From: Alphaproteobacteria bacterium
GTDB taxonomy: Bacteria > Pseudomonadota > Alphaproteobacteria > Bin95
DNA length: 64,000 bases
NCBI GenBank assembly: GCA_965205265.1
Contig: CBDBGH010000003.1
Span: 3,264,001-3,328,000 of the forward strand
Direction: 5' to 3'
Shown: positions 1 to 64,000 of the stretch, piece after piece
How the letters are laid out: each line of letters begins with the position of its first letter
Numbering within the stretch: the first letter of the stretch is position 1
Notes under the pieces: model-generated
Databases searched by the model: none
What the model was told of the DNA's origin: nothing
The model's input: the letters and a program-made list of their open reading frames with translations, nothing else
Made by a program: the position numbers and the translations under genes

Positions 1-954
1 GAGCGCGGCCGCGTTGCCGGCCTCCGCCGCCCACTGCTCGCCGGCGTCGTGGACCGCGTTCAGCACCATCTGCTGGCGCATGATCTCGGCCGCGCTTCGC
101 GACGCGCCGATCAGGAAGCCGTGGGCGGCAGGGAGTGCCGCCAGCAGTTCGGCCCGGGCCAGCGCCTCGGTCCCGGCGTCCGGGAAGATGCGCCGGCCGA
201 ACACCGCGCCGGCGCGCGCGATCTCGGCGTTCCACTGGCCGTTCAGCCGTCCCGCCGCATCCCGGCAGGTGACAACCTGCCGGTCGACCGGCGTCGCCCC
301 GGTGCCCGACGCCGGCTGCCTTGTCGCGAACTCGACCATGCGCGCCGGCGAGGCGCCGGCCGAGGGCGACCCGGTGGCGGTGACCAGCGACCAGATGTCG
401 GTCGATTCCCGCAGATCGTCGGCCGAGACGTGGCCCAGCAGCAGGGCCGGGAACACGCACTGGCGGGCATAGTTGCGGACATTGCGCGCGAACACCGCGT
501 CGGTGATCTCCAGCCGCGTCGCCTTCGCCGCCAGCCGCGCCCCGAAGATCAGCCCGTGGCGGCGGTAGGCGAGGTCGTTCGGCAGCGCGAAGGCCTGCTC
601 GGTGAGGCGGGTGAGGCCGTCGCCGACCTGCGACGTGAGCGAGGCGAAGAGCGCCAGGCCGATCGGCACGTTGGCCACCACGGCGGGTGCCAGCGCCGGA
701 TCGAGCCGGTCGACCACCCGCACGGTGGCCTTCGGCACGATCATCGCGCCCCACACGGCGGCGAACAGCAGGATCCACTTCGCGTTGTCCTTCCACGAGC
801 CGCCGAAGGCGGTGCGGAACAGGATCCACCCGAGACCGGCGATGCCGGCCAGCTGCGCCAGCGTGATGTAGGCGCCGCCGCCGGTGATCGCGGCGACCGC
901 GTTCAGCAGGTCGACCAGGTAGGTCCCGCCGCCCAGGGTGAAGAGCTCGTACAT
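1..954 (-). CDS. traG: Conjugal transfer protein TraG, N-terminal part (runs off window)
   Basis: Manual translation from ATG at 954: MYELFTLGGGTYLVDLLNAVAA...VVDRLDP...VANVPIGLALFASLTSQVG, a typical TraG_N start; follows traH. Confidence 0.9.
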   Translation of the reverse strand, partial: MYELFTLGGGTYLVDLLNAVAAITGGGAYITLAQLAGIAGLGWILFRTAFGGSWKDNAKWILLFAAVWGAMIVPKATVRVVDRLDPALAPAVVANVPIGLALFASLTSQVGDGLTRLTEQAFALPNDLAYRRHGLIFGARLAAKATRLEITDAVFARNVRNYARQCVFPALLLGHVSADDLRESTDIWSLVTATGSPSAGASPARMVEFATRQPASGTGATPVDRQVVTCRDAAGRLNGQWNAEIARAGAVFGRRIFPDAGTEALARAELLAALPAAHGFLIGASRSAAEIMRQQMVLNAVHDAGEQWAAEAGNAAAL

Positions 955-967
955 TATGTATGCGCCC

Positions 968-2395
968 CTACCGCGATCCGGCGCCAGCGGCGCCGCGGGC
1001 GAAGGCGAGCGCGGCGCGCAGGTCGGCCGAGAGCGCGCCGGCCAGTTCGGTCTCGATCAGGCGCAGCTTCTCGACCACGGCGAGCGCGGTGTTGAAGCGG
1101 GCGAGGCCTTCCGAGCGGTGCCGGGCGAGCGCGATGCGGTTGTGGCGCAGTCCCTCGCGCCAGCGCCGCAGCCGGTCCCCGTCGGCGATGTCCAGCGTCC
1201 CGGCGCGTTCCTCCACCATGCGGTGCAGGTCCGAGAGCCAGACCTGCATGACGTCGAGCGCCACCGCCTCGGCGAGAACGTCCATCTCCTGGTCCACTAC
1301 CGCGCCCCGATAGGCCACCGCCGCGTTAGCCACCCGGTAGACCGGCAGCGTGGTGAGGTTGACCAGCCCCAGCGCCGCCGGCGGCGGGGCCGTGTCGGAC
1401 CTGACGGCGTCCACCAGGTCGCGCAGCAGGCCGGCGACCCGCGCCCGGAAGCCCCGGTTCGCGGGGATCGTGACGCTCGCCAGGGCCGGATTGAGACAGC
1501 GGGCGGTCTCGTCGCAGCGGTAGACCGGGAGATTGCCGCCGCCCTCCATCAGCGTCTCGGTCACCCGGCGGTCGAGCGCCAGCGGCTCCAGGATGCGCAC
1601 CCGGGGACCCGAGGCGTCCCCATCCGAGACCGGCGCGGTGACGATCACCGTGCCGGTCACCGCCATGGCGAACTCGGCAAGCGCCGCATCGCCCGTGAGG
1701 AAGGCCGAGGCCCGCACCGCCTTCCAGGCGTAGTTGACGTTGACCGGCACCTGGCCGGCCATCGCCCCGGAGGCGGACGCCAGCGTCGAGTTCCGCTTGC
1801 CGCCGGCGCCGCAGCCATGGCGGGCGGCGGCGTAGTCCGAGAACAGGCCCTGAGACGTGCCGATGGCGGCGCAGATGGCGGCGCTGGCCCGGTCGTTCTT
1901 CGCCCAGGCGGCGCCGACCAGCGCCTGGGCGGTCTCGCAGCTGTCGAGGTTCTGGGCGTTCACCCACTGGGCGAGCGCGCGCAGCTTCGACATGGTCTCG
2001 GCGATCACCGGGCTGATGGTCTCCAGCGCCAGCTCGAAGGCGAAACCGGCGGCGTTCTGGGCCACCGCGCGGCCGAAGGCGATCAGCTGGTCGGAGTCGA
2101 TGAAGGAGAAGGCGCCCGCGAAGGCGTCGATGCCGCCGCAGCCGGCGCGGAACGACGGCAGGCTCGCGGTGGCGATCTGCTCCGCGCGCACCGGCGCCCT
2201 GAGATAGAGGTTGCCGAGCGTCCAGTGGCCCGAGGCCTGGCCGTCGAAGGCGGTCGGACCGGTGACGTTCACCGCCGCGCCGCGCCAGAAGGACTCCATC
2301 TCCGACAGCACGTCGGCACCGGCGGGTGTTGCGGCGGACAGGATCGCGGCAAGCGCCAGTGCCGGAACGGCATGTCTCTTCCATTCAATAGTCAT
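968..2395 (-). CDS. traH: F-type pilus assembly protein TraH
   Basis: Signal peptide, NVTGPTAFDGQASGHWTLG and PSFRAGCGGIDAFAGAFSFI motifs; start reset to MTIEW. Confidence 0.93.
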   Translation of the reverse strand: MTIEWKRHAVPALALAAILSAATPAGADVLSEMESFWRGAAVNVTGPTAFDGQASGHWTLGNLYLRAPVRAEQIATASLPSFRAGCGGIDAFAGAFSFIDSDQLIAFGRAVAQNAAGFAFELALETISPVIAETMSKLRALAQWVNAQNLDSCETAQALVGAAWAKNDRASAAICAAIGTSQGLFSDYAAARHGCGAGGKRNSTLASASGAMAGQVPVNVNYAWKAVRASAFLTGDAALAEFAMAVTGTVIVTAPVSDGDASGPRVRILEPLALDRRVTETLMEGGGNLPVYRCDETARCLNPALASVTIPANRGFRARVAGLLRDLVDAVRSDTAPPPAALGLVNLTTLPVYRVANAAVAYRGAVVDQEMDVLAEAVALDVMQVWLSDLHRMVEERAGTLDIADGDRLRRWREGLRHNRIALARHRSEGLARFNTALAVVEKLRLIETELAGALSADLRAALAFARGAAGAGSR

Positions 2396-3254
2396 GTCCG
2401 GGCTCCAGTTGGGTGAGCGCGAAGATGCGTTGCGCCATGACGTCCTCGGCCATGACGCCGAAGCCGACCGGCAGCACGCGTTGCGTGGCGGTGTCGAACA
2501 GCACGAGGGCCGGCGCCGGGGCTTCGCCGAGGCCGAGCCGGGCGGCGCGGCCGTTGTCGGCCACCGCCTCGGGCCAGCCCTCCAGCGCCGCGCCGGTGAG
2601 CGAGACCGCGAGCACGTCGAGGCCGTGGCGCAGCGCGAAGGCGCGCAGCAGCGGGCCGAACACCCTGCACCCCGCGCAGCCGGCATGGCCGAGATAGATC
2701 AGCCCATAGCGGTCCTTCAGGCCGGCCAGCGCCCGGTCCCGCGCCGCGCGGCGCTCGTCCGACCAGACCTGGCGGGCGAGCGCCCCCACCGGGCGCTTCA
2801 GCGTGTAGTCCAGTTCCGGCGTTGCCCACACCGTGCGCCGGAAGGCGTCGGAGAACGCCGCCGCCCTCTGCAATGTCTCCTGTTGCAGGCGCAGATAGGC
2901 CGTCACCTTCTCCGGCGTCGGATCGAGAATCGCCTCGGCGCGGGCCTCCTCCAGCACCCGGCGCAGCGCCGCAATGCGCTCGGTGGCGGGTCTCTCAGAG
3001 TCCACGGCAGATGGCGGCGCGGATTGCGGAATGGCGCGTTCGTTCTCTGTTTCCTGACGGTCGCAGTAGAAGTGCCAGCCGAGGGACGGCCCGTATTCCG
3101 CCGCCTGTCCCGGACCCGGTCCGGGGCACCACGACCGCCATTCCCCGCCTGCCGCCGGTGCGCCCAGGGCGGCCCACACGCCGAGCGCCGCAACGGTCCG
3201 CACCACGGCGCGCTTCAGCGTCCGCAGGGCGGCGGACTTCCCGGAGGCCGTCAT
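2385..3254 (-). CDS. traF: F-type pilus assembly thioredoxin-like protein TraF
   Basis: GWHFYC, AILDPT..V..Y, CAGC thioredoxin-like motif, GFGVMA; ATGA-coupled to traN. Confidence 0.9.
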   Translation of the reverse strand: MTASGKSAALRTLKRAVVRTVAALGVWAALGAPAAGGEWRSWCPGPGPGQAAEYGPSLGWHFYCDRQETENERAIPQSAPPSAVDSERPATERIAALRRVLEEARAEAILDPTPEKVTAYLRLQQETLQRAAAFSDAFRRTVWATPELDYTLKRPVGALARQVWSDERRAARDRALAGLKDRYGLIYLGHAGCAGCRVFGPLLRAFALRHGLDVLAVSLTGAALEGWPEAVADNGRAARLGLGEAPAPALVLFDTATQRVLPVGFGVMAEDVMAQRIFALTQLEPGHDY

Positions 3255-4402
3255 CGCGGGTTCCTCCGGTAGAAGTCGCGGATGCGGTCCTGCATGAGCG
3301 TCCGGGTGTCGCCGGCCTCGGGCAGCGCGACGGCGGGCGCCGCCGCGCCATCCAGAAGGTCGGCCGTGAACTCCGAGAGGTCGAGGGCGGCGAAGTCGAT
3401 GCGCTCGACCTCCGGCACCGTGAACCCCCGGCAGCTCCCCCAGCCGATGCCCAGCTGCGGCCGCGCCTGCTCGTGCAGGATGCGCCCGAGCTTCGACGGG
3501 AACACGCACCAGGCCCGCGTCCGGCGGAGGCAGACCCCGAGAACCCGCTTCGAGCACCAGGACCCGAGATAGCGGGTCGTGCCCGCGACGCGCTCCTGGG
3601 CGAGTTCGATCTCCGAAGCCGAGCACCTGGCGAGGCCGGACAGCATGCCGCCGCCCGTGCAGCAGTCGGCCAGCCCGCCCAGATGGATATGGCAGGTCCG
3701 GCGCTTGCCGGTGAAGATGCTCAGGGTCGCGGGGTCGAACCCCTCGCCGCCCATCCCGACCGCAAGGTTCAGCCGCGTCGCCGCTTCGGCAAACCCGGTG
3801 TTGGCCCGCGGCTCCACGCTCCCGCAGTCCGCGCCGACGCACCAGGAGACGCTGCCGCAGGCCCCGCCGCGCCCGGTGTCGGCGACATCGGCCGTGCAAT
3901 CGGTCACGCTGCCCGAGGCGATATTGTCCGCGCCATGGGCGGGCACCCGGGGAGCGGCGGCGATGGCCCTGCCACGCGCCACACCGGGATCGGCGACTGT
4001 CACGGGCCTCTCGGGCCGCACCGACGCGCCTTCGGTCGCCATCCGCCCGGCAACGCCGCCGGGATCGTCCGGGTCGGCCAGGCGCCGCTGCGCCTCGCCC
4101 GCCATGGTCGTGTCCGTGAGGCCGCGCTCCGGCAGGTCCGTGCCGACGTAGCCCGGCACCGTCGCAGCCTTCGTGGCGTCGCGCGCGATGGCGCTCGCCG
4201 TCGCTGCGCCGGCCTGACCGATCTCGCGGGCGGTCTCCTTCGGGTCGATCGACTGCGCCTGGGCCGCCATGCCGGAGACAACCCACAGCATCAGGCAGAC
4301 GAGCGCGAACATGGCCAGCCAGACGAGCAGGCGGACGATCCGGGTCATGCGGTCGATGGCGACCGAGACGCGGTCGCCCGAAGAATCGAGCCGTTCCGTC
4401 AT
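3251..4402 (-). CDS. traN: Mating-pair stabilisation protein TraN (short form)
   Basis: Cys-rich C-terminus: IFTG..C...DCC, YLGSWCSKRVLGVC, CVFPSKLGRILHEQAR.QL, CRGFT..E..IDF..LDLSEF. Confidence 0.9.
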   Translation of the reverse strand: MTERLDSSGDRVSVAIDRMTRIVRLLVWLAMFALVCLMLWVVSGMAAQAQSIDPKETAREIGQAGAATASAIARDATKAATVPGYVGTDLPERGLTDTTMAGEAQRRLADPDDPGGVAGRMATEGASVRPERPVTVADPGVARGRAIAAAPRVPAHGADNIASGSVTDCTADVADTGRGGACGSVSWCVGADCGSVEPRANTGFAEAATRLNLAVGMGGEGFDPATLSIFTGKRRTCHIHLGGLADCCTGGGMLSGLARCSASEIELAQERVAGTTRYLGSWCSKRVLGVCLRRTRAWCVFPSKLGRILHEQARPQLGIGWGSCRGFTVPEVERIDFAALDLSEFTADLLDGAAAPAVALPEAGDTRTLMQDRIRDFYRRNPR

Positions 4403-5151
4403 GGTCGGCCCTCCCCATACAGGCGTTCGAGAAAGGCCTTCGCGACCGTGCGTCCGGCATCGCCTTCATCCGCGACCGCCTCCAGCGCGGCAACGAGGCC
4501 GATGTTCCCGGCAACGAGATCGTGCAGCGGAGCGGCGTCGCCTGAGCAGCCCCGGCTCTCGCAGGGCGGCACGCCGCCCGGCGCGACGACCACGGCGGGC
4601 ACGCGCGTCACGGCAAACAGGCGGAACAGGCGCGGGTCGATGGCAACGCCGGCGTCCGTCCCGCCAAGCCGTTCGCCGATCCGCTTCGCGGTCTCCGGCA
4701 AGCCGCCTTCGCCCACGCCGCGCAGCACCAGCGGCGTGCCCGACCTTGCGGCGTCATCCGCCCATTGCCGCCAGCTCGCCGCCGGCACCGACAGGCTGAT
4801 GAAGATCAACACCTCCGCCGAGGCGGGGCGGTGGTCTGCGAATGCACCCGCATGGCGTTCGGCCGGCAGCGGGGCGGGGAGCGGCCCCGCATCCTGTCCG
4901 GGAACCGCCTGCCGCGCGGTCTCTCCCGCCTTCTCCAGCACCCGGTCGATGACGCCGCGTGTCCAGGCGCCGAGCGAGCCATCGCCGCCGTTCCCCGCAC
5001 GGCGCATGACGTCCTCGACAAGCCGGCTTGCAGCCGCTTCGGGAGTCCCGGCCGGCGGGCTTCCGTCCGCCCGGACAGAACCGGGAGGGCCGGCCGCCAG
5101 CAGCGAAGCAGCCAGGAGCGCCGCTGCGAAGCCCCGCCGAACACGCTTCAT
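4399..5151 (-). CDS. trbC: F-type pilus assembly protein TrbC
   Basis: IFISLSVP, LVLRG, IDPRLFRLFAVTRVPAVV, D.VAGNI...AL; start at MKRVRR. Confidence 0.9.
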   Translation of the reverse strand: MKRVRRGFAAALLAASLLAAGPPGSVRADGSPPAGTPEAAASRLVEDVMRRAGNGGDGSLGAWTRGVIDRVLEKAGETARQAVPGQDAGPLPAPLPAERHAGAFADHRPASAEVLIFISLSVPAASWRQWADDAARSGTPLVLRGVGEGGLPETAKRIGERLGGTDAGVAIDPRLFRLFAVTRVPAVVVAPGGVPPCESRGCSGDAAPLHDLVAGNIGLVAALEAVADEGDAGRTVAKAFLERLYGEGRP

Positions 5152-5195
5152 TTCTTCATCCTCTGCACTCGATTTATCCAGGCGTTTCAACAGGT

Positions 5196-6194
5196 TCACA
5201 TCGAACAGCAATTGCGTTTCCTCCACAGCAGGTAGCCGAAGCTCTCGCCCGAGACGGGCAGCTCGCGGAGCGACTCCCACAACACCGAGGAGCGCCCGGT
5301 CGGGTTGCAGCCCGTCATCGGCGTCGTTGCCGGCACCGGCTGGGTCATCTGCCAGCGGTACTGCGACTTCTTCATCACCGGCATCGGATAGCGCCCGCAG
5401 AGCGCGGCCGATCCGGATGTTCCCCAGGCGATCCCCGTGCGGTGCAGCCGGTAGACCAGCCGCTGGGCTGCCAGCAGCGAGGCCTGCACGCCGCCGACAT
5501 GGGCCGCGACATTGCCGGTCAGCGGATACATCCCGCCCTGGCAACCGGCGCACCAGAACAGCGCATCGAGCGGCAGGGCCGCGGTCGCGGCCGCGCAGTC
5601 GGCTGCGCAGGCGGCCTGGGCCGGCAGGCCGGCGAACAGCGCCGCCTCGGGGTTCAAGAGGAACGACAACTCGTCGTCGAGCCAGGCCGGGTCGAGTTCG
5701 GAGACCCAGGCGATGTCAAGCGACCCGCCCTCCAGGCAGCCCAGATCGAGCAGGGCGCCGATCCACGACAGCAGCGGATATGTGTACCAGTGCGCGTGCC
5801 AGACCGAGCCGGCCGCGCCGTCGCCGCCCGAGGAGCCGGTGCGGCCCCTTGCGGCCGGCAGGCCCGGATCGATGGCGAGGCCGCCGAGATTGGGGAAGCA
5901 CCACGGCGTGCGGGTCACGTCCACCAGCCTTGCCGGCTCCCAGACGCCGAGCGCGAGGCCGATGCGGGGGATGGGCGAGCCGCAGACGCAGACCGGCGAG
6001 GACGGGTTGGGCGTGTCCGGCGCGCCCGAGGCGCTGCCGACGGTGACCGGCCCGATCGAGATCGGGAACAGGCATTCCCAGCAGACATCCGCGACCGGGT
6101 TCACGAACCGCCCCGTGCAGGTCTGCGCCGGGGCCGGCGCGGCCCACAGCATCGCCACGACAAGGGCTGCCACGGGAAGGACGCGCCGGGTCAT
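5196..6194 (-). CDS. traU: Conjugal transfer protein TraU
   Basis: CTGRFVNPVADVCWECLFPISIG, WEPARLVDVTRTPWCFP, FWCAGCQG, YLLWRKRNCC. Confidence 0.95.
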   Translation of the reverse strand: MTRRVLPVAALVVAMLWAAPAPAQTCTGRFVNPVADVCWECLFPISIGPVTVGSASGAPDTPNPSSPVCVCGSPIPRIGLALGVWEPARLVDVTRTPWCFPNLGGLAIDPGLPAARGRTGSSGGDGAAGSVWHAHWYTYPLLSWIGALLDLGCLEGGSLDIAWVSELDPAWLDDELSFLLNPEAALFAGLPAQAACAADCAAATAALPLDALFWCAGCQGGMYPLTGNVAAHVGGVQASLLAAQRLVYRLHRTGIAWGTSGSAALCGRYPMPVMKKSQYRWQMTQPVPATTPMTGCNPTGRSSVLWESLRELPVSGESFGYLLWRKRNCCSM

Positions 6195-6568
6195 GCCCCG
6201 GATCCCCCATCGCCGTCTTCCGGCCGCCGCTTCGCCAGCACGCTCACCATTCCCTGCGGCCCGGCGGCGACGATCTCGTTGACGCTGCGTTCCACGCCGT
6301 CGGAGCCGGTGTATCTCCGGGTCGCGAGCCGGCCTTCGACCAGCACGGCATCGCCCTTCTTCAGCATCCGTTCGACGATGCCCACGGCCGGGCCGTAGAC
6401 CGTGATGCGGTGCCATTCGGTCGACTCGACGGTCTCCCCGTTCCGGTCCTTCCACCGTTCCGTCGTGGCGAGGCTGAAGGACGCCGCCTTGTTGCCGTTG
6501 GCGAGAGAGCGGATCTCGGGGGCGCGTCCGGCATGGCCGAGCAGGGTCGCGCGGTTCACGGTCAGCAT
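6191..6568 (-). CDS. ssb: Single-stranded DNA-binding protein (no acidic C-tail)
   Basis: VNRATLLGH.G..PEIR, FSLATTERWKD, TEWHRI, KKGD.VLVEGRL OB-fold motifs. Confidence 0.92.
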   Translation of the reverse strand: MLTVNRATLLGHAGRAPEIRSLANGNKAASFSLATTERWKDRNGETVESTEWHRITVYGPAVGIVERMLKKGDAVLVEGRLATRRYTGSDGVERSVNEIVAAGPQGMVSVLAKRRPEDGDGGSGA

Positions 6569-7278
6569 GGCTTGCGTCTCCTGTTGTCCGGTCGATGAGT
6601 TGTCGGGACCGCCTGGCAGTCCGCCGCAGGCCGGTCGTCGATCGGGATTTCCGTGAGGCGCAGGAGCCGGCCTTCCTGCGCGACCAGCGTGGGCGTGGCG
6701 CGGATCGCGAAGCGCTCGGCGAGCCGCCCGCCCGCATCGAAGAAGAAGGGCCGGCCGTGGCGGCGCATGAGATCGAGCGGCCGCCCGGCGAGCAGCACGA
6801 TCTTCGCGGGACGATGATGGGCCAGCGCCCAGGCAATCTCGGCTTCGCGCCGGCCGTCGACGAACAGCAGGGCGCGCGTCAGCGGCAGACGCTCCAGCGG
6901 GTCGAGCCTGGTCCCGGCGGCGGCGATCAGCGCGCCGTCCGGGCCGCGGATGTCCTGCGCCACCGTCACAGCGGGATCGAACAGGCGGCTCTTGCGTTCC
7001 CGCGCCGGCGCGATGCCCGGCACGGGGTCCGGCGCTTCCAGCGTTCGCCGCGCCCGCTCGCGAGCTTCCTCTTCCAGCCGCACCAGTGCGCCCGAACGCT
7101 GCATCTCCGCGAGCCGCGCCTCGATCGCCGCCAGCAGGTCCGGCTCGGCCACCGGCCAGGTCGCGCCGCGCATGCCCAGGTCCTTCGCCGAAGCCCCGGA
7201 CACGATCCCGGCCACCGGCGCGGCCAGCATCAGCGCGACGCAAAGGGCCGTGAGGGAAGGCGGGATCAGGCGCCTCAT
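6562..7278 (-). CDS. traW: F-type pilus assembly protein TraW
   Basis: KDLG..G.TWPVAEPDLL, FDPAVTV..DI, FFDAGG.L..RF.I.ATP. Confidence 0.92.
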   Translation of the reverse strand: MRRLIPPSLTALCVALMLAAPVAGIVSGASAKDLGMRGATWPVAEPDLLAAIEARLAEMQRSGALVRLEEEARERARRTLEAPDPVPGIAPARERKSRLFDPAVTVAQDIRGPDGALIAAAGTRLDPLERLPLTRALLFVDGRREAEIAWALAHHRPAKIVLLAGRPLDLMRRHGRPFFFDAGGRLAERFAIRATPTLVAQEGRLLRLTEIPIDDRPAADCQAVPTTHRPDNRRRKPC

Positions 7279-7850
7279 CGCCGCGCCTCCGTCGCCGCAT
7301 CCTCCGGCCCGGCCAGCGGTCCTTCGAGTCCGAGCCGCGGAATATCCGGCAGGGCGATGGCGCGTCCGAGGATGCGTTCGCGCGGCACAAGCCCGATCTC
7401 CCCGTAGCGGCTGTCGTGGCTGTCGATGTGATCGCCGTGCAGGTAGTAATGCCCCGCCGGGATGATTCCGGACGCAATCGCTTCGAGCGGCCGCCCGTCG
7501 AGCGCATGGCTCTTGGCCCGGCCCGTGGCGACGCCGTCCACTCGCACCGTGCGGTCGGCATCGACCGCGACCGCCATGCCCGGCGTGCCGCGCACGGTCT
7601 TGAGATACGGGACCGGAGAGCCCGCCACCTCCGGCGGCTCGAACAGCACCCGGTCGCCGACCTCCGGGGCTGCGCCGAACAGCGGGACGGCGGCATAGCC
7701 CCAGGCCCCGTCCGACCAGCTTGCATTGACATGCACCCGCGAGACGGTGGCGAGCCACAGCGCCGCCAGCGCCGCGAGCAGGGCAAGGCCGATCCGGGCG
7801 CGGCGCCTGCCGGCGGACCGTTCCGCCGCTCCTTCGATGCGCGCGCTCAC
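7275..7850 (-). CDS. S26 signal peptidase-like pilin-processing protein (TrhF/TraF_P type)
   Basis: TM helix, N.S.S catalytic Ser region, YLK Lys, DSHDSRY box. Confidence 0.85.
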   Translation of the reverse strand: MSARIEGAAERSAGRRRARIGLALLAALAALWLATVSRVHVNASWSDGAWGYAAVPLFGAAPEVGDRVLFEPPEVAGSPVPYLKTVRGTPGMAVAVDADRTVRVDGVATGRAKSHALDGRPLEAIASGIIPAGHYYLHGDHIDSHDSRYGEIGLVPRERILGRAIALPDIPRLGLEGPLAGPEDAATEARR

Positions 7851-8209
7851 CGCCGGCGCTCCCGGACAGCATCCGGCTGCGCCAGCATTTCGGCGAGCAC
7901 AAGACGGACCCGGTCGGTGAGATCGGGCGCTCCGGCCGCCACGGCGCGGGCGGGCACCAGGACGACCCGGCCGCGCTCCGCGACATGAGCGAGCGCCTCC
8001 TCCAGCGCCGCCGCCCAGATGCGCGTCTCTACGGGCGGCAGGTCAGCGCGGGCCGCGTCGCCCGCCCGTTCCGCCACGATTTCCGCCAGCCGCACGGTCG
8101 CGACGCGCGGCCCGCCGCCATCGGCGAGGCGCACCGTCGCGGCAGCGACCGCCGCGGCGACGCCGGCCGACAGCAGGACGGCGGCCACCAGCACGCGAGC
8201 CTCGTTCAC
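7847..8209 (-). CDS. trbI: TrbI-like F-type T4SS protein
   Basis: N-terminal TM, RVATVRL, VVLVPARAVAAGAPDLT C-terminal motif; position between traC and traW. Confidence 0.7.
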   Translation of the reverse strand: MNEARVLVAAVLLSAGVAAAVAAATVRLADGGGPRVATVRLAEIVAERAGDAARADLPPVETRIWAAALEEALAHVAERGRVVLVPARAVAAGAPDLTDRVRLVLAEMLAQPDAVRERRR

Positions 8210-8463
8210 CGCGCGTCTCCCGCCGCGTCTTGACGCGCGGTCATCCGGACGTATGCGCGGGTGTCGCGGTGCCTGAACCAGGCCGTGCCGTCCTCGTCGT
8301 GGAACATGTAGAGGTAGTGGCCGGCCCAGTTGCCCGCCGACGGTTCGGCCGAGAGCAAGCCCGCCAGGATCGCGGCGCGGAACACCGCCTCGGCGTCGCG
8401 CACGACCCGCAGGGCCGGCGCGCCCCGGCGGCGCCGGTCACGCCGCCAGCGGCCGCGCGTCAT
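8206..8463 (-). CDS. Hypothetical protein
   Basis: Coupled ORF in tra operon with SD-like AAGGA; YLYMFHD...FRHRDTRAY motif; start uncertain. Confidence 0.6.
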   Translation of the reverse strand: MTRGRWRRDRRRRGAPALRVVRDAEAVFRAAILAGLLSAEPSAGNWAGHYLYMFHDEDGTAWFRHRDTRAYVRMTARQDAAGDAR

Positions 8464-9199
8464 CGTTCCGTTCCTTCCCATGCGCCCTTTCCGTTGCTCT
8501 CTCCGTCTGCAGGTTCGCGACATCGTCCTTCTCCTCGTTGCCTTCGGTCGGGTTGCGGCTTTCCCCGGAAGCGCCTGCGGCGCCGGGCGGCGCGGCGAGC
8601 GCGCGGTAGCGCGCCAGCCAGAGCCGCGCCGCCCGGCCCGGTTCGACCGGGCGGATGCGTCCGGTCAGCGGCGGGAACGCCATGCCGGTGCCTGCGCCGG
8701 GCGCGCCGCCAGCGCAGAACGCAGCGAGATCGCGGCGCTCGGCGGCGGCGGTCATGCGGGCGACGAAGCGCAGCAGTTCCGCCTCGTCGGCCGTGGGCGC
8801 GCCGTCGAGGCCGGCGGCTTCGCGCACGGCCCGGTCGATGGCGGCGCCGGCGCGCCGGGACCGTTCGGCGGCCCGCGCCGAGGCCGGACCGTTGGCTTCG
8901 ATGTCGCCCAGCCAGGCGATGCGGGCGTCGGCGAGGAGCGCGTGGAGCGCCAGCCGCCGCCGCTCCCCGGGTCCGGCGAACGCCTCGACCGCCTCGCTCG
9001 CCACCACGGCGCGCTGCGCAACGGCGTAGAACCGGCGCGTGCGCCCGCCCCAGAGGCAGGTGTTGGCCAGCACATGGGCCAGCGCCTCGAAGTCGATGCC
9101 GGCCGTCGTCACCGTTTCCGGATCGCCCGGCCAGACGAGCGGCCGTTCCGGGTCCGCGGTCCCGGCGCGCCGGTTCCCGCCCTGCGTCTTCATGGCCAT
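8438..9199 (-). CDS. HD-domain (YfbR/YfdR-like) protein with substituted metal ligands
   Basis: IDFEALAHVLANTCLWGGRTRRFYAVAQRAV...LHALLADARIAWLGDI aligns to the family pattern IAHAL..ICRF.GH...FYSVAQH...LLHDA.EAY.GD. Confidence 0.75.
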   Translation of the reverse strand: MAMKTQGGNRRAGTADPERPLVWPGDPETVTTAGIDFEALAHVLANTCLWGGRTRRFYAVAQRAVVASEAVEAFAGPGERRRLALHALLADARIAWLGDIEANGPASARAAERSRRAGAAIDRAVREAAGLDGAPTADEAELLRFVARMTAAAERRDLAAFCAGGAPGAGTGMAFPPLTGRIRPVEPGRAARLWLARYRALAAPPGAAGASGESRNPTEGNEEKDDVANLQTERATERAHGKERNDDARPLAA

Positions 9200-11786
9200 T
9201 CAATCTCTCCCGTTGCTGTCGTTTGCGATGGTCCGGATTGCCCGGTTCCGGCGCCTGCGGTTCCGTCCCCGCCCGCGAGCCGGTCGATGGCCTCGATCGT
9301 CGTCAGCCCCTCGGCCTTGAGCCGCTCGACCGCCGCGAAGGCGGGGCCGCGCGAGGAGAACAGCGCCACCGACCACGGATCGAGCACCAGCCGCGCCACC
9401 CGCCAGCCGTCCGGGCCGTGCAGCACCAGTTCGGCGTATCTGCCGTCGGCCGTGGTCAGGCTCTTGAGCGCCCTCTCCATGCCGGGATCGCAGTGGATGC
9501 GCTTCTCCTGCTTCAGCAGTTCGACCGACTCGTCCTTCTGGGCGAGGAAGATCACCCAGTCCGAGTTCTCCCAGGCGGCCCGTGCGGCCGGATTGGCGTA
9601 GTAGTCGTTGACCGACTGGGTGCCGGTGATGAGAGCGCCGCGATACTTGCGCGCCCGTCTGGCCGCGCCTTCGAGGAACGCCTTCGAGTCCTCGCCGGAG
9701 AGCAGGTCCCAGGCCTCGTCGATGACGATCGCCTTCGCCCGCGTGCGCTCCCCGTGATACATCCTCTGGGTGGCGAGGAAGACCACCAGCATCAGCACGA
9801 CGGCCTGCACGTCGCCCCGTCCCTTGAGTTCGGCGAGTTCGAACACGGTGAGCGCGTTCTCCAGGTCGGGGACGTTGCTTCCCGCGAACAGCCTTCCCAT
9901 CGGCCCGCCCGGGCACCACGGCCCCAATGCCGTCGCCATGTCCTTGGCCCGCCGGTCGTCGCGGGCATGCAGGTTCTCGCGCACCGTGCCGAGATCGACC
10001 TCGTTGCCTCTCTCGTCCCAGGCCGCCGCGATGGCCTCGGCGATCAGCGCCGCCTCGATGTCGTCGATGGAGCCGCGCCGCCGGCACATGCGCCCGATGA
10101 CGCCGGCCAGCATGGCGAAGCACTCCTCGCGGTAGTCGCCGTCATGGGCCGCCGTGCCGGCGTCGATCATGGCGAAGGGGTTGAGGCAGGCCGGGTCCTT
10201 GCCGAAGGCGATGAACGCGCCGTCGAGGGCTTCGGCCGTGTGCTGGAACGAGCGGCCGTCGTCGATCACCACGGCCTCGCCGCCGGCGCCGATCAGGCCG
10301 GTCACCAGTTCCTGCATCAGCACCGACTTGCCGGAACCGGACTTGCCGGTGACGGCGACGTTGTAGTTGCCGGCCTCGTTGGCGAAGGGCGACCAGCCGG
10401 CCGGCTGGCCCCGGCGCCCGACGAGGAACAGGACGGGCGGCGTCTCCGCCGAGGCCGGCCCGGGGGGCGCGCTGCCCTGGCCGCGCCACTCGCCGTGGAT
10501 GGGGGCGAGATCGACCGCCGAGGAGGTCAGGAGGGTCTTCATCCGGCCCATGCGTTCGAGATCGGCGTCGAGGCCGCCCGCCGGGACCATCGGCAGGCAT
10601 GCGAGCCAGGAGGGCAGCTGCATGTAGCGTTCGGCCCCGACACGCCAGCCCTGGCCGTGGTAGATGGCGCGCACCGCCTGCTCGGCCTCGTCGATGGCGT
10701 CGAGCGGGGCGTAGACCGCCACCGTGTAGCAGGCCCGGACCAGCCGCTCGCCGTCCTTGAGGCGCTCGGTGACGAACTGCCAGTCGCGCGCCTTCTCCGG
10801 CAGGCCGGGGAGATAGCGCGCGATGCCGGTGCCGGCCTGCTGGGTGGCGCGCGCGCTCTTCAGGAACGCCCGCTCGCCGGCGGCGGCATCGCCCGTCATC
10901 ACCGTCAGGCAGGTCAGCACCGGGCAGCCGGGCTGGAGGAAGTCGCGGTGGAAGTCGCCGATCAGCGCGTTGCCGCGCCAGCCGGGCCAGACCTCGGGAA
11001 AGGCCAGCGCCACAGCACCCGGACCGCGACGTCCGGGCCGTCGGGATCATGGAACACGAGCCCGGTGGGGTGGACGGTGAGCGCGCGGCCCGGCGCGGCG
11101 CATTGCCGGTGCAGGGGATCGCACGGCGCCCAGCGCCGGTGCGGGCGGGCGAGACCGTCCATGTCCCTGTCCACCGTCGGCGCGGCCAGTTCGGCGGCGA
11201 GCGAGAGCAGCCCGTCCGGGCCGAGCCGCCGAGCCGCCGCCCCGGCCGAGGCCAGCGTGCCTTCGAGCGCCCGGCGGAAGGCCGAAAGCGCCGTCTCGGA
11301 CGCCGGGCCGGGCGGTCCCGCCAGGCAGGCGGTCACGAACACCCGGTAGTCCGACAGCGTGAAGGGCGGGCCGCCCGGATGCAGCGGACGCCAGCCCGCG
11401 CCGTCGAAGAGGCGGCGCCTGCGGCGCGCCATGCCGGCCTGCACCGGACCCGCGTGCCTGCGCGGCGCGGCCCAGCCGTCGAGCGCCGCGCCGAAGCGCG
11501 GGCTCGCCCAGTGGATCGCCTGCACCGTGCAGCGCTCCGGGGCGGCGTCGGCCAGGGTGCCGGCGAGCGCCCCCAGGGTCTCGGCGTCGATGCCGGCGAA
11601 GGGCGGGACCTCCAGCACGAAGCCGACCGAGCCGGCATTGACATGGAGTTCGCCGCGTTCGTCGAAGGCGCGCCACGGCAGCAGGTCGTGGAGCGCCGCC
11701 GGGGTCTCGGGGAGAGACCACGGCTCCAGCCCCGCCGGGCCCTCGAACAGGTCGGCGAGCCGGGCCAGCATCCCGGACCGGCTCAC
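9190..11786 (-). pseudogene. traC: TraC (VirB4-like) ATPase, frameshifted near 11012 (possibly a sequencing error)
   Basis: N-terminal frame (LHDLLPWRAFD...GFVLE) switches to a C-terminal frame with Walker A GKSGSGKS and IVIDEAW; one base missing at ...GTG CTG TG GCG CTG.... Confidence 0.9.
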
Positions 11787-12364
11787 GGCAGCCTCCAGCG
11801 CGCCGGCGCGATCACGACCCGCACCCAGGACGCCTCGCGCCAGACGCCGTCGGCATCGACGAAGGGCGCGATCCACACCCGGGCGATCGTCTCCGGCCTG
11901 CGCAGGCTGTCTGCGATCTCGTCGGCGGCCGGAGCGGAAGCCTTCTCTTGCGTTGCCGCCGGGCTGCCGGTGGCCGTGGCGGCGGCTTCCTTCTCCGGAC
12001 CGTCCTCGCCGGCGAACAGGTTCGCGATCCAGGCGAACGGATCGCAGCCCCGGATGCACGCGTCCCCGGTCCCGCCGTCCGGCGCCGTCATGGGCGGCGC
12101 CGGCGGGGCCGGCATCGCGGGTCCGCCGGTCCGCGTCACTGCCGGATCGGCCGCGGCGACGCTGGCGCACTGTGTCCCTTGCGCGAGCGGGCACTGCCAG
12201 TCCTCGCCCACATGGGTGGCGGCGCAGCCTGCGAGCGCCAGCGCCGCGAGAGCCGCCGTGAGCGGTGCCGTCAGCGGTGCCGTCAGCGGCGCCGCCGGCA
12301 TTGCCTGCGGAGCCGCCCGCAGGGTCGGCCGCCGGCCGCGCATCGTGGTCGTGCGTTCAGTCAT
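11783..12364 (-). CDS. traV: Outer-membrane lipoprotein TraV
   Basis: Lipobox LAGC, W.CP..G..C.SV, RRPETIARVWIAPFVDADG. Confidence 0.9.
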   Translation of the reverse strand: MTERTTTMRGRRPTLRAAPQAMPAAPLTAPLTAPLTAALAALALAGCAATHVGEDWQCPLAQGTQCASVAAADPAVTRTGGPAMPAPPAPPMTAPDGGTGDACIRGCDPFAWIANLFAGEDGPEKEAAATATGSPAATQEKASAPAADEIADSLRRPETIARVWIAPFVDADGVWREASWVRVVIAPARWRLP

Positions 12365-13622
12365 TCTCGTTCCTCCTGCGTGGGGGTTCGGTGTCGGGCC
12401 GGCCGTCGAGCCGCGTGCCCTCGAGAAACACCACGGTGACCGCCGTCCCCGCCTGGAGCTGGATCACCGGCTGGTACTGCTCGGCGCGGCGGATCATGTA
12501 GTCGGCGACCTTGCCGCCCGCCGAGGCCGCGCCGGAGCCCAGCCCCGCGCGGCCGATGTCGCCGAGCCCGGTATTGGCGACCGCCGCACCGCCGCCGGTG
12601 GCAACCGCCTGGGGCGCGAACGCCCCCGAGACCCCCTCGCCGAGACCGGAGACGAGGCCGGCGAGGAACGCCTTCTCCACCAGCGCACCCTCGCGGCTCA
12701 CCACCGGACCGCGCACCCCGACCTTGCCGGAGCCGGCGACGAAGCCCGCCACCGGGGTCTCCACCACCGTGCCGGGCTCCCCGCCGGCGCAGGTCAGCGT
12801 CCTCAAGCGCGCATAGACCTTCTCGGAAGAGAGGTCGCCATGGGCCGCGGCCGTCACGGTGCAGCCGTCGAGGTCGACCGGCAGCGCCGCGCCGCCGCCG
12901 TCGGCCGCCGTCCATCCCGGACCGGTGATCCTCAGCAGCACCGGGCGCGGGTCGCCCTGGCTCGCGACCCCGGCCGAGGCGTCGACGCCGGCGATCACCA
13001 CCGCCTGCGCATGGGCGCCCGCCGGCAGCCACAGCGACAGCGGCTTCGCCGCCTCGGTCCCGGGATCGCCGAACACCGGTGCCTCCAGGTCGAAGCGCCG
13101 GATCAGCGGCGCCTCGGGCGGCGGCGCGGCGGCGTCTCCACCGGACGGAACCGCGCCCGGGTTGGCGGGCGCGAACACGCTGCCCGGAGCCGGGACCTCC
13201 GGCGGCGGATCGTCCGCGCCCCGGGCGCGCTCCGCCTCCCCGAGCGCCGCGGTCAGGGTGTCGATGACGCCCTTCGCCTCGTCGGCCTGGCTCCGCAGGC
13301 GGTCCTGGAGGCGGCGGTTGTCGTCGGCCAGGCGCCGGTTCTCGTCCTGCATCGCCTCGAGGTCCGCCTCGATCCGCCCGATCCGCGTCTCCGAGCGCCG
13401 CGTCCAGCTCTCCTCCGCCGTGCCGGGCCCGGCGAGTTCCGCCGCGATCCGCGGCGCCGGCGCGGGCGCCGTGCCGCCGGAGCCGGCAATCCAGGCGGCG
13501 ACGCCCAGCAGCGCCGCCGCCGCCAGAGCCGAGAACAGCAGGACCTGGCGCTGGCGCACCTGCCGCGCGCCGCCGTCCGGCGCGGCGTTCAGGGACGCCG
13601 CGGTCCTGCCCGGCGCGCTCAT
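12357..13622 (-). CDS. traB: TraB (VirB10-like) pilus assembly protein
   Basis: TM plus coiled coil, LPAG....AVVIAGVDA, GDLSSEKVYARL..LTC, GVRGPVVSREG, AEQYQPVI. Confidence 0.93.
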   Translation of the reverse strand: MSAPGRTAASLNAAPDGGARQVRQRQVLLFSALAAAALLGVAAWIAGSGGTAPAPAPRIAAELAGPGTAEESWTRRSETRIGRIEADLEAMQDENRRLADDNRRLQDRLRSQADEAKGVIDTLTAALGEAERARGADDPPPEVPAPGSVFAPANPGAVPSGGDAAAPPPEAPLIRRFDLEAPVFGDPGTEAAKPLSLWLPAGAHAQAVVIAGVDASAGVASQGDPRPVLLRITGPGWTAADGGGAALPVDLDGCTVTAAAHGDLSSEKVYARLRTLTCAGGEPGTVVETPVAGFVAGSGKVGVRGPVVSREGALVEKAFLAGLVSGLGEGVSGAFAPQAVATGGGAAVANTGLGDIGRAGLGSGAASAGGKVADYMIRRAEQYQPVIQLQAGTAVTVVFLEGTRLDGRPDTEPPRRRNEND

Positions 13623-14347
13623 CGCGACCGTCCTTCGCGCACGGCCACGGCGAGCCGGCCGTGCCCGGATCCGGCCTCCGGCGCCGCAAGCCACACCGCC
13701 GCGATGCCGGGACCGAGGCGCGCGGCCAGCGCCGCCGGGCCGGACGGCGCATCGGGTCCGGGATCCAGCACCAGCGCCGTGAACCGCGGCCCGCGCCAGG
13801 TCTCGATGACCTGCGGCGCTTCATCCGCCGCGGCACCCGCGCCTTCGATCGCGTAGCCGGCGAGCGGCTCCCGGTTCGCCACCGCCTGGATCAGTTCGGC
13901 GATGGCGGCGATGCGGGGCGCGCTCTCCCGGACGGCCGCCGCCGGCGCCGCCGCGATGGCGGCGTTGCGGATCAGGATCTGCGCCGGGCCGCCCTCCGCC
14001 GGCGTCAGCGTCAGCCGGTAGGTGAAGCCTCTCTCGGTGCCGACGAAAAGCGCCACCGGCGAGCCCGGACCGGGAGCGCCCGCGCCGTCGGCCGGCGGCC
14101 GCAGCCACAGGTCGCCCGATCCCGGATCGTGCTCGACCCGGTAGCCGCCCGGCGCCCGGATCACCCGCGCCACCCGGTCGCCCAGCAGCGCGATCCGGCT
14201 CACCCCGGCGGCCGCGACCTCGGCCGCAAGTTCGGCATGGTCGGCGGCATCCAGGATCTGCGTCGCCGACGCCGCCCCCGCCTGCCACAGCAGGAGCGCC
14301 GCGGCCAGCATGCCCGCGCAGCCTGCCTTTGGTCGTGTCGTTCTCAC
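13619..14347 (-). CDS. traK: TraK (F-type secretin-like/VirB9-like) protein
   Basis: Signal peptide, VSRIALLGDRV, ALFVGTERGFTYRLTLTP; GTG start overlapping traE stop. Confidence 0.85.
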   Translation of the reverse strand: MRTTRPKAGCAGMLAAALLLWQAGAASATQILDAADHAELAAEVAAAGVSRIALLGDRVARVIRAPGGYRVEHDPGSGDLWLRPPADGAGAPGPGSPVALFVGTERGFTYRLTLTPAEGGPAQILIRNAAIAAAPAAAVRESAPRIAAIAELIQAVANREPLAGYAIEGAGAAADEAPQVIETWRGPRFTALVLDPGPDAPSGPAALAARLGPGIAAVWLAAPEAGSGHGRLAVAVREGRSR

Positions 14348-14901
14348 CGTTCGTCCTCCATCTCCTCGAATCTCAGCAGTCCCAGGCGGCCGCCCTCGAC
14401 GCGGAAGGCGAGCCGGTAGGCCTTGCGTTCGCGCGAGACTTCCTCGCGCCCGATCCAGGCCGCGAGACGGCCCCGCACCTCGACGGTGAGCGTCTCCGGA
14501 TCGGCGGCGATGCTCTCCGGATAGAAGGCCGTGGCGAGGTCGCGCCGCGCCATGCGCTCGGCCTCCGCCGCCACCCAGGCGCCGATCGCGCCCCGCGCCT
14601 CCGGCGCGCTCATCCGCGCCGCCGCCTCGCGCACATGGCCGGCGTTCTCCGGCGTCAATGTCAGCAGGGTCACCGCGGCGGTGCGCGCCGCGTCCTCCAG
14701 ATAGCGCCGGCCCGCCCATGTGCTGCCGACCTCCCACACCGGGCCGGAGACCGCCGGCACCAGCACCGTGGTCGCGTCCCGCCCGGCCATGCCGACCGAG
14801 AGCGCCAGGTTGGCCACCAGCGAGAGGGCGAGCAGGCCCGCAAGGGCAAACCGCGAATCCCGCGCCCTGCGCGCCTCCGCGTCCCTGACATCCCGGCGCA
14901 T
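14344..14901 (-). CDS. traE: Conjugal transfer protein TraE
   Basis: TM then TVLVP, YL......LLTLTPEN, FYP, G.L..WIG, L.L..F.E. Confidence 0.88.
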   Translation of the reverse strand: MRRDVRDAEARRARDSRFALAGLLALSLVANLALSVGMAGRDATTVLVPAVSGPVWEVGSTWAGRRYLEDAARTAAVTLLTLTPENAGHVREAAARMSAPEARGAIGAWVAAEAERMARRDLATAFYPESIAADPETLTVEVRGRLAAWIGREEVSRERKAYRLAFRVEGGRLGLLRFEEMEDER

Positions 14902-14904
14902 CGC

Positions 14905-15198
14905 TCAGCCCACCCGGCGCCGGACATGGCTCGGCGGCGCCGCCTTCAGGCGCAGCGCGAAGTCCGGCAGGAACCAGTAGAAGGCGCCCTGCACGACATT
15001 GGCCCCGCCGCCCCGCTTGACGCGGCGCAGCAGCCACCAGCCGGCGGCCCCGGCAACAAGGCCGGTCACGAAGGCGTTGGCGGCAAGGCCGAGCAGGGCC
15101 GGGCCGATCAGCGCCGCCGCCTCGTCCACGGTCCAGAACAGCCAGCGTTCCGGATCGTCGAGCCGGCGCGGGATCGCATGGCGCGCGGCGCCATTCAT
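14905..15198 (-). CDS. traL: Conjugal transfer protein TraL
   Basis: IPRRLDDPERWLFWTVDE, YWFLP, PPSHVRR. Confidence 0.92.
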   Translation of the reverse strand: MNGAARHAIPRRLDDPERWLFWTVDEAAALIGPALLGLAANAFVTGLVAGAAGWWLLRRVKRGGGANVVQGAFYWFLPDFALRLKAAPPSHVRRRVG

Positions 15199-15208
15199 CG
15201 CCCCGCCC

Positions 15209-15544
15209 TCACACGATCGCCGTGCCGACCAGGCCGGTGACGATGCCGGTGCCGGCCCCCGCGGCGATGCCGACGCCCACCGCGCCCATCAGCTGCATGG
15301 CGTTGAAGCGCAGCACCGAACCCACCAGCGCGGCCCCCACCGCCAGCGCCGCCGCCAGCTGGCCGCCGGTGCCCTCGACGATGTTCTCCACCGTCCCCAG
15401 CGGGCCCGCAAAGGTGCTGTCCGAGGCCGCCAGCGCCCCGTCCGCGCCCGCCAGCACGGCCGCTGCCGCCGCGAACGCCGTCAGCGTCCCGGCAGCGGCG
15501 GCAGGCGCCGCATCTCCGTTCGGCCGGGCCAGCCCCGCCGTCAC
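15209..15544 (-). CDS. traA: Conjugative pilin TraA
   Basis: Short hydrophobic ORF with leader and two TM segments directly upstream of traL; GTG start. Confidence 0.75.
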   Translation of the reverse strand: MTAGLARPNGDAAPAAAAGTLTAFAAAAAVLAGADGALAASDSTFAGPLGTVENIVEGTGGQLAAALAVGAALVGSVLRFNAMQLMGAVGVGIAAGAGTGIVTGLVGTAIV

Positions 15545-16242
15545 CGCCGCCTCCGGCCGCGCGGGCGGTCTTCCCGGTCGCCGTCGTCCGAGGTCGAGGT
15601 CCGGCGCCGTTCGGCGGCCCAGGCCACCAGATCGGCGCGCGCATAGCGGATGCGCGTCCCGAACCTGTGGAACGCCGGCCCCTGGCCGGTCACCCGGTAG
15701 CGGTCCAGCGTGCGGGGCGAGAGCCCCAGAAGGGCCGCGGCCTCCCGCGTCCCCATGTATTCCGGCAGTCCATCGTTCACCGCAGCGTCTCCTTCCCTGT
15801 CGTCTTCGGTTGTTCCGTCCGCCCCGCCGGCTCCGCCGTCCGCCAGGGCGGCGCGCATCGCCGCGCGCTCGGCCTGTGTGCAGCGGGCCGCCATCCAGCC
15901 CAGCACCCGGTCCGCGGTATCGAGCCGCGGCGACGAACCCCGGCGCAGCCGCGCAACGAAGGACGGGTCCCCCACCGCCTCGTGCCCCAGCACGTAGGGC
16001 TTGGTGCGCGTCGCCGCGACGAAGCCGTCGACCTCGGCCCGGAAGGCCGGTCCGACCGGCGCCGCACCGATGAAGGCGAGCACCCGGTCCGCGGTGTCGA
16101 GCCGCGGCATGCGCCCGCGCATCAGCCGGGAGACGAAGGACGGATCGCCCAGCGCCTCGATGCCGAGCCTTGCGGGCGCCGCGCCGGTGCGGTCGAGATA
16201 GGACCGCACGGCGTCGCGGAAACGGGTGGAAAGGGCGTTCAT
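15541..16242 (-). CDS. Tandem Cro-like HTH domains fused to an excisionase/AlpA-like HTH (HTH_17)
   Basis: Two repeats GDPSFV.RL.RG..PRLDTADRVL, then YMGTREAAALLGLSPRTLDRYRVTGQGPAFHRFGTRIRYARADL. Confidence 0.8.
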   Translation of the reverse strand: MNALSTRFRDAVRSYLDRTGAAPARLGIEALGDPSFVSRLMRGRMPRLDTADRVLAFIGAAPVGPAFRAEVDGFVAATRTKPYVLGHEAVGDPSFVARLRRGSSPRLDTADRVLGWMAARCTQAERAAMRAALADGGAGGADGTTEDDREGDAAVNDGLPEYMGTREAAALLGLSPRTLDRYRVTGQGPAFHRFGTRIRYARADLVAWAAERRRTSTSDDGDREDRPRGRRRR

Positions 16243-16264
16243 GGCGAGGGAAGATAGGCGGGCG

Positions 16265-16302
16265 GATTGTCGTTGACAATCGTATCGTTTAGTGAATACG
16301 CT
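16265..16302 (+). promoter_or_regulatory. Putative operator palindrome overlapping a sigma70 promoter in the cI/cro intergenic region
   Basis: GATTGTC-GTT-GACAATC (16265-16281) contains TTGACA (16273-16278); TACGCT lies 18 bp downstream. Confidence 0.6.
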
Positions 16303-16346
16303 ATGCCATCGCCTGACAGGCGGCGACAGACCAGCGAGGCAGCCCC

Positions 16347-17060
16347 ATGGAACGCGACCCGGTACGACAGACAATCCGCGATCTCCTCTGGAAGCGCGGC
16401 ATGACCATGCGCGAGGCGTCGCTCGCCATCGGCCGCAACGTCTCCTACCTGCACGGTTTCCTCGAACGCGGGAGCCCCAGGGTGCTCTCCCACCGCGACG
16501 CCGAGACCCTCGCCGGCCTGCTCGGCTGCAAGGCGGACGCCCTGCACCACGCCGAACGCCCGGCCCGGCGCAAGGCAGCGGGGCCGAAGAAGCGGCGGCA
16601 GGAGACGGGGCAGGGGCCGGAACGGGGGCCGGTCCCGCTCGCCGCCATCCCCGAGGTCGATGTCGAGGCCTCGGCCGGACCCGGCGCGCTCGCCGGCGAG
16701 TACGTCGCCGAGCGTGCCCGCTGGTTCCTCCCCGATGGCATGATCCGCCACGAGGGCGGCGCCAGCCCCGGTGCCATCCGCGCGCTCCGCGTGCGCGGCG
16801 ACTCCATGGAACCCGAACTCTCGGAAGGCGACCGCCTGCTCGTCGACACCGCCCGCCGCGTCCCCGAAACCGGCGAGATGTTCGTCCTCTGGGACGGCGC
16901 CGGGCTCGTCGTCAAGCGCGTCGAGCGCCTGCCCGCCGGCGATGACGCCCCGCCCCGCCTGCGGCTGAAGTCGGCCAACCCCGGCTACGACGACTACACA
17001 TGCCTCGCCGACGAGGTCCACATCGTCGGAAAGGTCCTCTGGACCCTCAGACGGGTGTGA
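16347..17060 (+). CDS. CI/LexA-like repressor (HTH + S24 autopeptidase)
   Basis: N-terminal HTH (SLAIGRNVSYL), Ala-Gly site ASAGPG, VRGDSMEP Ser, VVKRV Lys. Confidence 0.92.
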   Translation: MERDPVRQTIRDLLWKRGMTMREASLAIGRNVSYLHGFLERGSPRVLSHRDAETLAGLLGCKADALHHAERPARRKAAGPKKRRQETGQGPERGPVPLAAIPEVDVEASAGPGALAGEYVAERARWFLPDGMIRHEGGASPGAIRALRVRGDSMEPELSEGDRLLVDTARRVPETGEMFVLWDGAGLVVKRVERLPAGDDAPPRLRLKSANPGYDDYTCLADEVHIVGKVLWTLRRV

Positions 17061-17124
17061 ACGCGGGCGGGTGCGCCATCCTTCCCGCCTTGCCGTTCAG
17101 CCGGCAGGCCGCGCACCCTCGGTG

Positions 17125-17260
17125 ATGCTGCCGAGGCTGAAGGCCATCGCGCGGCCGGGGCGTTGCCTGGACAACAAGGCCGAGTACCGCTTCAGGCTCC
17201 GGGCGGTGAACAGCGCCGCCAGTGGCACGGCCACCGACCGGGAAGCCTCAGCGCCAGGGC
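17125..17260 (+). pseudogene. Fibronectin type III domain remnant
   Basis: LDNKAEYRFRLRAVNSAASG matches the Fn3 C-terminal L.N...Y.F.VRAVN..G.G motif, with no full domain around it. Confidence 0.55.
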
Positions 17261-17484
17261 CGACGGCGATTTTCACCCCACATCCGTCGCCGTGGCGTCC
17301 CGGCATCGGGTTTCGCGTGCGGCGGTATCGCGCCCGCCGATCGTGCGCACGATATGGAGTTGTCGCCATCGGGCCCCGGGCCTTTGCCTGAAGCAGGACA
17401 GCGCAGGCGGCGCCGATGTCCGGGGCTATCGCGAAGCGGCGGCGGTCGCCGCGGAGATGCGCGCCGCGCCGGCGCGGCCGGCGG

Positions 17485-18690
17485 TCATGGCGCGGGACAC
17501 GGAGGATCGGTCTCGCCCGCCAGGTCGGCGCGGAGGCTCTCGGCGACGCGCGCCGCCGACGCCTTCACCGAATCGCGCGCGAGATGAGCGTAGCGCGCCG
17601 TGGTCTGCACCTTCCGATGGCCGAGCATCCGGCCGATCATCGGCAGGCTCTCGCCAAGCGCCAGGGCGCGCGAGGCAAAGCTGTGCCTGAGGTCATGGAT
17701 GCGGACGTCCTTCAGGTCCGCGCGGACCCGCACCGCGAGCCAGGCGTTGTTGAGGTTGCTGAGCCGCGCGCCCGGCCTCGCTCCGGAAATCACCCAGGGA
17801 TTGTCCGGCAGGCGCGGCATCCCGGCAAGCACGCGCCGCGCCGCCGGCGAGAGCGCGACCGAACGCGCGCCGGTCTTCGCGTCGCGCAACCTGATCTCGC
17901 CCGCCTCGAGGTCCACATCGGCCCAGCGCAGCGTCAGGACCTCGTTGCGCCGGCACCCGGTGAGCATCAGCAGGCGGAACGCCGCCACCGCGCTCGGATG
18001 CACCCTGCCCTCGGCCTCGACCGCGTCGAGCGTGCGCCCGAGGCGCCGGAACTCCTCATCGGAGAGGAAGCGCTCGCGGCTCTTCTCCCGATACTTGCGC
18101 ACGAACCGGCACGGATTGCCGCCCTCCGGCGCGATCCCCCACAGCTCGGCCATGCGGAAGAGGCGCGAGAGCATGTCCAGGACCCTGTTCGCCATCGCCG
18201 GCGTCTCGTGCAGGCTGTAGTGCAGCGCCGCGACGCGTTCGCGGCCGATCTCCCCGAGGCGCACCGGGCCGAGCGCGGGCAGCAGGTGCCTGTCCAGGAC
18301 ATGCCGGCACTGGCGCACCGTGGTCGGCTTGCAGCGCACCTTGACGTGCTCCGTCATGCAGCGCTCCGCCACCTCCGCGACCGTGGGGCCGGCGTCCGCC
18401 GGGGCCGCGCCGCCGTCGGGCGCCGGCTCCCTGCCGGCCTTGAGGTCGGCGATGATGCGCGCCGCCTTCGTCCGCGCCTGGTCCGCCGTCATCAGCCCGT
18501 GACGCCCGACGGTCAGCCGGCGCGACCTGCCGCCCGCCCGCGTCTGCACGAGGTAGACCTTCGAACCGCTCGGATACACGCGGACCCCGAAGCCCTGAAG
18601 CTTCGAATCCCAGTGGACCGTCTCCCGCTCGCCCACCGGCAGCGCCTCCACGGTCCGGCGCGAGATCCGCTGTGCGTTCAGCTTCGTCAT
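17485..18690 (-). CDS. Tyrosine integrase with arm-binding N-terminal domain (Int1)
   Basis: WDSKLQGFGVRVYPSG; catalytic GCRRNE, HDLRHSFAS, LGH, RY. Confidence 0.95.
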   Translation of the reverse strand: MTKLNAQRISRRTVEALPVGERETVHWDSKLQGFGVRVYPSGSKVYLVQTRAGGRSRRLTVGRHGLMTADQARTKAARIIADLKAGREPAPDGGAAPADAGPTVAEVAERCMTEHVKVRCKPTTVRQCRHVLDRHLLPALGPVRLGEIGRERVAALHYSLHETPAMANRVLDMLSRLFRMAELWGIAPEGGNPCRFVRKYREKSRERFLSDEEFRRLGRTLDAVEAEGRVHPSAVAAFRLLMLTGCRRNEVLTLRWADVDLEAGEIRLRDAKTGARSVALSPAARRVLAGMPRLPDNPWVISGARPGARLSNLNNAWLAVRVRADLKDVRIHDLRHSFASRALALGESLPMIGRMLGHRKVQTTARYAHLARDSVKASAARVAESLRADLAGETDPPCPAP

Positions 18691-18727
18691 CGTCCGCTCC
18701 CGGCTGTCCCCGTGTCCGTCGCGCCCG

Positions 18728-19912
18728 TCACGGATCCGCCCGCTCCGTGAGGATGTCGGCGCCGATGCTGTCGGCGACCCTCGCCGTCGAGGCCCGCACC
18801 GACTCCCGCGCGAGGTGCGCGTAGCGGGCCGTGGTGTCGATCTTCCGGTGACCGAGCAGTTCGCCGATCATGCTCAGGCTCTCGCCGAGCGCGAGCGCCC
18901 TGCTGGCGAAGCTGTGGCGCAGGTCGTGAAGGCGGACGCCGTCGAGGTCCGCGTGCCTGCGGATGCGGTCCCAGGCATCGTTGATGTTGGTCTGGTGAGT
19001 ACCCTTCTTCCGCCCCGGGAACACCCATGGATTGCCGGCGACGCGGGGCAGTGCCGCCAACACCGCCGCCGCCGCGGGCGGCATCGGCACGATGCGCGCG
19101 CCGGTCTTGCTGTCGGCGAACCGCATCTCGCCCGCCTCGAAGTCGAGGTCGTCCCAGGCCAGCCCCATGATCTCGTTGCGCCGGCACCCGGTCAGCACCA
19201 GCAACCGGATCGCCGCCGCCGAGTGACGGGAGGCGAGACGCTTCGCGGGGGCAATGTCGAGCGTGCGTCCGAGCCGTGCGAGTTCCCCGGACGTCAGGAA
19301 CCGCTCCTTCCGGGGGGCCACCTTGTAGCGGGGCACCGACCGGCATGGGTTGCGCCCCGGCGGACGCATCTCCCAGAGTTCCGCCATGTTGAACATCTTC
19401 ACCAGGATGTCGACGCAACGGTTCGCCACCGTCGGCATGCCGCTCAGACCGAACTGGAACGCGAGGATGTCCTTGCGCGCCACCTGCGACACGGGATGCG
19501 CTCCCAGGCCCGGCACGATGTGCTTCTTCAGCATCAGGCCGTAGTGCCTGATCGTATTCGGCTTGCAGTGCATGGCGACGTATTCGCGCTCGTAGCGCTC
19601 GGCCAGATCGGCCACGGTCGGCGCGGGTTCGGTCTCCGGCTCGACAGGCGGCAATCCGGCCTTGATGCGCGCAAGCAGCTTCGCCGCCTCCCTGCGCGCC
19701 TCGGCGGGCGCGATGTCCCCGTGCCGGCCCACGGTCGCGCGGACCGACCTGCCCTTCGCACGGGCCTGCGCCACATAGACCTTGCGCCCCGTGGGGTAGA
19801 CGCGAATCCCGAACCCCGGCAGTTCGCTGTCCCAGAACACGCCGTCCTTTCCGTTGACCGCGAGACGGTCCACGATACGCTTGGTAAGCGTTCGGTCCTG
19901 GCGTTCGGGCAT
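18728..19912 (-). CDS. Tyrosine integrase with arm-binding N-terminal domain (Int2)
   Basis: WDSELPGFGIRVYPTG; GCRRNE, HDLRHSFAS, LGH, RY; paralog of Int1. Confidence 0.95.
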   Translation of the reverse strand: MPERQDRTLTKRIVDRLAVNGKDGVFWDSELPGFGIRVYPTGRKVYVAQARAKGRSVRATVGRHGDIAPAEARREAAKLLARIKAGLPPVEPETEPAPTVADLAERYEREYVAMHCKPNTIRHYGLMLKKHIVPGLGAHPVSQVARKDILAFQFGLSGMPTVANRCVDILVKMFNMAELWEMRPPGRNPCRSVPRYKVAPRKERFLTSGELARLGRTLDIAPAKRLASRHSAAAIRLLVLTGCRRNEIMGLAWDDLDFEAGEMRFADSKTGARIVPMPPAAAAVLAALPRVAGNPWVFPGRKKGTHQTNINDAWDRIRRHADLDGVRLHDLRHSFASRALALGESLSMIGELLGHRKIDTTARYAHLARESVRASTARVADSIGADILTERADP

Positions 19913-20259
19913 GTCCTCGTTCCTACACCGGGGCGCGAAAGCGTTCGTTCAAGGTGTGACGATGATGAGGACGACGAGGCCAATTCCGTGGTTTGCCGGG
20001 CTTCGCCCGACTTCGCTCTGTGCCATCGTCCCCTCCATCAACGCATGACCGAACGCTTTCCCGGGGCGCCGGAAGCCGGTTCGGGCCCGGACGCGGGTCA
20101 CGTAAGCGGACCGAAAGCGACCGGCTGGAAATCGGGGCGCATTGAAGCGCATCCGGGGCAGGGATGCAAGGACGGAGATGGGCCACCAGACACACAAATA
20201 TAGAGAATTGACAATGGTTTATATCAGAAGAGCGCATCCAGGCGCATGCGAGGCAAGGT

Positions 20260-20279
20260 AGACAAAAATTGAGTTGTCT
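20260..20279. other. Candidate tyrosine-recombinase core site
   Basis: AGACAA-N8-TTGTCT inverted repeat at the end of an AT-rich tract upstream of int2, overlapping the vapC start. Confidence 0.4.
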
Positions 20280-20700
20280 TTTCGACACGAATGTGGCCTC
20301 CCAACTCATGCGCCCGGCCCCGGCCGTCGCCGTCGCGGCGTGGATTGCGGAGCGGGACGCCGGAGAGCTTTTCCTGACGGCGATCAGCGAAGCGGAACTC
20401 CTCTACGGCGTCGCCATCATGCCCGCCGGCAGGCGGCGAAACATGTTGGAAGCCGCCATGACCCGGTGGCTCGACCTCGGTTTCACCGGGCGAACCCTGC
20501 CCTTCGACAGCGCCGCCGCCCGCGCCTATGCGGAAATTGCTTCGGGCCGCCGCCGTGCCGGCCGGCCGATCGGCGAAGCCGATTGCCGGATCGCCGCCAT
20601 ATCCCGCTCGCGCGGCGCTATCCTGGTTACCCGCAATGTGCGGGATTTCGAAGAAACGGGCATCCATATCGTCGACCCCTGGTTGGATGCACGGGTTTGA
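20269..20700 (+). CDS. vapC: PIN-domain VapC/FitB-like toxin (orphan)
   Basis: FDTNV, SEAELLYG, ADC.IAA, LVTRNVRDF acidic residues; TTG start; no antitoxin upstream. Confidence 0.88.
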   Translation: MSCLFDTNVASQLMRPAPAVAVAAWIAERDAGELFLTAISEAELLYGVAIMPAGRRRNMLEAAMTRWLDLGFTGRTLPFDSAAARAYAEIASGRRRAGRPIGEADCRIAAISRSRGAILVTRNVRDFEETGIHIVDPWLDARV

Positions 20701-20717
20701 CGATCCGCGCTGGACAG

Positions 20718-20777
20718 GACGAGACGGAGCGGGAAGAGGGTGGCTTCGGCTCTACAGGGACGGGGGTAGGAAGATAA
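20718..20777 (+). pseudogene. dut: 3'-terminal fragment of dUTPase gene (motif V)
   Basis: Translates DETEREEGGFGSTGTGVGR*, matching the dUTPase C-terminal T.RG.GGFGSTG motif. Confidence 0.7.
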
Positions 20778-21078
20778 TGACCGCGTTGGGGGCATGTCGT
20801 TGGGGAATACTCAATGTTCTTGAGCCGTAGACGCAACATTACGAGTAAACGCACTTGTGTGGAGTGTGACAAGAGTATTCTGTATCAGGTCCAGAAGGCT
20901 GCCCATATGTTGCTCACTGTCGTTGACGGAAAGCACCTACACTATAGGGAGTTATAGCTATTGCGGCATTTAAGTGCCCTAGCTCTACTCGACGGGCATC
21001 GCGAAGGATGCTAACCTCTTCTGCCATGCGCCAAACACCAGGACAAAGTCAGCCACCATGGATAAAGGGTCAGCCAAC

Positions 21079-21693
21079 ATGAAATCACTTCTGCGTGTTG
21101 CTTGCGTGACGTTACCGATCTTTGCATTCTCGGTTGCCTATGCGCAGGAGGCTCAAGTTGAACAGATTCAAATATACAAAAATACAAAAGGAATCGTGTA
21201 CTTGAACGAAGCATTTCACATAAACGAAAAATCTGGCCCGGTTCAGGTAAGAAGAGTAGTAGCGCGCCATGTACCAGCCCAGACTGCTACGCTCGCAAAC
21301 GCATATTATGATACTCTTTTTCGATACTTGGAGGATGATGAGAAGGATAAGCTCCGACGATTGGCAAAGGAGACATTGACTATAACCATTGATGCGGAAG
21401 GTAAGGAAGTTGTGGCGGTAAAGTTCGGGATCATTGTTTATGATGCGTTTAAGGAATTTTTGGGTGGCTTAACTGGAGTTACCATGAATCCACCGAAGTT
21501 GGAAATGCAGTGGGAGTATAACCCTGCTTATTTGTTTAAATTTGAGAAGTTTGGCGTAGTGGGTGTGTATGTTCGACAGGCAAGACTGAAGGATGGTTCC
21601 ATTTGGAATTTTGATGAAGACCTCATAACCAGTAAATTATCCAAGAGATTGGGTGAAATCACAAAGGAACAAATTGTCGGTTCTGATAACTGA
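21079..21693 (+). CDS. Hypothetical exported protein, low GC
   Basis: Signal peptide MKSLLRVACVTLPIFAFSVAYA; AT-rich codon usage unlike the host. Confidence 0.8.
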   Translation: MKSLLRVACVTLPIFAFSVAYAQEAQVEQIQIYKNTKGIVYLNEAFHINEKSGPVQVRRVVARHVPAQTATLANAYYDTLFRYLEDDEKDKLRRLAKETLTITIDAEGKEVVAVKFGIIVYDAFKEFLGGLTGVTMNPPKLEMQWEYNPAYLFKFEKFGVVGVYVRQARLKDGSIWNFDEDLITSKLSKRLGEITKEQIVGSDN

Positions 21694-21759
21694 ATCGACT
21701 GTACATTAACTTAGGATTTTTCTGTGACTGTAGCAACGCATCCGAACACTGCGAAGCCA

Positions 21760-21783
21760 GCTTCGGCTCGACGGAGCGGGTAG
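21760..21783 (+). repeat. Second copy of the dut 3'-end core (direct repeat with 20743-20758)
   Basis: GCTTCGGCTCGACGG vs GCTTCGGCTCTACAG; both are followed shortly by GGGTAG. Confidence 0.55.
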
Positions 21784-21917
21784 TCGAGGGTACAGACCCC
21801 CTGCCCGAAACGCCAGCTTCATGCCCCGAAGGACCAATCCGTATGAGCCATGTACATGGGCGGAACGGGCCCCGCCCCGATACAGCGGGCGCGGAGGCCG
21901 ACAGGGAAGGCGGGGCC

Positions 21918-22571
21918 GTGCTTGCAGTGGTGATCCCGACGCTGAACGCCGCCGCCGGGCTGCCGGGGGCGCTGGAGTCGCTCGGGCCGGGGCGGGCGCG
22001 GATCGCGGAGGTCGTGGTGGCGGACGGCGGCTCGACCGACGGCACGCGGGCCGCGGCGGAGGCCGGCGGGGCGCGCGTGGTCGCGGCGCCGCGGGGGCGG
22101 GGCAGCCAGCTTCGCGCGGGCGTGGCGGCCACGAGCGCGCCCCTTCTGCTGGTGCTCCATGCCGATTGCCGCCTCGGACCGGGCTGGCCGGAGGCGCTGC
22201 GGGAGGACGGGCAGGCCGGCTGGTTCCGCCTGCGCCTCGACGACCCCGCCCCGGCGGCGCGGCGCGTCGAGCGGCTGGCGAACTGGCGCGCCCGGCGCCT
22301 CGCCCTGCCCTATGGCGACCAGGGCCTCGTGCTGCCGCGCGCGCTCTATGACGCGGTCGGCGGCTACCGCGACATGCCGCTGATGGAGGATGTGGACCTT
22401 GTCCGGCGCATCGGCCGGGCCCGCCTCGCGGAACTGGACGCCGAAATTACCACCTCCGCCGCCCGCTACCGCCGCGACGGCTACTGGCGCCGGCCGCTGC
22501 GCAACCTCGCCTGCCTCTCGCTCTATTTCGCGGGCGTGGCGCCGGAGCGGATCCGGAGGCTCTACGGATGA
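21918..22571 (+). CDS. Glycosyltransferase family 2, TIGR04283 type
   Basis: VVIPTLN, VADGGSTDGT, LHAD, PYGDQGL, MEDV, TSAARY. Confidence 0.92.
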   Translation: MLAVVIPTLNAAAGLPGALESLGPGRARIAEVVVADGGSTDGTRAAAEAGGARVVAAPRGRGSQLRAGVAATSAPLLLVLHADCRLGPGWPEALREDGQAGWFRLRLDDPAPAARRVERLANWRARRLALPYGDQGLVLPRALYDAVGGYRDMPLMEDVDLVRRIGRARLAELDAEITTSAARYRRDGYWRRPLRNLACLSLYFAGVAPERIRRLYG

Positions 22572-23304
22572 GGTCCGCCGGCATGCGGCGCAGCGCCCGG
22601 CGTCCCGACCCCCTTCCCGTCATGCCTCCATATCGTCATGCCTCCATATCGTCATGGCCGGTCCCATATCGTCATGGCCGGTCCCCATATCGTCATGCCC
22701 GGACTTGTTCCGAGCATCTCCCGCCACCGCCTCCACCGGGCGGCCGCATGGATACCCGGAACAAGTCCGGGTATGACGGAGAGGAGGCGTCCGGGTATGA
22801 CGGAGGGGGCTGCCCTAAGCCTGTCGAAGGAGCCTGTCCTGAGCTTGCCGAAGGGGGTTGCACGGCCGCTGGCCCCTCTCCCGACCTCTCCCCGCAGGCG
22901 GGGAGAGGAGATTTCATGGCGGCGCTCCATTCCGCCTGCCTTGCCTCCTCCCCCGCCTGCCCCGGATCGCAGTCCGGGGCCTGCGGGACGGCCTCTCATT
23001 TCTCCTCCCCCGCTTGCCCCGGATCGCAGTCCGGGGCTTGCGGGGGAGACCGGGTGGGGGGCCGCTTGCGCGTCAGCGCAAGCGGCGGGCGAAGCCCGGT
23101 GAAGGCCCCCCGGCTCGGAGGCCGGGGCAGGCTCGCCGGGAGGCCCTCCCCCGGCTCCTCCCGCAAGCGGGAGGGGGGCGATGGGGCAGACCTCCGCAGG
23201 CGGGAGGAGAGAAACGGGGCTGCGGGAGGGGGGCGAGGCAAGCCGCCGCCGAACGCGGGGCCCGCTTCGGACGCCCCGGCATGAGGTCCTGCGGCATGCG
23301 GCGC
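22568..23304. repeat. Mosaic of REP-like palindromic repeats flanked by a 24-bp direct repeat
   Basis: CGTCATG stutters, CCCGGACTTGTTCCG/CGGAACAAGTCCGGG pair, CCTGAGCTTGCCGAAGG, CTCTCCCCGCAGGCGGGGAGAG, two CCCGGATCGCAGTCCGGG hairpins; ATGAGGTCC..CGGCATGCGGCGC at 22568 and 23281. Confidence 0.85.
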
Positions 23305-23889
23305 GGGACGGTGGTGGTGATGCTGCGCGAGGCGCGGCTCGGCGCGGTCAAGACCCGGCTCGGGGCCGATATCGGGCCGGCGCGCGCCACCGCCTTCTAC
23401 CGGCGCATGGCGGCGGAGACGGTGCGCCGGCTGGCGGCGGACCGGCGCTGGCGGGTCGTGCTGGCGGTGACGCCGGACGGGGCGCGCGGCTCCCGGTCCC
23501 GGCGGCTCCGGCGCATCGGGCAGGGCCGGGGCGATCTCGGCCGGCGCATGGACCGGGCGCTCGCCCGCGTGACGCTCCCCGCCCTGCTGGTCGGCAGCGA
23601 CATTCCGGGCCTCCGGCCGCGCCATATCGCGCATGCCTTCCGCCGGCTGTGCGCGGCGCGGGCGGTGTTCGGCCCGGCGGAGGACGGCGGCTTCTGGCTG
23701 GTGGGCATCCGGCAGCGCAGGCGGCTCTTCGCCGGCCCCGTGCGCTGGTCGCATCCCGAAACGCTAGCCGACGCGCTGGCGCAGCTCCCCTTCCCGGCCG
23801 CGCTTGCCGACCGGCTGGCGGATGTTGACGACGGCGCGGCCTGGGCTGCCTATACTCGCCGGCCATGCGCTATTCGATCCTCTCCATAG
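23281..23889 (+). CDS. DUF2064 / TIGR04282-type transferase
   Basis: GAVKTRL, QGRGDLGRRM, LVGSDIP, GPAEDGGFWLVG, DVD; usual partner of TIGR04283. Confidence 0.9.
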   Translation: MRSCGMRRGTVVVMLREARLGAVKTRLGADIGPARATAFYRRMAAETVRRLAADRRWRVVLAVTPDGARGSRSRRLRRIGQGRGDLGRRMDRALARVTLPALLVGSDIPGLRPRHIAHAFRRLCAARAVFGPAEDGGFWLVGIRQRRRLFAGPVRWSHPETLADALAQLPFPAALADRLADVDDGAAWAAYTRRPCAIRSSP

Positions 23890-24871
23890 GCGACCACTAT
23901 CCGGGCCGCCCGCGCTCGGTCGCCGGCCTCTATGACGAGGTCATCGGCCAATGCGTGCTCGCCGAAGACCTCGGCTATGAGGCGTTCTTCACCGCCGAGC
24001 ACCATTTCCACGAATACGGCGCCGTGCCGGACCCGGCCGTGCTGCTGGCCGCCATGGCGGCGCGGACCTCCCGTATCCGGCTCGGCACGGCGATCTCGGT
24101 GCTGCCCTTCCGCAACCCGCTCACCGTGGCGGAGAGCTACGCCATGGTGGACATGCTCTCCGGCGGCGGCTGGTGCTGGGCGTCGGCTCCGGCTATCTGG
24201 CGCATGAGTTCGAGGGCTTCGGCGTCTTGCCGGAAGAGAAGCGCGAGCGCTTCGACGAGGCGCTGGAAGTGCTGCGGCTGGCGCTCTCCGGCGGGCCGGT
24301 GAATTTCGACGGGCGCTACCACAAGGTGGAGGGCGTGGCGCTGAATGTCGCCCCGGTGCAGCGCCCGGTGCCGATCCATGTGGCCGTGCTGCGCGCGGAG
24401 GCCGCCTGGCATGTCGGCAGGGCCGGCAATTCCATCTTCTGCGTGCCCTACGCCTCCGTCGCCGGCATGGCGGATGTCGGGACGCTCTTCCGGTCCTTCG
24501 CCGAGGGGCGCGCGGAGGCCGGGCTGGACGGGGCCGGGGACGCCGCGGCCTTCGCCTTCCACACCTTCGTTGCGGAGACCGACGACGAGGCCCGCGAAAT
24601 GGCGGCCGAGGCCTTCGAGCTCTATGTCGCGACCCGGCTCTACGCCCGCCGGCAGGTCTGGGACGACATCATGGCGTCCGGCCTCTCGCTCATGGGCTCG
24701 GTCGAGACCGTGGCGGAGACGCTGCGCCTGCTCGCCGGCTGGGGCCTCGGCCATGTGCTGACCCTGCACAATTTCGGCGGCCTCGCGCCGGAAGCCGTCG
24801 AGCGGTCCATGCGGCTCTTCGCCGAGGAGGCGCTGCCGCGCGCGCTCGCGGCCGGGCCGCGCCTGTCATGA
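23865..24871 (+). pseudogene. LLM-class flavin-dependent oxidoreductase, frameshifted near 24167 (possibly a sequencing error)
   Basis: AEHHF, RTSRIRLGTA, AE..AMVDMLSGG, then shift to LGVGSGY..HEF; one base missing in SGG(R)L. Confidence 0.88.
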
Positions 24872-26175
24872 AGACCTCCGACCCCGCCTCCGTCCTCTGG
24901 CAGGCGACCGCCCCGCCGGCCCCGCCGGCGCCCGCGCTCGAAGGCGGGTGCGAGGCGGATGTCTGCGTCGTCGGCGGGGGCTTCACCGGGCTTTCGACGG
25001 CGCTGCACCTGGCCGAGGCGGGCGCGCGCGTCGCGGTCCTGGAGGCGGAGGACCCGGGCTTCGGCGCGTCGGGGCGCAATCACGGCCAGGTGGTGCCGAT
25101 GCTCTCGCGCTACGGGCCGGAGGAGACGGTGGCGCGCTTCGGCCCGGAGGAGGGCGAGCGGTTCAACCGTTTCACCGCCGAGGCGGCGAAGCTGGTCTTC
25201 GAGCTTATCGAGCGCCTCGGCATAGAGTGCGACGCGCGGCCGGTCGGCTGGCTGCTGCCGGTGGACAGCCCGGCCCGCGACGGCATGGTGCGCGCCCGCG
25301 CCGAGGCCTGGGCCGCGCGCGGCATGCCGGTCCGCTACCTGGAGCGCGACGAGACCGAGGCCGTGACCGGCAGCCGCTACTGGCAGGGGGCGCTGCACCA
25401 CGCCTGGGGCGGCAATATCCAGCCGCTCGCCTATGCGCGCGGGCTGGCGAAGGCGGCCATCGGGGCCGGCGCGGCGGTCCATGCCCGCTCGCCCGCAACG
25501 GCGCTCGAACGCACGGGCGGGCGCTGGCGGGTCGAGACGCCCGGCGGCGCGGTGACGGCGGAGCAGGTCGTGCTCGCGACCAACGGCTATACCGGCGGGC
25601 TCTGGCCGGGGCTCAGGCGCGCGGTCGTGCCGTTCCGGATCTTCCTTGCCGCCACGGCGCCCCAGGGCGGCAATGTGCGCCGGCAGATCCTGCCCGGCGA
25701 CATGAGCGTCTCGGACAGCCGCAATATCCTCTGGCCGTTCCGCTGGGACCGGGAGGGCCGCATGGTGATGGGCGGCGACATCGTGCTGCCCTGGCGCGCG
25801 CGCGGCCGCGCCGAGACCGTGGCGCGCCGCCGCCTCCAGGCCGCCTTCCCGGAGCTCGGCGAGGCTGAGTTCGAGTTCGTCTGGGACGGCAAGGTCGCGA
25901 TGACCGTGGACCGGCTGCCGCGCGCCATGGAGCTCGGGCCCGGCGTCTGGACGGCGCTCGGCTACAACGGGCGCGGCGTCGCGCTGGCGACCGCGATGGG
26001 CCGCCTGCTGGCCGGGCGCTGCCTCGAAGGGTTGCAGGCCGACGACCCGGTACCGGCGGCGCTGCGCCGGCCGCATCCCGTGCCGTCGAACCGCCTGGCC
26101 GTGCCGGTCGCCCGCGCCATGCTGCTGCGCTACCGCCGCCAGGATGCGCGCGCGGCCCGCAGCCGGCCGGCCTGA
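24868..26175 (+). CDS. FAD-dependent oxidoreductase (DAO/PuuB-like)
   Basis: VVGGGFTGLSTAL, GASGRNHG, VVLATNGY, GYNGRGVA. Confidence 0.9.
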   Translation: MKTSDPASVLWQATAPPAPPAPALEGGCEADVCVVGGGFTGLSTALHLAEAGARVAVLEAEDPGFGASGRNHGQVVPMLSRYGPEETVARFGPEEGERFNRFTAEAAKLVFELIERLGIECDARPVGWLLPVDSPARDGMVRARAEAWAARGMPVRYLERDETEAVTGSRYWQGALHHAWGGNIQPLAYARGLAKAAIGAGAAVHARSPATALERTGGRWRVETPGGAVTAEQVVLATNGYTGGLWPGLRRAVVPFRIFLAATAPQGGNVRRQILPGDMSVSDSRNILWPFRWDREGRMVMGGDIVLPWRARGRAETVARRRLQAAFPELGEAEFEFVWDGKVAMTVDRLPRAMELGPGVWTALGYNGRGVALATAMGRLLAGRCLEGLQADDPVPAALRRPHPVPSNRLAVPVARAMLLRYRRQDARAARSRPA

Positions 26176-26211
26176 GGCGCGGGAACGGCGGGGAGCGGCC
26201 GGAGCGGCGGC

Positions 26212-27438
26212 ATGGCTGACAGCGCGTCCCGGTATCCCGCGGCCCGGGCGGCGGCGGCCTTCCTCATCATGGTCGTCGGCACGGCGGGCATGTTCGCCGG
26301 CACGGTCGCCCTCAAGCCGATGCAGGAGGCGTTCGACATCTCGCGCGGCGCGGCGACCCTGCCCTACATGGCGTTCATGGTCGGGTTCGGCCTCGGCGGC
26401 TTCTGGATGGGCCGCTTCGCCGACCGGCTGGGCGCCATGCGGGTCGCGTTCGCCGGCGGGCTGACCCTCGGCCTCGGCTACTGGATCGCCGGGCACGCGG
26501 CCGAGCTCTGGCAGGCGGCGCTGGCGCACGGGCTGCTGATCGGCCTGCTGGGCGCCTCGACCACCATGGCGCCGATGGTCGCGGACACCTCGCTCTGGTT
26601 CGAGCGCCGCCGCGGCCTTGCGGTCGCCATGGTCATCAGCGGCGCCTATGTGTCGGGCATGGTCTGGCCGCCGGTGCTCGAAGCCCTCGTTTACGCCTAT
26701 GGGTGGCGCGACATGTATCTCACGCTCGGGGCGCTGACCTTCCTCTCGCTGCCGCTGCTGGCGCTGGTGCTGCACCGCCCTGCCCCGCGCACCGTGCTGA
26801 CGGGCCCGCTGGAGGCGGCGGAGGCGGCCCGGCCGCTCGGCATGCGGGCGCCGGCGCTCCAGGCGCTTCTCTGCTGCGCGGGGCTCGGCTGCTGCGTCGC
26901 GATGGCCGCGCCCCAGGTCCATGCGGTGGCGATGGCGGACGATATCGGCCTCCGGCCGGCGGACGGCGCGCTGATGCTGTCGCTGATGTACGGGTTCGGC
27001 ATTGTGAGCCGGCTCGGCTCCGGCTGGATATCGGACCGCATCGGCGGCCTGCGCACCCTGGCGCTCGGCTCGGCCGGCCAGGCGGCGGCGCTGCTGCTGT
27101 TCCTGCCGGCGGACGGGCGCATCGCGCTGCTGGTCGTCGCCGGGCTGTTCGGCCTTTCGCAGGGCGGCATCGTGCCGTCTTACGCCATCATCATCCGGGA
27201 GTATTTTCCGGCCCGGCAGGCGGGCGGGCGCATCGGGCTGGCGCTGCTGTTCACCATGCTCGGCATGGCTTTGGGGGCCTGGCTCGCCGGCGCGGTCCAC
27301 GACCTCACCGGCAGCTACCGGGTTGCCTTCGCCGGCGCGGTCGCGGTCAACATCGCGCATCTGGGGGTCGCCGCATTCCTGGTGCGCCGGGCGGCCGCCA
27401 TGCGCCGGTCGGGGGGCGTGGCGGCGCTCGCGGCCTGA
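26212..27438 (+). CDS. MFS transporter
   Basis: About 12 TM helices, GRFADRLG and GWISDRIG motifs. Confidence 0.9.
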   Translation: MADSASRYPAARAAAAFLIMVVGTAGMFAGTVALKPMQEAFDISRGAATLPYMAFMVGFGLGGFWMGRFADRLGAMRVAFAGGLTLGLGYWIAGHAAELWQAALAHGLLIGLLGASTTMAPMVADTSLWFERRRGLAVAMVISGAYVSGMVWPPVLEALVYAYGWRDMYLTLGALTFLSLPLLALVLHRPAPRTVLTGPLEAAEAARPLGMRAPALQALLCCAGLGCCVAMAAPQVHAVAMADDIGLRPADGALMLSLMYGFGIVSRLGSGWISDRIGGLRTLALGSAGQAAALLLFLPADGRIALLVVAGLFGLSQGGIVPSYAIIIREYFPARQAGGRIGLALLFTMLGMALGAWLAGAVHDLTGSYRVAFAGAVAVNIAHLGVAAFLVRRAAAMRRSGGVAALAA

Positions 27439-27467
27439 GCGGCAACGGACCGACGGGAGGGGAACGG

Positions 27468-28172
27468 ATGACGGAAAGGATAGCACTGGTGGCGGGCGCC
27501 GGGCGGGGCACGGGCGGCTCGGTGGTCCGGCGGTTCGCGGCCGGCGGCTACCGGGTGGCGATGCTCGCGCGGTCCGAATCGCGGCTCAGCGAATACGAGG
27601 CGGCGATTCCCGGCACGCTGGCGATTCCCTGCGACATTACGGACCGCGAGGCGCTAGCCGACGCCGTGGAGCGGGTCCGGCGGACGCTCGGGGACGATCC
27701 GCATGTCGCGGTCCACAACGCCGCGCGCGGCAGCCGGGCCGGCTTCCTCGACCTGGACCCGGCGGACCTCCGGGCCAATTTCGAGGTCAATACGATGAGC
27801 CTCCTCCACCTGGCGCAGCTGACCGCGCCCGCGATGATCGCGCGCGGCGGGGGCGCGCTCATGGTGACCGGCAACACATCGACCTGGCGGGGCATCCCGC
27901 GCTTCTCCGGCTTCGCGCCGACCAAGGCGGCGCAGCGCATCCTCGCCGAGTCGATGGCGCGCGAGCTCGGGCCGAAGGGCGTGCATGTCGCCTATATCGT
28001 CATCGACGCGGTGATCGACCTGCGCTGGACCCGGCGGCGGTATCCCGGCAGGCCGGACGACTTCTTCATCAGGCCGGACGCCATCGGCGAGGAAGTCTTC
28101 CGCATCGCGCACCAGGACCGCTCGGCCTGGTCGTTCAATGTCGAAATCCGCCCTTTCGGAGAGCCCTGGTGA
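27468..28172 (+). CDS. SDR family oxidoreductase
   Basis: VAGAGRGTG, HNAA, AESMARELGPKGVHVA. Confidence 0.9.
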   Translation: MTERIALVAGAGRGTGGSVVRRFAAGGYRVAMLARSESRLSEYEAAIPGTLAIPCDITDREALADAVERVRRTLGDDPHVAVHNAARGSRAGFLDLDPADLRANFEVNTMSLLHLAQLTAPAMIARGGGALMVTGNTSTWRGIPRFSGFAPTKAAQRILAESMARELGPKGVHVAYIVIDAVIDLRWTRRRYPGRPDDFFIRPDAIGEEVFRIAHQDRSAWSFNVEIRPFGEPW

Positions 28173-28633
28173 GCGATACGCCCAAAGGACCGAGTCCCGT
28201 AGGGGAAAGCCGCATCCGCGAGGCCATCGTGCGCGGGCCCTACGGCGTCCATCTCGGCATCGAGCTGGCCGTGCTGGAAGCCGACCGCGCGGTCGTCCGG
28301 CTGCCCTGGCGGCCCGAGCTCGGCAACGGCGCCGGCATCTATCACGGCGGCGCAACGGCCTCGCTGATCGACACCGCCGCCACGGCCGCCGCCTGGACGA
28401 GTCCTTCGGTCGTCGAGGCGACGAAGGGTGCCACGGTCGGGTTCACCGTCAACTTCCTCTCGCCGGGGCTGCAGGGCCGCGGCCTGAGCGCAGAGGCCGT
28501 GGTGTTGCGCCGGGGCGGCTCGCTCACCGTCGTGGACGTGCTGGTGACGGACGATGACGGGCGCAAGATCGCCCGCGGCGTCGTCACCTACAAGCTCGGC
28601 CGGGGCGGCGCATCGGGCACGGCGTTCGATTGA
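28169..28633 (+). CDS. PaaI family thioesterase
   Basis: N..GIYHGGATASLIDTA hotdog motif; GTGA overlap. Confidence 0.9.
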   Translation: MSDTPKGPSPVGESRIREAIVRGPYGVHLGIELAVLEADRAVVRLPWRPELGNGAGIYHGGATASLIDTAATAAAWTSPSVVEATKGATVGFTVNFLSPGLQGRGLSAEAVVLRRGGSLTVVDVLVTDDDGRKIARGVVTYKLGRGGASGTAFD

Positions 28634-28674
28634 TACGATTGTCGTTCGCTCGACAACTGTCGGCGTCGCGTCTC

Positions 28675-28784
28675 AACCGTCGCCCCGGACCCCGATCCGG
28701 GGCCCAACCTCAGCCGGCTCAGCCTGCTACAGGGCCGGGAGATGGACCCCGGCTCTCCGCTTCGCTCCGGCCGGGGTGACGGTT
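28675..28784. repeat. REP-like palindromic element between convergent genes
   Basis: Terminal inverted repeat AACCGTCGCCCCGG / CCGGGGTGACGGTT with internal hairpins. Confidence 0.8.
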
Positions 28785-28828
28785 AGGGGCTTGACCGCAT
28801 ATGCGTTTCAACCCGAACGGATCGTCCG

Positions 28829-29611
28829 TCAGGCCAGCCCGCGCAGGAAGTCGGCGCGCGCCCTGGCGGCGCCCATCAGCAGCGGCAGGTCGTTGCCGGC
28901 GAGCACCAGCCGCGCGCCCATGGCGATATAGCGCCCGGCAAGCTCCTCGTCATAGACGCCGCCCATGCCGGCATGCTTGCCGTTGTTGCGCGCCGCCGAG
29001 ACCACGCGGTCATAGGCGTCGGTGACCCGTTCGTGGCCGAACTGCCCCGGAATGCCCATCGTGGCGCAAAGGTCGTTGGTGCCGATCAAGAGCGCGTCGA
29101 TGCCCTCGACCGAAGCGATCTCGTCCGCCGCTGCGACGGCCTCGGCCGTCTCGATCATCACCACGGTGAGCGTCGCGCCGTTGATGAGCCGCGCGGCCTC
29201 GCCCACCGGCAGCGCCTCGTATTCGAGCTGCGCCATGCCGCCCGCCACCGAGCGCCTGCCGACCGGCGGGTAGAGGCAGTTGTCGCGCACCGCCTCGGCC
29301 TGGGCCCGGCTGTCCACATGCGGCACGACGATGCCCTGCGCGCCGGCGTCCAGCAGTCGGGTCGCATGGAAATGCTCATGCGCCGAGGCGCGCGGGATGG
29401 GCGAAATGCCGGCGTCCAGCGCCGCCGCGCAGATCTGCGCCGCCGTATCGACGGAGAACGCGCCGTGCTCCAGATCGACGAACAGCCAGTCATAACCGCA
29501 GACCGCCGCGATCTTCGCGATCTCGGGCATGCGGGCGAGACGCAGGCCGAGCCCGAGCGCAAGCTCCCCGGCTGCAAGCTTCTCCTTGGTGCGGTTGGCG
29601 ATCAGGGCCAT
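28829..29611 (-). CDS. HpcH/HpaI family aldolase
   Basis: DWLFVDLEHG, LDAGAQGIVVPHV, YPPVGRRS, MIET, IGTNDL. Confidence 0.92.
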   Translation of the reverse strand: MALIANRTKEKLAAGELALGLGLRLARMPEIAKIAAVCGYDWLFVDLEHGAFSVDTAAQICAAALDAGISPIPRASAHEHFHATRLLDAGAQGIVVPHVDSRAQAEAVRDNCLYPPVGRRSVAGGMAQLEYEALPVGEAARLINGATLTVVMIETAEAVAAADEIASVEGIDALLIGTNDLCATMGIPGQFGHERVTDAYDRVVSAARNNGKHAGMGGVYDEELAGRYIAMGARLVLAGNDLPLLMGAARARADFLRGLA

Positions 29612-29737
29612 GGCGGCACAACTCCTTGCCTGTTCCGCCCTCCTCATGGCACGAAGTCGAAGCGGCGTCCAATCCTCGGGGGCGCTGTTGGCATGCTGTA
29701 AGGAATACCGGTTTCCGGGGACCGGCGGGGAGTAGCG

Positions 29738-30016
29738 ATGGAGTGGCCGCAGCTGGTGGGGCTGGCGATCCTTGCGGGGCTCGGATTCGTGGTGCATTCG
29801 ACCGTGAAGCTGATGAAGCTGCGCCGGGCGGCGCAGCGCAGGCGACCGCTGATCGAGTTCCGGGAGATCGCCGTGCTGCTGCATCCCGGGCGCTATGACC
29901 CCGAAGAAGTCAGACTGGTTCGACGCAACTTCCTGGCATGTCTCGTCGTGCTGGCGCTGGTGGTCCTGTTTCTGGCTGCAAATCCGGACGGGCTGCGCCT
30001 GGAGGCCCCGGATTGA
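29738..30016 (+). CDS. Small hypothetical membrane protein
   Basis: GGGGAG SD, two TM segments. Confidence 0.7.
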   Translation: MEWPQLVGLAILAGLGFVVHSTVKLMKLRRAAQRRRPLIEFREIAVLLHPGRYDPEEVRLVRRNFLACLVVLALVVLFLAANPDGLRLEAPD

Positions 30017-30079
30017 CGCGGGTTCGGCCGGCCGCCTAATCTGCCGGCGCTCGAACCGAGCCCCCGGAGCGGAACGACC

Positions 30080-30214
30080 ATGATCGAAGAAGACCCCAAC
30101 GAACCGATGCCAGACCGGATGTCCATCTGGACGACGCTTGCCGGCTATGGAGGCGGCGCATTGATCGTCTTCATCATGTTCGAATGGGCGCTCTCCGCCA
30201 CGCAGATCAACTGA
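30080..30214 (+). CDS. 44-aa single-TM small protein
   Basis: MIEEDPNEPMPDRMSIWTTLAGYGGGALIVFIMFEWALSATQIN*, GGAG upstream, host-like codons; below the ORF-track cutoff. Confidence 0.55.
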   Translation: MIEEDPNEPMPDRMSIWTTLAGYGGGALIVFIMFEWALSATQIN

Positions 30215-30229
30215 ACGGCCCGCCGGGCG

Positions 30230-31549
30230 TCAGCTGTCCATCAGCCGCGGCAGGTACAGCACGATATCGGGGAACAGCATCACCAGCGTGAGCCCGATGA
30301 TCTGCAACCCGATAAACGGAAGCACCGACCCGAAAATTTGTTGGAGCGTGATATCCGGCGGCGCGACGCTCTTCAGCCAGAAACAGGCCGGGCCGAACGG
30401 CGGCGAGAGGAAGTAGATCTGGATGTTCATGACGAACAGCACGCCGAACCAGATCGGATCGAAGCCGAGTCCCACGACGACCGGAGCGAAGATCGGCACC
30501 GTGATATAGGCGATCGCGATCCATTCCATGAATGTGCCGAGCACGATCAGGATGCCCATCATCACGAAGATGACGCCAAGCGGCGGCAGGTCGAGGCCCC
30601 TCAACAGGCCCTGCATGAAGTCGTTGCCGCCGATGATGTTGTAGATGCCGACGAAGCTCACGGCACCCAGCACCAGCCAGATGATCGTGCCGACCGTAAT
30701 CATCGTCTTGCGCAAGGCCTCCTGAAGCATCGGCCAGGAGAGCCGCCGGCGCGCCGCGGCGGCGCCCATCGCTCCGAACACGCCGACCGCGGCGGCTTCG
30801 GTTACGGTCGCGATACCGCCGTAGATCGAGCCCAGTATCCACACGATGACCAGCATCGGCAGGATGAGCCCTTTCATCTTGGCCGCCTTTTCGGCCTTCG
30901 ACATGCCGGTGAGGTCGCCGGCGGACAGGGGCGCCAGCTCCGGTTGGAAATGGCACCGGATCAGGATGTAGGAGATATATAGGCTTGCGAGCAGCAGTCC
31001 CGGCAGGAACCCGCCCAGGAACAGGCCCGAAATCGACACATTCGCCGTCAGCCCGTAGATGATCATGATGACCGAGGGCGGAATCAGGGTTGCGAGCGAG
31101 CCGCCGGCGCAGATCGTGCCCATGGCCAGCTTCTTGTCGTAGCCGAGCCGCAGCATTTGCGGCAGGGCGATCAGGCCCAGCATGACGATCTCGCCGCCCA
31201 TGATGCCCGTCATCGCCGCCATTATCACAGCAACCAGGGTGGTCTGGACGGCGACGCCGCCGCGCAAATTGCCGGAGATGATCGACATGGCGTCGAACAG
31301 GTCCTCGGCGACGCCCGAGCGCTCCAGCAGGTTCGCCATGAAGACGAAGAGCGGGACGGCTACGAGGGGATAAGCCTCGAGCAGGCCTTGGGCGTTGGCC
31401 GCCACCAGGAACAGGCCGGGAAGGTCGAAAAACGCCAGCGCCGTGCCAATGGAAACCGTGAGCGTGACGATGCCGAGCGGCATGCCCGTCATCATCAGCA
31501 GGATCATGGAGATGACGATGACGAGCGTCGCGGTCTGGATATCGACCAT
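30230..31549 (-). CDS. dctM: TRAP transporter large permease
   Basis: LVAVPLFVFMA, LIPPS, GIATVTEAAA, FDPIWFG, LSPPFG. Confidence 0.95.
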   Translation of the reverse strand: MVDIQTATLVIVISMILLMMTGMPLGIVTLTVSIGTALAFFDLPGLFLVAANAQGLLEAYPLVAVPLFVFMANLLERSGVAEDLFDAMSIISGNLRGGVAVQTTLVAVIMAAMTGIMGGEIVMLGLIALPQMLRLGYDKKLAMGTICAGGSLATLIPPSVIMIIYGLTANVSISGLFLGGFLPGLLLASLYISYILIRCHFQPELAPLSAGDLTGMSKAEKAAKMKGLILPMLVIVWILGSIYGGIATVTEAAAVGVFGAMGAAAARRRLSWPMLQEALRKTMITVGTIIWLVLGAVSFVGIYNIIGGNDFMQGLLRGLDLPPLGVIFVMMGILIVLGTFMEWIAIAYITVPIFAPVVVGLGFDPIWFGVLFVMNIQIYFLSPPFGPACFWLKSVAPPDITLQQIFGSVLPFIGLQIIGLTLVMLFPDIVLYLPRLMDS

Positions 31550-31554
31550 ACCGG

Positions 31555-32073
31555 TCAGTCTCCCGGCTGCCGGGTGCTTTTGGGAACGCTCTCGTCCCTG
31601 AAATGCTTGGCGAGATTGACGATCAGCTGGACGCCGTAGATCAGCGCGCCAACGAAAAGCAGCGTCTTAAGGATGGCCGGCTCGGGCGAATTGAATGAAG
31701 TGCCGCTTCGCTCCACGGCGCCGAGCGCATCGATCATCGGATGCCAGAGCGCATAGACGAAGGTCCACATCGCCGCGAGGCTGACAATCAGGATGAACAG
31801 GTCGAGCCACCATCGCCCGCGCCCCTGGACGCGCTCATAGAGGACAGTGATCGAGATATGGGAGCGGCGCATGGTGATGTAGCCGCCCGACAGCGCCCAC
31901 GCCGATGCGCAGACGACCATCACGACCTCGAACGCCCACTGTGTCGGCGCATTGAAGAAGTAGCGGCGCACGACCTCGTAAACCGTGACGGCGGCGCAGA
32001 TCATGTAGAAATGCGAAACCGAAAGGCCGACGAACTGGTTCAGCCGGTCCACCGCGCGAATCAACCGCTGCAT
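31555..32073 (-). CDS. dctQ: TRAP transporter small permease
   Basis: YEVVRRYFFNAPTQWAFE, four TMs. Confidence 0.93.
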   Translation of the reverse strand: MQRLIRAVDRLNQFVGLSVSHFYMICAAVTVYEVVRRYFFNAPTQWAFEVVMVVCASAWALSGGYITMRRSHISITVLYERVQGRGRWWLDLFILIVSLAAMWTFVYALWHPMIDALGAVERSGTSFNSPEPAILKTLLFVGALIYGVQLIVNLAKHFRDESVPKSTRQPGD

Positions 32074-32091
32074 GGCTCGTTGTCCTGACCG

Positions 32092-32133
32092 GGTAAAGAG
32101 AAGCCGTGACGGCTGCAGCGCCGCCACGGCTTC
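32092..32133 (-). terminator. Hairpin between dctP and dctQ (terminator or mRNA stabiliser)
   Basis: GAAGCCGTG...CACGGCTTC stem followed by TCTTT on the minus strand. Confidence 0.55.
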
Positions 32134-32174
32134 CGCGTTTATTCTGTGCGGGAAAGCCCTAAGCCGCTGCCAGC

Positions 32175-33206
32175 CTAGAGCAGGCCGAGCGTCTTCATGA
32201 AAGCGATATGCTTGTCATAGGCTTCCTTGGCTAGATCGCTCTGCTTCGAGATATCGAGCCAGGCGCCCTGGGCGAGTTGGCGTAGCTTGTCGCGCTCTTC
32301 CTGCGGCCAATCGACAATCTCCACGCCCTTCGTGCCCTCGCCGGCGCGGTCGAGTGCGACCAGCTTGCGATCCTGTACGTCGGTTGCGCGCGCCATGTCG
32401 CTCCAGGCCGCATAGTACCAGGTCTCAAGCGCAGCCTGACCCTGCGGGCCGATCTTCTCCCACACGTCCTTGTTGATGACGAATTGCAGCACCGCCATAG
32501 AATGGATGCCCGGATAGATCGGATACTTGGCGATCTTGTTGAAGCCGAGCGAGGTGTTGTTGGTGTAGGAACTGGCGTCCGCCGCATCGACGACCTTCTT
32601 TTCCAGCGCCGTATAAAGCTCCGGGAACGGAATCGAGGTCGGCGCGGCTTCGGCCCGGCGGAAGACTTCCGCGGCCATGCCTTCCGGCGAACGCAGCTTC
32701 ACACCCTTGAGGTCCGCCACCGACCTGATCGGAATCGTCGAGACGAAGGCCTCCTTGGCGAACGGGCCGGCGCCGACCACATGGATCTTGCCGCCGAAAT
32801 GCTTGTCATAGGCCTTCTGGAGCACTTCGACGCCGCCGCCGAAGCGGAAGAACATCTGCTTCTGCTCAACCGTATCGTACCCGGCGATCAGGTCGCCCAG
32901 GATGCCGAAGACAGGATCGCGGCCTGCGAAATAGGCCACAGCATTCAGGTCGCCCTGGAGAATGCCAGCGGCTACGGCCTGCGGCGTCTCGCGGTGCGGC
33001 ACGACGGTCTTGGACGGCCGGATGTCGATCTTGAGGTTACCGTAGGTCATGGCCTCAAGCTTCGGCACCCAGTGTTCGTTCAGATAGTTCAGGGAAAAAC
33101 TGCCCGCAGCATTGGCCGTCTGGATCTTGATGACGGTCTGGGCATGGCCGGAACCGGCGGCCGCCATGACAGCAACTGCCGCGGCGGCGGCAAGATAGCG
33201 TTTCAT
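32175..33206 (-). CDS. dctP: TRAP substrate-binding protein
   Basis: Signal peptide, PIRSVADLKGVKLRSP (carboxylate-binding Arg), ELYTALEKKVVDA. Confidence 0.93.
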   Translation of the reverse strand: MKRYLAAAAAVAVMAAAGSGHAQTVIKIQTANAAGSFSLNYLNEHWVPKLEAMTYGNLKIDIRPSKTVVPHRETPQAVAAGILQGDLNAVAYFAGRDPVFGILGDLIAGYDTVEQKQMFFRFGGGVEVLQKAYDKHFGGKIHVVGAGPFAKEAFVSTIPIRSVADLKGVKLRSPEGMAAEVFRRAEAAPTSIPFPELYTALEKKVVDAADASSYTNNTSLGFNKIAKYPIYPGIHSMAVLQFVINKDVWEKIGPQGQAALETWYYAAWSDMARATDVQDRKLVALDRAGEGTKGVEIVDWPQEERDKLRQLAQGAWLDISKQSDLAKEAYDKHIAFMKTLGLL

Positions 33207-33380
33207 TCTGTGATATCCCCTCGGGTTTCGTCTCCGGCCCAAGGGCCGAACAGGGCGCAGAGTAGACCAACAGGACCCTGCAGTGTCAACGGCCTGGCGA
33301 AGCTGGCACCAAGTCCGAACGCCGCCGCCGCTTGCACCCGCCACCGACCTTCATCCGGCGGCGGCCGGGCGCAATCGCAG

Positions 33381-33818
33381 TCAGCGGCGCACGGTGCGGC
33401 TTTTTCTGGAGAGAGCCAGTTCAAGGAAGCGGGTCTTGATCCGCGCGAACAGTCCTGGCGGGATGAAACCGTAGCTGAAGGTGTCCGGCCGACCGGGCAG
33501 CGGAGACAGACCGGCGTCGGGCCATTCATCGACATTGTGTTCCGACACGATCACCCAGCTCGGCGCATCGTCGAGGCCCAGGGCCTGACTGACGCGCGCC
33601 GGAACCTCGATTCCCGCCGTATCGCCCGCGGGCGGCGTATGGGTGATCGGCAGCAGAGCGACGTAGCGCGGAAGGACCGCCGGGTGGGCAGCTACCAGAC
33701 AGGCCGGACGGGTCTTGCCCCGGTCGCGACCGGCGGCAGCCTCGTTCATCCAGAGGTAGTCGTAGCGGATGACCGGGCCCGGCTTCGGATCGGGAAGCGG
33801 CGCCGCTTCGTCGTTACG
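33381..33818 (-). CDS. PemK/MazF-like toxin; conserved N-terminus lacks an in-frame start
   Basis: PDPKPGPVIRYDYLW...GKTRPACLV...LLPITH.PP...W.I.SE.N..W; directly downstream of the Phd gene. Confidence 0.7.
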   Translation of the reverse strand, partial: RNDEAAPLPDPKPGPVIRYDYLWMNEAAAGRDRGKTRPACLVAAHPAVLPRYVALLPITHTPPAGDTAGIEVPARVSQALGLDDAPSWVIVSEHNVDEWPDAGLSPLPGRPDTFSYGFIPPGLFARIKTRFLELALSRKSRTVRR

Positions 33819-34068
33819 TCATCAGGTCGTCGAGCGGCTTATGCTCCCCATCCATCCCGGCGCGCTCCACGGCGCGGATGACCGTATCGGCGGCAGCGTC
33901 CGTGCGATGGCGGCGCTGCGCCGAAGCCCGAAGCCAGTCGTACTGCTCGGCAGACATGAGCACGAACTCGCGGCGTCCATACCGGGTGATCTCCACCGGC
34001 TCGAGCTGCGCTTCATGCTGGAACCGGCCGAACTTGCGCTGGAACTCGACAGCGTTCACGGTAGGCAC
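33814..34068 (-). CDS. Phd/YefM family antitoxin
   Basis: VNAVEFQRKFG...PVEITRYGRREFVLMSAEQY; GTG start with GGAGAG SD. Confidence 0.88.
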   Translation of the reverse strand: MPTVNAVEFQRKFGRFQHEAQLEPVEITRYGRREFVLMSAEQYDWLRASAQRRHRTDAAADTVIRAVERAGMDGEHKPLDDLMT

Positions 34069-34102
34069 GGCGGCCTCTCCAGGTAATGGGCGCCTGCCAC
34101 AA

Positions 34103-34199
34103 TATACGTATAATCCGCGGAAACGAAGGGGCGGGGTGCCGCTCATTGCGATGCCTGCCGAATTCTTGACAAGGATGGCATCCTCGTTTCAGTGAGGAT
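34103..34199. promoter_or_regulatory. Divergent TA promoter/operator region
   Basis: TATACGTATA palindrome (34103-34112); TTGACA (34166) followed by AGGATG-G-CATCCT and ATCCTC-N8-GAGGAT. Confidence 0.5.
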
Positions 34200-34200
34200 T

Positions 34201-34515
34201 ATGGCCAGGGTAACGAGCAAGCTGCAGATCACGGTGCCCAAGGCGCTGGCGGGACGTTACGGCATCCGGCCCGGCGACGAGGTCCGCTTCGAGGAGGCCG
34301 GCGAAACCATTCGCATGGTGCCCGCCGGCGCAGGCGCCCCTTCGGACGCCTTGGACCGCGAAGTGCGTCTGAGGCTGTTCGATGCGGCGACCGAACGGCA
34401 ACGCGCGCGCCAACCCGTTCGAATCTTCCATGAAGACGGACACGGGCCCGGCGAGCACAGGCGCGGCCGGACCGGGGATGAGCTTTACGAGCGCGGCAGC
34501 CCGAACGCCGATTGA
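34201..34515 (+). CDS. AbrB/MazE-family antitoxin (orphan)
   Basis: RVTSKLQITVPKALAGRYGIRPGDEVRF. Confidence 0.85.
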   Translation: MARVTSKLQITVPKALAGRYGIRPGDEVRFEEAGETIRMVPAGAGAPSDALDREVRLRLFDAATERQRARQPVRIFHEDGHGPGEHRRGRTGDELYERGSPNAD

Positions 34516-34571
34516 CACCGGTATGACCCGCCTTGCGCGGGCAGCGTCCCGGCGGTTATGTTGCCGCGTGT

Positions 34572-34648
34572 CGGAGCGTAGCGCAGTCTGGTAGCGCATC
34601 ACACTGGGGGTGTGGGGGTCGCAGGTTCGAATCCTGCCGCTCCGACCA
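34572..34648 (+). tRNA. tRNA-Pro(GGG)
   Basis: CGGAGCG acceptor stem, D loop with TGG, anticodon loop CT-GGG-GG, TTCGAAT T-loop, CCA end. Confidence 0.97.
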
Positions 34649-34680
34649 GACGCGGGGCCGGGCTCCCGGAGAGGGCGTCC

Positions 34681-35424
34681 ATGGAGCCGCTGACGCTTGC
34701 CGTCGCCATTGCCGGCCTGTTCCTCGGCGGGCTCGTCAAGGGCGCCATCGGGCTCGGCATGCCGCTCGTCATGATCTCCGTGCTCGCCGTCGTCATGCCG
34801 CTGCGCGAAGCGCTGCCGCTGATCGCGGTGTCGCTCATCGCCGCGAATGTCTGGCAGATCTGGGCGACATGGCGGAACCGGCCCGGCCTGCGCCAATTGC
34901 TGAGCCTCGTGCTGCCGCTGATGGCGGCCGTGTGGATCGCGTCCGGCTTCATCGCCGAGGGCGATCCCGACCTGCTGAACGCGCTCGTCGGCCTCGTCGT
35001 CATCGGCTATGTCGCCGTTTCCCGGGCGCGCTGGGAGCCCCGGCTGCCGGAGCGGCTGGAGCCGGTCGTCACGCCGGCGGTCGGCGCGGCGGCGGGCGCC
35101 GTGGGCGGCATGACCGGCGTGTTCGGCCCGCAGCTCGGCGTCTATCTGCTCGCGCTCCGCATGGAGCCCGGCGCCATGGTCGGCCTGCTCGGCTGGACCC
35201 TGCTTGCCGGCTCGACCACGCTTGCGCTCGCACTTGCCGGCCACGGCCTGCTGGCGACGGCCGGCGAGTGGGCGCTCTCCGCCGCGGCCTTCCTGCCGGC
35301 GCTGGCGGGCCTCGTCGCCGGCGGCCGGCTGCGCGAGGCGATGCCGGTCGGGCGGTTCCGCACGCTGGTCATGGCCGGCCTGCTCCTGCTCGGCATTGCC
35401 AACCTGCGCGGTCTCGTGACATGA
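34681..35424 (+). CDS. Sulfite exporter TauE/SafE family protein
   Basis: GGLVKGAIGLGMP and GGMTGVFGP repeats, multiple TMs. Confidence 0.9.
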   Translation: MEPLTLAVAIAGLFLGGLVKGAIGLGMPLVMISVLAVVMPLREALPLIAVSLIAANVWQIWATWRNRPGLRQLLSLVLPLMAAVWIASGFIAEGDPDLLNALVGLVVIGYVAVSRARWEPRLPERLEPVVTPAVGAAAGAVGGMTGVFGPQLGVYLLALRMEPGAMVGLLGWTLLAGSTTLALALAGHGLLATAGEWALSAAAFLPALAGLVAGGRLREAMPVGRFRTLVMAGLLLLGIANLRGLVT

Positions 35425-35774
35425 AGGCCGCCATGTCCCGCCCCTGCCTCCTCTACATGACCGCCGGCGACCGCGAGGAAGCGCTGGCGCTCGCCCGCAT
35501 GCTGGTGGGCGAGCGGCTTGCAGCCTGCGCCAATGTGCTGGGCGAGTCCGCCTCCGTCTATCGCTGGGAGGGCGCGGTGCAGGAAGAGGACGAGGTCGTG
35601 CTGGTGGCGAAGACGGTCGAGGACCGGGTGGAGGCGGCCGCGCGCCGGGTGCGCGAGGCGCACAGCTACGATGCCCCCTGCGTCGTGGCGCTGCCGATCT
35701 CGGGCGGCGACGCGGACTTCCTGGCCTGGGTCCGCGACGAGGTGCGGGAGCCGGAGACGGAGCCGGCGCGATGA
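35421..35774 (+). CDS. cutA: Divalent-cation tolerance protein CutA
   Basis: ERLAACAN, SVYRWEG, HSYDAPC. Confidence 0.93.
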   Translation: MKAAMSRPCLLYMTAGDREEALALARMLVGERLAACANVLGESASVYRWEGAVQEEDEVVLVAKTVEDRVEAAARRVREAHSYDAPCVVALPISGGDADFLAWVRDEVREPETEPAR

Positions 35775-37018
35775 GGATCGGCCCCTTTCTCTTCCTCTGC
35801 GCCGGGCACAGCATCGACCATATCTTCATGCTGCTGTTCATGGCCGTGATCGGCATCACGGTCGCGCCCTTCTGGGGGCTGACCTACGGCGAGCTGGCCC
35901 TCCTGTTCACGCCGCCGACCATCATGTTCGGCCTTGGCGGGCCGCTTGCCGGCTGGCTCGCGGACCGCTGGTCCGGGCCCGGCATGATGACGGTGTATTT
36001 CATCGGCATCGGGCTGTCCTCCGTGTTCACCGGCTTCGCCGACGGCCCGGTCATGCTGGGCGCCGGCCTCACGCTGGTGGGCGTCTTCGCCTCGATCTAC
36101 CACCCGGTCGGCATCCCGCTCATCGTGCGCGGCGCGGGCGACAGGCGCGGCCGGCTGCTCGGCATCAACGGCGTGTTCGGCAGCGCCGGCATGGCGGTGA
36201 CGCCCGTCATCATGAGCGGCCTGCTGGCGGCGGGCGGCTGGCGGGCGGTGTTCATCGTGCCGGGACTCGTGGCGGTCGCGATAGGCGTCGTCTTCCACCT
36301 GCGCTTCCGGGAGAGCCTGCCGCTGAGCCGCGCGCGCGCCAGGGCGCCGGCTGCGCAGTCGGGACGCCGGGCGCTCATGCAGACCTGGCGGTCGCAGCCG
36401 GAAGCGGAGCGGCGCGATTTCGTGCGCGCCATGGTCATACTCGGCATCATCACCGTGGCCACCGGCCTGATCTTCCAGGCGCTCACCAACGGCGTGCCGA
36501 AGATCGTCAACCACCGCGTCACCGCGTTCGGCGACGACATCTTCCTCCTTTCGGCAACGGCCTCCGGCATCCTCGCGGTCAGCGGGCTGGCGCAGCTGAT
36601 CGGCGGCGAGCTGGCCGACCGCTTCCCGCTGCGCCGGCTGTTCATCGCCGTCTATGCCGGCCTGCCGCCGGCGCTTGCGGCCGCCGCCTTCGCCTGGGAC
36701 ATGCCGATGGTCGCGGTGTTCACGCTCGCCACGGCGATCGTCGTCGGCAACCAGCCGATCTCGGACCTGCTGTTTGCGCGCTACATGCCGGAGCAGTGGC
36801 TCTCGACCGCATACGGCATCCGATTCGCGCTCTCGCTCGGCAGCGGCGTCGTGGCCCTGCCGCTGCTGGGGCTCGGCTTCGACTACACGGGCGATTTCGC
36901 GCTGCTGTTCTACGCGATGGCGGCGGTGGCGGTGGTCGTGGTGCTGGCGGCGATGAAGCTGCCGGCCGAGGCGAAGGCGGACGCAGCCCGGACCGTCCGG
37001 ACGGCGCCGGGCGAATAG
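35771..37018 (+). CDS. MFS transporter
   Basis: GWLADRW, SIYHPVG, about 12 TMs. Confidence 0.9.
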   Translation: MRIGPFLFLCAGHSIDHIFMLLFMAVIGITVAPFWGLTYGELALLFTPPTIMFGLGGPLAGWLADRWSGPGMMTVYFIGIGLSSVFTGFADGPVMLGAGLTLVGVFASIYHPVGIPLIVRGAGDRRGRLLGINGVFGSAGMAVTPVIMSGLLAAGGWRAVFIVPGLVAVAIGVVFHLRFRESLPLSRARARAPAAQSGRRALMQTWRSQPEAERRDFVRAMVILGIITVATGLIFQALTNGVPKIVNHRVTAFGDDIFLLSATASGILAVSGLAQLIGGELADRFPLRRLFIAVYAGLPPALAAAAFAWDMPMVAVFTLATAIVVGNQPISDLLFARYMPEQWLSTAYGIRFALSLGSGVVALPLLGLGFDYTGDFALLFYAMAAVAVVVVLAAMKLPAEAKADAARTVRTAPGE

Positions 37019-37023
37019 CGGCC

Positions 37024-38190
37024 GTGGAGCGTACCCAGGTCGGGATCGTCGGCGCCGGCCCCGCCGGCCTCATGCTCTCCCACCTGCTCGCCCGCGCCGG
37101 CATCGAAAGCGTGGTGCTGGAGCGCCGGTCTCGCGGCTGGATCGAGGCGCGGGTGCGGGCCGGGCTGCTGGAACAGGGCAGCGTGGCTCTGCTCGACCGC
37201 ACCGGCCTCGGCGCGCGCATGGCGAAGCTGGCGCTCCGCCATCGCGGCATCGAGATCTCGACGGGCGGGCGCCGGCGCCATATCGACTTCATGGAGATGA
37301 CCGGCGGCAAGGGCGTCACCGTCTATGCCCAGCACGAGGTGGTGAAGGACCTGGTGGCGGCGCGGCTCGAAGCCGGCGGCGATATCCGCTTCGAGGTCGA
37401 GGGCGTGCGGCTCGAAGGCATCGACGGGCGGGAGCCGCGCCTCGTCTGGCCGGGCGGCGCGCTTGTCTGCGATTTCATCGCCGGCTGCGACGGCTATCAC
37501 GGCGTCTCGCGCGCCTCGATCCCGCCGGACGCGCTGACGCTCTTCCACCGCGAGTTCCCCTATGCCTGGCTCGGCCTGCTCGCCGAGGCGCCGCCCTTCC
37601 AGGACGAGCTGGTCTATGCCCGCCACGAGGCCGGCTTCGCGCTGTTCAGCATGCGCTCGCCGGAGCTGACGCGCGCCTATGTGCAATGCCGGGCGGACGA
37701 GGACCCGGACAAGTGGACGGCCGACGAACTCTGGGACGAGCTCGACCGCCGGCTCGGCGTGCGCCTTAACCGCGGGCCGCTGCTGCTCAAGTCGGTGACG
37801 CCGATGCGCGCCTTCGTGGCCGAGCCGATGCGCCACGGGCGGCTCTTCCTCGCCGGCGACGCCGCCCATATCGTGCCGCCGACCGGCGCCAAGGGCATGA
37901 ATCTCGCCTTCGCCGATGTCGTGGCGCTCGCGCGGGCGCTTGCCGGCTACTACCGCGACGGCGACGGGGCGGGCCTCGACGCCTATTCGGACACCTGCCT
38001 TGCGCGCGTGTGGAAGGTGCAGCGCTTCTCCATGTGGATGACGCGCCTGCTGCACCGGGACCCGGCGCATGACGGGTTCGAGCGCCGCCTGCAGGGGGCG
38101 GAGCTGGACTACCTGCTCGGCTCCGACGCCGCTCGCCGCGCGCTCGCCGAAAACTACACCGGCCTGCCGCTCGACCTGGAGGGGGTGTAG
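37024..38190 (+). CDS. pobA: 4-hydroxybenzoate 3-monooxygenase
   Basis: TQVGIVGAGPAGL, RAGLLEQG, CDFIAGCDGYHGVSR, AGDAAHIVPPTGAKGMNLA, LAENY.GLP. Confidence 0.93.
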   Translation: MERTQVGIVGAGPAGLMLSHLLARAGIESVVLERRSRGWIEARVRAGLLEQGSVALLDRTGLGARMAKLALRHRGIEISTGGRRRHIDFMEMTGGKGVTVYAQHEVVKDLVAARLEAGGDIRFEVEGVRLEGIDGREPRLVWPGGALVCDFIAGCDGYHGVSRASIPPDALTLFHREFPYAWLGLLAEAPPFQDELVYARHEAGFALFSMRSPELTRAYVQCRADEDPDKWTADELWDELDRRLGVRLNRGPLLLKSVTPMRAFVAEPMRHGRLFLAGDAAHIVPPTGAKGMNLAFADVVALARALAGYYRDGDGAGLDAYSDTCLARVWKVQRFSMWMTRLLHRDPAHDGFERRLQGAELDYLLGSDAARRALAENYTGLPLDLEGV

Positions 38191-38249
38191 TCCTTGCGGG
38201 CGGCGGCCCGGAACGCCATAATCCCGCCGACCCTGACTGGAGGCTGCCC

Positions 38250-38603
38250 GTGGCCGCCGACAGCCCCGACGCGCCGCTCAGCGCCGCCGAAATACAGGAG
38301 TTCCGCCGGCTGCTTGCCGAGCGGCGGCGTTCCGGTGTCCGCGCCGACCCGCTGGCAACGACACTGGTCGGCGTCTTCGCCGCAGGCTTCCTCGCGCTCT
38401 TCGGATGGATGGCCTTCCAGACCCACGCCAACAACGCCGCCATCGCCGTGCTGCAAACCGATGTCGCCAGGCTGCAGGCCGATGTGAAAAAGCTGCAAGC
38501 CGGGCAGGAAGTGCTGAAGGCCGGGCAGGCAGAGTTGCGGGCCGAAATGCGGGCCGGACTGCAGGAACTGAAAGTCCTGATCCTGGAACAGAAGCGGAGA
38601 TAG
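38250..38603 (+). CDS. Single-TM coiled-coil protein, paralog A
   Basis: TM helix plus heptad repeats; clear paralog of the next ORF. Confidence 0.75.
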   Translation: MAADSPDAPLSAAEIQEFRRLLAERRRSGVRADPLATTLVGVFAAGFLALFGWMAFQTHANNAAIAVLQTDVARLQADVKKLQAGQEVLKAGQAELRAEMRAGLQELKVLILEQKRR

Positions 38604-38664
38604 CGCTGGGCAGGGGCCGGACCGGGACGCTATAGTCGGACCGATTCCAACTGGGAGGCCACCG

Positions 38665-39006
38665 GTGGCCGCCAACAGCCCGGACACACCGCTCAGCGCC
38701 GTAGAGATACAGGAGCTCCGCCGACTGCTCGCCGAGCAGCGGCGGCCCGGCTGGCGCGCCGACCCGCTGGCGGCAACGCTGGTCGGCGTGTTCGCGGCGG
38801 GGTTTCTCGGCCTCATCGGCTGGCTGGGATATGCCACCACAGAGAACGGCAAGACCATCACCGGTCTGGAAGCCGGCCAGAAGCATATCGACGCGCGCCT
38901 AGTAACGCTCGAAACCGGGCAGGAAGAGTTGAAGGCCGATATAGCGGAACTTCAGGCCGGGCAGAGAGAACTGAAGGTCATCCTGCTGGAACAGCGACGC
39001 AGATAA
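38665..39006 (+). CDS. Single-TM coiled-coil protein, paralog B
   Basis: Shares PLSA.EIQE.RRLLAE, ADPLA.TLVGVFAAGFL and ELKV..LEQ.RR with paralog A. Confidence 0.75.
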   Translation: MAANSPDTPLSAVEIQELRRLLAEQRRPGWRADPLAATLVGVFAAGFLGLIGWLGYATTENGKTITGLEAGQKHIDARLVTLETGQEELKADIAELQAGQRELKVILLEQRRR

Positions 39007-39025
39007 CGCTGCCCCCTCCCCCGCG

Positions 39026-39640
39026 CTACTCCGCGTAGAGCCAGGGGCGGGCTATGCGGTCGCCGGCCTCGAAGCTGTCGATGCTGTCTGCGCGCTCCAT
39101 GGTCATGCCGATGTCGTCGAGGCCGTTCAGCAGGCAGTGCTTGCGGAACGGATCGACCTCGAAGGCGATCTCCTCGCCGTCCGGGCGGGTGATGACCTGG
39201 TTTTCGAGATCGACCGTGATGCGCGCATTTTCGCCGCGCTCCGCATCCTCCATCAGCTTGTCGCGGTCCGCCGCCGGCAGCTTGATCGGCAGGAGGCCGT
39301 TCTTGAAGCTGTTGTTGTAGAAGATGTCGGCGAAGTCGGTGCCGAGAATGGCGCGCACGCCGTAGTCGGCCAGCGCCCAGGGCGCATGCTCGCGCGACGA
39401 CCCGCAGCCGAAATTGTCGCCCACCACAAGGATGTTGGCGCCCCGCCAGGCCGGCTGGTTCAGCACGAAGTCGGGGGTCTCGTTGCCCTCGGAGTCGAAG
39501 CGCATGTCGTTGAACAGGTGCCGCCCGAGGCCTTCGCGCTCGATGGTCCTGAGGAAGCGCGCGGGGATGATCTTGTCGGTGTCGATATTGATCTGCGGCA
39601 GCGGCGCGCCGACGCTCGTCACGGTCTCGAATTTGCGCAT
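39026..39640 (-). CDS. leuD: 3-isopropylmalate dehydratase small subunit
   Basis: [34 protein letters not shown]. Confidence 0.97.
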
Positions 39641-39654
39641 GGGTCCCTCCCCTC

Positions 39655-41067
39655 TCAGTCCAGGTCGCGCAGGTCGGCGAGGCGGCCGGCGACGGCGGCG
39701 GCCGCCGCCATGGCCGGGCTCACCAGGTGGGTGCGCCCGCCGGGACCCTGCCGGCCCTCGAAATTGCGGTTCGACGTGGAGGCGCTGCGCTCGCCGGGGG
39801 CGAGCCTGTCGTCGTTCATCGCCAGGCACATGGAGCAGCCCGGGTCGCGCCACTCGAAGCCGGCCTCGGTGAGGATGCGGTCGAGGCCCTCTTCCTCCGC
39901 CTGCGCCTTGACGAGGCCGGAGCCCGGCACCACGAGCGCGCGCACGCTGTCCGCCACCCTGCGCCCCTGGGCGACGGTGGCCGCCGCGCGGATGTCCTCG
40001 ATGCGCCCGTTGGTGCAGGAGCCGATGAACACCGTGTCGATGGCGATCTCCCGCAGCGGCTGGCCGGCGCGGAGCCCCATATAGTCGATGGACCGCTGCA
40101 CCGCCTGGCGCCGGTCCGGATCGTCGATGTCAGCCGGGTCCGGCACGCTTGCCGTGATCGGCAGCGCGTCCTGCGGGCTCGTGCCCCAGGTGACATGGGG
40201 CGCGATCTCGTCGGCGCGGATGCGCACCACCGTGTCGTAAACCGCGCCGGGGTCGGAGGGCAGGCGCTTCCAGACCGCGACCGCGGCGTCCCAGGCCGCG
40301 CCCTTGGGCGCATGCGGGCGGCCCTTGAGATAGCCGAAGGTGGTGTCGTCGGGCGCGATCAGCCCGGCGCGGGCGCCGGCCTCGATGGACATGTTGCAGA
40401 CCGTCATCCGCCCCTCCATGGAGAGGTCGCGAATCGCCTGGCCGGTATATTCGATCACATGGCCCGTGCCGCCGGCGGTGCCGATGCGCCCGATGATGGC
40501 GAGGATCAGGTCCTTCGCCGTGCAGCCGGCGGGCAGCGACCCTTCCACATCCACCTGCATGTTGCGCGCCGGGCGCTGGATCAGCGTCTGCGTCGCCAGC
40601 ACATGCTCGACCTCGGAGGTGCCGATGCCGAAGGCGAGCGCGCCGAACGCGCCGTGGGTCGAGGTGTGGCTGTCGCCGCAGACCACCGTGGTGCCGGGCT
40701 GGGTCATGCCTTGCTCCGGGCCGATGATGTGCACGATACCCTGCCGGACATCCTCTATCGGGTAGTAGGGCACGCCGAACTCGGCGACATTGCGCTCCAG
40801 CGTCTCGACCTGGATGCGCGATTCCTCGTTCTCGATCGTGCCTGCCCGGGCGCCCGGCCGGGTCGGGATATTGTGGTCGGCGACCGCGATGGTGGCGTCC
40901 GGCCGGCGCACGCCGCGCCCGGCGGCGCGGAGCCCCGCGAAAGCCTGCGGGCTCGTGACCTCATGCACCAGGTGGCGGTCGATATAGATCAGGCAGGTGC
41001 CGTCTTCCTGGGTATCGACCAGGTGGTTCGCCCAGATCTTGTCGAAGAGGGTGCGCGGTTCACTCAT
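39655..41067 (-). CDS. leuC: 3-isopropylmalate dehydratase large subunit
   Basis: [46 protein letters not shown]. Confidence 0.98.
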
Positions 41068-41470
41068 TGCCGTCGTTCCCGTTCTTGCGTTTCGTCTTCC
41101 TCACCACGCCGCGGGTGCGCTCCGCGATGCGCGCCGACCGTCCGCGCCGCTCGCGCAGGTAGTAGAGCTTCGCCCGGCGCACGCGCCCGCGCCGGATCAC
41201 CTCGATGCCGGCGATATTGGGCGAATAGAGCGGGAAGATGCGCTCGACGCCCTCGCCGGAGGAAATCTTGCGCACGACGAAGGAGGCGTTCAGGTTCCCG
41301 CCGCCGCGCCGCGCGATCACCACGCCTTCATAGGCCTGGATGCGCTCGCGGGTGCCCTCGACCACCTTGTAGTTCACCCGCACCGTATCGCCCGGGCGGA
41401 AGTCCGGAATCCCGCGCTCTCCGGTGAGCCGCTCGATCTGTTCGCGCTCCAGCGTCTCGATGATGTTCAT
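41060..41470 (-). CDS. rplS: 50S ribosomal protein L19
   Basis: [28 protein letters not shown]. Confidence 0.97.
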
Positions 41471-42171
41471 CGCCTTCGGTCCTCGTTTTCCGCCCGGCGG
41501 GCCCACAGGTCCGGCCGCCGCGTCCGCGTTATGTCTTCCGCCCGCGCCTGCCGCCAGGCGCGGATGTTGCAGTGATGGCCCGAAAGCAGGACTTCCGGCG
41601 CCGCGCGCCCGGCCCAGACCGCCGGTCGCGTGTAATGCGGGTATTCCAGCAACCCGCTCTCGAAACTCTCCTCCCGGACCGACTCCGCCTTGCCCGCCAC
41701 GCCCGGCAGCAGCCGCACGCAGGCGTCCAGCAGGGCGATCGCCGCCGGCTCGCCGCCGGACAGCACGAAGTCCCCGAGACTCACCTCCTCCGGCGCCCAG
41801 GCGTCGAGGAGGCGCTGGTCGATCCCCTCGTAGCGCCCGCAGAGCAGGGTCGGCCCCGGCCCCCCGGCCAGCGCCGCCGCCCGGCGCTGCGTGAGCGGCC
41901 GGCCGCGCGGCGAGAGGTGGATCAGCGGCCCCCGCCGGTCCCAGGCGGCGTGGATCGCGTCCGACACCACGTCCGCGCGCATGACCATGCCGGCGCCCCC
42001 GCCGAACGGCGTGTCGTCCACGGAGGCGTGCTTATCGCGCGCAAAGGCGCGAATGTCCACCGTCTCGAGTCGCCAGACGCCGGCGTCGAACGCGCGCCCG
42101 GCAAGCGAATGGCCGAGCGGCCCCGGAAACATCTCCGGGAAGAGCGTCAGCACTGTCGCAGTCCAGGTCAC
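41467..42171 (-). CDS. trmD: tRNA (guanine37-N1)-methyltransferase
   Basis: [42 protein letters not shown]. Confidence 0.97.
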
Positions 42172-42674
42172 AGCCCCTCCGGCGGGTCTATGGTGACGGT
42201 GCGGGCGGCGAGGTCGATTGCCGGCACGGCCTCGCGCGTGAAGGGGAAGACGCGGGGCTGGCCGCCCTCGTCCGGCAGCACCTCGATCAGGTCGCCGGCG
42301 CCGAAATCGTGCAGCGCCCGCACCGTGCCGAGCCGGGCCCCGTTCCTGTCGACCGCGGCGAGGCCGACAAGGTCCGCATGGTAGAACTCCTCCTCGTCCT
42401 CGGCCGGCGGCAGCGCCGCCCGGTCGAGGAAAAGCTCGACGCCCTTGAGCGCCTCCGCCGCGTTCCGGTCCTCCACGCCTTCGATCCGCACCAGCGCCAT
42501 GCCCTTCTCGATCCTCACCAGCTTGAGCGCGAAGCGCCGGCTGCCGGCGGCATCCTCCAGCGGGCCGTAACCGGCAATGGCGTCCGGCAGGGCGGTGAAG
42601 GTCTTGACCCTGACCGCGCCCTGCAGCCCGTGCGCGCCGGCAATGACGCCGAGACAGAGGCGGGACACGTTCAT
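42168..42674 (-). CDS. rimM: Ribosome maturation factor RimM
   Basis: [40 protein letters not shown]. Confidence 0.96.
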
Positions 42675-42695
42675 CCGCCGGTCGTTCCGTCCGGG

Positions 42696-43043
42696 TTATT
42701 CCGCCGCAGCGGCTTCCGCCTTGGCCTTCATGCGCTCCTGCGCCTTGGCCTTGGGCAGATGCTGCTTGGTCTGCTGCGGCACCTCCGGCGGGGCGAGAAT
42801 GCCCGCCGCGCCGAGGAACCGGGCCACGCGCTCGGAAGGCGTCGCGCCCACCGACAGCCAGTGCCGGATGCGTTCTTCCTTGAGGCGCAGCCGGTCCTCG
42901 TGGTCCTTCGGCATCATCGGGTTGTAGAAGCCGAGGATCTCGATGAAGCGGCCGTCCCGGGGCGAGGAGCCCTCGGCGACGACGATGCGGTAGAAGGGCC
43001 GGCGCTTGGCGCCGCCGCGGGTGAGTCGAATCCTGAGTGCCAT
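42696..43043 (-). CDS. rpsP: 30S ribosomal protein S16
   Basis: [36 protein letters not shown]. Confidence 0.97.
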
Positions 43044-43081
43044 GAGCTTTCCGTGAAGGTGGAAGAGAGGGGTCGTCGGGA

Positions 43082-44437
43082 TCAGCGCCGGGCCAGAAGG
43101 GCGTCCAGCCCCCGGCCCGCAAGCGCGCCGCGTTTCTCCAGCTTGCCGACGCGCTTCATCATCGTCTGCATCTGCTGGAATTGCTTGAGCATCCGGTTCA
43201 CATCCTGCACCGAGGCGCCGGCCCCGGCGGCGATGCGCCGCTTGCGCGACGCCTTGACGATCTCCGGCCGGGCCCGCTCGCGCGGCGTCATCGACAGGAT
43301 GATCGCCTCCTGGCGCACGAGCCATTTTTCATCGAGCTTCGCCTTCGCCATTTCGGCCTTCATCCGGCCGACCTGCGGCAGCATTCCCATCAGCCCGCCG
43401 AGCCCGCCCATCTTCTTCATCTGCCGCAGCTGGGTCAGCAGGTCGTTCAGGTCCATGCGCCCGCGGCTGAGCCGGGCGGCGAGCTTTTCGGCTTCTTCCT
43501 GTTCGATGGTCTCGGCCGCGCGCTCGACGAGCCCGACGACATCGCCCATGCCGAGAATGCGCGACGCGATCCTGTCGGGGTGGAAGACCTCGATGCGGTC
43601 GAGCTGCTCGCCCGTGCCGACGAACTTGATCGGCCGCCCGGTGACATGGCGCATGGAGAGCGCTGCGCCGCCGCGCGCATCGCCGTCGATCCGGGTCAGC
43701 ACGATGCCGGTGACGCCGACCTCCTCGTTGAAGGCCCGGGCGGTGTTGACGGCGTCCTGGCCGGTCATCGCATCGGCGACCAGCAGCGATTCGACCGGCT
43801 TCACCAGGTCGCGCAGCGCGGCCGCCTCCTCTATCATCTCGCGGTCGATGGCAAGGCGCCCGGCGGTGTCGATGAAGACGATGTCATAGCCCTCGCGCGC
43901 ACCGATGCGCATGGCGCGCCGCGCGATGGCGGGCGGGCGTTCGCCGAACACGATGGGCAGGGTGTCGATCCCGGCCTGCCTGCCGAGCAGTTCGAGCTGC
44001 TGCTGCGCGGCGGGGCGATAGACGTCCACCGACGCCATGAGCACCTTCTTGCCGTCGCGGTCGGTGAGGCGCCGGGCGAGCTTGGCGGTCGTCGTCGTCT
44101 TGCCGGAGCCCTGCAGGCCCAGCATCAGCATGGCGAGCGGGGGATTGCCGCCGAGGCGGAGTTCCTCGGCCTCGCCGCCCAGCATCTCGACCATGCGGTC
44201 ATGGACGATCTTGACGACCTGCTGGCCGGGCGTGACGGAACGCAGCACCTCCTGCCCGACGGCCTGCTCCTTCACCGCATCGAGGAGCGCGCGGACCGCC
44301 GGCAGCGCCGCATCCGCCTCCAGCAGCGCCACCCGCACCTCGCGGAGCGCCGCCTCGACATCGCCGGCGGAGAGCGAACCGCGCCGGGTAAGCCGCCCGA
44401 AGACGTCGCCGAGCCTCTCCGTCAGTCCCTCGAACAT
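43082..44437 (-). CDS. ffh: Signal recognition particle protein
   Basis: [42 protein letters not shown]. Confidence 0.98.
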
Positions 44438-44470
44438 GCGCGCCTCTTCCTGCCGCCCGTCCAACGCCCG

Positions 44471-44519
44471 ACGCGCCGATGCGCGAACCCTCGCGGACCG
44501 GCGGGCCTCCTCGGAGGCA
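44471..44519 (-). ncRNA. Possible alphaproteobacterial ffh leader RNA motif
   Basis: Structured GC-rich 5'UTR with GCCTCC/GGAGGC hairpin just upstream of ffh; not verified by covariance model. Confidence 0.4.
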
Positions 44520-44716
44520 TGGGGTGTAACGCTATGGCGAAACGGCGCGCAACCTAACCGCCCGCCACTGCCCCGTCAACGCCCGTCCCGGTCTCCGCGG
44601 GCCCGGCGGAATGCGATGGCCCCGTGCGGGACCCGTATCGGATGGAGGGCGTTTCTTCCAACATCGCACGCCATGAACAATTTCCGATATTTTTGAATTT
44701 TGTTCCCTGTATGGGC

Positions 44717-44743
44717 TTGACATCTGGCGGATTGTGGTATGAT
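44717..44743 (+). promoter_or_regulatory. Sigma70-like promoter of dispersed module copy 1
   Basis: TTGACA-N15-TATGAT with extended -10 TG, in an AT-rich tract. Confidence 0.55.
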
Positions 44744-44974
44744 GGTCCCCAAGGAAGCGGACTCCGGAGCCGCCTCCCCGGGTGCCGCGCGGCCGAGCGG
44801 CGCCAGTTTCTGAAAACCCGTGAGAAGCCGACGGGAGACGTGCGCCCTGTGCCTCGCGCGCGCAATCAGGCGCGCGAACCGCGCCGCCGCGTAACGCCCG
44901 CCCGCGCCGGCACAGGCGCACGCGCGGGAGACGCGCGAAACAGGGACCCGCTCCCCGTCGGAGGAGGAGAGACG

Positions 44975-45568
44975 ATGACCGCAACCGACCCCCGCCCCGC
45001 ACTGGCGGCGATGCTGGCCGAAAAGTTGGCCCCCGCCGCCGCAGCCCTTGCCGAAGCTTATGCCCAGGACATGGGCGCAGCGCCGCCGCCGGAGGACGAC
45101 CGCGCCCTTGCCGACCGTCACCGCGCCGGACGCGCCGCGCTCTCCCATCTGCGCCAGCTCCTCAACCTCCTCGACTGGGCCGCCGCCCGCATGCCCGAAC
45201 CGGAGCCGGCAGTCGTCGAAGAGCCGGCGGAGGACCTCGACGACTGGGTTCCGGAGCCGGAGCCCGAGACCGGCTATGACGGCAGCGAGGACGAATACCA
45301 CTATTTCGACGAGGTCTATGTCGGCAGCCAGCAGACGCCGGAGTTCCGGGCCTGGCATGCGGAGCAGGAGCGTCGCTTCGGGCCGCTGGTGCCGGACGAG
45401 GACAGTTACGACGGCAGCGAGGACTACTACAACTTCGGCGAGCGCCAGTATGTGGGCAAGCTGACCACGCCCGCGTTCTACGACTGGCTCGCCCGCCAGG
45501 AACGCCGCGAGGCCGCAGAACTCGCCGCAAGGGAAGCCGCCACTGCGGGCGGGGGTGCCGGTGGATGA
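44975..45568 (+). CDS. Hypothetical acidic protein with internal repeat
   Basis: Strong SD GGAGGAG; repeats YDGSEDEYHYFDEVYVG / YDGSEDYYNFGERQYVG. Confidence 0.8.
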   Translation: MTATDPRPALAAMLAEKLAPAAAALAEAYAQDMGAAPPPEDDRALADRHRAGRAALSHLRQLLNLLDWAAARMPEPEPAVVEEPAEDLDDWVPEPEPETGYDGSEDEYHYFDEVYVGSQQTPEFRAWHAEQERRFGPLVPDEDSYDGSEDYYNFGERQYVGKLTTPAFYDWLARQERREAAELAAREAATAGGGAGG

Positions 45569-45588
45569 GGTCAAGGGACGGACGGCTT

Positions 45589-45660
45589 CATGCCCGAACC
45601 GGCTACAGCATATGACTCCCGCGCATGCAAAACATGACATCGCATGACACTTCATGACAC
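45589..45660 (+). repeat. Dispersed CATGCCCGAA...GCATGC...(CATGACA)x3 element, copy 1
   Basis: CATGACA at 45633, 45643 and 45653; homologous to 53274-53335. Confidence 0.7.
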
Positions 45661-45781
45661 GCTGCCGGGCATCTTCCCCCCGCCCGAACGCAACCGCCCC
45701 CTGCCCGTCTAGCACGGGGGTTGCCGCCGGGCCGCTCTGCCGCCATGTTGCGGAAGCCGTCCCGGAACCGGGGTAGAGAGA

Positions 45782-46672
45782 ATGGAGATTGCGGCAAGCG
45801 CGCCCGGCGTCGTGAAGGACGCCGACGACCGGACCTTCATGGCCGATGTCATCGAAGCCTCGATGACGGCGCCGGTGATCGTCGATTTCTGGGCGCCCTG
45901 GTGCGGCCCCTGCAAGCAATTGGGGCCGGTGCTCGAGAAGGTCGTGTCCAATGCCGGCGGCAAGGTCAGCCTCGTCAAGGTCGATATCGACAAGAGCCCG
46001 GTGGTCGCGCAGCAGATGCGCATCCAGTCGATCCCGGCCGTCTATGCCTTCGACCAGGGGCGCCCGGTGGACGCCTTCATGGGCGCGTTGCCGGAGAGCC
46101 AGGTCAAGGCGTTCGTCGAGCGGCTGGTGGGCGGGCCGGTCGAATCGGCCGTCGAGGCCGCTGTCGAGCAGGCGCGCGCGGCGCTGGAGGGCGGCGACGC
46201 GCAGACCGCAGGCGCAATCCTCAACGAAGTGCTGAGGCAGGAGCCGGAGAACGCCGCCGCCCTGGCCGGCCTCGCCCAGGTGTTTCTCGCCGTGGACCAG
46301 GTCGCCGAGGCCCGCGCCATGCTCGACCGGCTGCCGGAAGGCGCAAACCGGGGCCCGGCGGTGGCGGCGGCCGTGAGCGCGGTGGAACTCGCGGAGCAGA
46401 GCGCGGATGCAGGCGACACGGCGGACCTGCGCCGGGCGGTGGAGGCCGATCCGGACGACCACCGGGCGCGCTTCGACCTGGCGATGGCGCTGTTCGGCGG
46501 CGGCCGCCACAGGGAAGCGGCGGAGGAATTGCTGGAACTCTATCGCCGCGACCGGGAGTGGAACGAAGGCGCGGCCCGCAGCCAGCTCGTCAAATTCTTC
46601 GAGGCGTGGGGACCGATGCACGAATTGACGGTCGATATACGCCGCCGCCTCTCGACCATGATGTTCAGCTAG
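45782..46672 (+). CDS. cnoX: Thioredoxin/TPR co-chaperone CnoX (YbbN)
   Basis: DFWAPWCGPCKQL plus TPR-like C-terminus ending RRRLS..F. Confidence 0.9.
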   Translation: MEIAASAPGVVKDADDRTFMADVIEASMTAPVIVDFWAPWCGPCKQLGPVLEKVVSNAGGKVSLVKVDIDKSPVVAQQMRIQSIPAVYAFDQGRPVDAFMGALPESQVKAFVERLVGGPVESAVEAAVEQARAALEGGDAQTAGAILNEVLRQEPENAAALAGLAQVFLAVDQVAEARAMLDRLPEGANRGPAVAAAVSAVELAEQSADAGDTADLRRAVEADPDDHRARFDLAMALFGGGRHREAAEELLELYRRDREWNEGAARSQLVKFFEAWGPMHELTVDIRRRLSTMMFS

Positions 46673-46685
46673 GGAGCGGGCGGCC

Positions 46686-47339
46686 GTGGCCCTCAGGCGA
46701 TCCCTGCCGGAGGTCATCCCGGTTTTCCCGCTGCCCGGCGTGCTGCTGCTGCCGCGCGCCATGCTGCCGCTGCATATCTTCGAACCGCGCTACCGGGCGA
46801 TGATCCGCGATGCGCTGGACGATGAGGGGATCGTCGGCATGGTGCAGCCCTGCGCGGAAGGGACCGATCCGGCGAACCCGCCGATCTACGGGATCGGTTG
46901 CGCCGGCAAGATCCAGAACTCGGAGAAGCTCGACGACGGGCGCTATATGGTCGCGCTGCAGGGCATTGCGCGCTTTCGCATAGACCGCGAGCTGGCGCGC
47001 CATCCCGACGGCTACCGCACCGTCCATGCAGATTTCGAGGGGTTCGGGGACGATCTCGATGCGCGCCGCAGCAGCCCGGTGGACCGCGACGGCCTGCTGG
47101 AGGCGCTGCGCGGCTTCCTGGCGCGGCGGGGGCTCAGCGCCGACTGGGACGCCGTGGGCAGGGCCGACGACGAAATGCTGGTCAATGCGCTCTCCATGGG
47201 CTGCCCCTTCGCGCCCAATGAGAAGCAGGCGCTGCTCGAATGCGGCGACACCGGCGAGCGCGCCCGGATGCTGGAAACGCTGTTCGCCATGTCGGGCTTC
47301 CAGGCGGCGAACGACGACGACCCGGCGCGGATGAATTGA
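46686..47339 (+). CDS. LON substrate-binding domain protein
   Basis: [30 protein letters not shown]. Confidence 0.92.
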
Positions 47340-47346
47340 GGCGGCG

Positions 47347-47541
47347 ATGACGGGTTCGGGAGAGGTCGATCCGCTGCTGCTGCAATTGCTGGTCTGCCCG
47401 GTGACCAAGGGGCCGCTGGAATACGACCGCGAGGCGGGAGAGCTGGTCAGCCGTTCGGCGGGGCTGGCCTACCCGGTCCGCGACGGCATCCCGATCATGC
47501 TGGTGGAGGAGGCGCGGGAGCTCGACGGGGACGGGCGGTGA
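47347..47541 (+). CDS. Trm112/YcaR family protein
   Basis: [28 protein letters not shown]. Confidence 0.92.
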
Positions 47542-47891
47542 GCCGCCCGACCGAGCTGCGCTATTCCAGGGCTGCGCGCGTGCTGCACATCGCCTTCGAC
47601 GACGGGGCGGCGTTCGACCTACCGGCGGAATTGCTGCGCGTCGAGAGTCCTTCGGCCGAGGTCCAGGGCCACGGGCCGGGCCGCAAGACGACGGTTTCCG
47701 GCCGCGCCCATGTCGGCATTATCGAAATCCTGCCCGAGGGCAATTACGCCGTCCGGCTGGTCTTCGACGACCTGCACGACACCGGCATCTACAGCTGGAC
47801 CTATCTGCGCGAACTCGGCGAGCGCCGGGACGAACTCTGGGACGCCTATCTGGAGGCGCTGGAGGCCGGCGGCCTCTCGCGCGAGCCGTAG
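47538..47891 (+). CDS. DUF971 (GBBH-like N-terminal) protein
   Basis: [34 protein letters not shown]. Confidence 0.92.
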
Positions 47892-47957
47892 CAGCGCGGT
47901 GACAGTCCCGCTGCCGCCGGCTATCTTCCCGCCGTTCCCAAGGAGGGTGCAAGGCTC

Positions 47958-48946
47958 ATGCGCGTCGCGATAACCGGCGGCGCCGGCTTTATCGGCCGGC
48001 GGCTCGCGCTCCGGCTGCTGGAGGTGAATGCGCTGACGGACTCCGCCGGCCGGGAGCAGCCGGTCGAACGGATCGTCCTGTTCGACCGGGCCGCGCCCGA
48101 CCCGCGCCTGCTGCACGACCCGCGCGTCGAGGCCGTCATCGGCGATATCGGCGACCCGGAGCAGGTTGCGGCCGTCATCGCCCCGGACACGGGCGCCGTC
48201 TTCCACATGGCGGCGGTGGTGAGCGCCGGGGCGGAGGAGGATTTCGACCTCGGCATGACGGTCAACCTCCAGGGCACGATGAATGTGCTGGCCGCCGCGC
48301 GGAACCTGCCGGACCCGCCGCGCCTGGTGTTCGCAAGCTCGGTCGCGGTCTATGGCGGCGCCATGCCGGAGACGATCCCGGACGGGCTGATACTCAACCC
48401 GCAGACCTCCTACGGCGCGCAGAAGGCCATCGGGGAGTTGCTGGTGCAGGACTATGCGCGCAAGGGCTATGTGGACGGGCGGGCGCTGCGCTTCCCGACG
48501 GTCGTGGTGCGGCCCGGCAAGCCCAACAAGGCGGCCTCGACCTGGGCGAGCTCGATCATCCGCGAGCCGCTGCAGGGCGAGGAGGCCGTCTGCCCGGTAG
48601 AGCCGGACCAGGCGATGTATGTGCTCTCGCCGCGCAAGGTGGTGGACGCCGTGCTGAAGGCCGCCGCCCTGCCGCCGGAAGCCTGGGGCCCGGCCCGGAT
48701 GCTGGCGCTTCCGGGCCTCACCGTCACCGTGCGCGAGATGCTGGCGGCGCTTGCGGCCGTCGCCGGCGAGCGGGTGGCGGCGCGCGTCGCCTTCGAGCCC
48801 GACCCCTTCATCCAGCGGATCGTGAACGGCTGGCCCACCCGTTTCGACCCGGCGCGGGGCCGGGCGCTCGGCTTCGAGACCGACACGGACTTCGAGGAAA
48901 TCGTGCGCATCTTCATCGAGGACGAACTCGGCGGGAGCTTCGCGGC

Positions 48947-48950
<4 letters not shown>
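47958..48950 (+). CDS. NAD-dependent epimerase/dehydrogenase, D-erythronate dehydrogenase (DenD)-like
   Basis: ITGGAGFIG, AAVVSAGAE, YGAQK, RPGKPNKAAS...IIREPL. Confidence 0.85.
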
Positions 48951-50566
<1,616 letters not shown>

Positions 50567-50647
50567 ACAGTTACGCCCGGCGGCCTGCATCCCTATGCTC
50601 GCATCCAAGCCACTGAACCGACCGAAGACCGAAGAGAGGGACACCCG

Positions 50648-52300
50648 ATGAGCGAACTGACGGGTTCGGCGATCCTCGCCAAGGCGCTGCGCAGGCAGGG
50701 ATGCGACGAGATGTTTTTCCTGATGGGCGGCCCGATGCTGCTGGCGGAGACCGAATGCGCCAATGAAGGCATCCGCATGGTGGATGTGCGCCACGAGCAG
50801 GCCGCCGCGATGATGGCGCATGCCTATGCGCGGCTGCGCACGAAGCCCGCGGCCTGCATGGCGGCGTCGGGGCCGGGCGTCACCAACCTGGTCACCGGCC
50901 TCTGCAACGCGCTGGTCGATTGCACGCCGGTGGTCGCGGTCGGCGGCTGCTCGCCGCTGCGCCAGTTCGGCCAGGACGTCTTCCAGGAGATCGACCAGAT
51001 GCGGATCATGGAGGGCTGCGTGAAGTGGTCGGCCCGCGTGTACGACCCCCGCCGCATCCCGGAAATCGTCGATATCGCCTTCCAGCAGGCCATGGCCGGC
51101 AAGCCGGGGCCCGTCTATATCGATATGCCGGGCGACATCCTCTACACGAAAGTGCCCGAGGAGGAGATCAACTGGACGACTTCGGGCCGCCCGCTGCTCC
51201 GCAGCCGCCCGGCCGGCCAGCAGGACCTGATCGAGGAGACCGCCGCGATCCTGGCCAACGCGGAGCGCCCGGTGATGATCTCCGGCTCCGGCATCCTCTG
51301 GTCCGAGGCGTCCGAGGCGATGCACCGCTTCGTCGATGCGTCCGGCATCCCCTTCTACACCACGCCGCAGGGCCGGGGCGTCGTGCCGGAAGACCATCCC
51401 TGGCACTACGCCACCATGCGCTCGACCGCCTTCCGCGAGGCGGACTGCATCCTGATCCTCGGCACGCGGCTCAATTACATCGTCGGCCATGCCGCCCCGC
51501 CGCGCTTCAATGCCGATGCGCGCATCGTGCGCATCGACATCGACCAGACCGAGATCGCCCAGAGCCCGCGGCCCATCGACATCGGCATCGTCGCGGATGT
51601 GCGCACGGCGCTGGAGCAGCTGATGGAGGCCATCGACGGGCGCTTCGATGCCGACCGCTTCAAGGCCTGGCGCGACCGGCTGGCGGAGGGCGAGGCGGAA
51701 AAGCGCGCCCGTCCGGGCGGCAACGCCCAGTCCGACGAGGTGCCGATCCACCCGCTCCGGCTCTGCGAGGAAGTCAAGAACTTCATGAACCGGGACGCCA
51801 TCCTGGTGGTGGACGGGCAGGAGATCCTGAACTACGGGCGCCAGTCCATGCCGACCCACACGCCCGGCCACCGGCTGAACTCCGGCCCCTTCGGCACGAT
51901 GGGCGTGGGCCTGCCCTACGCCATCGGCGCCAAGGTCGCCAAGCCGGACAAGCAGGTCATCTGCGTGCATGGCGACGGCTCCATGGGCCTCAACGCCATG
52001 GAGCTCGAAGCCGCCCAGCGCCAGGGCATCCCGGTGCTGGTGGTCATCAGCTGCAATGGCGGCTGGACCGCCGATCCGGGCCGCGAAAAGATCGGCCGCG
52101 ACCTGGGCTATGTGCGCTTCGACAGGATCGCCGAGGCGCTCGGCTGCTATGGCGAGCAGGTCGAGGAACCGGACGGCATCCGCGCCGCGCTGGAGCGGGG
52201 CCAGGCGGAGGTGGACAAGGGCCGCGTCGCCGTCATCAATGTCGTGACGGACTACCGCGCCCGCGCCGGCACGGTCCAGTTCGCGCAATACTCGACCTGA
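50648..52300 (+). CDS. ThDP-dependent enzyme (2-hydroxyacyl-CoA lyase/oxalyl-CoA decarboxylase/ALS-like)
   Basis: VRHEQAA, SGPG, FQEID, GTMGVG, GDGSMG...N. Confidence 0.88.
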   Translation: MSELTGSAILAKALRRQGCDEMFFLMGGPMLLAETECANEGIRMVDVRHEQAAAMMAHAYARLRTKPAACMAASGPGVTNLVTGLCNALVDCTPVVAVGGCSPLRQFGQDVFQEIDQMRIMEGCVKWSARVYDPRRIPEIVDIAFQQAMAGKPGPVYIDMPGDILYTKVPEEEINWTTSGRPLLRSRPAGQQDLIEETAAILANAERPVMISGSGILWSEASEAMHRFVDASGIPFYTTPQGRGVVPEDHPWHYATMRSTAFREADCILILGTRLNYIVGHAAPPRFNADARIVRIDIDQTEIAQSPRPIDIGIVADVRTALEQLMEAIDGRFDADRFKAWRDRLAEGEAEKRARPGGNAQSDEVPIHPLRLCEEVKNFMNRDAILVVDGQEILNYGRQSMPTHTPGHRLNSGPFGTMGVGLPYAIGAKVAKPDKQVICVHGDGSMGLNAMELEAAQRQGIPVLVVISCNGGWTADPGREKIGRDLGYVRFDRIAEALGCYGEQVEEPDGIRAALERGQAEVDKGRVAVINVVTDYRARAGTVQFAQYST

Positions 52301-52304
52301 CCTG

Positions 52305-52925
52305 ATGGCGGGCGCAGCGCGGCGCGCGGTGCGGGCGGCTGCGGCGGCATTGGCTGCACTCTGCTTGGCCGCCGCCGCTCCGCCGCCGCCGTCATCGCCG
52401 CCATCTTCGCCGCCGCCGCTGGAAGCGCTGTTCGGCGGGCCGTTCGAGCTGACCGACCATAACGGCCGGACGGTGACGGACGGGACCTTCCGGGGCCGCT
52501 TCGCGCTCCTCTATTTCGGCTACACCTTCTGCCCCGACCTCTGCCCGACCAACCTGCTGACCATGGCGGAAGCGGTCGAGGCGCTGGGGCCGGAGGGCGA
52601 GCGGGTGCAGCCGCTCTTCGTCACCGTCGATCCCGAACGCGACGATCCGGCGGCGCTCGGGGACTATATGGCGCATTTCGGCCCGCGCTTCCTTGGGCTT
52701 CGCGGCACGCCCGCCCAGACCCGCGCCGTGCTGAAGACCTGGCGCATCCACCGCCGCAAGGTGCCGGCCGAGGCCGGGGCGAATGCCGACGACTATCTGG
52801 TGGACCATGCGACCCTCACCTTCCTGATGGGGCCGGACGGGAAGTTCCGCACGCTCTTCCCGCATGACACACCGGCAGAGAAAATGACGGCCACGCTCCG
52901 CCGTTACCTCGCCGCCGAACGGTAG
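52305..52925 (+). CDS. SCO1/SenC family copper chaperone
   Basis: FGYTFCPDLCP, VDPERD, YLVDH. Confidence 0.93.
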   Translation: MAGAARRAVRAAAAALAALCLAAAAPPPPSSPPSSPPPLEALFGGPFELTDHNGRTVTDGTFRGRFALLYFGYTFCPDLCPTNLLTMAEAVEALGPEGERVQPLFVTVDPERDDPAALGDYMAHFGPRFLGLRGTPAQTRAVLKTWRIHRRKVPAEAGANADDYLVDHATLTFLMGPDGKFRTLFPHDTPAEKMTATLRRYLAAER

Positions 52926-53017
52926 CGACACCGGAGCTCCCAGCGGCCCGCCGCGGACGAGGCGGGGCGGCCACAAATTATGTTCACAAGAAATCAGTAA
53001 TAATTCTGACAAGAATA

Positions 53018-53045
53018 TTGACATTCAAGAATCATAGGCTATATT
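53018..53045 (+). promoter_or_regulatory. Sigma70-like promoter of dispersed module copy 2
   Basis: TTGACA-N16-TATATT in an AT-rich tract. Confidence 0.6.
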
Positions 53046-53273
53046 GGCACGGAAGAAGGAAGGGGCCTCCGGAGGCTGCTTCGTCTCCTGCTTGCGCACC
53101 GGTGACGCCTGCTTGTCGTCGCTCCGGCCGGGGCGACGCAAAAAGAAAGCCGGGCGGCATTCTCCATGAGTCATAACCCGGCGCCGCTGGTATTTCGCGC
53201 AAATTGGGGTTCCGCCGCAGCCGGGCCGGTGATGGCCGGAAGAACGGAACGAAGACGGCTCGAAAGGAAGACC

Positions 53274-53335
53274 CATGCCCGAAACCACCATCGCCCATGC
53301 CCCGACCGCATGCGGACCATGACATCTCATGACAC
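53274..53335 (+). repeat. Dispersed CATGCCCGAA...GCATGC...(CATGACA)x2 element, copy 2
   Basis: Same motif spacing as 45589-45660. Confidence 0.7.
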
Positions 53336-53479
53336 GTCCGGGGGTGTCCCGGCAGCTCTGCGCACCCTGTCCGTCGGAATCCGGCCACGGGTCCCGAACG
53401 GAGACGTGAATTCGGCGCGCCTTGCCGCAGGCCGAGGACATGGCCAGAGTCGCCGCGCCGCGGCGGATGGGAGACGGCA

Positions 53480-54547
53480 GTGACGGACGATTTCGGAATC
53501 TGGGAAGTGGACGAGGAGACTAAGGCCTCTAAGCAGCTGGAGGAAGCCGAGCGCACCGGCACAGAAGCGGTGCTGGAGGACATCCTGGTCCAGAACCCGG
53601 CCATGCTTATGCCGGGCCTCAAGCTGGTCGGAAGGCAATTGCAGACCGCCAACGGGCCCTTGGACCTGCTGGGCGTCGATTCCGAAGGCCGGCTGGTGGT
53701 GTTCGAATTGAAGCGGGAGAAGCTGAGGCGGGAGGCGGTGGCGCAAGCAGTCGATTACGCCTCCTGGCTCGACTCGCTGGACGACGCCGAACTCCACAGG
53801 CTGATTGGCGACAACTCGGGCCGGGGCGGCATCCGCGAGATCGGGAATTTCGAGGAGTGGTACGAAAGCAACGACAATTGGGACTCGCTGGAATCGTTGA
53901 GACCGATCCGGATCGTTCTGGTGGGCCTCGGAGCGGACGAACCGGCGCGGCGTATGGCCGACTGGCTGGCGAGGAAAGGCGTTGAAATCGACCTGCTGAC
54001 ATTTCTCGGATTCCGCCATGGGAACCGGATGCTGCTCGCAAGGCAACTCGAAAGCGGCGAGTGGAAGCCGCCGCGTCCGCCAAGTCGGAAAGGGGAGGAG
54101 CGCCGGGAACACCTCAACAGGAAGCTCGACGAATACGGAATGCGCGATTGGTGGCAGGACGCTATCGCCGCGCTCGAACTCAACTCCCGACCTTCCTACA
54201 AAGCGAACCTGGGGATTACGTTTTACAGGCGCAATGCGCGCACATTGGCGACGGGTGAAAGACAGGCTGCATCTCACAAAATCGAGATTGCCGATCCGGG
54301 CGACATTCGCATCATCTTCTTCCCAGCAGCGGTCGAACTTTGCCTGAGCGAGTTTCAGGAATTGAAAGACGCAATTCGATTCGATTGCCGGCGGCCGATT
54401 AACACGTGGCCCACGGAACGGGCACCCGAGGAATGGTTCTGCCGTTTGGACGAAAGTGGATGGCGGGAGCACAAGGGCAGCATCGCGGAGCTTGTCCGCT
54501 TGGTGGACGAGCGGTGGCGCGCGGCGGCGGAGCAGCCGGCCTCGTGA
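53480..54547 (+). CDS. NucS-like PD-(D/E)xK endonuclease domain protein
   Basis: EAVLEDILVQNP, VGRQ, LDLLGVD, VFELK, QAVDY. Confidence 0.85.
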   Translation: MTDDFGIWEVDEETKASKQLEEAERTGTEAVLEDILVQNPAMLMPGLKLVGRQLQTANGPLDLLGVDSEGRLVVFELKREKLRREAVAQAVDYASWLDSLDDAELHRLIGDNSGRGGIREIGNFEEWYESNDNWDSLESLRPIRIVLVGLGADEPARRMADWLARKGVEIDLLTFLGFRHGNRMLLARQLESGEWKPPRPPSRKGEERREHLNRKLDEYGMRDWWQDAIAALELNSRPSYKANLGITFYRRNARTLATGERQAASHKIEIADPGDIRIIFFPAAVELCLSEFQELKDAIRFDCRRPINTWPTERAPEEWFCRLDESGWREHKGSIAELVRLVDERWRAAAEQPAS

Positions 54548-55761
54548 GCCGGTTCGATGTCATCGTGGTCGGCGGCGGGCTGGTCGGGGCGGCGGTGGCG
54601 CGGGCCTTCGCCTCGGCCGGGCTGGAGGTGGCGCTGGTGGACCGCGCCCCGGTGCAGACGGGCCAGGCCTTCGACGGGCGCACCACCGCCGTTTCGCACG
54701 CCTCCGTGCAGGTGCTGCGGGGCGTGGGCCTCTGGCCGGCCATTGCGGCGCATGCCGAGCCGATGGCGGACATCCGCATCACCGACGGCGCCGCGCCGGT
54801 CTTCCTCCACTACGACCACCGCGAGGTCGGGGACGAACCGTTCGGCTATATCGTGGAGAACCGGCTGATCCGCAGCGCGGCGGCGGCGCTGCTGGAGCGC
54901 ACGGCGAATGTCGCGGTCTTCGCTCCGGCCGCGGCGGAGAGGAGCGAGCGCGGCGGGGGCCTCGCCCGGCTGTTCCTCGAGGACGGGCGCGTTCTGGAAG
55001 CGCCGCTCATCGTTGCCGCCGACGGGCGCGGCTCGCCGCTCCGCCGCGAAGCGGGAATCGGGACGGTGGCATGGGCCTACGGGCAGAAGGCGCTGGTGCT
55101 GACCGTCGGCCATGAGGAACCGCACGGCAATGTCGCGCATGAGCGGTTCCTCGCCGGCGGGCCGTTCGCGATCCTGCCGATGACCGACGGCCCGGAGGGC
55201 GAACACCGCTCCTCCATCGTCTGGTCGGAACGCAGCGATTTGGCCGACGCCCTGCTCTCGCTCGACGACGCGCGCTTCCTCCAGGAGCTCGAATGGCGTT
55301 TCGGCGATTTCCTGGGCGCCATCCGGCTCATCGGCCCGCGCTGGTGCTGGCCGGTCGGGCTCGTGCTGGCGGAGCGCTTCTACGCCGACCGGCTGGCGCT
55401 GGCGGGCGATGCGGCCTGCGGCATCCACCCCATCGCCGGGCAGGGCTTCAATCTCGGCATTCGCGGCGTGGCCGCGCTTGCGGAATGCACGGTCGATGCG
55501 TTCCGCCTCGGCCTCGATATCGGCAGCCCGGCCGTGCTGGCGGAATACCAGCGCCGGCAACGGGCGGACAGCGTGTTGCTGGCGGGCATCACGGACGGGC
55601 TGAACCGGCTCTTCTCGAACGACATTGCGCCCGTGCAGGCCGCGCGGCAACTGGGCCTCGCGGCCGTCGGGCGGCTGCCGGGCCTCAAGCGCGCCTTCAT
55701 GCGCCACGCCATGGGCGTCGCCGGCACGCCGCCCCGCCTCGTCCGCGGCCAGCCGCTCTGA
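54544..55761 (+). CDS. UbiH/UbiL-family FAD-dependent ubiquinone hydroxylase
   Basis: VGGGLVG, AADGRGS.LR, YGQ, AHERF, LAGDAA..IHPIAGQGFNLG. Confidence 0.9.
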   Translation: MSRFDVIVVGGGLVGAAVARAFASAGLEVALVDRAPVQTGQAFDGRTTAVSHASVQVLRGVGLWPAIAAHAEPMADIRITDGAAPVFLHYDHREVGDEPFGYIVENRLIRSAAAALLERTANVAVFAPAAAERSERGGGLARLFLEDGRVLEAPLIVAADGRGSPLRREAGIGTVAWAYGQKALVLTVGHEEPHGNVAHERFLAGGPFAILPMTDGPEGEHRSSIVWSERSDLADALLSLDDARFLQELEWRFGDFLGAIRLIGPRWCWPVGLVLAERFYADRLALAGDAACGIHPIAGQGFNLGIRGVAALAECTVDAFRLGLDIGSPAVLAEYQRRQRADSVLLAGITDGLNRLFSNDIAPVQAARQLGLAAVGRLPGLKRAFMRHAMGVAGTPPRLVRGQPL

Positions 55762-55853
55762 CGCCGCATTGTGCGATGCAGGGCCGTAGCCGGCGCCGTC
55801 CCCTTCCGCTCGGCCGGAGGGGTTGGGGCAGAACACCGGCGACAGCATTGATT

Positions 55854-55988
55854 TGCCTATAATTTGACCACGGAAGCCAAGTCGCCCGATTCATGCCGTA
55901 ATTTTCATCGCGCGAGTGCCCGGGCTCTCAGCGCCCATGAAGAATTCTACATAAAATCAAATGATTGCGGATTTGGCCCGGTTCTTGT
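55854..55988 (+). promoter_or_regulatory. Putative NtrC site, IHF site and sigma54 promoter for glnK-amtB
   Basis: TGCCT-N7-GACCA (55854), AATCAA-N4-TTG (55955, IHF consensus), TGGCCCG-N4-TTGT (55974; -12 C deviates). Confidence 0.55.
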
Positions 55989-56001
55989 TCCGCACCCTTG
56001 A

Positions 56002-56379
<378 letters not shown>

Positions 56380-56394
56380 GCGGGAGACAGGGAC

Positions 56395-57738
56395 ATGCTT
56401 CGCATCATCACGGCCGCCGCGGCCCTCTTCGTCCTGGCAGCGCCGCCCGCCCATGCGGCGGTGGAAGGCGAGATCGCCTTCGTCTTCAACACCTTCTCCT
56501 TCCTGGTGCACGGCTTCCTGGTCATGCTGATGGCGGCCGGCTTCGCCATGCTCGAATCGGGCCTCGTGCGCACAAAGAACACCGCGGCGATCTGCCTGAA
56601 GAACATCGCGCTCTACTCCATCGCCGGCATCGTGTTCTACATCGTCGGCTACGCCGTGATGTACACGGATGTGAACGGCGGCTGGATCGGCACCTTCGAC
56701 TTCCTCTACAACCCGTCCGAGGCCGAGCTCGCGCTCCTCAACGCAGAGGACGCGACGGCCGGACAGGTCGCGGCCGTGGTCGAAGGCGGCTACTCGGTCA
56801 TGTCCGACTGGTTCTTCCAGATGGTGTTCGTGGCCACGGCCGCCTCCATCGTCTCGGGCACGCTGGCCGAGCGCATCCGCATCCTGCCCTTCCTGGTCTT
56901 CACGGTGCTGCTGTCGGCGCTGATCTACCCGATCCAGGCCTCCTGGGTCTGGGGCGGCGGCTGGCTCGCCGGGATGGGCTTCAGCGATTTTGCGGGCTCG
57001 ACGCTGGTGCATTCCACCGGGGGCTGGGCCGCGCTCGCAGGCGCTATCGTGCTGGGCGCGCGCAAGGGCAAATACGGGCCGGACGGCAGCATCAACCCGA
57101 TGCCGGGCGCGAACCTGCCGCTCGCCACGCTCGGCACCTTCATCCTCTGGTTCGGCTGGTTCGGCTTCAACGGCGGCTCGCAGCTGGCGCTCGGCTCCGC
57201 GCTCGACGCGGTGGCGATCTCCATCGTCTATGTGAACACCAACCTCGCCGCCGCAGCCGGCGTGATCGCGGCCATGGCGACGAGCTACGCCATGTACCGC
57301 AAGATCGACCTGACGCTGGCGCTGAACGGGGCCATAGCGGGCCTCGTCTCGATCACCGCCGGCCCCGACCTCCAGAACCATGTGCTGGCGCTCGTCATCG
57401 GCGGCATCGGCGGCATGCTCGTGGTCTATGCGGTTCCGGCCCTCGACCGGCTCAAGGTCGATGATGTGGTGGGCGCGATCTCGGCCCATCTGGTCGCCGG
57501 CATCTGGGGCACGCTCGCGGTCGGCATATTCGGCGGCGGCGACTTCGTCACCCAGCTCATCGGCGTGCTCGCCATCGGCGTCTTCGTCTTCTCCGTCTCG
57601 CTCGCGGCGTGGTTCGCGCTCAAGCTTGCGCTGGGCATCCGGGCCTCGGAAGAAGCGGAAGACGACGGCCTCGACAAGAGCGAGCTCGGCATGGAAGCCT
57701 ATCCCGAGTTCGGCCGGGGCTCCTCGCCGCTCTTCTAG
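56395..57738 (+). CDS. amtB: Ammonium transporter
   Basis: FFQMVF, DFAGSTLVHS.GG, LWFGWFGFNGGS, DDVVGAISAH (twin His intact). Confidence 0.96.
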   Translation: MLRIITAAAALFVLAAPPAHAAVEGEIAFVFNTFSFLVHGFLVMLMAAGFAMLESGLVRTKNTAAICLKNIALYSIAGIVFYIVGYAVMYTDVNGGWIGTFDFLYNPSEAELALLNAEDATAGQVAAVVEGGYSVMSDWFFQMVFVATAASIVSGTLAERIRILPFLVFTVLLSALIYPIQASWVWGGGWLAGMGFSDFAGSTLVHSTGGWAALAGAIVLGARKGKYGPDGSINPMPGANLPLATLGTFILWFGWFGFNGGSQLALGSALDAVAISIVYVNTNLAAAAGVIAAMATSYAMYRKIDLTLALNGAIAGLVSITAGPDLQNHVLALVIGGIGGMLVVYAVPALDRLKVDDVVGAISAHLVAGIWGTLAVGIFGGGDFVTQLIGVLAIGVFVFSVSLAAWFALKLALGIRASEEAEDDGLDKSELGMEAYPEFGRGSSPLF

Positions 57739-57762
57739 CGGCGGGCGCCTTCCCGCAACCGG

Positions 57763-57802
57763 CGGGCGCGCGGCCATCCGGGCCGCGCGCCCGTCTTGCT
57801 TT
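57763..57802 (+). terminator. Rho-independent terminator after amtB
   Basis: 13-bp perfect stem CGGGCGCGCGGCC/GGCCGCGCGCCCG followed by TCTTGCTTT. Confidence 0.75.
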
Positions 57803-57870
57803 CCGCATCGCGCTGCGGCCGGCGATTGCATGCTAAGGTGGGCCGGTCGCAAGCAATGAACGGTCGGGTC

Positions 57871-58638
57871 ATGCGCAATCGGGGTCATGCGGTCGGCTTC
57901 GTTCTGTCCTGTTGGCTGGCGGTGGCGCTGGCCATGCCCCTGGCGGGCGTTGCCGATGCGCGCTCCATGGACGAGGCGCAGGCGGCCTATGCCGAGGGAC
58001 GGTTCACGGACGCAGCCCGGATTGCCGAAAGCCTCGGAACCTCCCGGGGATTTGCGCTGGCGGCGCAGTCGTTGACGGTCCACGGCTACTTCATTGCCGC
58101 CAGCGGCGAGAAGGGGGGGCTGTTCGAGCGGGCGCTCGGGCTCGCGCAAAAGGCGGTCCGCGCCGATCCCGGCAATGCGGACGCCCATCTGCAACTGGCG
58201 CGCGCCACCGGCCGGCTTGCGCAGACCGTCGGCTCCTTCGAGGCGGCGGACAGGGGATATGCGGAGCAGATCCGCGAGGCGACGGAGGACGCGCTCCGGC
58301 TCGACCCCGGCATGGCCCAGGCCCATATAAGTCTTGCCCGGTGGCACACGGGCATAGTCGGCAAGGCGGGGGCGTTCCTGGCGCGCCTGACCTACGGCGC
58401 CCGCGAAAAGGATGCGATCGCTTCCCTGGATCGGGCCCTCGAGCTCGCGCCCGATGCGAAGGACGTGCCGCTTCAATACGCGCTCGGCCTGCTGGAGCTT
58501 GACGAGGACGAACATCGCGAGAAGGCGCGAAGCCTGCTGAAGCGGTCCATCGCGATACCGGCGAAGGACGCCTTCGAACGCCTGCTGGACAAGCTGGCGA
58601 GGGACCGCCTCAAGGCCCTGGAGGCGCCCGGCGGCTGA
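57871..58638 (+). CDS. Exported TPR-like helical protein
   Basis: Signal peptide; repeated A...DP..A.AH..LA helices; start uncertain. Confidence 0.75.
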   Translation: MRNRGHAVGFVLSCWLAVALAMPLAGVADARSMDEAQAAYAEGRFTDAARIAESLGTSRGFALAAQSLTVHGYFIAASGEKGGLFERALGLAQKAVRADPGNADAHLQLARATGRLAQTVGSFEAADRGYAEQIREATEDALRLDPGMAQAHISLARWHTGIVGKAGAFLARLTYGAREKDAIASLDRALELAPDAKDVPLQYALGLLELDEDEHREKARSLLKRSIAIPAKDAFERLLDKLARDRLKALEAPGG

Positions 58639-58878
58639 CGGTTCCGGCGGGCGGACGGGCCTGCCCGGACTTGACTGAGGCGGCCTCTGCCCCGATGCTA
58701 AAGGGGTGACAGTTCAACGACGTAAGGCAACCGCAATCTTCGGAGATGCGTTGGATTGCGGATTGGCGCCGGCGCCGGTTTTTCGCCTGTTCCCTGTCCG
58801 CCGCCCGCTTCCGAAATCGTCGCGCTGCAACGGCGCCGATGCCCTGCCGTCGAGCCAGCTGCAAGGAGGCCATGGTCG

Positions 58879-60915
58879 ATGACCGCCGCCGCCACCGTAT
58901 GCACGAGAGTCCAGCCTCTAAGTTTGCCCGACGAGCTCATTCTGATGCTCCTCAACGACCAGACCGGATACTTCCACCAGGTTCCCGGCTGGAGATTGCA
59001 ATGCGCCGTCGCCGGCGCGGCGCTTGCGGAACTCTCGCTCCTTTCCCGCATCGACACGGACATGGAGTCGCTGGTCCTGCTGGACCGAACGGAGACCGGC
59101 GATCCCGCGCTGGACCCGCTGCTGAAGGAAATTGCCGACGAACCCGTTCAAAGGAACGCCCGTTACTGGATCGAACGGCTCGCCGCCGGGATCGAGCCGG
59201 TCATCGATCTGACGCTGGACAATCTGGTGCGCCGGAAGATCCTGGAACATCATGACGGCGACTTCTGGACGCTGACTCCCGCGCACTGGCTTGCACAGCG
59301 GGATGGGGAAGAGAGCTCTGCAAGCCAGTTCATCCGCACGCGCATCAGCGAGGCCATCTTCACCGACACGATTCCCGATCCGAGGGACGTGATTGTCATT
59401 TGCCTCATCAACACATGCGACGTCTTCCGCTTCATGTTCGAACTCAACGAGCAGGCGGAAGAGCGGATCGGGCTCATCTGCAGGATGGACCTGATCGGCC
59501 GTTCCATAGCCGAGGCGGTCGAACAGAATATCGCCAGCCCGCTGGGCCGCCCCGCGGCCCTGTCCCGGCGCATACCGCAGGTTCCGCTGCACCGCCTGCT
59601 GTTGAATCCGCATGTGCGCAAGGGCCATCTTCCCGCGCTCCTCGCAGACCTTGCGAAGGAATACGGCCCGGTGTTCCGGATAAGGCCGCCGGGCGCCAGG
59701 GCCATGACCTTCCTCGCCGGACCGTCGGTCAACCGGTGGGTGCACAAGAGCGGGCGGATGCACCTGAGGGCAGGGGGCTATTTTGCCGGCTTCGAGAACG
59801 TCTTCGGCGCGTCGGGCGTATTGCCTTCGCTGGACGGCGGCGACCATTTCCGGCTTCGCAAGGCCATGTCGCCGGCCTATTCGCGTGACCGGCTGGCCGG
59901 TCAGCTCGACCAGCTTTTCCATCTTGTCCGCAAGTTCATGGCGACCTGGACGGTCGGAGAGACCTACCAGGCAAGGTCCATGTGCCGGAGCATGGTCAAC
60001 GAGCAGATTTCGTCTCTCCATGTCGGCGTCGATACGCAGGACCTGATCGACGATCTGGTCACTTACAAGGAACGCGCGCTCAGCGTCCATATCATAAAGA
60101 CCATGCCCAAATTCATGCTGAAAACCCCAGGCATGAAACGCCGGGCGAAAGCCATTGACGAAATGCTGGAACGGGTCCGGCGCACTCACACGCCCGCCCA
60201 GCGGGCCGGTTGCCCGCGGAACCTTGCGGACGACGTGCTGGGCCTGAATGTGAGCGATCCGCAACTGGTGCCGGAATCGAATCTGCGCTTCGCCCTGACG
60301 GCGACGGGGCTGACCAGCGTGTATTTCGGCGACATGCTCAGCTTCGCGATTTACGCCATGGTTTCGCAACCTGCGATCCACGAGAGAATCCGAGGCGAGG
60401 CGGACGCCCTGTTCGAGGGCGGCGATCCGGTTGGCGAGGACTTCACCCTGGCCGCCACCGATGTCACTCACCGCTTCCTGCAGGAATGTCTGCGGATGTA
60501 CCCGGTCATCGCGATGTCCGTGCGCGATGTGGTGAACTCCTGCGTGGTCGAGGGGCACGAACTGCCGGTCGGGACGCGGGTCTATATCGCCCAGGCGGCC
60601 TCGCACTATATGGACGACGTGTTTCCCGACCCCTTCTCCTTCGATATCGACCGCTACCTGCCCCCGATCAGCGCGCACCGCAGTTTCGGATTCGCGCCCT
60701 ACGGACTGGGCACGCACACCTGTCTCGGCATCCGGCAGGCGCTTCTGCAAATGACGGTCAATATGATGATGATCGCGCATTACTTCACGATAGCGGTGTC
60801 TCCTTCGGACTATGAGCTCCGGTTCAACCCGGTTCCGTCGATGAAGCCGACGAAGAAGCTGAAATTCCACATCGCCGAGCAGAGGCGCGAACTGCCTGTC
60901 CGATCTGCCCCGTGA
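58879..60915 (+). CDS. GPP34 (GOLPH3-like) domain fused to cytochrome P450
   Basis: N-terminal LSLPDELILMLL..G..AGAALAEL..RI..TGDPALD..W..L...PDPRD; C-terminal ECLR, DP..FD.DRY, FAPYGLGTHTCLG; AGGAGG SD. Confidence 0.85.
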   Translation: MTAAATVCTRVQPLSLPDELILMLLNDQTGYFHQVPGWRLQCAVAGAALAELSLLSRIDTDMESLVLLDRTETGDPALDPLLKEIADEPVQRNARYWIERLAAGIEPVIDLTLDNLVRRKILEHHDGDFWTLTPAHWLAQRDGEESSASQFIRTRISEAIFTDTIPDPRDVIVICLINTCDVFRFMFELNEQAEERIGLICRMDLIGRSIAEAVEQNIASPLGRPAALSRRIPQVPLHRLLLNPHVRKGHLPALLADLAKEYGPVFRIRPPGARAMTFLAGPSVNRWVHKSGRMHLRAGGYFAGFENVFGASGVLPSLDGGDHFRLRKAMSPAYSRDRLAGQLDQLFHLVRKFMATWTVGETYQARSMCRSMVNEQISSLHVGVDTQDLIDDLVTYKERALSVHIIKTMPKFMLKTPGMKRRAKAIDEMLERVRRTHTPAQRAGCPRNLADDVLGLNVSDPQLVPESNLRFALTATGLTSVYFGDMLSFAIYAMVSQPAIHERIRGEADALFEGGDPVGEDFTLAATDVTHRFLQECLRMYPVIAMSVRDVVNSCVVEGHELPVGTRVYIAQAASHYMDDVFPDPFSFDIDRYLPPISAHRSFGFAPYGLGTHTCLGIRQALLQMTVNMMMIAHYFTIAVSPSDYELRFNPVPSMKPTKKLKFHIAEQRRELPVRSAP

Positions 60916-60934
60916 CGACCGGCGGAGCCGGGCG

Positions 60935-61756
60935 CTACCGCGCCCGTTTCAGCGCCGTGCGGGTGAAATCGTCGAGGTCGAGGTCGGTCCCGAACTCGTA
61001 TTCCGCCCACACTAGGTCGGTGCTCTTGCCCGTGAGATGGTTCGTCATCGCTATCTTGCTGCTCCGCCAGAAGCGGTCGAGATATTTCTTGTAGCCCTCC
61101 GAGACCATCGTCTTGAGATGGGCGTCCCTGCGGTCGAAATACTGGATCTGCATAGTGCGGAGCTCTTCCCGATCGAGCCAGACGAGCTGGCGGGAATAAC
61201 CGGAATCCTTGCTTGTCGGGACCCGTTCCAGAACGGCGCACTGGAGATCGCCGCAGGGCTCGTCGCGCAGATAGCGATGGGTGAATTTCTCGACCTCGGC
61301 CGCGCCGAAGTCCTCATATGAGAACTCGCTGCCCATGAAGGAGCCGGACTGGTTCGAGGAGCTGATGCGCTTGACCCGTTTCAGCGCGGGAAGATAGAGC
61401 CACTGGTCGTCCGGATCGTTCTTGTGGGCGTGGACGAGGAACGCCGTTCCCTTCACGTCGCGCGGCCGGTCGAACACGAACATGCTGCGGTCGCCGTCTT
61501 CCTCCACCTCGATGACTTTCAGGCGGAGTTCGCGGTGGCTTTCCTGCCCCCGCTTGTTGCGCAGCGTCATGGTCAGGCTTGCGGTGAAATTGCCGAACCC
61601 CTTCTGCCGCTCGCGGGCTTCCGTCGCGATCTTGAGCCCCTGCTCCTCGGGGCTGTCGGCCGCCCGGCCGGCGGAAGGCGCAAGCGACCAGACAAATACA
61701 GCCAGCACGGCCGCGGACAAGGCAAGCATCGGATGGGGGAGAGAGACGCGAATCAC
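60935..61756 (-). CDS. Outer membrane lipoprotein-sorting (LolA-like) protein
   Basis: Signal peptide, PRDVKGTAFL, DDQWLYLPALKRVKRI, FMGSEFSYED; GTG start with GGAGG. Confidence 0.88.
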   Translation of the reverse strand: MIRVSLPHPMLALSAAVLAVFVWSLAPSAGRAADSPEEQGLKIATEARERQKGFGNFTASLTMTLRNKRGQESHRELRLKVIEVEEDGDRSMFVFDRPRDVKGTAFLVHAHKNDPDDQWLYLPALKRVKRISSSNQSGSFMGSEFSYEDFGAAEVEKFTHRYLRDEPCGDLQCAVLERVPTSKDSGYSRQLVWLDREELRTMQIQYFDRRDAHLKTMVSEGYKKYLDRFWRSSKIAMTNHLTGKSTDLVWAEYEFGTDLDLDDFTRTALKRAR

Positions 61757-61825
61757 CGTTTCCTCCTTTCGGCAGCGCTGCCGGATTCTCTTTGCAGAGG
61801 ATAGCACAATGCCTGCCGCAAGGGC

Positions 61826-64000
61826 TTAGCCGGCTTCCCGCCGCAACCGCTCCTTGATCTCTTCGGTCGTCTCCCTGGTCCCGTCGAGCACCATCAGCAG
61901 GGGCGGGAGGAACAGGAAGTCCGCCAGCAGGGCGATGATGACCGTCATGCCGGCCAGCAGGCCGAGCGCCTGGTTGGTCACCATGCCCGATGCGCCGAAC
62001 ACCATGAAGCCGAGGCCGAACACGACCGTCGTCGCCAGCAGCGCCTTGCCTACCGAACGGAAGGCGGACTGCACCGACTGAGACGGCAGCAGCCCGTTCT
62101 TCCTGGCGGCCACATATTGGGTCATGAAGTGGATCGTATCGTCCACGATGATGCCGAACGCGATCGCGGTGACCACCGACGCCGCGATGCCGACCTCGCC
62201 CACCAGATAGCCCCAGAGGCCCATCGCCATGGCCGCGGGGACGAAGTTCGGAATCAGGCTGATGACGCCGAGGCGCACGCTCCTGAAGACGAGAAGGAGC
62301 AGCAGGGAGACGATGGCCATGGCGATGAAGGTGCCGAGCAGCATGCCCTCGATGTTTCTTTGGATCGACTGGGCGCCAACGACCGCAACGCCGGTGGCGC
62401 CGGTATCCATGCCGGGGGCGTTCTGCCCGAGCCATGCCTGTGCGCGACGGTCGAGCGCGACCTTGTCGTTGCTGGAAAGGCTGCGCAGCACGACGGTCAT
62501 GCGCGTGGACGACCGCTCGACATCGATGAGATTGTTGAGGTCGCGGCCGACCGGCAGGGAGAACTCGTAGAGCAGCAGATATTGCGCAGCCAGATCGGAG
62601 TCGTCGGGAAGAATGTCGAACGCCGGATCGTCGCCATGCAGGTTCCTGTTCAACCGCTTCATGATGTCGGTGATGGCGAAGACATGGGAGACTTCCGGCT
62701 GCGCCCGGTGCCACTCGACGAACGCATCCACCCGTTTCAGGTAGTCGATATCGGTTATGCCGCCCTCCCGCCCGGCGCTCAGCGAGTATTCGTAAGTCTC
62801 CACGCCGGAGAAGTTCTCGCTGATGAAATCCGTGGACCGGCGGAACTCGTAGCTCTCGTCGAGAAGCTCCAGCCAGTTCTCCTTGAGTTCGATCCGCGAA
62901 ATGCCGGCGATGAGCACGACGACCAGGACGCCGAAAGAACCGAGCAGGACCGTCCGGCGCAAAACGACAAACCGGCCGAACCGGTCGAAGAGGTCCGATT
63001 CGCCCGTGCCGGAGGGCCGGATGCGCAGGGGCATGACCGACAGGATGACGGGCAGGAGCGTCACCGCATAGACGAACGCGCACAGGCTGCCGAACGCCAC
63101 CATATTGCCCATGACCCGGAAGGGCGGCATGTCCGCGAAATTGAGGCTGAGGAACCCGATCGCCGTCGTGAGCGAGGTCAGGAAAACCGGCCAGATATTG
63201 ACCCGCAGGGATTGAAGCGCCGCCTGGCTGCGGTCCAGGCCCCGGCGCAGGCCCGCCGCCATTCCCTCGAACATATGCACGGAATGCGCAACGGTGACCG
63301 CCATCAGCACGAACAGTGCCGCGCCGCTCTCGCCGAAGAACCTCATGCCGGTCCAGCCGACAAAGCCCATCGCGGAAGCGAGAACGGCAACGAGCATGAT
63401 GACGATGGCAAGCGTGCCCCAGAGCGAGCGCAGCAGAATGACGGCGACAACCAGCATCGTTCCGAGCGCTGCCGGCGCGAGAATGCTCATATCCTCGTCG
63501 ATCGCCTCGCGCATGGCGCGGTTGAGGATGAGTTCGCCGGTCAGGTGGTAGTCGATGGCCGCATGTTTCTCGCGGGATTGCGCGGCCGTGGCGTGAAGGA
63601 AATCGGTCACTTCCGCTTTGGCCGATTGCCGGTCCTCGTCGGGAAGCGCAACGCTGACCGCCAGGCCGGCGACACGGCCGTTCCGGGAAACGAAGCGTCC
63701 GGCAATTTCCTCGGTGCCGAGCGCGATCTTCTCGATGCGCGCGAGGTTCTCGTCGCTCAGCGAAGCGGCGTCTCCGACCAGCGGCTCGACGATCAGCTCG
63801 TCTTCGAGACCCCGGCTGTGCTGGTGGTTGGTTATCGAATCGACGCGGGTGACATAGGGCGTCTGCCAGAGCCGATCGGTCAACTCTTCGATGGCAACGA
63901 GCGCCTCGCGCGTGAAAATCGTGCCCTTCCGCGGCGCAGCCACCACAAGCGCGGCGTCGGAAAGGGCGTAGGTTTCCTCCAAACGGTCCAGTGCGACGAT
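61826..64000 (-). CDS. MMPL/RND family exporter (5' end outside window)
   Basis: Two TM repeats, LTSLTTAIGFLSL, SLIPN..P, GIIVDDTIH; frame open to the window edge. Confidence 0.92.
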   Translation of the reverse strand: MVALDRLEETYALSDAALVVAAPRKGTIFTREALVAIEELTDRLWQTPYVTRVDSITNHQHSRGLEDELIVEPLVGDAASLSDENLARIEKIALGTEEIAGRFVSRNGRVAGLAVSVALPDEDRQSAKAEVTDFLHATAAQSREKHAAIDYHLTGELILNRAMREAIDEDMSILAPAALGTMLVVAVILLRSLWGTLAIVIMLVAVLASAMGFVGWTGMRFFGESGAALFVLMAVTVAHSVHMFEGMAAGLRRGLDRSQAALQSLRVNIWPVFLTSLTTAIGFLSLNFADMPPFRVMGNMVAFGSLCAFVYAVTLLPVILSVMPLRIRPSGTGESDLFDRFGRFVVLRRTVLLGSFGVLVVVLIAGISRIELKENWLELLDESYEFRRSTDFISENFSGVETYEYSLSAGREGGITDIDYLKRVDAFVEWHRAQPEVSHVFAITDIMKRLNRNLHGDDPAFDILPDDSDLAAQYLLLYEFSLPVGRDLNNLIDVERSSTRMTVVLRSLSSNDKVALDRRAQAWLGQNAPGMDTGATGVAVVGAQSIQRNIEGMLLGTFIAMAIVSLLLLLVFRSVRLGVISLIPNFVPAAMAMGLWGYLVGEVGIAASVVTAIAFGIIVDDTIHFMTQYVAARKNGLLPSQSVQSAFRSVGKALLATTVVFGLGFMVFGASGMVTNQALGLLAGMTVIIALLADFLFLPPLLMVLDGTRETTEEIKERLRREAG

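Follow-up and report, generated by a model that had tools for sequence, protein, structure and literature searches.

The window analysed here, a 64,000-nucleotide stretch of an alphaproteobacterial genome, carries towards its end a gene that joins a GPP34 domain to a complete cytochrome P450 in a single polypeptide of 678 residues. The gene is flanked by one for a TPR protein and, on the opposite strand, by genes for a lipid carrier and a transporter. The features discussed below are these:

57796..58638, + strand: TPR protein (Pfam TPR matches), directly upstream of the fusion
58864..58870, + strand: strong ribosome-binding site AAGGAGG, 8 nt before the ATG at 58879, read directly from the sequence
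58879..60915, + strand: GPP34–P450 fusion gene, 678 aa, intact
58924..59523, + strand: GPP34 domain, residues 16–215 (Pfam PF05719)
59524..59595, + strand: inter-domain linker, residues 216–239, with lower model confidence at 220–229
59596..60864, + strand: cytochrome P450 domain, residues 240–662 (Pfam PF00067)
60484..60495, + strand: ExxR motif E536-C-L-R539 (E536 and R539 in 81/81 fusions)
60691..60729, + strand: heme-binding loop F605...PYGLGTHTC615LG617 (C615, G609 and G611 in 81/81 fusions)
60935..61807, - strand: LolA-like periplasmic lipid/lipoprotein carrier; convergent with the fusion, whose stop lies 19 nt away
61826..64000, - strand: MMPL/RND-type transporter that matches a sterol-sensing domain and may extend, at its 5' end, beyond the window

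The GPP34–P450 polypeptide

Counted from an upstream TTG, the open frame (58756-60915, + strand) comprises 719 aa. Its third-position GC within the gene, 0.79, is in keeping with a real gene of the host genome. The initial annotation had described a 678-aa reading frame in which a GPP34-like region precedes a P450 with its ExxR and heme cysteine motifs, and this description is borne out. Both Pfam domains score above their cut-offs: GPP34 with E 5.7e-31 (108.6 bits against 29.1, model positions 1-199 of 201), and p450 with E 2.1e-32 (113 bits against 22.8, model positions 10-459 of 462). That two separate genes might have been joined by an assembly artefact, the alternative raised at the outset, is ruled out. 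Both domains are present in 119 of the 120 homologues listed (67-98% identity, ~675 aa), the lone exception being an N-truncated protein of 578 aa. Relatives are encoded by 310 stretches of species genomes, and in all 80 loci that were kept (species genomes and MAGs) the match, at 62-91% identity, spans both domains. Since the two are joined in independent assemblies, the fusion is genuine. In a run labelled sponge metagenome, a DNA contig of 3490 nt matches positions 58724-61000 at ~96% identity. Within the linker, P221, L228 and P233 are invariant in 30 close homologues. Contigs from RNA libraries (X17 record 10 and X18 record 19), derived from relatives 90-96% identical, also bridge the domain junction, which does not by itself prove transcription.

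An AF2 model of the full-length protein, built with 46 sequences, has a mean pLDDT of 88.4 and a pTM of 0.83. It supersedes a first model made from 30 close, less diverse homologues, which was discarded (mean pLDDT 56.3, P450 part unreliable). When the domains were separated and predicted as a complex, the score was 0.51 (runs 0.54, 0.51 and 0.14; best control 0.00), in a range, 0.60 and below, that holds just 7 of 80 solved complexes together with both mismatched pairs that passed. The mark itself is reached by 58 of the 80 solved complexes and by 2 of 110 mismatched pairs. Agreement between the runs extends to at least 62% of contacts, and partner pLDDT is at least 79; the predictions thus give weak support for an interface between GPP34 and P450.

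The initial annotation knew of no characterised example of this architecture, and our literature search turned up no biochemical characterisation of a GPP34–P450 fusion. The architecture itself is not new: it was described in 2025 from bacteria that live in sponges. Ferreira et al. (Microbiome 2025;13:4, PMC11706023) report that 656 of 663 long GPP34 proteins, from many phyla, consist of GPP34 plus P450, and name this form GPP34_L; domain order and size are those found here, GPP34 then P450 in one polypeptide. According to the same paper, GPP34 is enriched in sponge symbionts and missing from free-living relatives, and is also fused to a Rieske domain in 2 genomes and to an ABC ATPase in 5. 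Its authors propose that GPP34_L is a secreted effector that binds PI4P.

The PI4P pocket and the P450 active site

On sequence evidence, the GPP34 domain of the fusion is a true homologue of GOLPH3 and Vps74 that lacks their PI4P pocket. A search of the PDB with the domain alone (phmmer) was insignificant (E 0.23), and significance came solely with a profile of 31 bacterial GPP34 domains, which matched human GOLPH3 (3kn1, E 5.6e-18) and Vps74 (2zii, E 3.3e-16) over ~190 positions. The homologous domain is helical, and a beta-hairpin is predicted at the equivalent place (residues 122-132, with strands 122-125 and 129-132 in the AF2 model). The bacterial clade differs from GOLPH3 and Vps74 in having invariant motifs of its own, in the character of its pocket, and, here, in being fused to an enzyme. 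The motifs RIDTD (57-61), IPDPRD (165-170) and MDLIGR (203-208), together with R155 and R196, are near-invariant. The PI4P pocket of GOLPH3 is formed by W81, R90, R171 and R174 (Wood et al. 2009), and these align with P36, A45, E106 and I109 of the fusion. In 80 of 81 fusions the equivalents of R90, R171 and R174 are V/I/A/T/G, E/D and I/V, respectively, with one gap at each position and no basic residue at any; the R171 position is acidic throughout those 80 (E in 77, D in 3). The premise that these proteins are targeted to membranes through PI4P, carried over in the initial annotation from GOLPH3 and Vps74, therefore does not transfer.

The P450 domain has its full complement of signature residues, although its heme loop, of the FxxGxxxCxG type, starts with Y608 in place of the usual F. 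Foldseek comparison of the AF2 model gave target TM-scores of 0.77-0.82 with P450 BM3, Methylococcus capsulatus CYP51 (0.82) and CYP184A1; the PDB search with the fusion model returned mostly P450 BM3 entries, with neither a substrate hint nor a GOLPH3 match for the N-terminal domain. By sequence, the nearest solved relatives are CYP120A1 (8.8e-19), a retinoic-acid (retinoid) hydroxylase, and CYP51 (5.1e-17), and the P450 fold is common to all three. The domain is about equidistant from CYP120A1, CYP51, BM3 and CYP46A1, and NCBIfam supplies no functional name, all its equivalogs scoring far below their cut-offs (the best at 63.9 bits against 800), so the fold names no substrate. The I-helix is a point of difference from CYP51 and CYP120A1: in place of the usual acid–alcohol pair (A/G-G-x-D/E-T), the window's protein reads G477-L-T479-S480. 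Among the 81 fusions, 77 have A and 4 have T at position 479, and S480 is invariant; more divergent GPP34–P450 fusions keep AGxDT. The pair is also missing from some working P450s. With the acid gone, the P450 chemistry of the close subfamily may, to judge from the residues at these positions, be atypical.

Pfam finds only GPP34 and p450 in the chain, and no flavin or iron–sulfur reductase domain. P450 BM3 (CYP102A1) and the M. capsulatus CYP51–ferredoxin fusion likewise combine a P450 and a helper domain in one chain, but the helper of the window's fusion is N-terminal and non-redox. A simple hydropathy scan found no N-terminal hydrophobic signal-like segment; the top 19-residue window falls on a core helix of GPP34 (residues 171-189).

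Neighbourhoods, host genome and spread

The window itself holds a minimal, proteobacterial form of a gene module: the fusion, the LolA-like carrier and the MMPL/SSD-type RND pump. The carrier is well matched (Pfam LolA_like E 9.9e-59; PDB 3bk5 E 8.1e-80) and, at 70-86% identity, is a neighbour of the fusion in 12/80 loci. The transporter matches Pfam MMPL (E 7e-38) and Sterol-sensing (E 7.5e-07), has in the PDB only a distant match to MmpL5 (8.8e-09), and adjoins the fusion in 17/80 loci by tblastn. The TPR gene is weakly associated, with a homologue no more than 10 kb from the fusion in just 6/80 loci. The window contains neither a sterol methyltransferase nor a KshA-like Rieske oxygenase nor the FAD enzyme, and the lipid link of this copy consists of pump and carrier alone.

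In related genomes the module is fuller. We clustered all ORFs of at least 70 aa at 80 loci, within 10 kb of the fusion and without prior labels, and named the clusters afterwards by Pfam. Three enzymes recur: a KshA-like oxygenase (Rieske + KshA_C) in 55 loci, a sterol methyltransferase (CMAS + Sterol_MT_C) in 52, and an Amino_oxidase-type FAD oxidoreductase in 39, with one or another of them in 68/80. An RND pump of some kind occurs in 63/80 (MMPL/SSD/Patched in 30, AcrB in 17, and the type found in the window, by this clustering, in 16); that different phyla use three pump subfamilies suggests that export is part of the function. Any of these six cluster types is found in 75/80 loci, and an ERG4/ERG24 sterol reductase in 9/80. 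No ferredoxin or reductase cluster is among the conserved neighbours at this ORF length, which passes over smaller ferredoxins. Six frequent 'unknown' ORF clusters (~110-320 aa) proved to be shadow frames on the strand opposite to the methyltransferase, Rieske and pump genes, and were set aside. The survey of architecture and neighbours advised by the initial annotation thus finds the two-domain form to be widespread and to keep company with sterol-type enzymes. The idea offered there, of a lipid-targeted P450 acting on membrane lipids or sterols, divides accordingly: action on lipids or sterols fits the gene context, and targeting through PI4P fails. Taken together, the neighbours in related genomes suggest modification of a sterol-like lipid for export, and not the binding of host phosphoinositides, although such evidence from context is indirect.

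The host genome also carries, ~0.9 Mb from the fusion, a sterol synthesis cluster with a sterol methyltransferase (SMT), a squalene-epoxidase/oxidosqualene-cyclase gene, CYP51, ERG24 and a Rieske oxygenase. Brown et al. 2023 (PMC10070321) and Kelly et al. 2022 (PMC9531527) describe clusters of this kind, with methyltransferases and Rieske (sdmA-type) genes, from sponge symbionts; these span ~10 phyla, and there is evidence that the genes have moved horizontally. Their core P450 is CYP51, in the host a gene separate from the fusion: it matches M. capsulatus CYP51 at E 3.9e-105, while the PDB match of the fusion to CYP51 is at 5.1e-17. Given this separate CYP51, the fusion is an extra P450 and not the 14-demethylase. 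The main texts of both papers leave GPP34 unmentioned, and P450 is mentioned once in that of Kelly et al. and not in that of Brown et al. Our literature search met no paper tying the fusion to sterol clusters, for which the supplements of Ferreira et al. 2025 and Brown et al. 2023 may hold data. The squalene epoxidase gene of the host is interrupted by a transposase gene, which makes the strain's de novo sterol supply uncertain. Copies of the cassette Rieske and FAD enzymes were not found in the host genome (tblastn, E 1e-8, at least 50% coverage), and the cassette methyltransferase is just 42-48% identical to that of the host's sterol cluster.

The host genome has further GPP34 genes. Two are standalone, and each lies downstream of a gene for a STAS domain, a fold typically used for protein–protein switching. 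An ankyrin-repeat gene lies near one of them. Another, a second GPP34–P450, was at one point read as a 1093-aa triple fusion ending in an ecdysteroid-kinase-like (EcKL) domain. That reading was rejected: the heme loop, FGLGRHRCLG, lies in another frame, right after a run of proline codons, so that in this copy the P450 carries a frameshift and the kinase is a gene of its own behind it.

A tree of 81 fusions spans 10 named phyla. Path lengths are short (0.72-0.73 from the window's fusion to two from Gammaproteobacteria, L013 and L068), and several well-supported clades mix phyla, e.g. Nitrospirota with Alphaproteobacteria at a support of 100. The three-gene block of the window has a GC content of 0.62-0.64, whereas 2-kb windows of its contig (C3) average 0.682 and the whole genome has 0.681; values of 0.635 or less occur in just 6.3% of those 2-kb windows.

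Proposed role and its alternatives

We think it probable, taking the two statements jointly, that the fusion is a cytoplasmic tailoring P450 for a sterol, or for a polycyclic triterpenoid close to one, and that its gene module has spread horizontally among sponge-associated bacteria. Eukaryotic sterol P450s are anchored by transmembrane segments; here GPP34 would stand in for such an anchor, tying the P450 to the membrane's inner face or passing the lipid substrate to it. The heme-thiolate monooxygenase would then act on the sterol or triterpenoid in the cytoplasm, in the full module alongside an Erg6-type sterol methyltransferase, a KshA-like Rieske oxygenase, an amine-oxidase-family FAD oxidoreductase and an RND-superfamily pump. 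As no redox partner is encoded nearby, electrons would have to be supplied by a ferredoxin system encoded at some other place in the genome. Finally, the LolA-like carrier and the MMPL/SSD-type RND pump would convey the product to the outer membrane. The fusions of GPP34 with Rieske and ABC ATPase domains in other genomes (PMC11706023) fit an accessory module for lipid enzymes and transporters.

The published proposal sees instead a secreted effector whose GPP34 domain binds host PI4P on sponge phagosomes and blocks their maturation, the P450 being accessory. Homology to the PI4P effectors GOLPH3 and Vps74 speaks for it, as do the enrichment of GPP34 in sponge symbionts and its absence from free-living relatives (PMC11706023), the 96%-identical copy in a run labelled sponge metagenome, and the ankyrin-repeat gene near one standalone host gene. 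The pocket on which it depends, however, has been lost; the hydropathy scan revealed no signal-like segment, and export is unlikely for a heme enzyme that depends on a redox chain of the bacterium. Moreover, metabolic enzymes and pumps, not secretion systems, surround the fusion at 75/80 loci, and the main text of PMC11706023 neither mentions sterols nor uses the term 'signal peptide'. We regard this proposal as highly improbable for the proteins described here.

That the P450 oxidises some other lipid—a hopanoid, another triterpenoid, a carotenoid or retinoid, or a long-chain fatty compound—for export by the carrier and pump is easier to entertain, and in our judgement still unlikely. CYP120A1 is the best PDB sequence match, MMPL/HpnN-type pumps and LolA-like carriers handle many lipid classes, and the Amino_oxidase family of FAD enzymes includes carotenoid desaturases; no sterol enzyme lies beside the fusion in the window, and the cassette methyltransferase has diverged from that of the host's sterol cluster. 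Against these points, the Sterol_MT_C, KshA_C, ERG4/ERG24 and sterol-sensing/Patched signatures all indicate sterols, and the host itself has CYP51, ERG24 and an oxidosqualene-cyclase-type gene. GPP34 could also be a protein adaptor, binding neither lipid nor membrane, that joins the P450 with the pump or with partner enzymes into one assembly. According to Wood et al. 2009, GOLPH3 and Vps74 do not need the PI4P pocket to bind glycosyltransferases by their cytosolic portions. The bacterial domain has kept its own motifs, R155 and R196 while losing the pocket. The position of both standalone genes after a STAS-domain gene, and the variety of fusion partners (P450, Rieske and ABC ATPase; PMC11706023), point the same way. 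The window's copy, on the other hand, has no other cassette enzymes nearby, and the interface between its own two domains was weakly predicted, and we consider an adaptor role quite improbable.

The fusion appears to be among the most widespread genes that mark sponge-associated bacteria, and the sole functional idea published for it, in the text of PMC11706023, relies on a pocket that these proteins lack. The link to a module of sterol methyltransferase, Rieske oxygenase and pump offers an alternative hypothesis that is directly testable, and one that bears on the debate over how far bacteria contribute to the unusual sterols of sponges. Such sterols serve as Neoproterozoic, and the oldest, animal biomarkers. 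To this the window adds a reduced module—P450, carrier and pump—in a bacterium with a separate sterol synthesis cluster. More speculatively, and with a rather small chance of being right, bacterial GPP34 in general might be a lipid hand-off module and not a phosphoinositide reader, fused to or paired with sterol oxygenases (P450s and Rieske enzymes) and transporter ATPases, and passing sterol intermediates from cytoplasmic tailoring enzymes to RND/LolA-like export. If so, sponge symbionts of many unrelated lineages could, by sharing one cassette horizontally, produce or alter unusual sterols, with consequences both for the question of which organisms make sponge-type sterols and for that of the role GOLPH3 had before it served as a Golgi adaptor.

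The fusion gene and its relatives

The GPP34–P450 fusion is genuine. Its frame (window 58756-60915, forward strand) runs uninterrupted for 719 codons, beginning at a TTG; the ATG at 58879, taken as the start in the initial annotation, gives 678 aa and has AAGGAGG upstream at 58864-58870. In Pfam, residues 16-215 match GPP34 (E 5.7e-31) and residues 240-662 match p450 (E 2.1e-32), both well over the curated cut-offs. The heme cysteine, C615, and the ExxR motif (E536, R539) are kept in all 81 aligned fusions (the window's and 80 related ones), confirming the two-domain ORF and P450 motifs first annotated. The I-helix of the close subfamily has A/T479-S480 instead of the usual acid–alcohol pair; divergent fusions, unlike it, retain AGxDT. 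NCBIfam supplies no specific enzyme name for the fusion (its top score, 63.9 bits, falls far short of the cut-off, 800). An AF2 model built on 46 diverse sequences has a mean pLDDT of 88.4 and a pTM of 0.83, and Foldseek confirms the P450 fold (target TM-scores 0.77-0.82). Predicted as a complex of separated domains, the pair scores 0.51 against 0.00 for the best control; this is weak support, on a scale where values of 0.60 or less occur in only 7 of 80 solved complexes and in both passing mismatched pairs.

The initial annotation had allowed that the gene might be an assembly artefact of two genes. This is not so: among 120 listed homologues (67-98% identity, ~675 aa), 119 have both Pfam domains, and the exception is an N-truncated protein of 578 aa. 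In a run labelled sponge metagenome, one DNA contig also spans the entire gene at ~96% identity. A scan of species genomes (one per species) gave at least 344 pattern matches; 310 of those listed encode a relative, and the best 80 of these were retained, every one matching across both domains. The GPP34 domain alone, searched against 1.8 billion cluster representatives, gave 1730 matches at E <=0.001, including many proteins of 630-690 aa at only 30-55% identity, and 28 of 30 chosen longer matches (alignment A2; 504-1093 aa) have both domains. The fusion therefore comprises several old subfamilies. The tree of the 81 fusions spans 10 named phyla, with short branches and phyla mixed within several well-supported clades, in agreement with the horizontal transfer of sterol clusters (Kelly et al. 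2022, PMC9531527).

Variant arrangements also occur. Two protein records, P0132 (444 aa) and P0137 (872 aa), have two GPP34 matches per chain, and the longer may be GPP34–GPP34–P450. A Thermodesulfobacteriota MAG (L016:7746-11998) has an apparent tandem of two GPP34–P450 ORFs beside an AcrB pump.

Gene neighbourhoods

All ORFs in the 80 related loci that reach 70 aa were clustered without prior labels, and the clusters were then named by Pfam.

Neighbours within 10 kb of the fusion, as loci out of 80
Rieske + KshA_C oxygenase: 55
Sterol methyltransferase (CMAS + Sterol_MT_C): 52
Amino_oxidase-type FAD enzyme: 39
MMPL/SSD/Patched RND pump: 30
Window-type RND pump: 16 (ORF clustering)
AcrB: 17
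Any pump: 63
At least one of the three enzymes: 68
At least one of all six neighbour types: 75
None of the six: 5

Two of the five empty loci are contigs shorter than 4 kb, and L007 has the carrier and pump described below by tblastn. Rarer neighbours are HlyD (11 loci), ABC ATPase (11), OEP (9), ERG4/ERG24 (9), Rieske + VanA_C (6) and an LppX/LprAFG-like lipoprotein (6). Six other frequent ORF clusters were rejected as antisense shadow frames. The lipoprotein cluster comprises L031 (18422-19198; a weak match, E 9.8e-05, under the Pfam cut-off) and five other Chloroflexota-type loci, with no more than 10 kb between lipoprotein and fusion in each; this lipoprotein may correspond to the LolA-like carrier of Proteobacteria.

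The window's own locus is arranged as follows.

Upstream, same strand as the fusion: glnK, amtB and a TPR gene
58879-60915 (+): GPP34–P450 fusion
60935-61807 (-): LolA-like carrier, convergent with the fusion (E 9.9e-59; PDB 3bk5, 8.1e-80)
61826-64000 (-): MMPL/RND pump, convergent with the fusion, with a sterol-sensing-domain match; its 5' end may fall outside the window

Carrier homologues follow the fusion in 12 of the 80 loci (70-86% identity) and pump homologues in 17 by tblastn (53-95%; the minimum is in L059, and the maximum comes from a 206-aa fragment in L007). These identities mostly exceed what the fusion shows in the same loci (63-68%), except in L006 and L007. The three-gene block (58700-64000) has a GC content of 0.62-0.64, against a mean of 0.682 over 2-kb windows of its contig (whole genome, 0.681); only 6.3% of those windows are as low, and GC returns to ~0.69 directly beyond the window's end. 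The Rieske and FAD genes that accompany many relatives were not found in this genome by tblastn (E 1e-8, coverage of 50% or more). No sterol enzymes flank the window's copy, so the argument for it is drawn from its relatives.

Further upstream lie a run of oxidoreductase genes (47958-52300, +: epimerase/3-beta-HSD-family, FMO-like flavin monooxygenase and ThDP enzyme) and an FAD monooxygenase gene (54406-55761). Around the fusion in other loci, these upstream oxidoreductases have no homologues save for weak single matches.

Sterol and GPP34 genes elsewhere in the genome

A sterol cluster (L086; G000:C3:2408001-2428000, locus positions 9240-19345) lies ~0.9 Mb from the fusion. From one end its order is:

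Rieske + VanA_C (-)
ERG24 (-)
CYP51 (-)
Squalene-epoxidase/oxidosqualene-cyclase (-), with a DDE transposase (-)
Sterol methyltransferase (+)

The transposase gene interrupts the squalene epoxidase, a short stretch of which is duplicated on either side; the C-terminal part is fused to the cyclase and the N-terminal part lies beyond the transposase. No second epoxidase copy was found in the genome by tblastn, and the strain's de novo route to sterols may be broken. The cluster's CYP51 matches that of M. capsulatus at E 3.9e-105. The P450 of the fusion matches CYP51 at only 5.1e-17 (CYP120A1, 8.8e-19), and is therefore an extra P450 of a different family.

A second GPP34–P450 gene (L005:6511-9792, -; G000:C3 ~4676510-4679791), 31% identical to the window's, has a canonical I-helix G-L-D-T. 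It is frameshifted right after a proline-codon run near residue 615, which puts the heme loop FGLGRHRCLG in another frame. This makes it a pseudogene, unless a homopolymer error in the assembly accounts for the shift. Directly after it comes an ecdysteroid-kinase-like (EcKL/APH) gene of its own, with MFS and OMP beta-barrel genes flanking. The genome's standalone GPP34 genes, L087:5090-6081 (G000:C3:524000-536000) and L088:4036-6390 (G000:C3:5280000-5292000), both come directly after a STAS-domain gene. A family-25 glycosyltransferase gene comes after the first pair; the second has an IS605-type OrfB/TnpB gene between its members and an ankyrin-repeat gene upstream. The STAS–GPP34 pair, if conserved, might reveal the role of bacterial GPP34.

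PI4P binding or lipid tailoring

The architecture has been published before. Ferreira et al. 2025 (PMC11706023) name it GPP34_L, count GPP34 + P450 in 656 of 663 long GPP34 proteins, state that it occurs solely in sponge symbionts, and propose that secreted GPP34 binds host PI4P and so stops phagosome maturation; neither 'sterol' nor 'steroid' occurs in their main text. The PI4P pocket of GOLPH3, as given by Wood et al. 2009 (PMC2806290), comprises W81, R90, R171 and R174. Human GOLPH3 is matched at E 5.6e-18 by a profile built from 31 bacterial GPP34 domains, and the alignment places the three arginines at A45, E106 and I109 of the window's fusion, and W81 at P36. Across the 81 fusions the R90 position holds V (41), I (24), A (11), T (3) or G (1), the R171 position E (77) or D (3), and the R174 position I (71) or V (9), with one gap at each; none has a basic residue at any of the three. 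The near-invariant motifs are instead proper to the bacterial clade (RIDTD, IPDPRD, MDLIGR, R155 and R196). A simple hydropathy scan found no hydrophobic N-terminal segment in the fusion protein. Of the lipid-targeted P450 originally envisaged, then, the lipid association is favoured by sterol-type neighbours in 68 of the 80 loci, while targeting through PI4P is contradicted by the loss of the pocket.

The sterol-type reading departs from the published one. We think it rather probable that the fusion works in the cytoplasm as a P450 modifying a sterol-type lipid, a substrate and reaction that we infer, and that this is coupled to export, the product leaving through the RND pump and periplasmic carrier. 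GPP34 would then act in docking or hand-off without binding PI4P, a role consistent with the GPP34 fusions to Rieske and ABC-ATPase domains reported by Ferreira et al. 2025 (PMC11706023). This mechanism can be tested at the bench.
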